Shown in pieces: positions 1 to 64,000 of a stretch of DNA of 64,000 nucleotides. The stretch lies in NCBI RefSeq assembly GCF_963921235.1, contig NC_086097.1, positions 49,974,001 through 50,038,000 on the forward strand, given 5' to 3'. Made by a program: the position numbers and the translations under genes. This DNA is from Mobula hypostoma. Taxonomy: Eukaryota. The stretch's first letter is position 1; the number at the start of each line of letters is the position of its first letter. The notes under the pieces are model-generated. The model did not search any database. It was not told where the DNA came from and saw only the letters and a program-made list of their open reading frames with translations.

Positions 1-1
1 T

Positions 2-80
2 TTGGGGAAGTTTAGCAAGATTCCTTATGCAAGAGTGAGCCATGCCAAGTACTTTGTAACAGAAAATATTGCATATATAG
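2..80 (+). CDS. Penultimate coding exon (5' part outside window) of a PLD3/PLD4-like phospholipase D family gene
   Basis: Frame 2 reads LGKFSKIPYARVSHAKYFVTENIAYI(G), the second HxKxxxxD/E motif of PLD3/PLD4. It ends at a phase-1 donor AG|GTAAGA (80/81). Confidence 0.9.
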
Positions 81-1350
81 GTAAGAGGTTTATCATTGTT
101 TCAATGCATTAGTGTTCTAAGTCAACAATTGTAATGTGGAAACAGATTTGAGGATCCAGTCAGTGGAGCAGAAGACACTGATTACAAGTAAGTACACTAA
201 CATTTATTTACAGACAAGCAGCAAAACATTCCACCAACATCTAAGTCAAAGAAGTACTCAGCTAAACCACCCTAAGTTACAAAAACTATGACACTAAACA
301 TTCAGTAACACTTCAAATTCAACAGATACTTTAAGTCTCCCCAAGAAACACAACTACAAAAGTAAACATTCAGCCTCTCCTCAAATCACTATAATTAGGA
401 TAATAAAAGGGCACTCTTAATGGATATCACTATGTATTAGATGGTGGTGTATGTCCAATAAAAATGCACCATATCTGTTTTGGAGTTGATGGTGTTTCTT
501 TAACATTGATGCTTTGAACCTGGTGATGGAGGCGATAGAAGAGGAAAGTGCAGCTGTGATAGGCTGGGTGACTTGCTGGAATAAATCTTACAGAGGGAAA
601 CATTGCAGACAAAGTGTGCCAGTGATAGAAAAAGTGCAGACTCTACTAGTGACGGTAAGGGAAATAGAACAGTGCACCTTGAGTGCTGTAGTTGCACCCA
701 GCCAGGTAAAGTATGGATACTTAATTATGTTCCTGGTTTTGGACTTGTAGACAGAGGTTTTCAGAGATCAAGAAATATGCCACTCATTGCTGAACTGCCT
801 TGCTTTCAGATGGCTGAGGCAGCTCAATAAATACTTCTTTTCTGTATTATTTTGTATTCCTTTAACACCTTGACTATTCCCATTAATACACTTTCTAATT
901 ATCAAATAACCAAGAGTGCATATATTGTCATTGATGTTTTAATGACATCTTTTATACTCCTTTTATCTGATATGCTTCTTCCCTAAAATATGTTCATATT
1001 GTCTGCATTTTAATCTGTGCAAGAATATTTTATTTGTTATCAACTGTATCCATTTGATCTAATTACTATATAGCACTACATCCGACATCCAGTTAGTTAA
1101 TTGAGTACTAGTGAAATTGGACCATTTGACTGATTGCAGGTCAGAACTGAGACTTGCTGTTGGGTTCCTTGATATGTTATAGAAATTATTGTCAAACATA
1201 TTAAATAGTATAAAATAAAAGAATATTTTTAGGTTTGCAAATGAAGATTCTACACCAAATCATTTTCAGACATATTGCTCAGATTTTGGAGGGAGGGTAT
1301 TTCTGCTTTGCTGCAAATATATTGTTTTCATCAAAAGTATTGTCTTCCAG

Positions 1351-1541
1351 GTACTTCAAATTGGTCTTATGACTACTTCAATACTACAACTGGAGTTGGT
1401 CTGCTGATAAATCAGACTTCAGGATACGAAGAAGAGGCTGATAATACAATTCATTATCAGTTAAAGAGCCTATTTCAAAGAGACTGGAATTCCAACTATT
1501 CCATCACCTTGGATGATTTGGAAGATGATCTTTTGTATTAA
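1351..1541 (+). CDS. Terminal coding exon of the PLD3/PLD4-like gene
   Basis: Acceptor tgtcttccag| at 1350. The phase-1 join gives GTSNWSYDYFNTTTGVGLLINQ...QLKSLFQRDWNSNYSITLDDLEDDLLY*, matching the family GTSNW and QLxxxFxRDWxSxY motifs. Confidence 0.9.
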
Positions 1542-2399
1542 ACTAATGGATTAAAATTATGGTTTGTGGGTACTGTACATTTGGGGTAAAACACAAACAG
1601 GATCTTTTAAACTCAGAAGGCTTTTGTTTTCTATGCTCCCCTTCAATTCAGAGGTTGTGAACTGAAGGAGAGTAAGAGGCAAACGCTCACTCTGTCGAAG
1701 AGTAGTGAAAGAGATAGAGGCTTCCTGAATCATTGGGCTCTTGGTAAATGGTAAATAATTATGTGAGCTGAGTGGGATTCTTTCATTCCATTGCAGGATA
1801 CATCTACTTTTACGTGTGAAGAAATTACATGTTGGACCCTGGGAAAGAAAGATCTGCCAATCTTGGCCAGGATTGGGTGGGTAACTTTCAAGGCTTTCTG
1901 GGCTTGATCTGGAGTTTCCAGCTTAGGGACCAGTCTGTGTGATGAGACTGCTGAGATGAAGGGGTGGGATGGGGTTGCAGTTTGGGGAAAGGTAATTGGA
2001 TAGTTGGGGAATGATCTGCAGAACAGGTGTGTGGCAGTAGTTGGTGGGTAGTTCCATACTTTGAAAGAGGAAGTTGCTTACATTTGGAGAGTTTGGACAG
2101 GCAATGGTGAGGAGGAATTGCAATTGGAGTTGAGTAAAAGAGTGGTAGATCAAGAGGAAAGATGAGTGCATAAGGAGGACTGCTAAGACATGGAACATCT
2201 AGGTGACATCTAGTGAGACTGTAGGGGAGAACTGAAGGAAGGAGGACTGAAGTAGGTGGGGATTAGAGGAAGTACAAGGAAAATGTGCTGATGAAATGGA
2301 CGTGGACAAGATTGAGTCCATGTGTGTGTTTCTATCATCAAGGTGTGGTGGTGAAGGCGTGAAGTGTGAATGTGTATCCTGCTGTGTATGCATGTATGT

Positions 2400-2601
2400 A
2401 ACACACACAAAATGCTGGAGAAACACAGCAGGCCAGACAGCATCTAAGGATCTTGCGCTCTTTTTTTCTCCAGCACTGCCAAAGGGTCTCAGCTCAAAAC
2501 ATCGACTGTACCTTTTTCCATAGACGCTGCCTGGCCTGCTGAGTTCCTCCAGCATTTTATGTGTGTTGATTGATTTCCAGCATCTGCAGATTTTCTCTTG
2601 T
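2400..2601 (+). mobile_element. Short Penelope-end-derived insertion with inverted arm and decayed hammerhead
   Basis: Similar to the Penelope 3' end at 14100-14234. 2400-2446 is an inverted copy of about 2520-2567, and a degenerate hammerhead core lies at about 2472-2507. Confidence 0.7.
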
Positions 2602-2690
2602 TTGTGTATGTATGTATGTATGTGATCAGTGGTAGAGCAGATTGTGATCTTATATTTGTGTGTGTGTGTGTGTGTATGTACACGCGCATG

Positions 2691-2897
2691 TGTAGGGTAA
2701 TGTAATTGGTGGAAATGTACATATTTCACAACCACCGACATTGAGTTGGTGTTCACTTTAAGATGCTGGTCTGATGTGATGACCTAGTTACATAAAGTAC
2801 TGTTACTGTGCTTTGTATTCAGTGTTGGAGTACAATAAATAAGTTGTTACATGTTTTCTTAAAACATCTCACTTTGTTTTATTTGGGGAAACCTACA
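2691..2897 (+). repeat. 5' LTR of the Gypsy element
   Basis: TGTAGG...CCTACA termini and internal AATAAA; direct repeat of 17214-17418. Confidence 0.9.
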
Positions 2898-5800
2898 TTG
2901 GTGACCCAGATGGTCTAGGACCATTCCAGAGTTATTAAACATGCCACAGGCAGCTGTGGGGCCAAATTTTTGTGTGTATGTAAGGCAGAGGTTGACAGAT
3001 TCTTCTTTCTTTCTTTTTCAATCTTTTTATTAGTTTCATAATAATAAACGTACTATAATATTGATACAAAGTTATTGGGAATACATTGTTGTAGTTAACA
3101 TAGTTAAATATCAGCCCAGTTGACACATGAGCGTTAAATCTCCCAATCATACAGGATACAGAAGAACAATATAAAACAAAAAAAATCTTTAAAAATCATG
3201 AAAAAGGAAAAAATATATATATATTGCGCCCCCCCCCCCAAAAAAACTAACCTATACAGTGTTAATCAACTAAACTAAGAAAAAAAAGACATGGGCTGTT
3301 ATGTAAAATCATAAAAAAAAGAACCATTAGTGTCATTGACTCCGTTCCTCTCAACATATATTACAAAGAAATAGAATAAGTTTGGAAAAGGTCAAATTAC
3401 ATCATATGAAAATATTGAATAAATGGCCTCCGTCTTTTCGAATTTAATAGAGGGATCATGAACAACATTTCTAATGTTTTCCAAATTTAAACACAACATA
3501 GTTTGAGAGAACCAATGAAATGTGGTGGAAGGATTAATCTCTTTCCAATTCAGCAAAATGGATCTTCCGGCCATTAATGTAAGAAATGTAATCATCCGAC
3601 GAGCTGAAGAGGTTAAATGACTTGATTCTATGATTGGTAACCCAAAAATGGCAGTAATAGGTGAGGTTGTAAATCAATATTCAAAACAGTTGAGATAGTA
3701 TCGAAAATATCTTTTCAACAAAGGACATGACCAAAACATGAGTTAAAGAAGCTATCTCGGAGTGACATCTATCGCATATAGGATTTATATGAGAATAATA
3801 ACGAGATAGTTTATCCTCAGACATATGAGCCCTTTGCACTACTTTAAACTGTGTCAATGTATGTTTAGCACATATAGAGGATGAATTAACTAATTGAGGG
3901 ATTTGTTCCCATTTTTCAATTGTACAATAATCTTAAGTTCCCTTTCCCAATCAGTCTTAACTTTATTAGAGACGTCTGGACATATTTTCATAATTGTATT
4001 ATAAATAATTGTTATTACACCTTTCTGAAAGGGATTTAAATCTAAAATTTTTTTCCAAAATATCCATTGAATATAAATTCAGGAAGGTAGGAGAAACAGT
4101 ATTTTAAAAATTTCTAACCTGTAAATATCTAAAAAAGTGAGATCTAGGCAAATTATATTTATTAGATAATTGTTCAAAGGACATGAAACAATTATTCAAA
4201 AATAGATCACAAAATCGTACTATACCTTTAAGTTTCCAAGCCAGATATGCTTGATCGATAGAGGGTTGAAAAAAGAAATTAGATATAATAGGACTTGCTA
4301 AAATAAATTGATTCAACCCAAAACATTTTCAAAATTGAAACCACATACGTAAAGTATGTTTAATTATTGGGTTATCCATTTATTTATACAATTTAGAAAG
4401 AGTAAAGGGAAGCAAAGTCCCTAAAATAGAACCCAATGAAAACCCTTGTAAAGAATTACATTCAAGATTTACCCAATGTGGACTTGAAGTTACGTTCAAG
4501 TCCCATAACCAAAATTTTAAATATCAAATGTTAATTGCCAATAGTAAAATCTAAAATTCAGCAAAGCTAAAGCCAGCCCCCTCCTTTTTAGATTTCTGTA
4601 AATGTTTTTTTACCTCACCTAGGATTTTTGTTCTGCCATATATATGAGGAAATTTTGGAATCAACATTATCAAAAAAGGATTTTGAATGAAAATTGGCAC
4701 CGCTTGAAATACATATAAAAATTTAGGCAAAATAATCATCTTGATAGCATTGATCCGACCGATCAACGACAGAGACACTGGTGACCATTTAGTAAACAAA
4801 AGTTTAATCTGATCAATTAAAGGTAAAAAATTAGCCTTGAATAAATCTTTATGCTTTTTTCATAATTTTAACCCCTAAATATGTAAAAGAGTCAGTAACC
4901 ATTTTAAATGGTAAACATCCATAAATAGGAATCTGCATATTTAGGGGAAATAGTTCACTCTTATTAAGGTTCAATTTATAACCAGAAAAATTGCTAAACT
5001 GAGCCAGCAAAGATAAAATAATGAGAATAGATTTCCCAGGATTAGAGATATATAATAACAAATCATCTGCATATAATAACTTGCGTATTTCATTTCCATG
5101 GGTAATACCAAAAATGTTAGGTGAGTCTTTGATAGCAATTGCTAAAGGTTCAAGGGCAATATCAAATAATAATGGACTAAGAGGGCATCCCTGCCTAGTA
5201 CCCCAAGATAAACGAAAAAAGGGAGATCTTTGATTGTTAGTACAAACCGAAGCTATAGGGGTTTGATATATCAATTTAATCCAAGATATAAATATCGGAC
5301 TAAAATTAAATTTCTCAAACACACTAAATAAATATGGCCATTCAACTCTGTTAAAAGCTTTCACAGCATCTAATGGAATAACACATTTCTGAGTGCGAAG
5401 TAAAGGAGTATAAACAATATTCATTAACCTCCTAATATTAAAAGATGAATAACGATTTTTAACAAATCCTGTTTGGCCCACAGAGATAATTTGAGGTAGT
5501 ACCTTATCTAACCAAGTTGGTAATATTTTAGAAAAAATTTTTGAATCTACTTTCAAAAAGAGATATCGGTCCGTATGATGCACAATCAGTTGGATCTTTA
5601 TTCTTTTTAAGAATTAAAGAAATAGAAACTCCATGAAACGATTGTGGTAACTTACCTAATCTGATTGCTTCTTTAAATATTATAGACAACCAAGGAGAGA
5701 GAATAGAGGAAAGAAACTTTAAAAATTCCCCTGTAAAACCATCTGGACCAGGTGCTTTGCCGGAATTCATTGAAGAAATAACAGCTGTTATTTCTTCATC

Positions 5801-6321
5801 TGTAATAGGAGTTTCTAATGTTAAACAATCTTTGGGTGATAATTTCGGAAAGTTCAATTTCCTTAAAAAGTCATGCATGGTGTTGGGATCATGAGGAAAA
5901 TCAGAATGGTATAAAGAGGTATAAAATTCTTGAAAAGTTTTGTTTATCTCATCATGATCAACTGTCAAAGTGTCATCATGTTTGCAGCTTTTGATAATTT
6001 GACATTTAACCGAAGTAGTTTTCAATTGATTGGCTAATAATTTACCCGATTTATCACCTATGAATATAAAACTCACTTTTAGTTTTCATTAATTGATTTT
6101 CAATCAAGGATGTTAATAATAAGCTGTGTTCCATTTGAAGTTCGATTCTCTGTTTATAAAGCTCCTTACTAGGAGCAATAGAATATTTCTTTAATTTTGT
6201 CAACCAACAAAAGTGTTTCATTCTTAATACGTTTTTTCAAACCAACAGAATAAGGAATAAGGAACACTTTCAGTACACAGGATGAACTCAGCAGGTTGGG
6301 CAGCATCAGTCAGAAATGATG

Positions 6322-6357
6322 AGTCAACATTTCGGGCCGGAACCCTTTGTCAGGACT
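6322..6357 (-). ncRNA. Decayed minimal hammerhead ribozyme (Penelope end)
   Basis: Minus strand AGUC-CUGACAA-AGGGUUCCGGCCC-GAAA-UGUU-GACU; core changes are CpG-type transitions. Confidence 0.6.
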
Positions 6358-6933
6358 GAAGAAAGAAAGATGGGGAACGATTTGAAGAGTGATTGTAGCT
6401 TCAGTTGAAACACCAGTAATTTGAAAGACAAAGGGGTGGGGGAGGGGAAGCATTAACGTCATAGCCCTGAAAACAATGGGTAGTAGAAGAAGGAGGTGGA
6501 ACCATGAGGGAGATGGGGGAGGGGGCAGAGTGAAATAGGGATACAGGAAGGGAGGGGGAGGGAATTACCGGAAGTTGGAGAATTCTATGTTCATACCAAG
6601 GGGCTGGAGACTACCTAGACAGTATATGAGGTGTTGCTCCTCCAACCTGAGTTTAGCCTCCTCATGGCAGTAGAGGAGGCCATGTATGGACATATCTGAA
6701 GGGGAATGGGAAGCAGAGTTGAAGTGGGTGGCTACTGGGAGATCCTGTCTGTTGTGGCGGATGGAGTGGAGGTGCTCGACAAAGCGGTCCCCCAATCTGC
6801 GTCAGGTCTACCCATTGTTTTCAGGGCTATGACGTTAATGCTTCCCCTCCCCCACCCCTTTGTCTTTCAAATTACTGGTCTTTCAACTGAAGCTACAAGC
6901 ATTCTTCAAATCCTTCCCCATCTTTCATTCTTC

Positions 6934-6969
6934 AGTCCTGATGAAGGGTTCTGACCCGAAACGTCGACT
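6934..6969 (+). ncRNA. Minimal type I hammerhead ribozyme (Penelope end)
   Basis: AGUC / CUGAUGA / A-GGGU-UCUG-ACCC / GAAA / CGUC / GACU: intact core, stem I AGUC:GACU, stem II, vestigial stem III. Confidence 0.85.
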
Positions 6970-8792
6970 CATCATTTCTAACTGATGCTGCCTGACCTGC
7001 TGAGTTCATCCAGTGTACTGAAAGTGTTGCTTTGATCACAGCATCTGCAGATTATTTTGTGTTTAGAATAAGAAATAATCTGTCTGCGGATATAAGCTTT
7101 AAAAGCGTGCCATACTTTACCATTGGAGATTTCTTCCATAATATTAGTTGAAAAGAAGAAATCAATCTGTTCCTTCATAAACTTAACAAAGTCCGGGTCT
7201 TGAAGCAAATTAGAGTTAAATCGCCATTGCCTATTAGTAGAAGTAGTATCCATTAACTTAATAGAAAGTTTCAATGAAGCATGATCAGAAATGGCGATAA
7301 TGTCATAATTGCAGTCAATTACAGATGGAATTAAATGAGAGTCAATAAAAAAGTAGTCAATTCGAGAATAAGAATGATAAACATGTGAGAAGAATGAAAA
7401 CTCTTTCTCCTTAGGGTGTAGAAATCTCCAAATTTCTGAAATTCCAGAGTCAATCATAAAAGAGTTAATAAGAGTAGCCAACTTATTCGGTAAAGCCTGA
7501 CTAGATATGGATCTATCCATCAGGGGATTTAAACAGCAGTTAAAATCATCCCCCATTATCAACATATACTTGTTTAAGTTAGGAAAAGGAGTGAATAAGT
7601 GCTTAAAAAATTTGGGATAATCCCCATTTGGCGCATAAACATTAACCATAGCAACTATTTTTTTATTAAAAAGTAACCCAGTAATGAACAAAAATCTACC
7701 ACTAGGATCTGAAATAATCTTGATGAGTAAATGTAATTGAGGAATCTATAAAATTTGAAACTCCTTTCACTTTGGCTTGGTAGTTTGACTGGTACCGCTA
7801 TTCTTTCCAAAACCTAAAGAAACGTTGATTATCCTCTTTCCTCACATGAGTTTCTTGTGCAAAAATATTGTGAGCATTCAGTCTTCGAAATACTTCAAAA
7901 ATCCTGTTCCGTTTTATTGGATGGTTTGAACCATTTGTATTCCAAGAGACAAAATTAATAATCTGAGCCATAACTTAATGTTAACCCTTTGGTATATGAA
8001 GAGTTAACCATAATGTAAACTCATGAAATTGGAAGAGGAATAAATATTCAGAGTGGAACCGGAAATCATGACACTGCAGACATCATTGTAGTACTGAATC
8101 AGCCCAGTAGAAAAAATTAATAAAGAAAGAAAAGAACGCCCCGCCTTCCACCCCTGAAATCTCAAAACTAAGCCAGAGAAGGCTAGAGAAAGAACTAAGA
8201 ACTAATACTAAATTTAACCCCATTTCTCCAGAAGGCAACTCCAAAGATATATGTTAAAAAGAAAACCCCCCGAAATCCAATAAAAAAAATTAAACACTGT
8301 ACTATAATAATCTACATATTGTGATTTCTAAAATGAACGAAAAAAAGTAAGCGCCAATTCATATTATTAATCAATTACAAACATAAATAATTGAAAATGG
8401 CACTTCAAAAAAAGAAAGGAATTATGGGAAGAAGAAACCTAAGAAGATGGCGTAGTCAGAAAGAACAAAAGAAATGATGAGAAAAAGGAAACAGACCGCC
8501 ATTTTAATTATACAAAGCCAAAAATAAAGAAAATGTTCCTCCATACAGTCGAAATTTACATCAAATCATTGATGACGATGTCAGAAATCAAATAATTAAA
8601 AATTAACAAATTAAAGAAAAGTAAAATCATCTGCAGGAAAAATGAACTTTAATTGAGATGTGAAAACTACCTATACTACTAACCGAGGACGAAAGTCTTG
8701 AACTTATAAAAGACCTTCTTCATACGGTAATTGAAGGCTTTAAAAAAAAAGCACCTGAAAACAGAGCCAATGCTGCAAGCACTGAACATTAA

Positions 8793-9693
8793 TTAAAGCA
8801 TGGTATCCATAGCAGTTGGATGGTGTTCATCCAAAAAACTTCGAGCCGCACTTGTGGAGTGGAAGACATGACGTAGTCCCTCCGGAGGAGAAATTCTTAA
8901 ACAGGCAGGGTACAATAGGGCTGGTCTGAGATCTTTTTGGTAGCATTCCGACATCAGAGGTTTAAAAGCCAGCCGCGCCTTCATCACTTCGGGACTGTAG
9001 TATTCCACTAAACGAAACTGATGTTGTCAAAATTTAATCATACCTTGCTGGTGGGCAATTCGGATAAGGTGCTCTTTAACACTAACATAATAGAACCGGA
9101 GAATCACTGGCCTCGGTCCGAATTTGGAGGACAACGATTTCGGACACAATGTGTAGTGGGCACAGTCGAGCAATGGAGGATCATCGGGGAATACAGAACT
9201 AAACGCATCCTTTAGAACTTGAGAGAAGAATTTTGAAGGGTCTCCTTCCTCGACATCCTCAGGGAGACCAATTATACGCAAGTTCTGTTTTCTAGATCGG
9301 TTTTCAAGATCAATAATCTTGGATTTAAAATGTTCCAGTTGTTTGGTGGTCGAAGATCATTTCTGCTCCAAATTCTCGATTTTCAAATCTCTCTTCTGAG
9401 ATTCAATGTCTAATTCAGTAATTTTACTTTGATGTTGCTTAACTTCACAATCAAGCAATTTCAGAGAGTCCGTGATTGACTTTGTCTTCTTTAAATCTTT
9501 GACATTGTTGTTCAAATTTTTCAGTTAAACTTTGACGTTGTTCTTCAAATTTTTCATCTAAAAGCTTCAACAAAATATCATAAGATAGTTCCGTTTGCTT
9601 AGGTTCACCTTTTCTTTTTCCTTCGTTCCCGTCGGAATCCTTCCCATCTTTAGTTTCACACACTTTGGATCTTGTACTTATTTCTTTGCTCAT
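8793..9693 (-). pseudogene. L1 ORF1 (coiled coil plus RRM/CTD), disrupted
   Basis: MSKEISTR..., coiled-coil-like stretch, NRSRKQNLRIIGLPE, PRPVILRF, ALLYPACLRI. Confidence 0.85.
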
Positions 9694-12391
9694 TTCTTCA
9701 GATTTCACAGTTACAGTTCAAGGAAAAATCAGTAGTATAAAATAAATCTTCTAGTGTAGGTAAAAATTAATTAAGTAAGGGAGATCATAAGTTTAAAAAA
9801 AAGGAACGGTAATGGAGTGAAGCCAAAGACAACCTCACTCCATGAGTGCCTCCTGGAGAATCCCCAGTAGATTCTTGATTGGTCAGGGCATGAAACGATA
9901 CAGGGAGAAGGCAGCAAATTGAGTACTGAGAGGAAAATTGGATCAACCATGATGAAATGGTGGAGCAGACTCAATGGGCCAAATGGCCTAATTCTGCTCC
10001 TATATCTTATGGTCAGATGTCAGCCAATGCAGTCGCTTTGAAACTGCCAGAGTTCTGGGAGCAAAATACCGAGCTTGGTTTGTATAAGCAAAGACCCAAA
10101 TTGTGCTGCGGGAAATCAATGACAACAACACTGAACTCTACTACATGGAAGTGTCACTTGGCAACTCCATGGCTGCAAGAGTGGTGAATCTACTAGAACA
10201 CCTGCTGGAGCACAATAATACCGATCACTGAAAACTCACCTTTTACAGACTTTTGGACCATCGGAGTCAGAGCATGTAAAACAGTTGCTCTCCTTGCCTG
10301 GCCTCAGCAACGCTAAGCAAATGGACCATATGCTATCTCTCCTGGGAAATCACCATCCTTGTTTTATTTTTAAAGAACTCTTCATGCAGCAAAAGCCTGA
10401 TCAAGTTTGCATAGTTCTCATTAATGTGTCCGTGCAAGGCTAAGGGCAGTTTGCTAAAATGGCTGATAGTCTATACTCAGCAAGGCAGTGGGGCATCATT
10501 CCTCAATAACCCTGGTCAGTAAGGCCCCCAACATAAGGATGCCTGTGACCATGAAACAGATGACTCAGAGCCTGTGTTTTTACCACATTTGCTTTGGTAT
10601 GAATGCCAGGAAGTGCCAACTGCCTTGCAGCTTCAACAATGCCAGCACATCGGGACATCAGCGGTCTGTGAACATCATGGGTTCCAGCTGCCAGGGTTGT
10701 CTACTGTTAATTACAGACACCCTTCCAGGGCGATGCTTCCTGTGTGACACGGGTGCTCAAGTGAGTCTGCTGCCATATCGCCTATTGATGAGAAGGCAAA
10801 GAGCAACATAACCTTGCTGGAGGCCACCAACAGCAGCAAGATCCACACTTGCAGGACATGACAGGTGATGCTCTGTTTCAGTGGGTGCTGTTATACATGG
10901 GACTTTGTCCCGGATAAAGTGGCTAGACCTCTGCTCGGTACAGTTTTGCTGATTGCCCAAGGACTATTAGTTGATCTTAGGAACTGCTGGCTTATGGATG
11001 TTAAGGACTTTGGGTCGTTACCCTGCTCCCCCAGTAAGTTTCCCACAACAACTCTGTCAAGCACATGCATCACCGCACGTGAGTTTACTTGAATGCTCTT
11101 ATTGAATTCCCAAACCTCACCAAGCCCGCATTCTCCACTATAGTCACAAAACATGAGGTCGAGCACCACATTTCTACAACTGGCCCACCAGTCCATGCCC
11201 ATGTATGTAGACTGACTCATAAAATCTGGCAACCATGCAGACTGAGTTTGCCAACATGGAAAGACTTGGCATTGTGTGTAGGTCAAATAGCCCCTGGGCT
11301 TCGGCCCTACATTTGGTTCCTAAGTCCGATGCTGGATCCCGCCCATGTGGTGATTACCGACGCCTTAATGAGGTCACCATCTCTGATCGTTACCTGGTCT
11401 CACACATCCAAGTCCTTTTTGCTATGTTTAGCTGGAAACTTAATGTTTTCCAAAGTCGGTCCAGTTAGGGGCTACCATCAGGTGCCTGTGTGCTCAGAAA
11501 ACATTCCCAAGATGGCTGTGATAACCCTGTTTGACCTTTTTAAGTTTCTGCGCATTCTGTTTGGGCTGACAAATGCAGCACTGCTGATGGCCTTTGTCAT
11601 AAAAAGACTCAGATTTTCTTTTTGTTTACCTGGATGACATACTTGTCACCGGTGCTTCCAACGCCGAACACATATTTCATCTCCGCACACTTTTCAGGTG
11701 TTTAAGTGCTTAAGGCAACACAGGTTGATTACTAACCCCACTAAATGCCAGTTTGGGTTGTCAACTGTTGACTTTCTCGGTCATCACATCTCCGCAGAAG
11801 GTGCGAAATCCCTCCCATCAAAGATAGCCACTATTATAGATTTCCCACCATCCCACACTACTGAAAAACTGCTGGAGCTTTTGGGTATGGTGAACTCCGA
11901 TCACAGCTTCATTCTGCGAGCTGCTGAACTTATGCTTCTCCTGTATAGTGTGCTTAAAGGCAATGCTCCTAATCATATGCTTGACTGGTCAACGAACGTG
12001 ACCAGGGCATTTGATGATGCCAAATGAGCTCTTTCTAACATGACACTACTACATAAGAATAGGAGCTGGAATAGGTCATCTGACCCATCGAGCCTGCCCC
12101 GCCATTCAATGAGATCTTGGCTGATCTGTCCATAAACTCAGCTCCATTTACCTGCCTTTTCCCCATAACTCTTAATTCCCCTACTATGTAAAAATCTATC
12201 TAACTGTATCTTAAATATATTTAGTGAAGAAGCCTCAACTGCTTCCCTGGGCAGAGAATTCCACAGATTCACCACACTCTGGGGAAAAACAGTTTCTCCT
12301 CACCTCCATCCTAAATCTTCTCCACTGAATCTCGAGGCAATGTCCCCTAGTTCTAGTCTCACCTACCAACCGAAACAACTTTCCTACTTCT

Positions 12392-14234
12392 CACGCTCTT
12401 AAACTTTTCGATGATTTTAAGTTCCCTGGCCCCCACCGCTTTATTTTCACCATGGATGTCCAGTCCTTATATACTTCCATCCCCCATCAGGAAGGTCTCA
12501 AAGCTCTACACTTCTTTTTGGATTCCAGACCTAATCAGTTCCCCTCTACCACCACTCTGCTCCGTCTAGTGGAATTAGTCCTTACTCTTAATAATTTCTC
12601 CTTTGGCTCCTCCCACTTCCTCCAAACTAAAGGTGTAGCTATGGGCACCCGTATGGGTCCTAGCTATGCCTGCCTTTTTGTTGGGTTTGTGGAACAATCT
12701 ATGTTCCGTGCCTATTCTGGTATCTGTCCCCCACTTTTCCTTCGCTACATCGACGACTGCATTGGCGCTGCTTCCTGCACGCATGCAGAACTTGTTGACT
12801 TTATTAACTTTGCCTCCTCATTTCACCCTGCCCTCAAGTTTACCTGGTCCATTTCCGACACCTCCCTCCCCTTTCTAGATCTTTCTGTCTCTGTCTCTGG
12901 AGACAGCTTATCCACTGATGTCTACTATAAGCCTTCTGACTCTCACAGCTATCTGGACTATTCCTCTTCTCACCCTGTCTCTTGCAAAAACGCCATCCCC
13001 TTCTCGCAATTCCTCCGTCTCCGCCGCATCTGCTCTCAGGATGAGGCTTTTCATTCTAGGACGAGGGAGATGTCTTCCTTTTTTAAAGAAAGGGGCTTCC
13101 CTTCCTCCACTATCAACTCTGCTCTTAAATGCATCTCCCCCATTTCACGTACATCTGCTCTCACTCCATCCTCCCGCCACCCCACTAGGAATAGGGTTCC
13201 CCTGGTCCTCACCTACCACCCCACCAGCCTTCGGGTCCAACATATTATTCTCCATAACTTCCGCCACCTCCAAAGGGATCCCACCACTAAACACATCTTT
13301 CCCTCCCCCCCTCTCTCTGCATTCCACAGGGATCGCTCCCTACGTAACTCCCTTGTCCATTCGCGCCCCCCCCATCCCTCCCCACTGATCTCCCTCCTGG
13401 CACTTATCCGTGTAAGCGGAACAAGTGCTACACATGCCCTTACACTTCCTCCCTTACCACCATTCAGGGCCCCAAACAGTCCTTCCAGGTGAGGCAACAC
13501 TTCACCTGTGAGTCGACTGGGGTGATATACTGCGTCCGGTGCTCCCGATGTGGCCTTTTATATATTGGCGAGACCCGACGCAGACTGGGAGACCGCTTTG
13601 CTGAACATCTGCGCTCTGTCCGCCAGAGAAGGCGGGATCTCCCAGTGGCCACACATTTTAATTCCACATCCCATTCCCATTCTGACATGTCTATCCACGG
13701 CCTCCTCTACTGTAAAGATGAAGCCACACTCAGGTTGGAGGGACAACACCTTATACTCCGTCTGGGTAGCCTCCAACCTGATGGCATGAACATCGACTTC
13801 TCTAACTTCCGCTAAGGCCCCACCTCCCCCTCGTACCCTTACTTTTTTTTTATGCACACATTCTTTCTCTCACTCTCCTTTTTCTCCCTCTGTCCCTCTG
13901 AATATACCTCTTGCCCATCCTCTGGGTTCCCCCCCCCTTGTCTTTCTTCCCGGACCTCCTGTCCCATGATCCTCTCGTATCCCCTTTTGCCTATCACCTG
14001 TCCAGCTCTTGGCTCTATCCCTCCCCCTCTTGTCTTCTCCTATCATTTTGGATCTCCCCTCCCCCTCCAACTTTCAAATCCCTTACTCACTCTTCCTTCA
14101 GTTAGTCCTGACGAAGGGTCTCGGCCTGAAACGTCGTCTGCACCTCTTCCTACAGATGCTGCCTGGCCTGCTGCGTTCACCAGCAACTTTTATGTGTGTT
14201 GCTTGAATTTCCAGCATCTGCAGAATTCCTGTTG
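12392..14234 (+). mobile_element. Penelope-like element (RT plus GIY-YIG endonuclease), 5'-truncated, inserted in CR1
   Basis: DVQSLYTSIP, GVAMGTRMGPSYA, RYIDD, LPFLD. One frameshift near the C-run at ~13366, then CKRNKCYTC and VIYCVRCSRCGLLYIGET, stop at 13815. The 3' region carries a hammerhead. Confidence 0.93.
14104..14139 (+). ncRNA. Minimal type I hammerhead ribozyme (Penelope end)
   Basis: AGUC-CUGACGA-AGG-GUCUCGG-CCU-GAAA-CGUC-GUCU; intact core with one mismatch in stem I. Confidence 0.8.
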
Positions 14235-17213
14235 TCTATCTTATCCTATTCCATTCAAAATTTTGTATGTTTCTATAAGATCCCCTCTCATTCTTCTGAA
14301 TTCCAGACAGTATAGTCCCAGGCGACTCAATTTCTCCTCATAGGTTAACCCCTTCATCTCTGGAATCAACCTGGTGAACCTCCTCTGCACTGCCTCCAAA
14401 GCCAGTATATCCTTCCACAAGTATGGAGACCAGAACTGCACACAGTACTCCAGGTGCGGCCTCACCAGTACCCTGTATAGTTGCAGCATGACCTGCCTGC
14501 TCTTGAATTCAATCCCTCTAGCAATGAAGGCCAACATTCCATTTGCCTTCTTAATAACCTGTTGTACCTGCAAACCAACTTTTTGCGATTCATGAGCAAG
14601 CACTCCCAAGTTCCTCTGCACAACAGCATGCTGCAATCTTTAAATAATAATTTGCTCTTCTATTATTCCTTCTACAGTGGATGATCTCATATGTACCAAC
14701 TTTGTATTCCATCTGCCAGACCTTGGCCTGCTCACTTAACCTACCTATATCCCTCTGCAGACTCTCCACATCCTCTGTACAATTTGCTTTTCCACTCAGT
14801 TTCGTGTCGTCAGCAAATTTTGCTACGCTACACTCAGTCCCCTCTTCCAAATCATCAATGTAAATGGTAAACAGCTGCAGGCCCAGTACTGACCCCTGCG
14901 GCACCCCACTTACCACAGACTGCCAACCGGAGAAACACCCATTTATACCAACTCTCTGCCTTCTTTCGGTTAACCAATCCACTATCCATGCCAATACACC
15001 TCCTCTGACTCTATGCATTCGTATCTTATTTATAAGTCTCTTGGGCGGCACCTTATCAAACACCTTCTGGAAATCCAAGTACAAGACATCCACTTGTTCC
15101 CCTCTATCCACTGCACTCATCATGTCCTCAAAGAACTCCAGTAAGTTTCTCAAACAGGACTTGCCCTTTCTGAATCCACGCTGCGTCTGTCTAATGGAAC
15201 CACTCCTTTCTAAATGTTTCGCTATTTCTTCCTTAATGACAGCTTCAAGCAATTTCTCTGACTACAGATGTTAAACTAACTGGCCTATAGTTGCCCGTCT
15301 TTTGCCTACATCCTTTTTTAAAAAGTGGCGTGACATTTGCTGTCTTCCAATTCGCCAGGACCTGCCCAGAGTCTAGAGAATTTTGGTAAATAATTACCAA
15401 CACATATACTATAACCTCCGCCAGTTCCCTCAGCACCCTGGGATGCATCCCATCTACCTTCAGGCCCTCCAGCTTTCTCATCACGATCTCTTCAGTGACA
15501 GTGATTTTACTGAGGTCCTCACCTCCCATACTGGCACACCTGCTACCCACACACCTACAGCCTCTACTACTGACGCTTCAATCTGTGTTGTGGGTGTTGT
15601 GCGCAAACAGTTGGTCAGAAGCGTTTGGCAGCCACTTGCCTTCTTGAGCCGGCAGCTCCATTCCCCCCTGAAAGGAAATACAGCATGTTTGATCATAAGC
15701 TTCTTGGTCTCTATCTGACTGTCCACCATTTTCATTTTCTTCTGGAGGGTCACCATTTCACAGTGTTCATTGACTATAAACTCCTCATGCACGTGATGGC
15801 CAAAACATCAGACCCTTGGTCTGCACAGCAGCAATGTCAACTGGCCCACATATCAGAATTCACAACTGATATACAGCATATGAAGGGGAAAAATAATGCC
15901 ATGGCCGATTGCCTCTCACAACCAGCCACTGAGACCTTTCACATTGCAATAGACTTTGTCAGCATGGCAGCCCACCAAGCTACTTAGAGGTCCAGGCTTA
16001 CCAAACAGCAACCCCCACCCCCCACCACCAGAATTCACTTAAACTAGCATTATGAGCCTGTTCAGAGCTCGTGGTTGGTTGACATTAAGTTCAGGAAAGC
16101 TGGGATTTCTCTCCTGTGTGATGTCTCAACCGGTTACTCTCACCCCATAGTGCCCACAGACCGGAGGTGGACTCCTTCTGACTCCGCACATGGCTTCTCG
16201 CATACAGGCTGGAAGACCTCACAGACACTGGTTGCACTAAAGTTTGTGTGGCATAGCCTTAGAAGGGATTATGTGATTGGACTTCAGCCTGTATGAAGTG
16301 CCAGTGGGAAAAAAATTGACCGTTGTGTTCATGTACCATTGTTCATGTACTATTGAGGTACCTGAATGGCAATTTGACTATGTCAATATGGACCTTGTTG
16401 GACATCTCCCCCACCTCCCACCACCACAGTTTCAAGCATAACCCTTACCGTGGTGTACTATACCACTAGGTGGCCAGTGTTATCCCTCTAACATCAACAA
16501 CAACAGCTCCAGACGTGACTCGGGCATTCATTGGTCACTGGATTGCTCGGTTTAGCATCCCATCTGATATCTTCTCTGACTGTGGTCTCTAGTTCAATCA
16601 GACCTCTGGGCTGCGGTAGCCCAGAACCTCAGTGTAAGGCTACATACATCACCCGCAGTCCAATGGCCTATGTGAGCAGTTTCACCACTCCTTAAAGGCC
16701 GTTATGAGGGCTTCCCTCATGGATGAGTGTTGGCATGATCATCTTCTGTGGTCCTGCTGGGGCTCAGAACAGCTCCAAAAGAGGATCTGCCATCATCCGT
16801 GGCTAAGTTGGTATACAGGCAGCTGTTCTGAGTGCCAGGTGACTTTCTTCGTGATGCCACGACCACCTGGTTGACCTCTCAACAGCATTCCACCCTCCTC
16901 AGTAAATTCAATTCCTTTTCACTTATTCCTACCTCTCATCATGGTATACAGCACTCTTGGGTTCCTGTTGACTTACATTTTGCCTTGTTTGTTTTTGTCT
17001 GCCACGATGTACACCAGCATCCCCTTAGGACCTCTTATGATGGCCAATTCCGTGGTTTGGAATGGAGAGAAAAGACTTTTATAATAGATAGGAAGGGTAA
17101 ACCTGAATGTATTTCAGAGGCATCTGCTGTTCCTTCACCCATGGAACTTAGTCCGAGCTCTGAACAGGCTCACAATGCTAGTTTCAGTGAATTCTGGGTG
17201 GGGTGGGTTGCTG

Positions 17214-17418
17214 TATAGGGTAATGTAATTGGTGGAAACGTACATAATTCACAACCACCAATTTGGAGTTGGGGTTTCTCTCTAAGATGCTGGTCTGACA
17301 TGATGACATAATCACGTAACGTACTGTTACCGCACTTTGTGTTCAGTGTTTGGAGTACAATAAATGAGTTGTTATGGTTTTTCTATGCCTCACATAGTTT
17401 TATTTGTGAAAACCTACA
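17214..17418 (+). repeat. 3' LTR of the Gypsy element
   Basis: Diverged direct repeat of 2691-2897 ending CCTACA, preceded by a G-rich tract. Confidence 0.9.
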
Positions 17419-17759
17419 CGTGCATGTCTGTATTAAGTCTGTGTAATCTAACCAATTGTCTTGGACGTTCTTGTCACTTGTCCAAGACCTGTCAAGTCCT
17501 CATGGTAGCTGGAGTACAATGGCAACATCTTGTGAAAATTAAAATACATAGCCATCCACTCACTTGAAGACACATCCTCAATCCTCAGAGAATTGTCTAT
17601 GGACAAAATACATACTGTGTGCATACCAATTAAATGTGATGAGAATTTTTGCCCCTACTACCCTTAGGAGTTTATATGTGTAGAAACAAATTCATCTTCC
17701 TGTAATCTTTCTAACAATCACTTTAAACCCATGCTTCCCAGGTATTAACCCTTCTGTTG

Positions 17760-18293
17760 TAGAACATAGAACAGTACAGCACAGTACAGGCCCTTCGGCC
17801 CACAATGTTGTGCTGACCCTTAAACTCTGCCTCCTATATATAACCCCCCACCTTAAATTCCTCCATAAGATGGATACTCTAGTAGTCACTTAAATTTCAC
17901 TAGTATATCTGCCTCCACCACTGACTCAGGCAGTGCATTCCACGCACAAACCACTCTCTATGAGTAAAAAAGCCTCTAATATCCCCCTTGAACTTCCCAC
18001 CCCTTACCTTAAAGCCATGTCCTCTTGTATTGAGCAGTGGTGCCCTGGGGAAGAGGCGCTGGCTATCCACTCTGTCTATTTCTCTTAATATCTTATATAC
18101 CTCCATCATGTCTCCTCTCATCCTCCTTCTCTAAAGAGAGTAAAACCCTAGCTCCCTTAGTCTCTGATCATAATGCACGCTCTCTAAACCAGGCAGCATC
18201 CTGGTAAATCTCCTCTGTACCTTTTCCAATGCTTCCACATCCTTCCCATAGTGAGGCGATCAGAATTGGACACAGTACTCCAAGTGTGACCTA
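17760..18293 (-). mobile_element. CR1 3' fragment
   Basis: MRGDMMEVYKILREIDRVD...TRGHGFKV and a TTCTATG-type tail. Confidence 0.85.
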
Positions 18294-18751
18294 TAGAAAA
18301 TAAATTTTTCCTAGTGACTCCATTTAGCCCCTCATATTTTTATCTGCCTCTATTAACTATCCCTTTACTCTATTCAGTTCCAGAGAAAATAACCAGAGTT
18401 TATTTAATCTCTTCATGTAACTTAAAATTTTAAATGTAGAATGAATTATTGAACGTTAACTACTGCTAGCAAATTGTTTTTGTATTTGCCTAAGTTAAGG
18501 TGTTGAGGAATAACATAATTTTGTGGCTTCGTAATCAGAAGCTATCTCTTTTACACTGTTGGTTAAAATTCATCTTTGCTTTTTTTCACCTTACCCTCAA
18601 TGGGAAATTATGTTTTATTAAACAGCTGGTCCTTCTGTAATACAAAGTCAAAATATAGCAGATGCTAAACATTTGAAATCAAACCATAAAATACTGGAAA
18701 TATGTGAGCAGACTGTCTCAGGCATGAAACCAATAACAATATAAGAACCCG

Positions 18752-20092
18752 GAAGAGTCTCGGTGTAATGGTCCGGTCCGTGAACTCCGCGTTCCGGTTC
18801 ACGGTCCGGTCTGTGGACTCCGCACTCCAGGTCTTCCAGCTGTCCTTTGTTCAAGTTAGGCTTATTCATAGGCACCTGATGCTCGTCTTGGGACTGGGAA
18901 TACAAGTGGCCCTGGGTTCGAGTGTGGTTGTTGGTTTGTCTCGTTAGTATCCTGTCTTTACCTCTGTGGGGTAAGTCAGGCCGTCTTTGCCATTGCCCTG
19001 CAGTTGGATCTGTCCCTTCCTGTCCTTGCCTTCGTTGGGTAAGCCAGGCCATCTTTGCGGTTACCCTGAGGCTGGACTGTTCCCTTCCCCTTCCTTCTGA
19101 AGCCCTTGCCCTGCAACCAGTGTCTGGAGCCTCGGCCTCCAAACTAGTTAAGTTCTCCCAGCGGAGAGAGACCGGAGCCTTGCTGTGTCAAGATAAGGAA
19201 CTGTCTTTCGTTGAGTTGGAACTGTCTCTGTGTCCACGCCTTCGCTGGGTAGGTCCGGCCATTTGCCGCCACCTAGTGTTGGGAACCATCTCGTCATGTT
19301 CAGTATTCTGTGTATGAGTCCCAGCCCTACGTTCTGTTCCCAAGGAGGGGTGCCGGCTCTGTGTTCCATGTTCCCGTCTCTCAAGTCCAATGCTCCGTGT
19401 TCCCGTGCTCTAGACCAAGGCTCTGTGTTCCTGTCCTCCCCAAGACCAAGTCAAGGCTATTGGCTTTGTGTTCCAAGGTTCCTGTCTCCCAAGACCATGT
19501 CATGTCTTCGCCTAGTTCCAGAGTCCGAGCCCGAGTCAAGACCCAGGTTCTGGGTCCTTGTCCAGTCTCTGGCTCGGAGTCCGAACCCAAGCCTCGTCAT
19601 GTCCCCGCCGCGAGCAACCCAAGCCTCATCCTGTCCTTGCCTCAAGGAACCCAAGCCATGTCCAGTCCTGTAGCCACGTCATGTCTTCGCCTAGTTCCGG
19701 TGTTCGAGCCCGAGTCAAGACCCAAGACCCAGGTTCTGGGTCCTTGTCCGGTTTCCGGCTCGGAGTCCAAGCCCAGGCTCCTAGTTCTCAGTTCCTAGTC
19801 CTGGTCCCGCTTGCCTAGCCAATGTCCTAGGCCAAGTCCATGTTCTTGACCCGGCTCTCCAGTCTGTATTCAGTCACGTTCCTAACTCTAGTCTCTAGTC
19901 CTGTCCTGTTCCTAGTACTTAAGTGTCTGTGTCTTGCATTTGGGTCCACCATAAACCCACCCCGCTCCTTATGACACTCGACCCGAAACGTCGACTGTAC
20001 TCTTTTCCATAGATGCTGCCTGACCCGCTGAGTTCCTCCAGTAACTTGTGTGCGTTGCTTGGATTTCCAGCATCTGTAGATTTTCTCGTGTT
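18752..20092 (+). mobile_element. Penelope-end short element (hammerhead 3' half plus tail) split by a solo LTR
   Basis: gaagagtctcgg | ctcgacccgaaacgtcgactgtac...gatgctgcctgacccgctgagttcctccag matches the other Penelope ends in the window. Confidence 0.7.
18764..19976 (+). mobile_element. Solo LTR (Gypsy-type), about 1.2 kb, with internal duplication
   Basis: TGTAA...TGACA termini, 5-bp TSD CTCGG/CTCGA, terminal TGCATTTGGGTCC motif, and an internal direct repeat at about 19495-19590 and 19675-19778. Confidence 0.8.
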
Positions 20093-20119
20093 TTTCACAA
20101 TACAAGACTGCAGCAAAGC

Positions 20120-20600
20120 ACCTTGCCGGGATGCTCTGCGCAAAATTATTCCACGCCCAGCTTCCCAATCGTTGAACAGCAATTCCGTTACCAACAGGAG
20201 ATCCATAGCGACAGTCTGATGGAGGAATTCGGCGCGTCGTGCTGCACCTGTAGGGAGGAAAGGAAATGCCAATATATCGGGTCAAACCGTGCAGCCCTAC
20301 AACTCCTTTGCTCCCACAGATATTGCTCGCCCCGATAATTGCGCGTCGCTCCAGATCCCAGCATCTGCAGAGTCGCCAGTCTCCTCTGACCGTGGAGCGT
20401 GGGAGTACGCGGTGACGTCATTACGTAACGCAGGGATGCGCTGCCCCTGCCGCGCGCTGAGATGTGTTGTCTTGTAAAATATCTTGATCGGCCATTAGCC
20501 TAACAGAAGAAAAACACCTCACTTTCGGGGGCACAATAATTACGCCAAATGCATTTAGTTGCCGAGTATTTAAATCATTCGGTGCAGGGTAGGTTGCGGA
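20120..20600. promoter_or_regulatory. CpG-rich promoter-like island with abutting CRE and PAR-bZIP/D-box palindromes
   Basis: Many retained CpGs in sequence unlike the local repeats. TGACGTCA (20413-20420) is directly followed by TTACGTAA (20421-20428). Candidate donor CAGG|GTAGGT at 20588/20589. Confidence 0.6.
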
Positions 20601-21156
20601 TTAGGATGTGTTTCTAGAATATTCTGGTACTGTAAAGCAAGATAATATATATTGAATAATCTGAAAGGAAAACGAAATGGTGGGAACTTTCAGCGGGTCA
20701 GACAATGTCTGTGGGATTGAAAGAGCGACGGTTAGAGGACTTTTCATCAAATTGCTAAAAGTTGGAAATGAAACGGGGGGGAGGGGAGCCTGAGTGCGGG
20801 GCTGAAGAGATTGATATGCGTAATGCCTGATGAGACTGTGTGGGGAAAATGTTAATAGGAGACGAGGGAATAGTTAAGTACCAGAAGAGCAGAGAGAAAA
20901 AATAGACATCGAGTGCCAGAAATTAGCCACAACTCATCCTCCACCATTCTCATCTCTGGCAGAGGGAGATTTGATTCACCATGTATGGACGGGCAATTTC
21001 TAAACATTATGTAAGAAATTGAGCATGCCGCACTGATAATGATTCAATAGGTTAAATATATCCTGGTCAGTATGGAATAGTTGGCAACTCTCTCTACTTT
21101 CCACTTCCCTTTTCCTCCCTCATTTCCTCCTTTCCCTCCGAATGTTCTTTTGGCAT

Positions 21157-24100
21157 CATTGGGACCTCTTTTGGCACAGGTGTGACCTGTACAAAAAGGA
21201 TGGGTTACACTTGAATCTTAGGGGGACCAATATCCTGGTGGGGAGATTTGCGAGGGTTACTGAGGTGACTTTAAACTAGAATGGTTGAGGGGTGGGAATC
21301 AAACTAAAGAGACTAGGAGAGAGAAGGTTAGTTCACAACAGTGGGATAGGAACAAGTGCAGAGAGACAGAGCGGTGTAAAATGAGGGTAGAAGCAAAAAG
21401 TAGTAAGGTGAAAAGTAAAGGTGGCAGGCCGGCAAATGCAGGGCAAAAATCAACAAGGGCCACTTTTCAGCATTATTGTATAAGGGCTAAGAGTGTTGTA
21501 AAAGCAAGCCTGAAGGTTTTGTGTGTCAATGCAAGGAGCATTGGTAACAAGGTGGATGAATTAAAAGTGCAGATTGTTATTAACGAATATGATATAGTTG
21601 GGATCACAGAGACATGGCTCCAGAGTGACCAAGGATGGGAGCTCAACATTCAGGGATATTCAAAATTCAGGAGGGATAGACATGAAAGAAAAGGAGGTGG
21701 GGTAGCATTGCTGGTTAGAGAGGAGATTAACACAATAGAAAGGAAGGACATTAGCCAGGAGGATGTGGAATCGATATGGGTCGAGCTGCATAACACCAAG
21801 GGGCAGAAAACACTGGTGGGAGTTGTGTACAGGCCACCTAACAGTAGTAGTGAGGTTGGGGATGGCATTAAACAGGAAATTAGAAATGCGTGCAATAAAG
21901 GAACAGCAGTTATAATGGGTGACTTCAATCTACATATCGACTGGGTGAACCAGATTGGTAAGGGTGCTGAGGAAGAGGATTTCTTGGAATGTATGCGGGA
22001 TGGTTTTCTGGACCAACATGTCGAGGAACCAACTAGAGAGCAGGCCATTCTAGACTGGGTATTGAGCAATGAGGAAGGGTTAATTAGCAATCTTGTTGTG
22101 AGAGGCCCTTTGAGTAAGAGTGACCATAATATGGTGGAGTTCTTCATTAAGATGGAGAGTGACATAGGTAATTCAGAAACAAAGGTCTTGAACTTAAAGA
22201 AGGGTAACTTTGAAGGTATGAGATGTGAATTAGCTAAGATAGACTGGCAAATGATACTTAAAGGGTTGACAGTGGATATGCAATGGCAAGCATTTAAAGA
22301 TCGCATGGATGAACTATAACAATTGTTCATCCCAGTTTAGCAAAAGAATAAACCAGGGAAGGTAGTGCACCCGTGGCTGACAAGGGAAATTAGGGATAAT
22401 ATCAATTCCAAAGAAGAAACATATAAATTAGCTAGAAAAGGCGGCTCACCTGAGGACTGGGAGAAATTCAGAGTCCAGCAGAGGAGGACAAAGGGCTTAA
22501 TTAGGAAAGGGTAAAAAGATTATGAGAGAAAACTGACAGGGAACATAAAAACTAACTAAAAGCTTTCATAGATATGTGAAAAAAAGATTGGTTAAGACAA
22601 ATGTAGGTCCCTTACAGTCAGAAACAGGTGAATTGATCATGGGGAACAAGGACATGGCAGACCAATTGAATAACTACTTTGGTTCTGTCTTCATTAAGGA
22701 GGATATAAATAATCTTCCGGAAATAGTCGGGGACAGATGAGATGGAGGAACTGAGGGAAATACATGTTAGTAGGGAAGTGGTGTTAGGTAAATTGAAGGG
22801 ATTAAAGGCAGATAAATCCCCAGGGCCAGATGGTCTGCATCCCAGAGCGCTTAAGGAAGTAGCCCAAGAAATAGTGAATGCATTAGTGATAATTTTTTCA
22901 AAACTCTTTAGATTCTGGACTAGTTCCTGAGGATTGGAGGGTGGCTAATGTAACCCCGCTTTTTGAAAAAGGAGAGAGAGAGAAACGGGGGCATTATAGA
23001 CCAGTTAGCCTAACATTGGTGGTGGGGAAAATGCTAGAGTCAGTTATCAAAGATGTGATAACAACACATTTGGAAAGCGGTGAAATCATCGGACCAAGTC
23101 AGCATGGACTTGTGAAAGGAAAATCATGTCTGACGAATCTCATAGAATTTTTTGAGGATGTAACTAGTAAAGTGGATAAGGGAGAACCAGTGGATATGGT
23201 ATATTTGGATTTTCAAAAGGCTTTTGATAAGATCCCACACAGGAGATTAGTGTGCAAACTTAAAGCACACGGTATTGGGGGTATGGTATTGATGTGGATA
23301 GAGAGTTGGTTGGCAGACAGGAAGCAAAGAGTGGGAATAAACGGGACCTTGTCAGAATGGCACGCAGTGACTAGTGGGGTACTGCAAGGCTCAGTGCTGG
23401 GACCCCAGTTGTTTGCAATATAAATGACTTAGACAAGGGAATTAAATGCAGCATCTCCAAGTTTGCGGATGACATGAAGCTGGGCGGCAGTGTTAGCTAT
23501 GAGGAGGATGCAGGGTGACTTGGATAGGTTAGGTGAGTGGGCAAATTCATGGCAGATGCAATTTAATGTGGATAAATGTGAGGTTATCCACTTTGGTGGC
23601 AAAAACAGGAAAACAGATTATTATCTGAATGGTGGCCGATTAGGAAAAGGGGAGGTGCGACGAGACCTGGGTGTCATTATACGCCAGTCATTGAAAGTGG
23701 GCATGCAGGTACAGCAGGCAGTGAAAAAGGCAAATGGTATGCTGGCATTCATAGCAAGAGGATTCGAGTACAGGAGCAGGGAGGTACTACTGCAGTTGTA
23801 CAAGGCCTTGGTGAGACCACACCTGGAGTATTGTGTGCAGTTTTGATCCCCTAATCTGAGGAGAGACATTCTTGCCATAGAGGGAGTACAAAGAAGGTTC
23901 ACCAGATTGATTCCTTGGGTGGCAGGACTTTCATATGATGAAAGACTGGATCGACTAGGCTTATACTCGCTGGAATTTAGAAGATTGAGGGGGGATCTTA
24001 TTGAAAAGTATAAAATCCTAAAGGGATTGGACAGGCTAGATGCAGGAAGATTGTTCCCGATGTTGGGGAAGTCCAGAACGAGGGGTCACAGTTTGAGGAT

Positions 24101-24376
24101 AAAGGGGAAGCCTTTTAGGACCGAGATGAGGAAAAACTTCTTCACACAGAGAGTGGTGAATCTGTGGAATTGTCTGCCACAGGAAACAGTTGAGGCCAGT
24201 TCATTGGCTATATTTAAGAGGGAGTTAGATATAGCCCTTGTGGGTGAAGGGATCAGGGGGTATGGAGAGAAGGCAGGTATAGGGTTCTGAGTTGGATGAT
24301 CAGCCATGATCATACTGAATGGCGGTGCAGGTTCGAAGGGCCGAATGGCCTACTCCTGCACCTATTTTCTATATTT
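21157..24376 (+). mobile_element. CR1 LINE: end of ORF1 esterase plus entire decayed ORF2
   Basis: HWDLFW..DLYKKDGLHLN..GTNIL (SGNH esterase end), EN NARSIGNK/GITETWL/GDFN/SDHN, RT and C-terminal motifs, TTTTCTAT tail. Confidence 0.93.
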
Positions 24377-24379
24377 TCT

Positions 24380-25360
24380 GCACTCCTGGCATCAGTCTAT
24401 TTATTTTCCTCCTTCACTAACTCATTCCCTCGCCATCCCTTTCCCTTCCTTCCATCCACTGTTCCCTCTTCTGGTCTCATTCTATTCTCCTTTTCCTTCC
24501 CCTCATACAGTCTCCTTCCCTCTTTTCCTGATCTCACTCCATCCTTTCCCACCCCCAGTCACAAGCTAGTATTGACTTTTCTCCCCAAATCTTTACATTC
24601 GCCTTTCGTCACACCTCCCTTCTCGCTGGTCAGACAACTCCGCAGTTGCCTGCTTACCTGTTTAATGAATGCACCTTCTTCCCCTTGTGTGATATCCCTT
24701 CTCATTTCTCCCTCTCATTTCTGCGCCAACCATTTTTTTCCCTCCTGATTTTATTCACATCCTGGTCTCCCTCCCCTTCTGTCTCCTGCCTTCCCAGTCT
24801 CCATTCTTAAGTGGTCTCCATCCTTCCCCTTTTGGTGTTTTTCTTCCTCCATCTCTGCTCCTCTCATGATCAATCTTCTATGTTCTTATCTTTATTCCTA
24901 CTCTCGTTCTGTTCTCCCTTGCTATGGTGTCTCACCCTGCACTCCCATCCTGTAGTGTCCACCTCCATTCCCCTCTACCCTTTCCTTCTCATCCCTTGTC
25001 ATCCTTGATGTCCTTGCACCCATTCCTCTCCTCCCTTGTCCCAATGCCTCCCCTTTCCTCCACTGGCAAACCCTCCCTTCTTCTTTCCCCCTCTTTCTGT
25101 GGTGTACCTCCCTCCATCTGGCAAGTGTGAATTGGGACATCTGTATCTTTCTCTCCACCTTCATCTCGCTCTTCTGGTTCCCCCCAGTTACCATAGTCTG
25201 TGTCACTCCATCCTCTTCACTGTCATCTCCAAATCCTTTTTTTTACTCCACTTTCCTCTTTCGTTTTCCTATCCCCTTTCACATTTTCTTCCTCTTTCTC
25301 TCCCTCTTCTGAAGTCCTCCTTCCTCCTTCTTGTCTTTTCACTTCCTTCATGCTCCTTCC
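24380..25360 (+). repeat. About 1 kb pyrimidine-rich low-complexity tract
   Basis: Almost all C/T on the + strand with no fixed period; translated ORFs are F/S/L/P-rich noise. Confidence 0.8.
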
Positions 25361-25759
25361 CATTGACAACTAACTGCACTTTCAGAGATGCTAAACCTAG
25401 GCCCATCTAGTGTCTCGGGGAGTTATACATCCCCACACAACAGTTTTAAGGAAAGATTAGATTGGTAGAAAGTTCCTTCTCCTAACCAATATGTGCAAAA
25501 GCAAAGATTATCATGTTGCCTCTTGTGAAAGTTTTCTGTATTGAAATTGGCTGCTATATTTAAAAAAAATAGTTTCTTGATCCAGCTTTGTCTCTGTTTA
25601 ATCAAAAAGCTATAGAAAAGTAGAAAACAGTGGAAATACTCAGCAGGTCAGTCAGCTTTTGTGGAGAGGGGAACAATTATTATTGTATATTGATGGATTT
25701 CCTTCAGAATTTATGAAAGGGTATCAGCTTTCAGATTCATATTAATTTATTAATCACAT

Positions 25760-26132
25760 GCAGTAGTAGTTGTGTAATCACTTGAGTATGATTTTCTCCC
25801 AAGTGGTTATTCCCTTAATGGAGAATGCTTCTGTGTGACTTTGTTTACTATGAGGAGGTTGATACATGGGGAATTAGCACACGGTCCTTGACAGACCGGG
25901 GTCAGGCACCATGCAAGATGACTGCTGTCTTTCTCCGCCTTCACTGCCACTGTGATGTGCCGTCAACTTCTGCAGCTTCATCGCTGAGGTCTTGGTTGGA
26001 TCACTCTTTGTCTGGTACCTCCCTGGTGATCTTATCACCATGGGTGACCCTACCAGGAGCTAAGCTCCAGACAGCATTGCTCTCAGGATCTCATAAACCC
26101 CTCCTACCATGACAAGGTAACGATCCTAGGAA
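25760..26132 (-). mobile_element. RTE-type 5'-UTR-derived short element
   Basis: Shares CCTTGT...AGC.ATG.TG.CTGGAG-hairpin-CTC.TGGTAGGG..ACCCATG with the 5' end of the RTE remnant at 53660-53815. Confidence 0.55.
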
Positions 26133-27011
26133 ATGTTATAACATGCATATTGAAACATACAGTGGAATGTGTTGTTTACGTTAACAATCAATACAACCTA
26201 GGGCAGCCCACAAGTATTGACACATATTTTGGCGTCAATGTAACGTGCCCATAATGTTCAGCAGAGCAACACAAACAACAAAACAACAACAGCAAAACAA
26301 ACCCCTTTCCTCCCTTTCATATACATGCGCGGGTACATACACACACACACACACACTAATGCTCCCTGACCTGTTGAATATTTCCCAGCATTTCATGCTT
26401 TTGTTTACTTGAGTTAGTAGCTAATGCTCAAACTCAAGTTTACTTTCCTATCTATTATTATATCCCATGTTCATCTAAGTATCCAAAAATATTGCAGTCT
26501 TAATGTTGAATGAGTATCTACAGCCCTCTGGAGTAGAGACCAGATACTACTTTAGCTACTCTGCATTGTACTGGCTTCAAGGCAAATATGTGTTCCCCTT
26601 GTATATAGAATCCTAAATTTTACATCGTACTTAAGATATAGAAAACAACTGCAGCAGATACTCTTTATTTCTGTATTCAAGCCTCTTGTGGTAAAGGCTT
26701 ACTTTCCTTTTGTTAGTTACATCTGAATTTAACTTTCATCATTTCCTTCATACTATAACATTTCAAAATTTTTGAATTTAAAAGAACGGTAGTTATTTGT
26801 TTCCACTTAAAGCAGTAACTTCACATTTTTCCCTGTACTCCATCTACTAACTCTTGTTCAGTTACTTAATATATGTATGTTCTCTTAATAATCTCATAGG
26901 TCACTTCACTAAGTGGCTTTCTATCATTCACAAAATTGGATCTACTTTTATACTTTATGACCAGGTACAGTGCCAACTCGCTCCTTAAATTGACTGTTAT
27001 CGATCAACTTA

Positions 27012-29241
27012 ATTGTGCAATGAACCAGAATTGATTAGCGATCTTAAGGTAAAAGACCCCTTAGGGGAAGTGATCATAATATGAATGAATTCACCCTGAA
27101 ATTTGAGAAGGGGAAGCTAAAGTGAGATGTATTAGTCTTACAGTGGAGTAAAGGGCATTACAGAGGGATGAGGGAGGAGTTGGCCAGAATTGATTGGAAA
27201 AGAACACTGGCAGGGATGACAGCAAAGCAGCAATGGCTGGAATTTATGGAAGCACAGGATATATACATACATCCCAAAGAGGAAGAAGTATTCTGAAGGA
27301 AGAATGACACAACCATGGCTAACAAGAGAAGTCAAAGCCAGCATAAAAGCCAAAGAGAGGGCATATAATAGAGTAAAAATTAGTGTGAAATTAGAGGATT
27401 GGTAAGCTTTTAAAAACCATCAGAAGGCAACTGAAAAGTCATTAAGAAGGTAAAGATGGAATACAAAAGCAAGCTACCCAGTAATATTAAAGAGGATACC
27501 AGAAGTTTCTTCAGATACATAAACTTTAAAAGAGAGGTGAGAGTGGATTTTGAACCACTGGACAACAACGCTGGAGAGGTAGTAATAGGGGACAACAAAA
27601 GGCGGACAGACTGAATAAGTATTTTGCATCAGTCTTCATGATAGAAGACACTAGCAGAATGGTGGAAGTTCCAGGTGTCAGGGGGCATGAAGTATGTAAA
27701 GTTACCAAAGCTAGAGTGAAGGTTCTTGGGAAACTGAAAGGTCTGAAGGTAGATAAGTCACCTGGACCTAGAGTTCTGAAAGAGGTGGCTGAAGAGAGCA
27801 TGGAGGCATCAGTAATGATCTTTCAAGAATCACTAGATTCTGACATGGTTTTGAAGACTGGAAAATTGCAAACACCACACAGCTCTTCAAGAGGGTAGAG
27901 AGGCAGAAGAAAGGAAACTATAGGCCAATTAGTCTGACTTCAGTGGTTGGGAGGATGTTGGAATCAATTATGAAGGATGAGATATCAGTGTACTTGGAGT
28001 CACATGATAAAATAGAATGTAGTCACAAATTTGTTGGAATTCTTTGAAGAAATAACAAGCAGAGTAGACAATGGAGAATCAGTTGATATTGTGTACTTGG
28101 ATTTTAAGAAGACCTTTGCTAAGATACCACACATGAGGTTGCTTAACAAGCTATGAACCCGTGGTATTACAGAAAAGATTCTAGCATGGATAAAGCAGTG
28201 GTTGATTGGCAAGAACCAAAGAATGGGAATAAAGGGAGCCTTTTCTGGCTGGCTGCCATGGACTAGTGGTGTTCCACAGGGGCTGTGTTGGGACTGATTT
28301 CTTTTTACGTTATATGTTAATGATTTGGATGATGGAATTGATGGCCTTGTTGCAAAGTTTGCAGAAGATATGAAGGTAGGTGGAGGGGCAGGTAGTTTTG
28401 AGGAAGTAGAGAGGCTTAAACAGATTGGGAGAATGGACAATGAAATACAATGTTGGGAAGTGTATGGTCATGCACTTTGGTAGAAGAAATGAAAGGATTG
28501 ATTATTTTCTAAATGGAGAGAAAATACAAAAAAAAACTGAGGTGCATAGGGACTCGGGAAGTCCTGTGCAAGATTCCTCAAAGGTTAATTTGTAGGTTGA
28601 GTCTGTGGTGAGGAAGGAACATGCAATGTTAACATTCATTTCAAGAGGACTAGCATATAAAAGCAAGGATATAATGTTGAAATTTTATAAAGCACTGGTG
28701 AGGCCTCACTTGGGCCCCTCATCTTAGAAAGTAGGTGCTGAAACTGGAGAGTTCAAAGGAGGTTCATGGAAATGATTCTAGCATTAAATGGGTTGTTATA
28801 TGAAGAGCATTTGATGGCTCTGGGCCTGAATTCACTGGAATTCAGAAGAATGAGGGGTGACCTCACTGAAACCTATCGAAAGGCCCTGATAGAGTGGATG
28901 TGGAGAGGATATTTCCAATGGTGGGAGAGTGTAAGACCAAAGGATATAGCCTCAGACTAGAGGGGCGTCCTTTAGAACAGAGATGAGGAGGACTTTCCTT
29001 AGCCAGAGGGTGGTGAATTTGTGGAATTCTTTGCCACAGGCAGCTGTGGAGACCAAGTCTTTATGTATATTTAAGGCACAGGTTTATAGACTCTTGATTG
29101 GTCAGGGCATGAAGGGATACAGGGAGAAGGCAGGAGATTGGAACTGAGAGGAAAATCAGATCAGCCATGATGAAATGGCGGAGTAGACTCAATGGGCCAA
29201 ATGGCCTATTTCTGCTCCTAATGTCTTATAGTCTTATGGTC
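27012..29241 (+). mobile_element. Decayed CR1 LINE (ORF2, late EN through 3' tail)
   Basis: LKGLKVDKSPGP, NYRPISLTSVV, KFAEDMKVG, LEFRRMRGDL; TCTTATGG-type tail. Confidence 0.88.
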
Positions 29242-29339
29242 AGATAAACAATAATGATGAGCGGTACATGGATTTTTTTTTTCTCTGTATCAACTGAGGT
29301 TGTTGACCTAAGGAGATGAGGAATGGGGTTGGGAGGTAG

Positions 29340-29640
29340 GAGGTGAACACAACCTTGTCCTCATCAATGAAGCTGCCTAGAGAAGGTCTACAACTTCAAG
29401 TTCTATCCATTACCACTAACAACCTCATCTGGTCTCTTCACACTGCCGTGGTGATTGAGAAAGCTGATGAGCAATTTCTTAGGAGTCTGAGAAGACTGAG
29501 CATGTTAACAATGATTCTATTTAACTTCTACAGATACCCTATAGAAAATATATCTCAGCCTGGTATGGCACTCCTCTATTCTTGACTAACTGAACCTGCA
29601 GAGTGGTAAACACAGCCCATCACTTCCTTCCATCCAGTTC
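29340..29640 (+). mobile_element. Old Rex1/Babar 3' fragment
   Basis: ITTNNLIWSLHTAVVIEKA..FLRSLRRL...FYRYPIEN resembles the Rex1 RT C-terminal region. Confidence 0.55.
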
Positions 29641-29778
29641 AGCTTCACAGTTCTGGCTTCTTCTCCCTTCCCTTCCAGTCCTGATGAAGGGTCTTGGCCC
29701 AAAATGTCAACTGTTTATTTATTTTCATGGATGCTGCCTGACCTGCTGAGTTCCTGCAGCATTTTGTGTGTGTTGCAC
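29640..29778 (+). mobile_element. Penelope-end short element with decayed hammerhead (29677-29712)
   Basis: AGTC-CTGATGA-AGGGTCTTGGCCC-AAAA-TGTC-AACT followed by the common gatgctgcctgacctgctgag tail. Confidence 0.72.
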
Positions 29779-30599
29779 CTTCATGGTGTGTTGCTTCAGG
29801 AAGATTAGTGTTATCACCAAGGATGGCTGCCACCCTGGTCATTCCTTTTTCTCTCTTCTTCTTTCTAGGAGATGATACAGGAAATCCTGGATATGCTGAC
29901 TTAACAGCTTCTTCCCACTATTTTCAGGGTCCTGAAACAATCACCTCTTTCACACCTCCTTCCCGGTGGTGCTGCCATATACTCCTAATTCTGTTTCTCT
30001 TGTTTATTTCATGATTATCATTTTAATCTTTTAGTTATTGCACAACCTCAGATTGTACTACAAACTTGGCACCATTCTGCTGTTTTGCACTCATCATAGT
30101 ACTTATTGTTGTATTTATTATTATCATGTACTATTCACTCTGTGAACCCTGGTGTATATGATAATAAACTAATCTAATCTAACATGGAGTCTTTTCATGT
30201 AAATTATTTAATATCTGGCACAATACACCTGTGGTACTCTATTAACAACAATGTAATAACATTGAAAAAACAATTTTGTTTCTACTATTTTCTGTCTTCC
30301 ACATGTACCTCTATATGCAGCAGTCTGTTACCTACCAACACTACCATGCAGTGAGCCCTGATTTTGCTAACCTTTTTTTGTGATATCAAATATATTCAGA
30401 AATCCAGATATACTATGTTTGTGGGTTCCTCGAATGTTTCTGCTAATTGCATCCTAAAAGAAATTAGGTTCCTGAGAAACACTTTCCTTTTCATAAAACT
30501 GATGCTCACATCCACACTGATCAGTAAGGAATTGTTTCTAGCTGTCCACAGTAATGTATGTGGTAGGATATCATGTGCTCAACCATATATCTTTTAAAT

Positions 30600-31285
30600 A
30601 TGAAATAAACCAGAACATATTAAAAATAGGCAGCATCTCTGGAGAAAGAGGTAGATTATATTTCAGATTGATGATATTTCACGGTGATCATATCATGAGC
30701 ACCATATGTAATATAAAGTTAAAAGTAAAAGTTGCCACTTAAAGTGTTTGAGGATCTGTTGGGAGGCTTGGGAATGGATAAACGGGCAGGCACTGCATCA
30801 CCCACGGTTAGACAAAAAACAGCAAGGGAAGGAAAATATGTATTGGTGGAACATTAGAAACAGATAGAACAGTGAAATCCAAGTACTTGATTTTCTCCAA
30901 CAACCACTTGAGTAACAACTGTTCCAGAATGTTGAAAGGTGAGGAGGATGAAGAGCTGTTTGATGGTGACATTACATTGAAGGTTCCAGGATTATGTCTG
31001 TTGAACATGAAGGCAATGGAATGGAGAATGAGGATGAGGGAAATTTTATCCTTCTAGGAATGGATAATAAGAGGCTTAATTAAACATTCAAAAAAATGAA
31101 AGGATTGTGGTAGGCAGCTCTGTTGATATAGAGAAAAAAATCCATATTTGAAGACAAAAGAAGGCTTTTTAGAAAGACTGGTGTAGAAGATGGCATCATT
31201 AATATTAATACAACAGAGGCAGCATTAATTGAGAGAATGGAAGGACACTCTGAGAGGAACCAAAATGGCTGGAAGTGTAATTACC
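30600..31285 (-). mobile_element. Highly decayed Penelope fragment
   Basis: Reverse complement resembles the 12950-13500 region of the Penelope copy (e.g. gatggtgacattac...gaggatgagggaaattttatcc). Confidence 0.5.
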
Positions 31286-31344
31286 GTTTACTTAGAAAGT
31301 CTTTCAGGCGGTTCCAGACCTCCATGGGTTCTATTTCCCCTTTA

Positions 31345-31818
31345 ACCCATCAGATTTATTTTAATCTGTCTACCTTTTTAACTGTTTAAAAACAAGCCCC
31401 TAATCATTTTTAGCTTAGAGTATCATATTGATACCTCAACCTAATTAATACACAAACACCCATAGAACTGAACTGAATTAGAAGAAAGGGAGAGTTATCT
31501 ACTCCATTACACATTCCAAATACAAGGGCAACTCCACATAAATGCATACTTTTTTGAATTCTGTTTAAATTAAATTCATACTTTCTCCCTCAGCTTTCCT
31601 TTTAATTTGTCTACTTATTTTAACTGTAAAAAGGCTCCTAATATTTTTAATATGTATTATATTAATATGTGAGTCTAATTAGGACACACATACAACCCTG
31701 TAGAACTGAACTAATTTAGAAAGAAGAGCAAATTATCTCTCCATTACACATTCCAAATTGGGCAAATTCACATACAGTAGATAGGTTATGTATTGAGTTT
31801 GAATTAAATTCATACTTT
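31345..31818. repeat. Diverged tandem duplication, two units of about 238 bp
   Basis: Shared blocks tagaactgaact, ctccattacacattccaaat and aattaaattcatacttt recur at a constant offset. Confidence 0.8.
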
Positions 31819-32710
31819 AATTCAGGTACAAAGCAATTAAAAATGCACTAGCCCTGGAGTTATGGAAAGAGTTCTTCAATGAAACTACTGTATGATTTGG
31901 GATAGATACCAAAAAATCTGAAGTTGTCTTCCTGATTTGTACTAAGTTTGCAGATCTTGGTCTGTTTCACAGCACTGTAATTATAATTAACTCGAATCTT
32001 CAAAATTTAACAAGAAAGAACAAGATACATGATTCTGTTAAATAATGCTTGGCAGCAAAAGTCAGCCTTGTTAGAGGTATTGTAGAGCTATGGAGGTGCT
32101 AAATTAGTCTCAGTATATTATTTCATTAATGTGCATAAACTTTTGTCACCAATAACACAGAATGCTTGTTGTTTTGTGTGCATGCAGCTAATATTTGACA
32201 GAGTTTTGCATAGTATGACATCATGATATGGATAAGATTGCAATCATGATTTGAGTCCAATGCTGCCATTTTGGAACTTGACCTCGACCTTACTTAAGAA
32301 GAAATAAAGCTAACAATGTGCTTGAGGTGAGATAGAGATAGAGACAGATGACAATGTAGATGGGAAAGAAATGATCTTTCTGGTACAAAGATGTGGAGTT
32401 CAAAGCTAAGCCGAGGTAAAAAATACTAAGAATTCAGACAATCCGGTCATTCTGAGTTAAATGCAAGAAACACGTGGCTAGTGTGCAAATTTTCAGCTGA
32501 TTTCAATGTTGCAGCCATATTTTTCTCTCCGGTTTATAGTTTTATTGTGATTATGTGGTAGAGTTGCAGTACCATGAGCCATTTAGTTTAACAAGTGCAT
32601 TTACTTTATCTCATGCTAATATATTTTTTGATTGTGTGACTAAGTGCCAATTAAATTGTTTTGATGTAATCTATAATTGGGTTCCTGCTATGTTTTGGTA
32701 TGTTTTAAAG

Positions 32711-32770
32711 ATCATGGAAAATGGAGGCTGTTTGAAGAAGACTAATCTAAAGTGAACAGTATTTCTTCAG
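32711..32770 (+). other. Candidate 5'-UTR exon
   Basis: tgttttaaag| acceptor and CAG|GTATTG donor in non-repeat sequence; stops in all three frames. Confidence 0.25.
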
Positions 32771-34665
32771 GTATTGAGTATGTACGTGACCTTTGAGTTC
32801 TTGAGACTTTAGTATTAATCAGCTTTTTATACCATTTCTGTTATTGATTTCTAATGAATTAATTATTATTCATTCTAATTTCCAATTAAGTTCTAATGAA
32901 TTGAACCTTACTAATTTTTCATGAATTAGAAACTGGAAGTAATGTTCAGAATGAAACATTTAAGAGTGAATTTGTGAAAGTCCAGTTTACATTAACAGAA
33001 GAAAGAGGATGCATAAAGTAAAATTTATTGTTTTCTGGTTAATTAATAAGTATCATATTGTTTTCTGACAATAACTCATCAGTGAAAAAAGTAACATTAG
33101 GATGTATTAAGTAAAGCTGCAGGAAAAAACTACAATTTTTCTGCTGCATGTATTTTTGATCTATGAATTTGTGCCAATTTTGATTATAATGTCTTTCCAA
33201 GCCTCTTCTTGACTCTGTATCACAAGTATTGCCTAAAATGTAATTAATTTTTTATTATATATCTATATTAAAGGGGTTGGAAAATGGCATATTATCTATA
33301 ATTTAATACCAAAATAATACTGAGGCTAATGGCATTGGTACAGCAATTATAAGACAGATGTGTAGTTGAAAATAGCTATCCAAAATGTTCTTAGTTGCAC
33401 TATTTTCTTGTTGCCTTTGTAAAAAAGGTAGATAGAGCACTGTGCTATGCAGTTGAACTGGTTTTAATGGTATGAGGCTGCTCTATTTGAAATGTAGACA
33501 CAAACTGAAATAATCTTTAGAAAGTTTTGTCCATTCATGCAGATTGCATATTTAACACGGTAATAATTTTTAGTTGTTGCAAATCAAGCTCTTTGTAAAA
33601 TAACAACTTCAAAAGTAGAGACTCATTTTGAGGGGTTCAATTGTCATTAGGGATTTTACAAAAATATTTTAACTTTTACTTCTTATTTCTATTACTTTTC
33701 CCGAATCTTCTCAGACTTTATTTCTCATCCTGTACCTGATTTTGATATTCAGTTTTTTGTTACTTATATACTAATTCTACAATCTAATTGGTTCTACATA
33801 ATTGCTACTTTTGCTTTGCATGTGGATGTGCTGCATATCAAACTTTACAAACATTCAACAATACCAGTTCTTGCTAGATGACTCATTATGTTGCAATATT
33901 GTACAGTATTTAACTATGAAAGAATAGAGAATAAACAACATGCAAGTAGGGACAAGGAAGGAAAGATCAGAGTGGATCTTTTAACCATGCATTACTGTGT
34001 TTTTCTTATTTGTGTATTGAAAGCATTACAGTAGTGACATTGCTGCAGACACCTCGGTATATTTTTGCCACTTTAAAATTATGGGCCACTTTAGAATCAT
34101 TTTGTGTTACTTTAAAAAAAAATGTCCAGGTGTTTACAGGTATTAACCCTCAACAATAATGATCAGTTAGGCAGAGAGAGAATCTGTATTCACTGACAAG
34201 TACCTTTATTGTCTCAGTCAATTAACACATGAATTTACAAAACTAAATACCTGTGTGGACACTCCCTAGGTTTCCCTCCATGAACAATCAAAGAATAGGA
34301 AAAAGTGATATCCAGGAAAAGGAGTCTGTACTGACCAGGTGTTCTTCTTGATCATGAGGTAATCTCCATGTTTCGGACCTGGGGTTATCCACTTCTATGA
34401 TAGTTAGTCTCCACAGAGTTGTCACTGTCTGTGATTCCGAAATCCTCCAATCTTATCCTTTTCCTTATCAGTTCAATATGTGATGGTGCAGTTTCATTGG
34501 CTCAAGCTCATCTGACTGACTTATGTTAGCTTTTTATTAGATGTGGCCCTAGGCTAGAAGCAGTGTTGCTTTATGGCTCTTGCCTCCAGACTTGTGCTTT
34601 AGGTAATTTCTTTTATTCTTTTCAACTCAGACTGCTTCAAACCGGTTCAACCAGGTCACCCAAAT

Positions 34666-36817
34666 CAGTGGCGGCACCAGAGATTTTTTCTTGCTGGTGC
34701 TACAGTGGGGCTGAATTATTCAGTGATGGTGCAGAGGGATATACTCTATGGTAATATGTATTCGCAAGGCCAGATGCATGGCGTTCAAAAGTCAGTTTCA
34801 AGCATTATGTGCCTACTATAAACGCCTCTGTTGATTCACAAGCAACAGCAATTGGTAAGTATAATATAGAAGTGAACTGTGACAGTGTCAACAGCATTGG
34901 AGACAACCCGAGCTACACAGAGCATAAACAAACAAACCAACTGAGCATCCGACCCACAGCGCACAATGTGAATCACGCACCAATCCCGCAATCAGCGTCA
35001 AATGTGTCCTTTTCAACTGAAAAACACAACACTAACCCACAATGTCCACTGCTATTCGCATTACATAGACAGACAATGCCAAAAGATACACCGTTATTAA
35101 AGTCAAATAAGGCAAACAACAGATGCAAGGCTTTACCAGGAGTTGGACACTTCGTACTCTGACCATGCAATACCTCAATTAATTCGGCTACTGAATTTAA
35201 AACAAAAATCAACAGAATCGCCGCTTGGAAGTCTAAGCAAAACCAATAGGCTTAATAGCAGTAAATGTAATATTTTGGGATTTGCAGGAAACATAAGGGG
35301 TATCCACCACAAAATAATAATAATAATCAGCATTAGTCTTGGACCAAATTTTTAAAAAATCACCTGCATTCACCATTGATGTCTTCAGAGAAGCACAATC
35401 CATCTGTTGTTGTGATTGGTGGTGAAAGCATCATTGATTTCCTGGATGTCAAGTGCCCTGGTCCTCCGGCTGTTTATGGCCAACAGGGCCAAGTTGTTGT
35501 TCCAAACATCGCCGCTGCTATTCCTTAGGTAATTTTTGAGGCGTCTGAGGCAAGAGAAACTCCGTTTGCATGAGGCAGATGTCACAGGTAGAGTCAGTGA
35601 TATACAGATTAGTTTGTATAAATCTATAAATGCATCGCGGTAGGGTCTCATTAGAGCTAGAAATTCCACTGTGTCATCCACTGTCTGTCCTTGCTAGAGA
35701 CTCAACCACTGCTCTCATATACTCATGATTTTCTTGGACAATCTTTGCATGTTCTTTGTCGAGCATATTTCCCAATCTTGAACCATCTTGTTTTCTCAAT
35801 CTGAATTCCGCCCGTGCCTCCATAGCAAACTTATGAGTTGCACTTACATGGTGGGTTTTGAAAGCTGTTGTGGCTTTCCACTAGTTGCAGTAACCGGTGA
35901 CAGTGAAGGTAGACTCGGAATGGAACCCATATCGTCCACACAGGAAATGCCTGCATGCGAAGCAGAACGTAGTATCTTTCGTGATCGAATATTCCAGTCA
36001 GTCAAACCAGCCACGAATAAAGCTCCTGTGCTAATTGCCAAACTGTTGCGAGTAGCGAAGGGTACTTTTTCAATACTGGCTGATGGGGTCCTTCCTCAGG
36101 CTGCTGGCTAACATCGCTAACAGTATTCCAACTAGCACTAAGAGCAGCTTCATCCACGTTCTCTTCCGAATCCCGCTTCATTTCTTGTTCCTCTACTTCG
36201 CACTCACACTCCTTCGATGAACTGCTGTCGTCCTCATCCCCACTTACCTCTTTCTGCATGTCACTTTCAATTAAGACAGGCTCAAGCTGAGACACCACTG
36301 ATTCCTCTGGATTCAGTTGTTTTCTCACTAAAAATCGATCCATTTTTCACGCCGGCCAAAATAATGCACATGCCAGGTCCACACTAGCTTGTAAAAGTGC
36401 AATGTGTGTGTGTTCCGTTAGTCTCGCGAGACCATGGATCTGTGCCAGGATGTATACTATCAATCTCTCGCGTGAGTGAGAGTGAGTGAAATCACCACCT
36501 TAAGTGATCTTAGATCTGCTGACTGATCTGAGGACAGCAACAGCAAGACATTGACAATGAATGAATAAGCAGAAGTGCAGAGTGGATCTGACAGAGTTTA
36601 TAACATTATTGCTGAGTGGGTGCTATGGTAATTGGGGGTGCTGTTTCATTAGATCAACTGGAGAAACAAGCTGTATTCAAAACTATATAGAGAAAGTAAA
36701 GCAGCTGCAATTTGTATGTGAAATTTCAGTTAATTTCTTGGTGGTGCTACAGTGGTGCTAAATGTAATTTCTTCCGGGGCTATAGCACCAGCTAGCACCA
36801 CCTTAGCGCCGCCCCTG
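34666..36817 (-). mobile_element. Internally deleted hAT (Tip100/Zaphod-like) DNA transposon
   Basis: TIRs CAGTGGCGGC / GCCGCCCCTG, 8-bp TSD ACCCAAAT/ACCCAAAC, transposase start MDRFLVRKQ (36343) and dimerisation motif LPVTSASCKRSFSCLRRLKNYLR (35385-35681). Confidence 0.9.
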
Positions 36818-37332
36818 ACCCAAACACTGGGCCTAGATGACCAGATCACAGCTGATCGTTCAACCAGCCTGCAAGTTTACATATTACGGCTTCTTATCTG
36901 AAGATGGTCTCAGGTTTAGCAGACCATCAGCAGAAACCTCTTATGTCCATGATCAATTGCTCTGATTAAGCTATCCCTGAACCAATTCACCAAACAGTTC
37001 ACGAAATGCTGACTAATAGGACAGTCTCCCAGAATTGCCACCTCCATTCCTACAACCACATGGCTAGAACAAAGACTTTTGCTTTGTCTGTTTCTACAGC
37101 TCTTGCCTCATTGCTGTACACTGATCTGTAGATTGTACTTCTTTCTGGCCAATGCGGTTAACCAAGAAGCTTTAGCATTAAAAGCATCTATAAAAAATCT
37201 TCTGTGAAAATAAGTAAGTAAATATTACCAAAGATATAATATGCAAACTTTGATTATGCACAAATGATGTGTAAAATACTAATTTTTCTTGTCCTGTTCT
37301 CATTTTCAGATATTAATGTTATTTTGTAATTC

Positions 37333-38467
37333 TACAAGGCATTTGATGAGGTACAGCATGCAAAGCTTATTGAGAAAGTAAGGAGGCATGGAATCCAAGG
37401 GGATACTGCTTTGTGGATCCAGAACTGGCTTGCCACAGAAGGCAAAGAGTGGTTGTAGTCGGGTCATATTCTGCATGGAGGCCGGTCCACTGGTGTGCCT
37501 CAGTGATCTGTTCTGCGACCCCTACTCTTTGTGATTTTTATAAATGACCTGGATGAGGAAGTGGAGGGATGGGTTAGTAAATTTGCTGATGACACAAAGG
37601 TTGGAGGTGTTGTGGATAGTGTGGAGGGCTGTCAGAGGTTACAGCAGGACATTGATAGGATGCAAAACTGGGCTGAGAAGTGGCAGATGGAGTTCCACCC
37701 AGATAAGTGTGAGGTGGCTCATTTTGGTAGGTCAAATATGATGGCAGAATATAGCATTAATGGCAAGACTCTTGGCAGTGTGGAGGATCAGAAGAATCTT
37801 GGGGTCCGAATCCAAAGGGCACTCAAAGCTGCTATGCAGGTTGACTCTGTGGTTAAGAAGGCATACGGTGCATTGGCCTTCATCAATCATGGGGTTGAGT
37901 TTAAGAGCTGAGAGCTAATGTTGCAGCTATATAGGACCCTGGTCAGACCCCACTTGGAGTACTGTGCTCAATTCTGGTCGCCTCACTACAGGAATGACAT
38001 GGAAACCATAGAAAGGGTGCAGAGGAGATTTACTAGGATGTTGCCTGGATTGGGGAGCATGCCTTATGAGAATAGGTTGAGTGAACTCGGCCTTTTCTCC
38101 TTGGAGTGAAGGAGGATGAGAGGTGACCTGACAGAGGTGTACAAGATGATGAGAGGCATTGATCGTGTGGATAGTCAGAGGCTTTCTCGTGTTGAAGTGG
38201 CTCGCACAAGAGGGCATAGTTTTAAGGTGCTTGGAAGTAGGTACAGAGGAGATGTCAGGGGTAAGTTTTTTACGCAGAGAGTGGTGAGTGCGTGGAATGG
38301 GCTGCTGGCGGCGGTGGTGGAGGTGGAAACGATAGGATCTTTTGAGACGTTCCTGGATGGATACATGGAGCTTAGAAAAATAGAGGCTATGGGTTAGCCT
38401 AGGTAGTTCTAAGGTAAGGACATGTGGGCCGAAGGGCCTGTAGGTTTTTTATGTTTCTATGTTTCTA
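37333..38467 (+). mobile_element. 5'-truncated CR1 LINE
   Basis: FINDLD, KFADDTKVG, LVRPHLEYCAQFWSP, FFTQRVV; (TTTCTATG)n tail. Confidence 0.9.
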
Positions 38468-39088
38468 AAGTGTTGACTGAGTATTTAATACAGTAAAAAT
38501 ATCAACATCAGCCAATCTCAATGTAGAGAGAAATATTTAGTGCACCATAATATTTTACAAACGTAATAATAGTAAGCACACAATGAACATAATCTTCTTT
38601 GTTAACTTGAAATAGCCCCTTTAATAAAGATTCCTTCAGAAAGTTTCATTTTACTTTTGAAAGCTTTCCAATGTTTTCAACTCTGGTGCAGGCTGTTGTA
38701 ATCAAGGAAAAATGCCTGTAACAGAACAAAACTCAACATAGTTTGATGTACGGGTTTAGAGAAGTCCAGCATGTTTACATGATTCGTGTTGCCCACGTCT
38801 GCCAAATTTACTCATGAACAGCAGCCTCTTGTACTTCAGCCCTTATTAGGCATGAATACAGAGCGGTGTGCTTCAAAGGATTACAGCAAGTATTCAAAGT
38901 AAAATCATGTATCTGATTGGTCAGTTTCCATTGTGATTAAAGAATGTCCTAAGCTGACTTCAATTCCTAGTCATTCCTCTGCGTTGCAAACAATACTGTA
39001 TTTGACTTTTCCAATTTGCCATTCTGGTACTGGTATATGATTAAAGCTATCCTTCTGTTTTTTCTTACTAGATTTTGTTTTCTTTCAG

Positions 39089-39215
39089 GTATTATCAGAA
39101 CTACAGGTCATGAATAACAAATACAGTGGTAGCTGTAGATTTCAGCACTTTCAATATGTTGTACCTATCAGAAACCAAAAACACACTGTGAGAGAAATTT
39201 CAGTTCAAAACAAAA
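39089..39215 (+). other. Candidate first coding exon of an unidentified gene
   Basis: Strong acceptor ttttgttttctttcag|, ATG at 39110 opening MNNKYSGSCRFQHFQYVVPIRNQKHTVREISVQNK, donor AAA|GTGGGT. No family recognised. Confidence 0.3.
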
Positions 39216-40361
39216 GTGGGTAAAATTCAACAGTTATAATTCCATCCATTGAAAACATGTTCAGTTTTAATTAGATAATAACGTGTAAACAATGTACATG
39301 CTCATGCTGGTATGGTATTAACCAGCTGTTACACAAAACTAGTCAGAAGTGTGAATAGGGGAGGAGACTTGGAAGAGAGTCCTTAAACCAGCAGTTACTA
39401 TCTTCTCACTACAAAGATTCTACCAATTTTTTTTCTTGGACTCTGTTTTTAAGCATTCATTTTGCCCGCATACCCAAAAATGATATTAGGGCTCTAGAAT
39501 TGGTAGAGGATCATGACTGACATTCTTAAATAGGTTGCCAATTGAAACAAGTGGGCATGCACATTGCATGGGTTACCCATTATTCTGGATTGTCTACAGT
39601 GGAGTATGGTTCTTCTGAACCCAGGAGACCATTTCTTTGAAGCTTTCTGCTGCTCAAAGAAACCTTCAGCTTGATGAAGTTAAAGCAACACAGGGATCCT
39701 TGCTGGGATCCTCAGCTGTTCACAAAGATAAATATTATTAACTTAGATAAAAGACTGTGTGTAAAATATCTAAGTGTGCTGACGATACAAAGTTAGTTTG
39801 AAAAGTAGTTGTGAGATGATCCAAGGGCTCTACAAAGAGGTTTATGCTGGTTATTCAAGAAATCAATAAAGTGAAATATGAGGGTACAAGTGCTGCTCGA
39901 AATAATAAAACAGAAAGAAGTTATACGATTTTCAGGTAGAGCAGGATTCTCGCTGTGCGAGCTCATCAGTTGCAGTAAGTAAGCATCCATGTACAAGTGA
40001 TTAGGAATGCAAATGCCATATGTTGTCTTTTATGCAGAGGATGGCTGGCTGAGACTGTACAAGGCTACATTCTTTCTTCAGCATGAAGATCATACTTGGA
40101 GAACTGTATGAAGTTTTGATCTCAAATCTGAACAAAGAATATACTGCTTTATGGTCAGTGATGTGCAGATTGACAGGATTGATCCTTGGAATGAGAGAAT
40201 TACAGACATCCCACCTCTCCTGGAAGTTCCGGGAGTCTCCCGCATATCGATAGTGGCTCCCTGATGCTCGGAAATTATATACAATATCCTGGAAATAGAT
40301 TTTTTTGAGCGGGAGGGGGAGAGAGAGAGCAAGCATCCTGATTGGTCTCTCGTCATGCTAA

Positions 40362-41536
40362 GAGTGGTTTCCAACCACCGGGCTGCGAGGAAGCGATATG
40401 ATTTGGCGATATGAAACAATATGAGTCAGCTGCATCTTTCCTCAATCCCTGTCATGCACTGTTGAATTTTAACGTATGCGAGGTCATCAGTGATCCAAGA
40501 CGTGCAAAGGAATGGGTCTGTGACCCACTTGTGAATGTCCCCAGTGAATCATCCATGTCAGCGCGGGAAAAAGATCAACTCCTTCAGCTTGAAAATGACA
40601 GCGGGCTGAAAAGTATGTTTGACATAACATCTCTGCCAGCATTCTGGATCAAAGTCAAGGCTGAATATTCTGAGATAGCCACAAAAGCACTGAAAACGTT
40701 GCTTCCATTTCCAACATGTTTCTGCGAAGCGGAGTTTTCTGCAATGAATGCAACGAAAACTAAATTGCGGAATGGACTGGACATAAGGAACCCCCTTCAA
40801 GTATCGTTGTCTCCCATCATTCCTCGATAGGACCATGCAGGAAAACAAGCCCAGGCCTCCCACTGACTCAGCGATACAGGTATTAGTGTGTTGCAATGAT
40901 TTTATATGTTCATACGAGGAAAATTATGCGCTGTCTGTTTAATATCCAAACGTTACTTAAAATGTTATGATGTTATTGAGTTATAAGTGACTTATAACTC
41001 AGTGGTCCCCAACTTCCAGGCCACAAAGAATACAGCGGTGACCGGAACACACCCAGCACATCTTTAAGAAAAAAAGCCAAAATAAACAAGCTAATTAATT
41101 AGGTGCTGCCTGGCACGTAAGTGTCGGCCCAGACCAGAGGTGATCGTCTCTGATCTGGGCCGACGTTTACATGCCGGGCAGCACCTCATCAATTAGCCTG
41201 TTTATTTCGGCTTTTTTCTTAAAGATGTGCTGGGTTCGTTCTGGCCACCGCTGTACCCTGCATTCTTCGCGGCCCAGAAGTTTGGGACCACTGTTATAAT
41301 TGACTTATCACTACATTCATGTGAGGAAAATATGCGCTGTGTGTTTAATATTAAATTCGTTAGATAAACCCCTTTAGAAACAAAATCGAGTGTATTAGCC
41401 ACTTACAAGTGACTTATAGTTGACTTATCACCTATATTCCGGTTACATTTAACACCCCCCCCCCGGGTTGGCCAGTCTGCAAGAATATTGTCAATATTAA
41501 ACCGGTCTGCGGTGCAAAACAGGTTGGGGACCCCTG
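40362..41536 (+). mobile_element. hAT-Charlie/Buster deletion derivative
   Basis: Transposase C-terminus FWIKVKAEYSEIATKALKTLLPFPT..CEAEFSAM..TKTKLRNGLD (40411-40830); right end GGTTGGGGACCCCTG. Left TIR is degenerate and no matching TSD was seen. Confidence 0.8.
41000..41293. mobile_element. Palindromic Charlie-type MITE
   Basis: Nearly the whole 294 bp is an inverted repeat (CAGTGGTCCC...GGGACCACTG); 8-bp TSD TTATAACT/TTATAATT. Confidence 0.9.
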
Positions 41537-41989
41537 ATTTAAACTAGCTGACTAGCTGCCGAGGAGCTACGCAATTGATGTCCTACGTGATGAGGCCAAA
41601 CTCCTTGTAGACTGCTTAAAGTCGTAATAGAATAAACATGATAATATAATATAAGTACGTACTTTAATGTCACATTTGCTGTACATACCCAACTTGGTTT
41701 ACAGATTAGACAAAATCACTAAACAAAGTATTACATACACCCTTGGAGGTGGACGGGGGGGGGGATTGTTGGGTGGGGGGATATGGGGTTGGGGGGGCAG
41801 GGGTGCTACCTTCCTGAAATGGTGGTGCTACTTTCCTGAAATGAGATTTTGCAGGGTGGGATGTCTGGGATTAGACTGAAGACTGGCCAATGCCTATGAA
41901 ATTCAGAAGAATGAATTGTTATCATACTGCACCAACATTCAAGTTTCAGAGAGACATTAACTGTTAGAGAAATGCAAAAATGCAAATGA

Positions 41990-43202
41990 TTCAATCATGG
42001 GCTGATCCAATTCTTCCAGTCATCCCCACTCCCCTGCCTTCTCCCCATACCCTTTGATGCCCTGGCTAATCAAGAATCTATCTATCTCTGCCTTAGATAC
42101 ACCCAATGACTTGGCCTCCACAGCTGCACGTGGCAACAAATTCCACAGATTTACCACCCTCTGATTAAAGTAATTTCTCCGCATCTCTGTTCTAAATGTA
42201 CATCCTTCAATCTTGAAGTCTTTCCCTCTTGTTCTGGACTCCCCTACCATGGGAAATAACTTTGCCATATCTAATCCGTTCAGGCCTTTTAACATTTGGA
42301 ATGTTTCAATGAGATCCCCCGTCATTCTCCTGAACTCCAGGGAATACAGCCCAAAAGCTGCCAGACGTTCCTCATACGGTAACCCCTTCATTCCCGGAAT
42401 CATTTTCGTGAATCTGCTCTGAACCCTATCCAATGCCAATATATCCTTTCTAAAATAAGGAGCCCAAAACCGCACATAATACCCTAAGTGTGGTCTCACG
42501 AATACCTTATAGAGCCTCAACATCACATCCCTGCTCTTATATTTTATACCTCTAGAAATGAATGCCAACATTACCTTTGCCTTCTGCACCACCAACTCAA
42601 TCTGGAGGTTAACCTTTAGGGTTTCCTACACAAGGGCTCCCAAGTCCCTTTGCATCTCTGCATTTTGAATTCTCTCCCCATCTAAATAATAGTCTGCCCA
42701 TTTATTTTTCCACAAAAGTGCATGACCATACACTTTCTGACATTGTATTTCATTTGTCACTTCTTTGCCCATTCCCCTAAACCACCTAAGTCTCTCTGCA
42801 GGCTCTCTGTTTCCTCAGCACTTCCTGCTCCTCCACCTATCTTTGTATCATCCGCAAATTTAGCCACAAATCCATTAATCCCGTAGTCCAATTCATTGAC
42901 ATACATCGTAAAAAGCAGCGGTCCCAACACCAACCCCTGTGGAACTCCACTGGTAACCGGCAGCCAGCCAGGATAGCATCCCTTTATTCCCACTCTCTAT
43001 TTTCTGCTGATCAGCCAATGCTCCACCCACGCTAGTAACTCACCTGTAATTCCACGGGCTGTTATCTTGCTAAGCAGCCTCATGTGCAGCACCTTGTCAA
43101 AGGCCTTTTGAAAATCCAACTACACCACATCTACTGCATCTCCTTTGTCTACCCTACTTGTAATTTCCTCAAAAAATTGCAGTAGGTTAGTCAGGCAGGA
43201 TT
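41990..43202 (-). mobile_element. CR1 fragment
   Basis: GVPQGLVLGPLLF, KFADDTKIG, LEFRRMTGDL, FNQRVVNLWN. Confidence 0.9.
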
Positions 43203-43209
43203 CTGCACC

Positions 43210-43795
43210 AGTCTTTATTGAGGAACCAACGGTTGAAAGAGTGAGCCGCCTCTAGTTCCCGGGCATCAACATTTCAGAGAATCTAATCTGAGCCTAGCAC
43301 ATTGATGCAAACATGAAGAAGGTGCCAGTGATTCTACTGCATTAGGAGTTTGAGGAGATTTGTTATGTCAGCAAAGGGTTTTGCGAGTTTCTACAGATGT
43401 ACAGTAGAGAGGATTCTGACTGGTTAATCACAGTTTGGTATGGAGCCTCCAATGCACAAGATCGCAAGAAGCTGCAGTGTTTTTGACTCAGCCATTTCCA
43501 TCATGGGCACAATCCTCCCCACTATCAAGGACATCTTCAAGAGGCAGTGCCTCAAGAAGGCGGCATCCATCATTAAAGGTGCCTGAAGACCTGCATGCAA
43601 TATTTTAGGAACAGCTTCTTCTTCTCTGCCCTCAGATTTCTGAATAGTCTATGGAAACCCATGAACACAATCTCATTATTCGTCTTTTGAATTATTTGTT
43701 TTTGTAACATAGTGATTTTTATGTCTTACATTATGCTGCAGCTGCAGAGGACCAAATTTTTGGCATACGTCAGTGATTATAAACTTGATTCTGAT
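43210..43795 (+). mobile_element. Rex1/Babar 3' fragment
   Basis: Resembles the Rex1 3' regions elsewhere in the window (ttctacagatgtacagtagagaggattctgac, ggaacagcttctt); tail ataaacttgattctgat. Confidence 0.7.
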
Positions 43796-43869
43796 AGAAA
43801 TAGTTGTCTTACTGTTAGCTAGAGAAATAACAAGGAGGCATTTTCTTAGGACAAGTGGTCAGTCATTCA

Positions 43870-44290
43870 GTTTGTCTTTAGACAGCCCCTTGAGTTCAAG
43901 GATGATTTATTTAATTCTTGTATTGTGGCTAATGAGGCCAATGTGGGCACTGCAGCCATTCCACAGATAGTATATATGGGGGCCTACTGGGTGGTAGTGA
44001 TATGGTCCACTGCTTATGTAGGGCCTCTATGAGCTGTTAAACACATTATTCTCCTGAATCCTCATTCTCCATTTTGAATTGTACTTGGCCAGAGATTCCT
44101 GGATGGAGTATATGGTATTCTTCAGTGATGAACACATTGTTGAACTTTTCCTCTTTGGTAATCTCTTCCCATGATGGAGCTCAGAACAGAGTGTTTGTGG
44201 TAGAGTCTGTTGTGAGGCATGGAATGATGTGTCCTGCCCAATGCAGTTACTTGAGTGCAATTCTGGTGTCAGAACTGATGACGATAATGT
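43870..44290 (-). mobile_element. Old RTE 3' fragment
   Basis: ELHHGKR..., ESLAKYNSKWRMRI resemble the RTE C-terminus. Confidence 0.45.
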
Positions 44291-44530
44291 CAGAGGTAGT
44301 TTTTTTTTACATAGAGAATGATAGGTGTCGGGACAAATTGCTGTGGGTGCAATTCGTACAATTAGGTAGGGATTGGTACAATAGAGAGGCAAATGGATGA
44401 AGGAGAAATAGAGGCTTTGGGCTATGTAGGAGGGAAAGGTTAGATTAATCATGGAGTAGGTTTATTTAGGTCACAAAATCGTCATCTGAAGGACCTATAC
44501 TGCATTGTACTGTTCTATGTTCTTTGTTCA
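44290..44530 (+). mobile_element. CR1 3'-end fragment
   Basis: ttttttacatagaga...ctgttctatgttct tail. Confidence 0.6.
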
Positions 44531-44889
44531 GATAACCTTGGTTCCAATATGTAATTGCTGTAGGTTGATTAGCTTCTTATTAGTTCTGAAGATTAGCTCT
44601 ACACACCATTGCAGCTAGAAAGATTGAGAGAAGTCTTGTTTGATCCCAGTCCTCACCAAGGCCATTAAGCACAGAAAATAAAGGGAAACTTATTGAAACA
44701 GTACAGGTCTACTGATTTATGCAAGGCTGAGATCAAGGAACCAAAAGACATGGGAATTAAGAAGGAAAAAGGACCTGCAACACAAAATATTATCAGAATC
44801 AGATATATTATTACTGATTTATATGACATGAAATCCTTTGTTTTGCGGCAGCAGTGCAATACAAAAACATAACATTACGTGATGAAATA

Positions 44890-45310
44890 TGGGTAAATTA
44901 AGAGGGCTAATGGCTCCTAACAGCAACTCCTTTGCTTGCATCTCCGTGAAATGGAGACATCTCTTTATCTCTTATTAGGGAGAGAGAGAGAGCCTGTGGT
45001 ATGTCGATTGCCGGGTGAACAAGTAGTCTCTGGAGTACTGCAAGTCTGTGTCTTTGCTGTTGCCTTGCTTACGCTTGAGTGCTCGGCGGGTGCTGATGCT
45101 TCTTTTTTGCCAGTGGGACAAGGGGGAATTGTTGCTTGCTGCCGCTGATGTGCGGGAGGGAGGAGAGCTGGGGGGGGGCGGTCTTTGGGGTTCTAACATT
45201 TAACTGTCATTCATTCTTTGGGGCACTCCTCTGTTTTCGTGGATGGTTGCGAAAAAAAAGCATTTCAGGATTTATATTGTATACATTTCTCTGACATTAA
45301 AACCTTTGAA
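44890..45310 (+). mobile_element. Non-coding short retroposon with Rex1-like 3' tail, inside a minus-strand Rex1 3' remnant (about 44790-45455)
   Basis: 3' end atttcagg..tatattgtatacat..tgacattaaa..tttgaa resembles the Rex1 tail at 54644-54715. Confidence 0.45.
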
Positions 45311-45459
45311 TTAAGAGTGCAAAAGAAGGAACTATTGGGTAGTGTCTATAGGTTCATGGACCATTCAGAAATCTGATGACAAAGGAAAGAAGCTGTTTTT
45401 GAATCATCGAGTGTAGGTTTTCAGGCTCTTTTATCTCCTTCCTGATGGAAGTTACAACA

Positions 45460-47225
45460 AGTATTCTAAAGGGACGATGAGTGTGGCTAACAAGGGAAGT
45501 CAAAGACAGCATAAAAGCAAAAAAGAGGAATATAATATAGTAAAAAATTAGTGGGAAGTTAGAGGATTGAAAAGATTTTAAAAATCCATAAGGAGAGAAA
45601 AGATGAATTATGAAGGTAAGCTGGCCAGTAAAAGAAAATACTAAATGTTTTCTTCAAATATATGAAGAGGAAAAGAGAGGCAAGAGTGTATATCAGACCA
45701 CTGGAAAATGATGCTGTAGAGGTAGTAATGGAGACCAAGAAATGGCAGGCGAATTTAATAAGTATTTTGCTTCAGTCTTTGCTGCGGAAAACACCAGCAG
45801 TGCACTAGAAATTCTAAGTAAGTGTAGTTGCTGTTACTAACGAAATGTGCTTGGAAAGTTGAAAGGTCTGATGGTAATTAAGTAATCTGCACCAGATGGA
45901 CTATATCCCTGGGTGAAAAAAAAGAGGGAGCTGAAGAGATTGTGGTGGTCTTAGTCATAATCCTTGAGGAATCTCTACATTCTGGGATAGTTTCAGAGGA
46001 CTGGAAAATTGCAAATGTCACTCCACTCTTTAAGAAGGGAGGAAGGCCGAAGAAAGGAAATTATAGGTTAGTTTGGCTGACTTCAGTGGTTGGGAAGGTG
46101 TTGAAGTCCATTATTAAGGATGACATTTTGGGGTACTTGGAACACATGATAAAATAGGTCATAGTCAGCGTGGTTTCCTTAAGGGGAAATCTTGCCTGAC
46201 AATTCTGTTGGAATTCTTTGAGGAAATAACAGACAGAGTAGACAAAAGAGAGTTGGTGGATGTTGTTTATTTGGATTATCAGAAGGCCTTTGACAAGGTG
46301 CTGCACATGAGGCCGCTTAACAAGATAAGAGCCTATGGTATTACAACAAAGATACTAGCATGGATAGAAGATTAGCTGACTGCAGGAGGCAAAAAGTCAG
46401 AATAAAAGGGGCCTATTCTGGTTGGCTGAGGGTGATGGAATTGATGGCTTTGCAGCCAAGTTTGCTGATGATACAAAGGTAGGTGGAGAAGCAGGTAATG
46501 TTGAGGAAGCAGATAATAGAAAAAGAAGTGGCAGATGGAATATAGTGTAGTGAAGAAGAAGGTCAGGCACTTTGAAAGGAGGAATAAAGGCATAGATTAT
46601 TTTCTAAATGAGAATCAAAGGTGCAAAGGGATTTGGGAGTCCTAGTGCAGGAGTCCCTAAAGGTTGAGTCAGAAGTAAGGAAGGCAAATGCAATTATTAA
46701 CATTTATTCAAGAGAGCAAGAATATAAAAGCAAGGATGTAAACCTGAAGTTTTATAAGATATTGGTTAGACTGCACTGTATTGAGAGCAGTTTTGGGCCA
46801 CTTATCTAAGATGGGATGTGCTGGCATTGGAGAGGGTCTGGAGCAGGTGCACGAGAATGATCCCTGGAATGAAAAGGTTAATGTATGAGGAATGTTTGAT
46901 TGCTCTGGGTCTACACTCACTGTAGTTTAAAAGAATGAGGGGGATCTCATTGAAAACTATCGAATATTGAAAGACCTAGATAGAGTTGACATGGAGAGGA
47001 TCTTTCCTATATTGAGTGAATCTAGGAACAGAGGGCACAACTGCAGAAAAGAAGGACATCCCTTTAGAACAGAGATGATGAGGAATTCCTTTAGCCAGAG
47101 GGCGGTGAACCTGTGCAATTCATTGCCACAGACGGCTGTGGAAGCCAAGTCATTGGGTATACTTAAAACAGATGTTGACAGGTTCTTGAATAGTCCAGGC
47201 ATCAAAGGTTATGGGGAGAAGGCAT
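45460..47225 (+). mobile_element. Decayed CR1 fragment
   Basis: EDWKIANVTPLFKKG, QRDLGVLV, FSQRAVNL..SLP. Confidence 0.88.
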
Positions 47226-47229
47226 GAAC

Positions 47230-49580
47230 ATGGTATGTATGGACTTAGTGAGGTCCTCAGTGATGTGTATGCAGAGGAAATTAAAGCTGTTCACCCTCTC
47301 AACCCCAGCTCCATTGATGTCAATAGGAGTTAGCCTGTAAGTCCTCCTGTAGTCCACAACCAGCTCCTCTGTTTTTGGGACATTGAGGGAGAGGTTGTTT
47401 TCTTGACACCACTGTGTCAGATGATGACTTCTTCTCTGTAGGCTGCCTCGTTATTATTTGAGATTAGGCCAATCAATGTAGTATCATCAGCAAATTTAAT
47501 TAGCAGTTTGGAGCTGTGGGTGGTGACACAGTCATGGGTATACAGAGAGTAAAGGAGGGGGTTTAGGACACAGCCCTGAGGGGCACCTGTGTTGAGGGTC
47601 AGAGGGGCAGAGGCGGGGGAGCCCACTCTTACCACCTGCCGGCGATCTGACAGTCCAGGATCCAGCTGCACAAGGCAGGGAGAAGGCCAAGGTTTCTGAG
47701 CTTCTTGTCGAGCCTGGTGTTGAATGCTGAACTGTAGTCCTAGAACAGCATTCTCACATAAGCATCCTTCTTCTCCAGATGTGTAAGGACGGTGTGTAGA
47801 GCTGTGGCTATTGCATCATCTGGTGATCAGTTGTGTTGGTAGGCGAATTGTAGCGGGTCCAGTGTTGGTGGTAGCATGCTGCAGATGTAATCCCTAACCA
47901 GCCTCTCAATGCATTTGCTTATTATTGACGTGAGTGCGACAGAACGCCTGTCGTTCAGACATGTTCCCTTGGTCTTTTTAGGTACAGGGACAATGGTGGA
48001 TGTTTTGAAGCAGGAGGGCACTCTACACTGGGAGAGGGAGAGATTGAAAATGTCTGTAAACACACCTGCCAGTTGTGCTGCACATATTCTGAGTACCTGC
48101 CCTGGGATGCTGTCTGGTCTTGCAGCCTTGCGACTGTCCACTCGTTGGAAACGCCTGTGTACTTCAGCCTCAGAGAGGACCAAAGTACAAGTCACTTCAG
48201 CAGCTCTCCTTGGGGGCTCAGTGTTGGTAACATCGAACTGAGCGTAAAAAAGATTTAGCTCATCTGGAAGAGAGGCAATGATGTTGGAAACACCACTGCA
48301 TTTACCTTTGAAGTCTGCAATGGTGTGCAGACCTTGCCAGAAGCTGCATGTGTTATTGGTGGAGAGTTGTGTCTGGATCTTGTCCCTGTATTTGTTGTTT
48401 TATTGCCTTGATGACTTTGCGTAGATCACAGCTGCACTTCTTGAGCTCATGCTGATTAGCAGCAATGTAAGCTCTGTGTCGCGCGATAAATGCTGTACGC
48501 ATGGAACTGTTGATCCAGGGTTTCTGGTTTGGATAGACCCTGATCGATTTCTGGGAGACAACATCCTCGATGCTCTTCTAGATGAAGCTCATGACCCCAT
48601 CCATGAACTCGGAGACATCCTCATCATGAAAGACATTCCAGTTGACGTCATCAAAGCAGTCCTATAGCACGGAGACCAATTGGTTGGACCAACAGTGGAT
48701 GGTTTTAACTATGGCCGCCTCTTATTTCAGCTTTTGCCTGTGCATCAGCAGCAGCAAGATAGAGGTGTGATCCTACTTTACAAATGGTGGGCGGAGGAGC
48801 GCTTTGTAAGCATTGTGGAAGGGAGAATAGCAGTGGTTGAGTATACTGTCTCCCCGTGTGCACACCTGGATGTGTTGCCAAAACTTTGGAGAGACTTTAG
48901 ACAGAAACGCTCTATTAAAGTCACCGGCGATGATGAAGGCAGCCTCTGGGTGTGCAGTCTCCAGGGTGCTGATGGTCTTGTACAATTCCTTGAAAGCCAG
49001 GTCAGTATCAGCCTGTGGCAGAATGTACACGGCTGTGATAATAACAGTCGTGAACTCCCTAGGCAGCCAGAAAGATCTACATAGCAGCACAAGGTACTCC
49101 AAATCTGGGGAATAAAAGGATTTGAGGGCATGCACATTCCGGGGGTTGCACCAAGTATTATTAGTCATCAAGAACATCCCACCTCCTTTACTCTTCCCAG
49201 AGAGATTTTTTGACCTGTCCGCCCAAAACAGGGAGAATCCAGAGGGCTAGATGGTGTGATCCAGTATCTCCTCTGTCAGCCAGGTCTCCATGAAGCACAA
49301 AACATTATGTTCCTTTGTTTCCTGCTGATAGGAGGTTCTGGCTCTCAGTCCACACGGCTTATTGGCCAGGGACTGAACATTAGCCAGGACTATGCTAGGG
49401 AGTGGCAGCCGATTAGCACATCATCTCAACCTCACCAGGATGCCGGCCCTTCTCCCTCGCCTCCAGCGCCGCAACCAAGGTGGTGGCGGTGTAATAAATG
49501 AATCTTCCAATGGATTGCATAAGCAGGGGTTCCCAGTGTAGAAAAGGTGGCATGATGTGGGTAAATGCCATCTTCCCACA
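47230..49580 (-). mobile_element. Rex1/Babar LINE (N-terminus, EN, RT), decayed
   Basis: RRGRRAGILVRLR, WLPREFTTVIITAVYI, AGDFN, RKAARPDSIPG, DPLQFAY, GAPQGCVLNPLLYSLYTHD, IKFADDTT. Confidence 0.9.
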
Positions 49581-52500
49581 ACATAAGACCATAAGACAAA
49601 GGAGCAGAAGTAGGCCATTCGGCCCATCGAGTCTACTCCGCCATTTTATCATGAGCTGATCCATTTTATCCTATTTAGTCCCACTGCCCCGCCTTCTCAC
49701 CATAACCTTTGATGCCCTGGCTACTCAGATACCTATCAATCTCTGCGTTAAATATGCCCAATGACTTGGCCTCCACTGCTGCCCATGGCAACAAATTCCA
49801 TAGATTCACCACCCTCTGACTAAAAAAATTTCTTCGCATTTCTGTTCTGAAAGGGCGCCCTTCAATCCTGAAGTCATGCCCTCTCGTACTGGACTCCCCC
49901 ATCATGGGAAACAACTTTGCCACATCCACTCTGTCCATGCCTTTTAACATTCGAAATGTTTCTGTGAGGTCTCCCCTCATTCTTCTAAACTCCAAGGAAT
50001 ACAGTCCAAGAGCAGACAAACGTTCCTCATATGTTAACCCTCTCATTCCCGGAATCATTCTAGTGAATCTTCTCTGTACCCTCTCCAACGTCAGCACATC
50101 CTTTCTTAAATAAGGAGACTAAAACTGCCCACAGTACTCCAAGTGAGGTCTCACCAGCGCCTTAAAGAGCCTCAACATCACATCCCTGCTCCTATACTCT
50201 ATTCCTCTAGAAATGAATGCCAACATTGCATTCGCCTTCTTCACTACTGACTCAACCTGGAGGTTAACTTTAAGGGAATCCTGTATGAGGACTCCCAAGT
50301 CCCGTTGCATCTCAGAACTTTGAATTCTTTCCCACTTTAAATAATAGTCTGCCCGTTTATTTTTTCTGCCAAAGTGCATAACCATACACTTTCCAACATT
50401 GTACTTCATTTGCCACTTCTCTGCCCATTCTTCCAATCTATCCAAGTCTCTCTGCAGACACTCCGTTTCCTCAGCACTACCGGCCCCTCCACCTATCTTC
50501 GTATCGTCAGCAAACTTAGCCACAAAGCCATCTATTCATAATCCAGATCGTTGATGTACAATGTAAAAAGAAGTGGCCCCAACACTGATCCCTGTGGAAC
50601 ACCACTGGTAACCGGCAGCCAACCAGAATAGGATCCCTTTATTCCCACTCTCTGTTTCCTGTCAATCAGCCAACGCTCTATCCACGTATGTAACTTCCCG
50701 TAATTCCATGGGCTCTTATCTTGTTAAGTAGCCTCATGTGTGGCACCTTGTCAAACGCCTTCTGAAAATTCAAATATACAACATCCACTGCATCTCCCTT
50801 GTCTAGCCTACTGGTAATTTCCTCAAAAAATTGTAATAGGTTTGTCAGGCAGGATTTTCCTTTAAGGAATCCATGCTGAGTTCTGCCTATCTTGTCATAT
50901 GCCTCCAGGTACTCTGTAACCTCATCCTTGACAATCGACTCCAACAACTTCCCAACCACCGACGTCAAGCTAACAGGTCTATAATTTCCTTTTTGCTTCC
51001 TTGCCCCCTTCTTAAATAGCGGAGTGACATTTGCAATCTTCCAATCTTCCGGAACCATGCCAGAATCTATCGACTTTTGAAAGATCATCGCTAATGCCTC
51101 CGCAATCTCCACAGCTACTTCCTTCAGAACACGAGGGTGCATTCGATCTGGTCCAGGAGATTTATCGACCTTTAGCCTATTCAGCTTCCTGAGTACTTTC
51201 TCTGCCGTAATTGTGACTGCGCACACTTCTCTTCCCTGCCACCCTTGAGTGTCCGGTATCCTGCTATCTTCCTCAGTGAAGACTGATGCAAAATACTTGT
51301 TCAGTTCCTCTGCTATCTCCTCATCTCCCATTACAATTTCTCCAGTATCATTTTCTATCGGTCCTATATCTACTCTCACCTGTCTTTTACTCTTTATATA
51401 CTTGAAAAAGCTTTTAGTATCCTCTTTGATATTATTTGCTAGCTTCCTTTCATAGTTAATCTTTTCTCTCTTAATGACCTTCTTGGTTTCGTTTTGTAAG
51501 GTTTTAAAGACTTCCCAATCCTCTGTCTTCCCACTAATTTTTGCTTCCTTGTATGCCCTCTCCTTTGCTTTAACTTTGGCTTCGACTTCTCTTGTCAACC
51601 ACGGTTGCATCCTTTTTCCACTCGAAAATTTCTTCTTTTTTGGAATATACCTGTCTTGCACATTCCTAATTTTTTGCATAAACTCCAGCCACTGCTGCTC
51701 TGCCGTCTTTCCCGCCAGTGTCTCTTTCCAGTCAACTTTGGCCAGTTCCTCTCTCATGCCACTGTAATTTCCTTCACTCCACTGAAACACTGACACATCA
51801 GATTTCGGCTTCTCTTTTTCTAATCTCACAATGAACACAATCATGTTATGATCACTGTCTCCTAAGGGTTCCTTCACCTCAATCTCTCCAATCACCTCCG
51901 GTTCATTACACAATACCCAATCCAGTACAGCCGATCCCCTAGTGGGCTCAACAACAAGCTGTTCTAAAAAGCCATCTCGCAGACATTCTACAAATTCTCT
52001 CTCTTGAGATCCAGTGCCGACCTGATTTTTCCAATCTACTCGCATGTTAAAATCCCCCACAATTATCGTAACACTGCCCGTCTGACAAGCCTTTTCTATT
52101 TCCAGTTGTAATTTGTAGTCCACATCCCTGCAGCTGTTTGGAGGCCTATAAATAACTGCCATCTGGGTCTTTTTACCCCTGCTATTCCTTAGCTCAACCC
52201 ATAAAGATGCTGCCCCTTCCGATCCTATATCACCTCTTTCTAACGATTTAATATCATTTCTTACCAATAAAGCCACGCCTCCCCCTCTGCCTACCTTCCT
52301 ATCCTTCCGATACACTGTGTATCCTTGGACGTTCAGCTCCCAGAGACATGCATCCTTTAGCCAGGTCTCAGTGATGGCCACAATATTATACCTGCCAATC
52401 TGTAGCTGTACAACAAGATCATCCACTTTATTCCTTATGCTGCGTGCATTTAAGTACAACACCTAAGACCAGTATTTGATACTTTTTACTTTGATTTCAC

Positions 52501-53035
52501 TGCAACTTTATTGCACTTCAACTCATCCCAATGGCTACACATTTGCCCCATCACCTGCCTGTCTTTCCTGACATCTTTACTGCTCACTATCTTAGATTTA
52601 TTTCTGTTATCCCCTTCCTCTGCTCTATCATTCCAGTTCCCATCCCCCTGCCAAATTAGTTTAAACCCTCCCTAACAGCTCTATTAAACTTTCCCGCCAG
52701 GATATTGGTCCCCTTCGGGTTCAGGTGTAACCTGTCCTTTTTGAACAGGCCATACTTTCCCCAGAAGAGATCCCAATTATCCAAGAATCTGAAGCCCTGC
52801 CCCCTACACCAGTCTCTCAGCCAGGCATTCATCTGCCTGATCCGACGACTCTTGCCCTCGCTAGCACGTGGCACAGGTAGCAATCCCAAGATTACTACCC
52901 TGGAGGTCCTGCTTCTCAGCTTCCTTCCTAACTCCTGGAAATCTCTCTTCAGGACCTCCTCCTTTGTCCTGTCTATGTCATTGGTACCAACATGTACCAA
53001 GACAACTGGCTGCTCACCCTCCCCCTTTAGAATAT
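49581..53035 (-). mobile_element. Young CR1 LINE: ORF1 esterase C-terminus plus nearly intact ORF2
   Basis: ORF1 VHVGTNDI...KKDRLHLN (stop at 52656-52658), 594-aa EN/RT ORF 50678-52462, ORFs 50119-50523 and 49675-50097, (TCTTATGG)n tail. Confidence 0.95.
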
Positions 53036-53099
53036 GTGAGAAGAGTAAGTCTATCATATCTGATGTGACTATCAGCTACTTGAAAAAGAAATACGAAAG

Positions 53100-53817
53100 A
53101 AATTGCAGAAATTAAAAGTATACTGTAAAGTTGGAATGGAGCTTGCAACGTGGCCACTGTACGCGGCACCATTTTGCCAGAAGAAGTGCTGTCTTGATGA
53201 TGGAGTTGGCCTTTCTTCACGCCACATGCCCAATCCAACTCCAACACTTCCTCATGATGTTTGTGGCCATCTCTCTTGATGATACTGAAGGAATAGAGTG
53301 TGGTTGGAGATCTTTCTTGGCCAGAAGATACAGAGGATCTTCTGGAGGCTCATGGTGTGAAATGACACAGCTTGGCAAGGTCACTCTAAAATTCTGTTTC
53401 ACCATTTGCTGCCAGACTCTGTCTCTCTGATTTTACTGATGCCTAGTATGTGTGGACTGCCGCAATACATTTGTATTTTTCAGGGCTTTCTTCATCATGC
53501 CAGTACCTTCCTCTCATTTTTCACTAATGTCAGCTGTGCAAGTCTCAGGAATACTATTGCACACAGATGTAGAAGGATTCCTTATTGCTGCTTTCATAAC
53601 AGTTTTGTTTGACCAGTCAGGGTTATTAGCCCTGAGCTGAACCCCAAACTTGGAGGACCAATGGATCACTCTGGCCTCTATCCTTTGACCTGTCTCGCAT
53701 GGGTTTCCCTACCAAGAGTCAAAGCACAAGGCCCTGACTCCAGCCAACATAGCTTTCTGGGTCATTGAGGGACACAAGCCTTCAAACTTCAACAAGGTTG
53801 TCGTACTCTTGGAGGCT
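53100..53817 (-). mobile_element. Internally deleted RTE element (5' UTR joined to C-terminal remnant)
   Basis: RILCIFWPRKISN...IMRKCWSWIGHV, preceded by an RTE-like 5' UTR with GGGCTAATAACCC. Confidence 0.65.
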
Positions 53818-54751
53818 GTTTATGTGAGCAAGAGCGAGGGAGAGAGAGAAACAAATATTATAGAATACCTGTATTAAGTTTTAGTGAGTTACTCCAATAT
53901 GCATTCAGATAATATTTAATTAACAAAAAGTTATGAATCAGGCCTGTGGAATAATTTTTTCCTCCTTTAAAATGAGAAATAAATTAATAAATACTCAATG
54001 AATGTCTTTCTGAGATTGAACTACGTATCAGGGAAGGGAATCTGCTGGCAGAAGCATTCTTTCTATTTTAGAAACTGTCACTGAAAATTGATCTTGCTGC
54101 TTAAACCTGTCCTGCAATTCTTGTATAGTATGACGATCTAAGCTATCAGGAGACTGGGGGAGGGGGAAATCTGTTCTAAAATAGGATTATCTTTTCTCAT
54201 GGTTATTCCAGCACATGATTGCAATTTTCTTTGCATTGGCCTTCTTGAGTAGGCAGAGAGAAGTTACAGTGAAAATCATGCTCCTAATGTAATGGCTCTG
54301 AATTGGATGGAGAGAATTTGAGAAATGTTGCAGAAGTTAAGCGGCTCTTTTACCAAAGTTTTTAAAAAATGTATCTTAGAAATGGGAGTGAAAAGGAGAA
54401 GGATAAAAGTAGAAATACTGCTAATAGAGACAGGAGCTCCTCCCTTTGTAATTTCAGATTGGCTGCTATTGTCCTATCCCTGCACACATTTCCTGCTAAG
54501 TAGGAGGAAAAGGTAGTAGTTGTTGGACTGCCTATTCACCACGATGTCTACAGGAATTGCATAATACACACACTGAATTAGTCTGTACGGTATGTAAATA
54601 TTCGTGTTATTTTCAACAGAGGTATATATATATACAGGACCCGAATTCAAAGTTCAAAGTAAATTTATTATCAAAGTACATATTTGTCACCATGTACAAC
54701 CCTGAGATTTGTTTTCTTGGGGGCATAAAACCAAGGAACATAATAGAATCG

Positions 54752-56900
54752 ACCTCATTATTGTTTGAAATTAGGCCAATCAATGTAGTGTCGTCGGCAA
54801 ATTTGATTAGCATATTAGAGCTGTGGGTGGCGACACAGTCATGGGTATGCAGGGAGTAAAATAGGGTACTTAATACACAGCCCTGAGGGGCTCCTTTGTT
54901 GAGTGTCAGAGGGATGGAGGTGAGGGAGCCCCCTCTTACCACTTGCTGGTGGTCTGACAGGAAGTCTTGGATCCAGCTGCACAAGGCAGGATGAAGGCCA
55001 AGGTCTCTGAGCTTCTTGTTGAGCCTGGATGGAATTATGGTGTTGAATGCTGAACTGTAGTCCATCTTCCTCTTGTGTGTTACCAAGCTTCTGTACAACG
55101 AGACTGAAGACAGCAGTGGTGTGGCAGTGGACTTCAGATTAGATGGCAACCTCTTTGACATCAGGAGGCTCCACACAACCACCAAACTCCATAGAGAGCA
55201 GGTCCTGGAGCTGCAGTATGCAGACGACTGTGATCTTGTGGCCCATATTCCAGAGGTTCTTCAGACTATCCTTGTTGTGGCGGTGAGAGCGTACAGCAGG
55301 ATGGGGCTGACTGTCAATACCACCAAGACAGAAGTGGTTTGCCAATGGAGTACTAGTGTCCCACCCACTCTACCTGCCTTCACTGTTGATGATGAAAAGC
55401 TGTCAGTAGTGCGATCTTTCAAATATCTGGGGAGCATTCTGTCTGAGGATAGCGGCATTGACAACGACATCCAGAGCCACATTAAACAGGCATCAGCTGC
55501 CTTTAGGAGACTTCGGCCTAGAGTCTTTCAGAACAGGAGCCTTCGTCCCTCCACAAAGGTCGCCGTATACCAAGCGGTCTGTGTTACCACCCTCCTTTAT
55601 AGCTGTGAAGCTTGGGTAATCTACAGCCGTCACATCAAGTCCTTGGAGCGCTTCCACATAAGCTGCCTCCAACGCATTCTGGGAATTACCTGGCGTGAGC
55701 GGGTGCCTCACACTGAAATACTTGTAAAGACCAACTGCAGGAGTATTGAAGCCATAATCACCCCAGCATCAGCTGCAGTGGCTGGGGCATGATAAGGATG
55801 CCCCATGTCAGCTACCCCACAGAGTGTTATACGGCCAGCTACATCATGGTCGACGCTCAGCTGGAGGGCCAAAGAAACACTATAAGGATCAAATGAAGAA
55901 TGCTTTAAGGAAGTGCAAGATCAGACCAAATGACCTGGAGGATGTTGCTGCTGACCGTACCACGTGGCGACAGCTGTGTAGCGATAAGGTTTGTATTCTG
56001 GAGATGGAAAGAACCACCAGAAGAGAGCCAGGAGAGATGCAGCTATGGTTGCCACCACTATCACATATACATGTCCCACCTGCAATAGAGCTTGTGGACC
56101 CAGGATAGGACTGTATGGTCATCAAAGATCTCACCGTTAAAGGAGTGGACGTCATCATCAGATTTTGATGGACAACCGAAGAGAAAGAGAGTCCAAGAAC
56201 AGCATTCTCATATAAGCATCCTTCCTCTCCAGGTGTGTAAGGACAGTATGTAGAGCAGTGGCTATTGCGTCATCTGTCAAACGGTTGTGTCAGTAGGCGA
56301 ATTGTAGGGGTCCACTTTGGGTGGTAGCAAGCTGCAGATGTAATCCTTGACCAGCCTCTCAATGCATTTGCTTATTATGGAAGTGAGTGTGACGGGACAT
56401 CAGTCATTCAGGCATGTTACCTTGGTCTTTTTGGTACAGGGACAATGGTGGATAATTTGAAGCAGGCAGGCACTCTACACTGGGAGAGGGAGAGATTAAA
56501 AATGTCTGTAAACACCCCTGCCAGTTGTGCTGCAGACATCCTGAATACTCGCTCTGGGGTGCCATCTGGTCCTGCAGCTTTGCAACTGTCCACTCATTGG
56601 AGACGTATGCGTACCTCAGCATCAGAGATGACCAAGTTGCAGGTTGTAGTGGTGGCTTTCCTCAGAGGCTCAGAGTTAGCAACATTGAACCAAGCATAAA
56701 AGTGATTGAGCTCATCTGGGAGACAGGCCGCGATGTTGGTGGCATCACTGCATTTGGCTTTGAAGTCTGTGATGGTATGCAACCCTTGCCACAAGTCATG
56801 TGTGCTATTCATTGTGAATCTTGACTCAGTCTTGTCCCTGTATTGTTGTTTTGCAGCCTTGATAGCTTTGCGCAGATCATAGCTGCTTTTCTTGAGCTCC
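54752..56900 (-). mobile_element. Rex1/Babar RT fragment (related to 47230-49580), split by an RTE
   Basis: YDLRKAIKAAK, LPDELN, DYSSAFNTIIP, GAPQGCVLS, IKFADDTT. Confidence 0.85.
55065..56189 (+). mobile_element. 5'-truncated RTE (BovB-like) LINE
   Basis: FRLDGNLFDIRRL..LQYADDC, FKYLGS, KVAVYQAVCVTTLLYSCEAW, LYGQLHHGRRSAGGPKKHYKD; GAAGA-type tail; TSD AGTCCA (55059-55064, 56190-56195). Confidence 0.9.
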
Positions 56901-58041
56901 ACAACAAGATGGACAAATAATGTGCAAACTGTACAAATACAAAAAGAAAGCAAAACAAAATAATAATAAATAAATAAGCAATAAATATCAAGAACATGAG
57001 ATGAAGTCTTGAAAGTAAGTCTATAGGTTATGGGAACAGTTCGATGTTGGGATGTGTGAAGGTGAGTGAAGTTATCCCCTCTGGTTCAAGAGCCTAATGG
57101 TTGAGGGTTAATAACTGTTCCTGAACCTGCTGGTGTGGGTCCTGAGGCTCCTGAGCCTTCTTCCTGATGGCAGCAGCGAGAAGGGAGCATAGCCTAGACG
57201 GTGAGCATCCTTGATGATGGATGATGCTTTCCTGTGACTGTGCTGTTGATATAGGGAGAGCTGTGCCTATGATGGACTGGACTGTATCTACTATTATTTA
57301 CAAACTTTCCGTTTCAAGGGCATTGTATTTACATACCAAGTCGTGATGTAACCAGTCAGTATACTCTCCACTGCAAAGTTTTAGATAACATGTCAAATCC
57401 TTGCAAACTTATAAGAAAGTAAGTAAGGGTACTTACATGCTGAATCCAGGACAGATCCTCTGAACTGATAATGCCGAGCAATTTAAAGTTGCTGACCCTC
57501 TCCACCTCTGATCCCTTGATGTGGATGGGCTCATAGACCTCTAGTTTGTGCCCCCTGCAGTCAATAATCAGCTCTTTTATTTTTGCGGAGTGCAAGGTTA
57601 TTATTGTGACATCATTCAGCCAGATTTTCAATCTCCCTCCTATATGCTGAGTTTACACCACTTTTGATTTGGCCAGTGACTGGTGTCATAATTATGGCAC
57701 TGTTGCTCTGCTTAACCTCGCAGTCATAAGTATAACGCTAGTAGAGCAGGGGCTAAGCATACAGCCTTGTGGAGTACCTGTGCTGATGGTGATTTTGGGG
57801 GAATTGCTTGTGGTCTGCAAGTGAGGAAATCAAGGATCCAGTTGCACAAGGTGGTAACCATATAACCATATAACAATTACAGCATGGAAACAGGCCATCT
57901 CGGCCCTTCTAGTCCATGCTGAACTCTTACTCTCACCTAGTCCCACCAACCTGCACTCAGTCCATAACCCTCCATTCCTTTCCTGTCCATATAGCTGTCC
58001 AATTTATCCAATTTAACCTTAAATGACATCGAACTTGCCTC

Positions 58042-58075
58042 GTCCTGACGAAGGGTCTCGGCCTGAAACGTCGAC
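58042..58075 (+). ncRNA. Minimal type I hammerhead ribozyme
   Basis: GUC-CUGACGA-AGG-GUCUCGG-CCU-GAAA-CGUC-GAC; predicted cleavage after C58072. Confidence 0.85.
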
Positions 58076-58184
58076 TGCACCTCTTCCTAGAGATGCTGCC
58101 TGGCCTGCTGCGTTCACCAGCAACTTTGATGTGTGTTGCTTGAATTTCCAGCATCTGCAGAATTCCTGTTGTTGGCGTTTTTAA
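58042..58184 (+). mobile_element. 143-bp Penelope-end insertion: hammerhead plus tail
   Basis: 14-bp TSD ATCGAACTTGCCTC (58028-58041, 58185-58198); near-identical to 14105-14234. Confidence 0.9.
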
Positions 58185-58936
58185 ATCGAACTTGCCTCAA
58201 CCACTTCTGCTGGAAGCTCGTTCCACACAGCAACCACTCTCTGAGTAAAGAAGTTCCCCCTCATGTTACCCCTAAACTTTTGCCCTTTAACTCTCAACTT
58301 ATGTCCTCTTGTTTGAATCTCCCCTACTCTCAATGGAAAAAACCTATCCACGTCAACTCTATCTATACCCCTCATAATTTCAAATACCTCTATCAAGTCC
58401 CCCCTCAACCTTCTACGTTCCAAAGAATAAAGACCCAACTTGTTCAACCTTCCTCTGTAACTTAGATGATGAAACCCAGGTGACATTCTAGTAAATCTTC
58501 TCTGTACTCTCTCTATTTTGTTGACATCTTTCCTGTAATTTGGTGTCCAAAATTGTACACAATACTCCAAATTTGGCCTCACCAATGCCTTGTACAATTT
58601 CAACATTACATCCCAACTCCTATACTCAATGCTCGCTGATTTATAGGTAGTAAAGCCTAACTTAATGATTAGTTTTGAGGGAATGATAGTATTGACTGCA
58701 GAGCTATAGTCAATGAAGAGCATCTTGATGAATGCATCTTCACTGTCCAGGTGTTAGGGATGAGTGAAGAGCCAATTAAATAGTTGTTGTAATGATAGGC
58801 AAATTAGAGGAATTCAAGTCATTTCTCAGGCATGAGTTAATATGTTTCATCACCAGCTTCTCAAAGCACTTCACCACAGTGGATGTAATTGCTTCTGGAC
58901 GATAGTCATTGAGGCAGGTTACCATGTTCTTCTTAG

Positions 58937-59227
58937 TTAAAAGTTAAAGTCTGTCCTGGGCCTTATAGGCTCAGCAGGCCAGTGCTTATGCCAGTTTCCA
59001 TGGCGTGAAGCGACTGAGGGTACAAGACTCTCCCTCCCCACCCCCGGATAGGATGCCAGTCTGTCTCGAGATTAACCCCCAGCATTTTGCCAGTTGGGTG
59101 GGTGGACTGGAGTATTGGGTGGTTAAGTGCCTTGCTCAAGGACACAACACATTACCTCAGCTGGGGCTTGAACTCACAACCTTCAGATCGCTAGTCCAAC
59201 ACCCTAACCACTTGGCCTCGCACCACA
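58937..59227 (-). mobile_element. tRNA-derived SINE
   Basis: A box AGGCCAAGTGG, B box GAGTTCAAGCC, then TGTGTCCTTGAGCAAGGCACTTAAC; 14-bp TSD CATGTTCTTCTTAG. Confidence 0.88.
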
Positions 59228-59489
59228 CATGTTCTTCTTAGGCACTGGTATAATTGAAGCCTGTTTGAAGGAGGTGAGTACCTCAGACTGCTGAAGCAAG
59301 AGAATGAAGAGATTGATGAACAGTCCAGCCAGTTGATCAGCGCTGGTCTTCAGTACTAGGCCAGGTATCCCACCTGGGAACCAAATGCTTTCCCTTGGTT
59401 CACTGTCTTGAAGAATACTCTTATGTTGGCATCAGAGTCCGAAATCACAGTGTCATTGGGGGCTGTGGGAGTTTGTGAAGGTGCCTCAG

Positions 59490-59899
59490 TGTCACGGTCC
59501 TGACCATTAATTCCCCATTTTCTCCTAATTCCCTTTGATTGAACTGTTAATTGGTTTTGCCAGTGTGGTAATTAACGTCTCCCGGCCGTTTAGGATTGTG
59601 TGTTCTAAGTTTTGCTTCAGTACCAAGATTTACCTGTGAAACTCAGTCTCTCCGTGCCAAGATAAGTTTTCTGAGTTTTACTTCAGCACCGAGGTTTACC
59701 TGTGTAACTCTGTCTCTCCGTGCTAAGAAAAGTTTTGTCTGCCGTTTTCCCTTCTATGCTCCATGTCAAGATAAGTTCTGCCTGCCTCCTGCTTTCCTGC
59801 ACTCCCTCCTGTTTGCCGTTCAACACTCATGCCCGTGTCTGCATCCTAACTCAATCTCCGTGCCTGTGTCCTGCGTTTGGGTTCGCCTCGTCTGCTGCA
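59490..59899 (+). mobile_element. Probable solo LTR
   Basis: Starts TGTCACGG, ends near CTGCGTTTGGGTTC like the LTR at 18764, with an internal ~65-bp duplication. No TSD found. Confidence 0.55.
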
Positions 59900-60249
59900 A
59901 AATTCAGTCAAAGTGAGCATAAAAGGCATTGAACTCCTTTGGGAGCAAAAGCCTGTTATCACATATGTCACTTGGTTTTACTTAGTCGGATTTAATAGCA
60001 TTCAAGCCTTGCCACAACTTTTGAGCATCCTTCTGTGATTCCAGTTTCATCTTCAATTGCCACTTCGCATATGAGATGGTCTTCCGGAGGTCATACCTGG
60101 ACCTCTTGTATTTTACTTGGTCGCCAGATCTGAATGCCACTAATCTGGCCCTCAGCAAATGTGGATCTCTTGGTTCATCCAGGGCTTCTGGTTAGGATAA
60201 ATTATTTTGTGGTGGTACACCCATCCACGACTGACTTTATAAAGTCCAT

Positions 60250-61010
60250 GAAGATGGATAAGTAACCTGGATCAAACAGACTACACCCCAGGATTTTGAA
60301 AAAGGTAGCCGAAGAGGCATTGGTTGTGATCTTTTAAGAATCACTAGAGTCAGGAATAGTTCCAGAGGACTGGAAAATAACGAATGACACTCCACTCCTA
60401 AAGAAGAGAAGGAGGCAAAAAAAAAACAGGAAATTATAGGCCTGTTAACCTGACTTTGGTGGTTGGTAAGAGTTCAGAATCTATTATTAAGGATGAGGTT
60501 TCTGGGTAATTGGAAGCACATGATAAAATGGGCTGAAGTCAGCATGGTTTCTTTAAAGGGAGATCTTGCCTGACAAATCGGTTGGAATTCTTTGAGGAAG
60601 TAACAAACAAGATAGATAAAAGAGAATCAGTGGATGTTGTTTACTTGGATTTTCAGAAGGCCTTTGACAAGGTGTTACACACTAGGCTGTTTTACAAGAT
60701 AAGAGCCCATGGTATTACAGGAAAAATAATAATATGGATAGAAGTTTGGCTGACTGGCAGAAGGCAATAAGTGGGAATAAAGTAGGCCTTTTCTTGTTGG
60801 ATATTGGTGACTAGTGGTATTCAGCAGGGTTTGGTGTTGGATCTGCCACTTTACATGTTGTTTGATAATAATCTGGATGATGAATTATATCTGAGTTAGA
60901 TGATTCAACGATAGCTGGAGGGGTAGATTGTGTTAGAAAGAAGGGAATCTGCAGAAGGACTTGGACAGGTTGGCAGAATGAGTGAAAAAAAATGTCAGAT
61001 GGAATGGTAG
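60250..61010 (+). mobile_element. Decayed CR1 RT fragment
   Basis: EFFEEVT..VDVVYLDFQKAFDKV..WLTGRRQ. Confidence 0.82.
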
Positions 61011-61221
61011 TTGTCTGTCATATCCAACAATGACAGGAGACCTGTGTGGGAGAGTTTTTAAAGTGGAAAAGCTGATGCACTATGTCAATTTCACTCTCTC
61101 AACCACAGAAGTCTGGGTCCAGTGATACAACTGGGATTATATTTGGTTGCAATGGATAACCATGACTTCTGTGCCTTGTTATGTCCTTTATTCTCCATGA
61201 AGCATTGCAGAATGGTTGCAG

Positions 61222-63620
61222 GATTTCCTTGAGTCAGTGGATTGGGTCGTGTTCAAGAACTCATCAGAAGATTTGAATGACTACACCAGGGTTGTTACAG
61301 TATTTATTAAAACAGCTGTGGATGAATGTGTCCCCACAAAACCATTCAGGGGTTTTCCCCAATCAGTAGCCCTGGATGAGCAATGAAATACAGAACCTGC
61401 TGAGAGCCAGATCAGAGGCATTCAAGTCTGGAGATCAAGAATTGTACAAAAGGTGTAGGTATGATCTCCAGAAAGCCATCTCTCAGGCGAAGTGGAGATT
61501 CCAGACTAGACTAGAATCAATGAGGGAATCTCAACAGCTATGGCATGGTTTGAATGCCATAACCTCCTACAAAGTTAATTCTTGCAACATGGGAGATAGC
61601 AGAGCTTCGCTTCCAGATGAGCTCAATGCCTCCTATGCTCACTTTAGTGACCAGAACAGGGAAGAACCATTGTGCACCCCCATGTCTCCCAGTGATCCTT
61701 TGGTCTCAGTATCTGAAGATGACATGCGGGCTGCCTTCAAGAGAGTGAATCCAAAGAAAGCATCCAGTCCGGATGGAGTACCTGGCCAAGTACTAAAGAC
61801 CTGTGCTGACCAACTGGCTGGTGTATTCACAGATATCTTCAACCTCTCGCTCCGACATCATGCAGTTTCCACCTGCTTCAAGCAGGCTTCAATCGTACCC
61901 AGAAGAGTGTGGTAAACTGTCTAAATGACTATTGCCCAGTGGAATTTATGTCCACAGAGATGAAGTGTTTTGAGAGGGGGATGTTGAAGCATATCAGTTC
62001 CTGTCTGAATGGTGACTACCGAAGCAACAGATCTACAGCAGATGCTATCTCGTTGGTTCATCACACAAACCTGGAACATCTGGAAAGCAAAGAAGCATAC
62101 ATCAGGATGTTCTTTTAACATCATCATCCCCTCAAAACTCCAAGACCTGGGCTTCAATACCCCCTTGTGCAATTGGATCCTGGATTTCCTCACTTGTAGA
62201 CCCCAGTCAGTTTGGATTGACAAAAACGTCTCCTCCACAATCTCCATCAGCACAGGAGAACCACAGGGATGAGTACCTAATCCCCTGCTCTACTTGCTTT
62301 ACACCTACGACTGTGTGTCTAAGTACAGCTCCAACACCATATGAAAGTTTGCTGATGACATCACTGTTTGTGGGCTGTATCAAAGGGCATGTTGAATCAG
62401 CATACAAGAGGGAGACTGAAAACTTGGCTGAGTGGTGTAATAACAATAATCTCTCACTCAATATCAATAAGATCAAGGAACTGACTGGAAACTTAAGGAG
62501 AAGGAAACCAGAGGTCATGAGCCAGTAACCATAGGTGGATCAGAGTTAGAGAGGGTCAGTGACTTTAAATTCCTGTGTGTCACTATTTCAGAGGACGTGT
62601 CTAGGACACATCATATAAAGAACACTGAGGCTGTCTACAGGAAGGGCCAGAGCCGTCTTTATTTCCTGAGGATACTGAGGTCCTTTAACATCTGCCGGAT
62701 GATGCTGAGGATGTTCTACGAGCCTGTGGTGGCCAGTGCTATCATGTTTGCTGTTGTGTGCTGGGGCAGCAGGCTGAGGGTGGCAGACACCAACAGAATC
62801 AACGAACTCATTCGTAAGGCCAGTGATGTTGTGGGGATGGAACTGGATTCTCTGACGGTGGTGTCTGAAAAGAGTATGCTGTCTAAGTTGCATGCCATCT
62901 TGGTTACTGTCTGCCATCCACTACATAATGTACTGGGTGGGCACAGGAGTACATTCAGCCAGAGACTCATTCCACCGAGATGCAGCACTGAGCATCATAG
63001 GAAGTCATTCCTGCCTGTGGCCATCAAACTTTACAACTCCTCCATTGGAGGGTCAGACATCCTGAGCCAGTCCTAGTCCTGGACTTATTTCATAATTTAC
63101 TGGCATAATTTACATATTACCATTTAACTATTTATGGTTCTATTACTATTTATTATTTATGGAGCAACTGTAACGAAAACCAATTTCCCCCAGGATTAAT
63201 AAAGTATGACTATGACTACGACTATGGCTATTATTTCAAAGAAAGCACGACAGAGTCTCTACTTCCACAGACGTCTGCGCAGACTCAGCATGTCATCAGA
63301 AATCTTATCAAACATCTATAGATGTGTGATGGAAAGTGTGCTGAGACTGGCTGCATTACAGCCTGTATGCGACCACCAATGCCTTTGAGTGGAAAATCTT
63401 ACAAAAAGAATATTTGGCCCAGTACGTCATGGGTAAAACCCTCCCTACATTGAGCACATCTACATGCAATGTTGCCATAGAAAAGCAGTATCAATCATCA
63501 AAGATCCTCACCACCCAGGCTATGCTCTTGCTACTGCTATCAGGTAGAAGGTACAGGTGCCTCAGGACCCTCACCACCAGGTTGAAGAACAGTTACTACC
63601 ATACAACCATCAGGCTCAAA
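61222..63620 (+). mobile_element. Rex1/Babar LINE, decayed
   Basis: [64 protein letters not shown]. Confidence 0.88.
62620..63228 (+). mobile_element. Younger Rex1 3' fragment of another subfamily inserted in the Rex1 above
   Basis: NTEAVYRKGQSRLYFLR...RKSFLPVAIKLYN*, own 3' UTR, AATAAA and (TATGAC)n tail. Confidence 0.85.
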
Positions 63621-63676
63621 AGGAGATAGCTGCACTCCTTTAAGGATTCATTTAAGGACTCTTAAATTGTTATTCC

Positions 63677-64000
63677 GTGCTTAAAGTCTTAAAGGACCAC
63701 TATTAACCTAAACTTTTGATTATTGCTGAGATGTTTAGATTTCATAAAATGAATCAAGGGGAAGGCCAGTCTATTTCACAGTTTGTGGCAGTGGTGAAGC
63801 AATTGTCTGAACACTGAGATTTTGGGGAGTCGCTGAATGATACGTTATGCAATAGACTCGTATATTGTCTGCATATTGAGGCAATTCAGAAGTCAGACTA
63901 ACATTGCAGAAGGCAATTGATATTAGTACATTGATGGAGAAGGCAGCTAAAGAAGCACAGCTATTATGCATATCTTCCCAAGTTCCTAAAGTTGCTACTG
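63677..64000 (+). mobile_element. Gypsy (Mag-like) gag remnant, running off the window end
   Basis: PKLLIIAEMFRFHKMNQGEGQSISQFVAVVKQLSEH*DFGESLNDTLCNRLV...LTLQKAIDI. Confidence 0.75.

Follow-up and report, generated by a model that had tools for sequence, protein, structure and literature searches.

A conserved in-phase U_UUA_AAC heptamer at the ORF1/ORF2 junction of vertebrate CR1 LINEs, a probable signal for programmed -1 frameshifting

Introduction

The translation of ORF2 in LINEs is usually explained by reinitiation. A CR1 copy in a genomic window of Mobula hypostoma (the window being the whole stretch of DNA analysed, 64,000 nucleotides) raises the question of whether ribosomes may reach ORF2 by another route, namely by slipping on a heptamer at the very end of ORF1. 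Judging from the relatives compared below, programmed -1 ribosomal frameshifting is the likely means by which CR1 LINEs of vertebrates that have an esterase ORF1 express their ORF2. The junction heptamer is a real and widely conserved signal, with frameshifting as its probable mechanism. A search of the available literature yielded no proposal of -1 frameshifting for CR1, though one may stand in older work (Kapitonov and Jurka 2003, Kojima 2005, Haas 1997, Kajikawa 1997) or in Repbase.

Anatomy of the junction in the window

The first CR1 copy in the window is a dead, 5'-truncated CR1 LINE with an esterase ORF1 from a cartilaginous fish. Its features are:

21148-21279, + strand: 3' end of the CR1 ORF1 (C-terminus of the SGNH esterase, DGLHL...VTLN*), the copy being 5'-truncated
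21261-21263, + strand: TGA that shuts the -1 (ORF2) frame two codons 5' of the heptamer and bounds the entry window
21270-21276, + strand: slippery heptamer U_UUA_AAC in the ORF1 phase, assigned from sequence and conservation
21277-21279, + strand: ORF1 stop, TAG in this copy and abutting the heptamer; other subfamilies have TAA or TGA
21281-21283, + strand: nearest ATG past the stop, in the +1 frame, with an ORF of 8 codons only
21282-21296, + strand: G-rich tract, a candidate stimulator; the conserved G-run at +11 to +15 is 21287-21291
21270-21521, + strand: charged linker of 84 codons, stop-free in the -1 frame, with its first in-frame ATG at 21381
21522-22319, + strand: APE endonuclease region of ORF2, starting at the CVNARS motif and ending at the first premature stop (Exo_endo_phos, E 2.5e-12)
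22320-24281, + strand: remaining ORF2 (reverse transcriptase), broken into four segments in three frames with seven stops

Just the last 43 codons of ORF1 are retained in this copy and the reverse transcriptase is broken. The ORF1 tail is 81% identical over 43 aa to a ray protein (P0010), the named relatives are rays and sharks, and the junction matches consensus rows labelled CR1 in the available part of a published supplement (PMC13343379). A full-length ORF1 relative (P0007) matches Pfam Lipase_GDSL_2, and the ORF1 esterase matches PDB 4C1B (E 1.4e-36).

The first-pass annotation had placed an in-phase U_UUA_AAC just before the ORF1 stop, and this is what the copy contains, since ORF1 reads ...EVTLN* and its TTTAAAC stands in X_XXY_YYZ phase. 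It had also identified the -1 frame as that of ORF2, open to 22319 through the endonuclease with a first AUG at 21381, all of which is borne out; the frame is open from 21264 and contains the APE endonuclease. As the TGA at 21261-21263 closes the -1 frame upstream, entry into ORF2 is confined to five codons in this copy. The ATGs at 21281 (+1 frame), 21436 and 21529 (both frame 0) all lie out of the ORF2 frame, and the first of these opens only its 8 codons in the +1 frame and thus cannot give ORF2. Immediately beyond the 3' end of the copy, positions 24380-25360 form a strongly pyrimidine-rich segment of about 1 kb.

Allowing up to one mismatch, the sequence TTTAAACTAG has six matches in the window against 6.9 expected. 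A single match is therefore not beyond chance, and the weight of the argument rests on conservation and phase in relatives. An exact TTTAAACTAG match at 41538 was rejected as a CR1 junction because it falls outside any such junction; the surrounding region (40200-41650) contains short ORF remnants and repeated segments and by eye resembles a decayed DNA transposon.

A second copy, belonging to another CR1 subfamily, lies on the opposite strand:

52656-53033, - strand: ORF1 esterase tail ending REGLN*
52659-52665, - strand: heptamer TTTAAAC, followed by TAA at 52658-52656 and GGGGG at 52648-52644
52463-52655, - strand: linker, its -1 frame open for 59 codons and then closed by a stop

The two copies are 72% identical over the junction, and the endonuclease of the second, a decayed copy, is out of phase by one base. 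Further 5'-truncated CR1 ORF2 fragments lacking a junction are scattered through the window (12058-12391, 14235-15544, 17889-18301, 27012-29238, 37318-38394, 41994-43203, 45456-47233, 58184-58657 and 60248-60980), together with more distant reverse transcriptase fragments at 5080-5968, 47653-48204 and 54739-55065.

Conservation of the heptamer

Relatives were gathered by protein alignment of ORF1 on metagenome contigs without use of the motif, which gave at least 113 confirmed loci among 345 candidates. The best 80 of these were kept and comprise 17 vertebrate-type loci with a junction, 41 other-type loci with an ORF1 end, and 22 without an ORF1 end that were dropped. Vertebrate-type junctions were chosen by eye, and together with the two window copies they make up a set of 19. 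The 17 loci are not independent, being mostly one amniote-like group with many members from one data set; most resemble amniote ORF1s, which end in RALN like snake and turtle proteins.

Across the 19 junctions the seven columns of the heptamer agree in 19, 19, 19, 19, 18, 16 and 15 cases; TTTA is invariant and the exact TTTAAAC occurs in 14. Upstream of it in the same set, agreement is 279 of 466 comparisons (60%) at third codon positions and 730 of 972 (75%) at first and second ones. In four vertebrate-type ORF1s a T is found at 57 of 269 four-fold sites, TTA encodes 7 of 98 leucines and AAC 21 of 36 asparagines; from this codon usage, a requirement for Leu-Asn alone would yield the heptamer spelling at about 0.009 per lineage, or about once per hundred. 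That the heptamer does not tolerate synonymous change, as the frameshift proposal had demanded, is upheld by the first T and the TTA, each present in all 19 junctions although TTA is a rare leucine codon. Counted against frameshifting are the five junctions of 19 in which the exact heptamer is missing and the homologous ORF1s with other endings described below. The stop column has G at its third position in 15 of the 19, the common form being TAG.

A separate run aligned 8816 contigs, which drop rare variants, over 21150-21600; 33 letter differences reach 5%, none of them within 21258-21287, and no insertion or deletion is listed.

At the protein level ORF1 ends in LN in 17 of 21 close homologues. 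In a broader set of 170 proteins, 112 end 20-45 residues past the DGxH block, 65 of them with xLN, 8 with QGN and 39 otherwise. The x codon of xLN can end in U in 64 of the 65 proteins, whereas at the next five positions upstream between 4 and 20 of the 65 cannot.

The taxonomic range was taken from the available part of the PMC13343379 supplement by a motif-led search of the first 400 letters of each entry, which shows range and not frequency. It matched 23 places, and the 21 inspected resolved by eye into 18 junctions, two 5' regions and one unrelated sequence. The 18 consensus rows with heptamer and stop come from sharks, rays, a chimaera, bowfin, halosaur, coelacanth, frog, lizard and crocodilians. 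A search that gave four rows, all bearing the heptamer, was left out of the counts as its terms had been chosen after these rows were seen. Two dogfish entries of the same supplement (SquAca_CR1-3 and SquAca_CR1-18) carry TTTAAAC and a stop followed by G-rich sequence upstream of ORF1, which also weighs against the frameshift reading.

Searches of viral contig and plasmid collections found no relative. The sole match in a genome contig collection was a CR1 ORF1 esterase fragment without the junction, on a 506-base contig of a named bacterial assembly (L081, 49% identity), which is probably contaminating vertebrate DNA.

Phase of ORF2 and the linker

Over the 30 codons past the stop, 13 of 16 junctions have an open -1 frame, against three of 16 for each of the other frames; three more junctions were too short to score. 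In 11 of 13 copies the -1 frame is closed on the 5' side, one to five codons before the heptamer. Eleven vertebrate-type junctions from the best 80 relatives and the window reach the endonuclease motif. Five of them have the endonuclease in phase behind a stop-free linker (99, 111, 153, 252 and 264 nt) and include the best-preserved copies; the remaining six are out of phase, and five of these carry other lesions in the form of additional stops, short open frames or broken ORFs. The predicted -1 phase of ORF2 hence stands for the five best-preserved copies, but not for six of the 11 pairs, which are mostly decayed. The outlier is L012, in which the frames of ORF1 and of the endonuclease are long and open, the heptamer carries two mutations and the endonuclease lies in the +1 frame. 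Its -1 frame nonetheless starts with the family peptide, and the locus may represent decay or an exception.

The first in-frame methionine is found at codon 5 in five of 16 junctions, at codons 19-44 in seven, past a stop in one and nowhere within the sequence in three. Coding constraint, which the first-pass annotation had suggested testing between the heptamer and the first AUG, did not emerge at the amino-acid level: 15 of 16 differences in the linker are non-synonymous and one is synonymous. A comparison of 42 ORF2 proteins gave no common N-terminus. One mutant copy that is already shifted upstream (P0015, a gene model) reads FKL...YLNARS in a single frame. Among the 42 ORF2 proteins, P0188 and P0195 carry FKL upstream of the endonuclease, P0195 with a Met before it, which is a hint at protein level only; P0187, P0188, P0194 and P0199 are CR1-like endonuclease-reverse transcriptases labelled 'ribonuclease P/MRP protein subunit RPP40', apparently by misannotation.

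The downstream stimulator

A run of G at +11 to +15 is conserved in the vertebrate-type set, with 15-17 of 17-18 sequences carrying G in each column, positions that are synonymous in the -1 frame included. The first window copy has an A at 21288, where 94% of the family depth has G. The usual spacer behind a slippery site measures 5-9 nt, and the conserved run, beginning 11 nt past the heptamer, lies beyond it. No conserved hairpin or other fold was found in the 10 loci in which one was sought (z-scores from -2.3 to +1.3), nor did these loci share a pseudoknot half or long-range pairing partner for the G-run, pseudoknots having been assessed only indirectly. A two-tier quadruplex is the lowest-energy fold in three of 10 loci (the second window copy or winB; L006; and L011), with G4Hunter-like scores of 0.6-2.4.

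The G-rich tract that had been put forward as the stimulator is thus confirmed as a conserved element, but it starts past the usual spacer and does not fold. The absence of a canonical structured stimulator is the main weakness of the frameshift reading, and as no fold was found the site would work like a canonical structure-stimulated frameshift site without being classed as one.

Proposed mechanism

It is proposed that the majority of ribosomes would terminate at the end of ORF1 and release ORF1p, and that a minority would slip back by one base on the Leu and Asn codons (UUA AAC) into the -1 frame. The predicted product is a fusion of ORF1p, linker, endonuclease and reverse transcriptase with the junction ...TLN-LEW..., and it would lack the F and K that appear when the -1 frame is translated conceptually. 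The pause would probably come from the adjacent stop codon and/or the G-run, the latter acting via a bound protein or a two-tier G-quadruplex and not as a classical pseudoknot; to our knowledge no protein is known to bind the CR1 G-run. A low slip rate would hold ORF2p scarce, and the copies in the window would be dead relics of this frameshift design. As for the gag-pol-like fusion that had been predicted from the first copy, the conservation tests mostly favour it, but no structured stimulator is found and reinitiation is possible in subfamilies that bear an AUG.

Alternative explanations

Reinitiation after termination is considered unlikely as the general route. In this model ribosomes would resume translation in the -1 frame at the ORF1 stop or immediately past it, either on an AUG (in the form UAAUG or UAG-NN-AUG) or independently of AUG, with the conserved A/U-rich block and the G-run as the signals for doing so. 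There is precedent in SART1 and L1, as described in the available text of PMC3708506, PMC5009743 and PMC1965478, and some junctions would suit it. An in-frame AUG lies 2 nt past the stop in five of 16 (L002, L006, L012, L024 and L037), the codon in this position is GTG or TTG in L043, L018 and L029, and three of the 18 consensus rows, read by eye in the available supplement of PMC13343379 (ScyCan_CR1-1a, SquAca_CR1-17a and SquAca_CR1-6c), have UAAUG as an overlapping stop-start in the ORF2 frame right after the heptamer. The failure to find a stimulator fold in 10 loci also speaks for reinitiation. However, the same position is occupied by TGG, AGG, TCG or TCC, and not AUG, in both window copies (winA and winB) and in L001, L009, L011, L013 and L039. 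The first window copy lacks a SART1-type AUG at the ORF1 stop in the ORF2 frame, its nearest AUG being in the +1 frame. In L001, where ORF1 is open for 304 codons, no AUG precedes the endonuclease motif and the first methionine of the ORF2 frame is codon 44, after YLNARS, the Asn of which appears to match the essential N17 of Zorro3 (from the available text of PMC1965478). Moreover, elements that bear an AUG still retain the heptamer, and reinitiation does not predict the in-phase X_XXY_YYZ pattern. Slippage and reinitiation could coexist in some subfamilies.

It is improbable that the block is kept because the protein needs a C-terminal Leu-Asn, or because a DNA or RNA motif such as an internal promoter or protein-binding site happens to resemble a slippery site. 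LN is nearly invariant in vertebrate ORF1s, the identical 10-mer occurs in the two 5' regions among the available consensus rows, and the G-run is conserved without a fold. Yet neither the wobble T nor the rare TTA codon can be held in place by a need at the protein level, the alignment of the solved ZfL2-1 esterase reaches no further than profile position 304 of 311, and other endings are found in 39 of the 112 homologues. Under a promoter model L001 would have no start codon, and the -1 phase would not be expected.

That ORF2 is produced from an RNA that is spliced or initiated internally, with TTTAAACTAG as branch point and 3' splice site, is most improbable, as the TAA and TGA forms of the stop lack the AG acceptor that the common TAG form supplies (G in 15 of 19) and a polypyrimidine tract is missing. 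Transcriptional slippage was set aside for want of a long homopolymer.

Relatives with other junction signals

All 41 other-type loci among the best 80 of at least 113 relatives lack TTTAAAC where ORF1 ends. The stop of 23 of them is TGA with a C behind it. The endonuclease motif could be located in 17 other-type loci, where it is in frame 0 in 12 (10 of them stop-free), in +1 in four and in -1 in one. Two loci missed by the pattern used (L050 and L059) have TGA CTA; their ORF1s are open for 528 and 441 codons, and ORF2 stays open in the same frame as far as the contig reaches. In L050, L053 and L054 no Met precedes the endonuclease motif. TGA-CTA or TGA-CCA together with a same-frame ORF2 was seen in L050 (position 2733), L059 (position 1326), L053, L054, L027, L035, L052, L055, L057, L058, L066 and L078. 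The UGA-C relatives are candidates for stop-codon readthrough, and UGA CUA is the readthrough context of Sindbis virus according to the available text of PMC13517186. If two distinct recoding signals yield one and the same fusion, this would suggest that it is the fusion itself that is kept.

Esterase ORF1s of a divergent group end in QGN (P0079, P0081, P0082, P0086, P0092, P0094, P0105, P0114 and P0147), an ending that at protein level would fit a G_GGA_AAC slippery site. Also at protein level, P0120 ends in SKN, for which A_AAA_AAC is possible. The available text of PMC5009743 counts both U_UUA_AAC and G_GGA_AAC with the heptamers most prone to slippage. The evidence is evenly balanced on the wider proposition that CR1-type LINEs with an esterase ORF1 generally make a gag-pol-like ORF1-ORF2 fusion through interchangeable recoding, by U_UUA_AAC slippage in jawed vertebrates, perhaps by G_GGA_AAC, and by UGA-C readthrough, the vertebrate site being driven by the stop and an unstructured G-run, a type of stimulator not yet described.

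Comparison with known systems

If ORF2 is indeed expressed by frameshifting, ORF2p would carry the dimerising, membrane-binding ORF1 module, ORF2 annotations that start at the first AUG would be wrong, and the ORF1:ORF2 ratio would be set as in retroviruses. CR1 could then supply a natural G-run stimulator, and would be a possible target of host frameshift inhibitors, of which Shiftless is one.

In PRRSV the stimulatory motif lies about 10 nt downstream of the slip site. Frameshifting there is stimulated by proteins, nsp1beta and PCBP (available text of PMC5009743), and CR1 resembles this system in having a short, unstructured, homopolymer-rich motif downstream. The two differ in that the CR1 motif is a G-run and that of PRRSV is C-rich. 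Synthetic G-quadruplex stimulators exist, natural use not being known in 2016 as far as the same available text goes (PMC5009743).

Recoding has been proposed from sequence alone for the ORF2 of other retroelements without LTRs. Two-ORF Penelope-like elements are described with a frameshift and a pseudoknot (PMC8557442), and a +1 frameshift or readthrough is suggested for Paramecium non-LTR elements (PMC5405496). Unlike CR1, these elements belong to other clades and those of Paramecium would use +1 slippage or readthrough; the available text of neither source names the heptamer or CR1.

CR1 is the dominant retrotransposon in most vertebrates according to the available part of PMC13343379. The esterase LINEs of this type combine an ORF1 of zinc-finger-like, coiled-coil and SGNH esterase parts with an APE-RT ORF2 (PMC3905857, PMC4120745, PMC13343379; PDB 4C1B), and the first copy in the window is a member. 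The available text of these three papers contains no mention of a junction frameshift.

Like SART1, which uses UAAUG, and L1, which is AUG-independent, CR1 would have a bicistronic LINE RNA and scarce ORF2p (available text of PMC3708506, PMC10275272, PMC5009743 and PMC1965478), and some CR1 subfamilies share with SART1 a UAAUG or a nearby in-frame AUG. In contrast to both, CR1 keeps the in-phase heptamer with or without an AUG, and its product would be a fusion and not a free ORF2p.

The closest parallels are retroviral gag-pol and coronavirus ORF1a/1b. CR1 departs from these in being a non-LTR element, in having a G-run at +11 where no pseudoknot or hairpin was found, and in showing no protease that would release the enzymes. 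It is like them in the arrangement of a structural ORF upstream of a polymerase ORF in the -1 frame that lacks a conserved start, and its heptamer and phase are the same as those of IBV, which uses U_UUA_AAC as given in the available text of PMC5009743.
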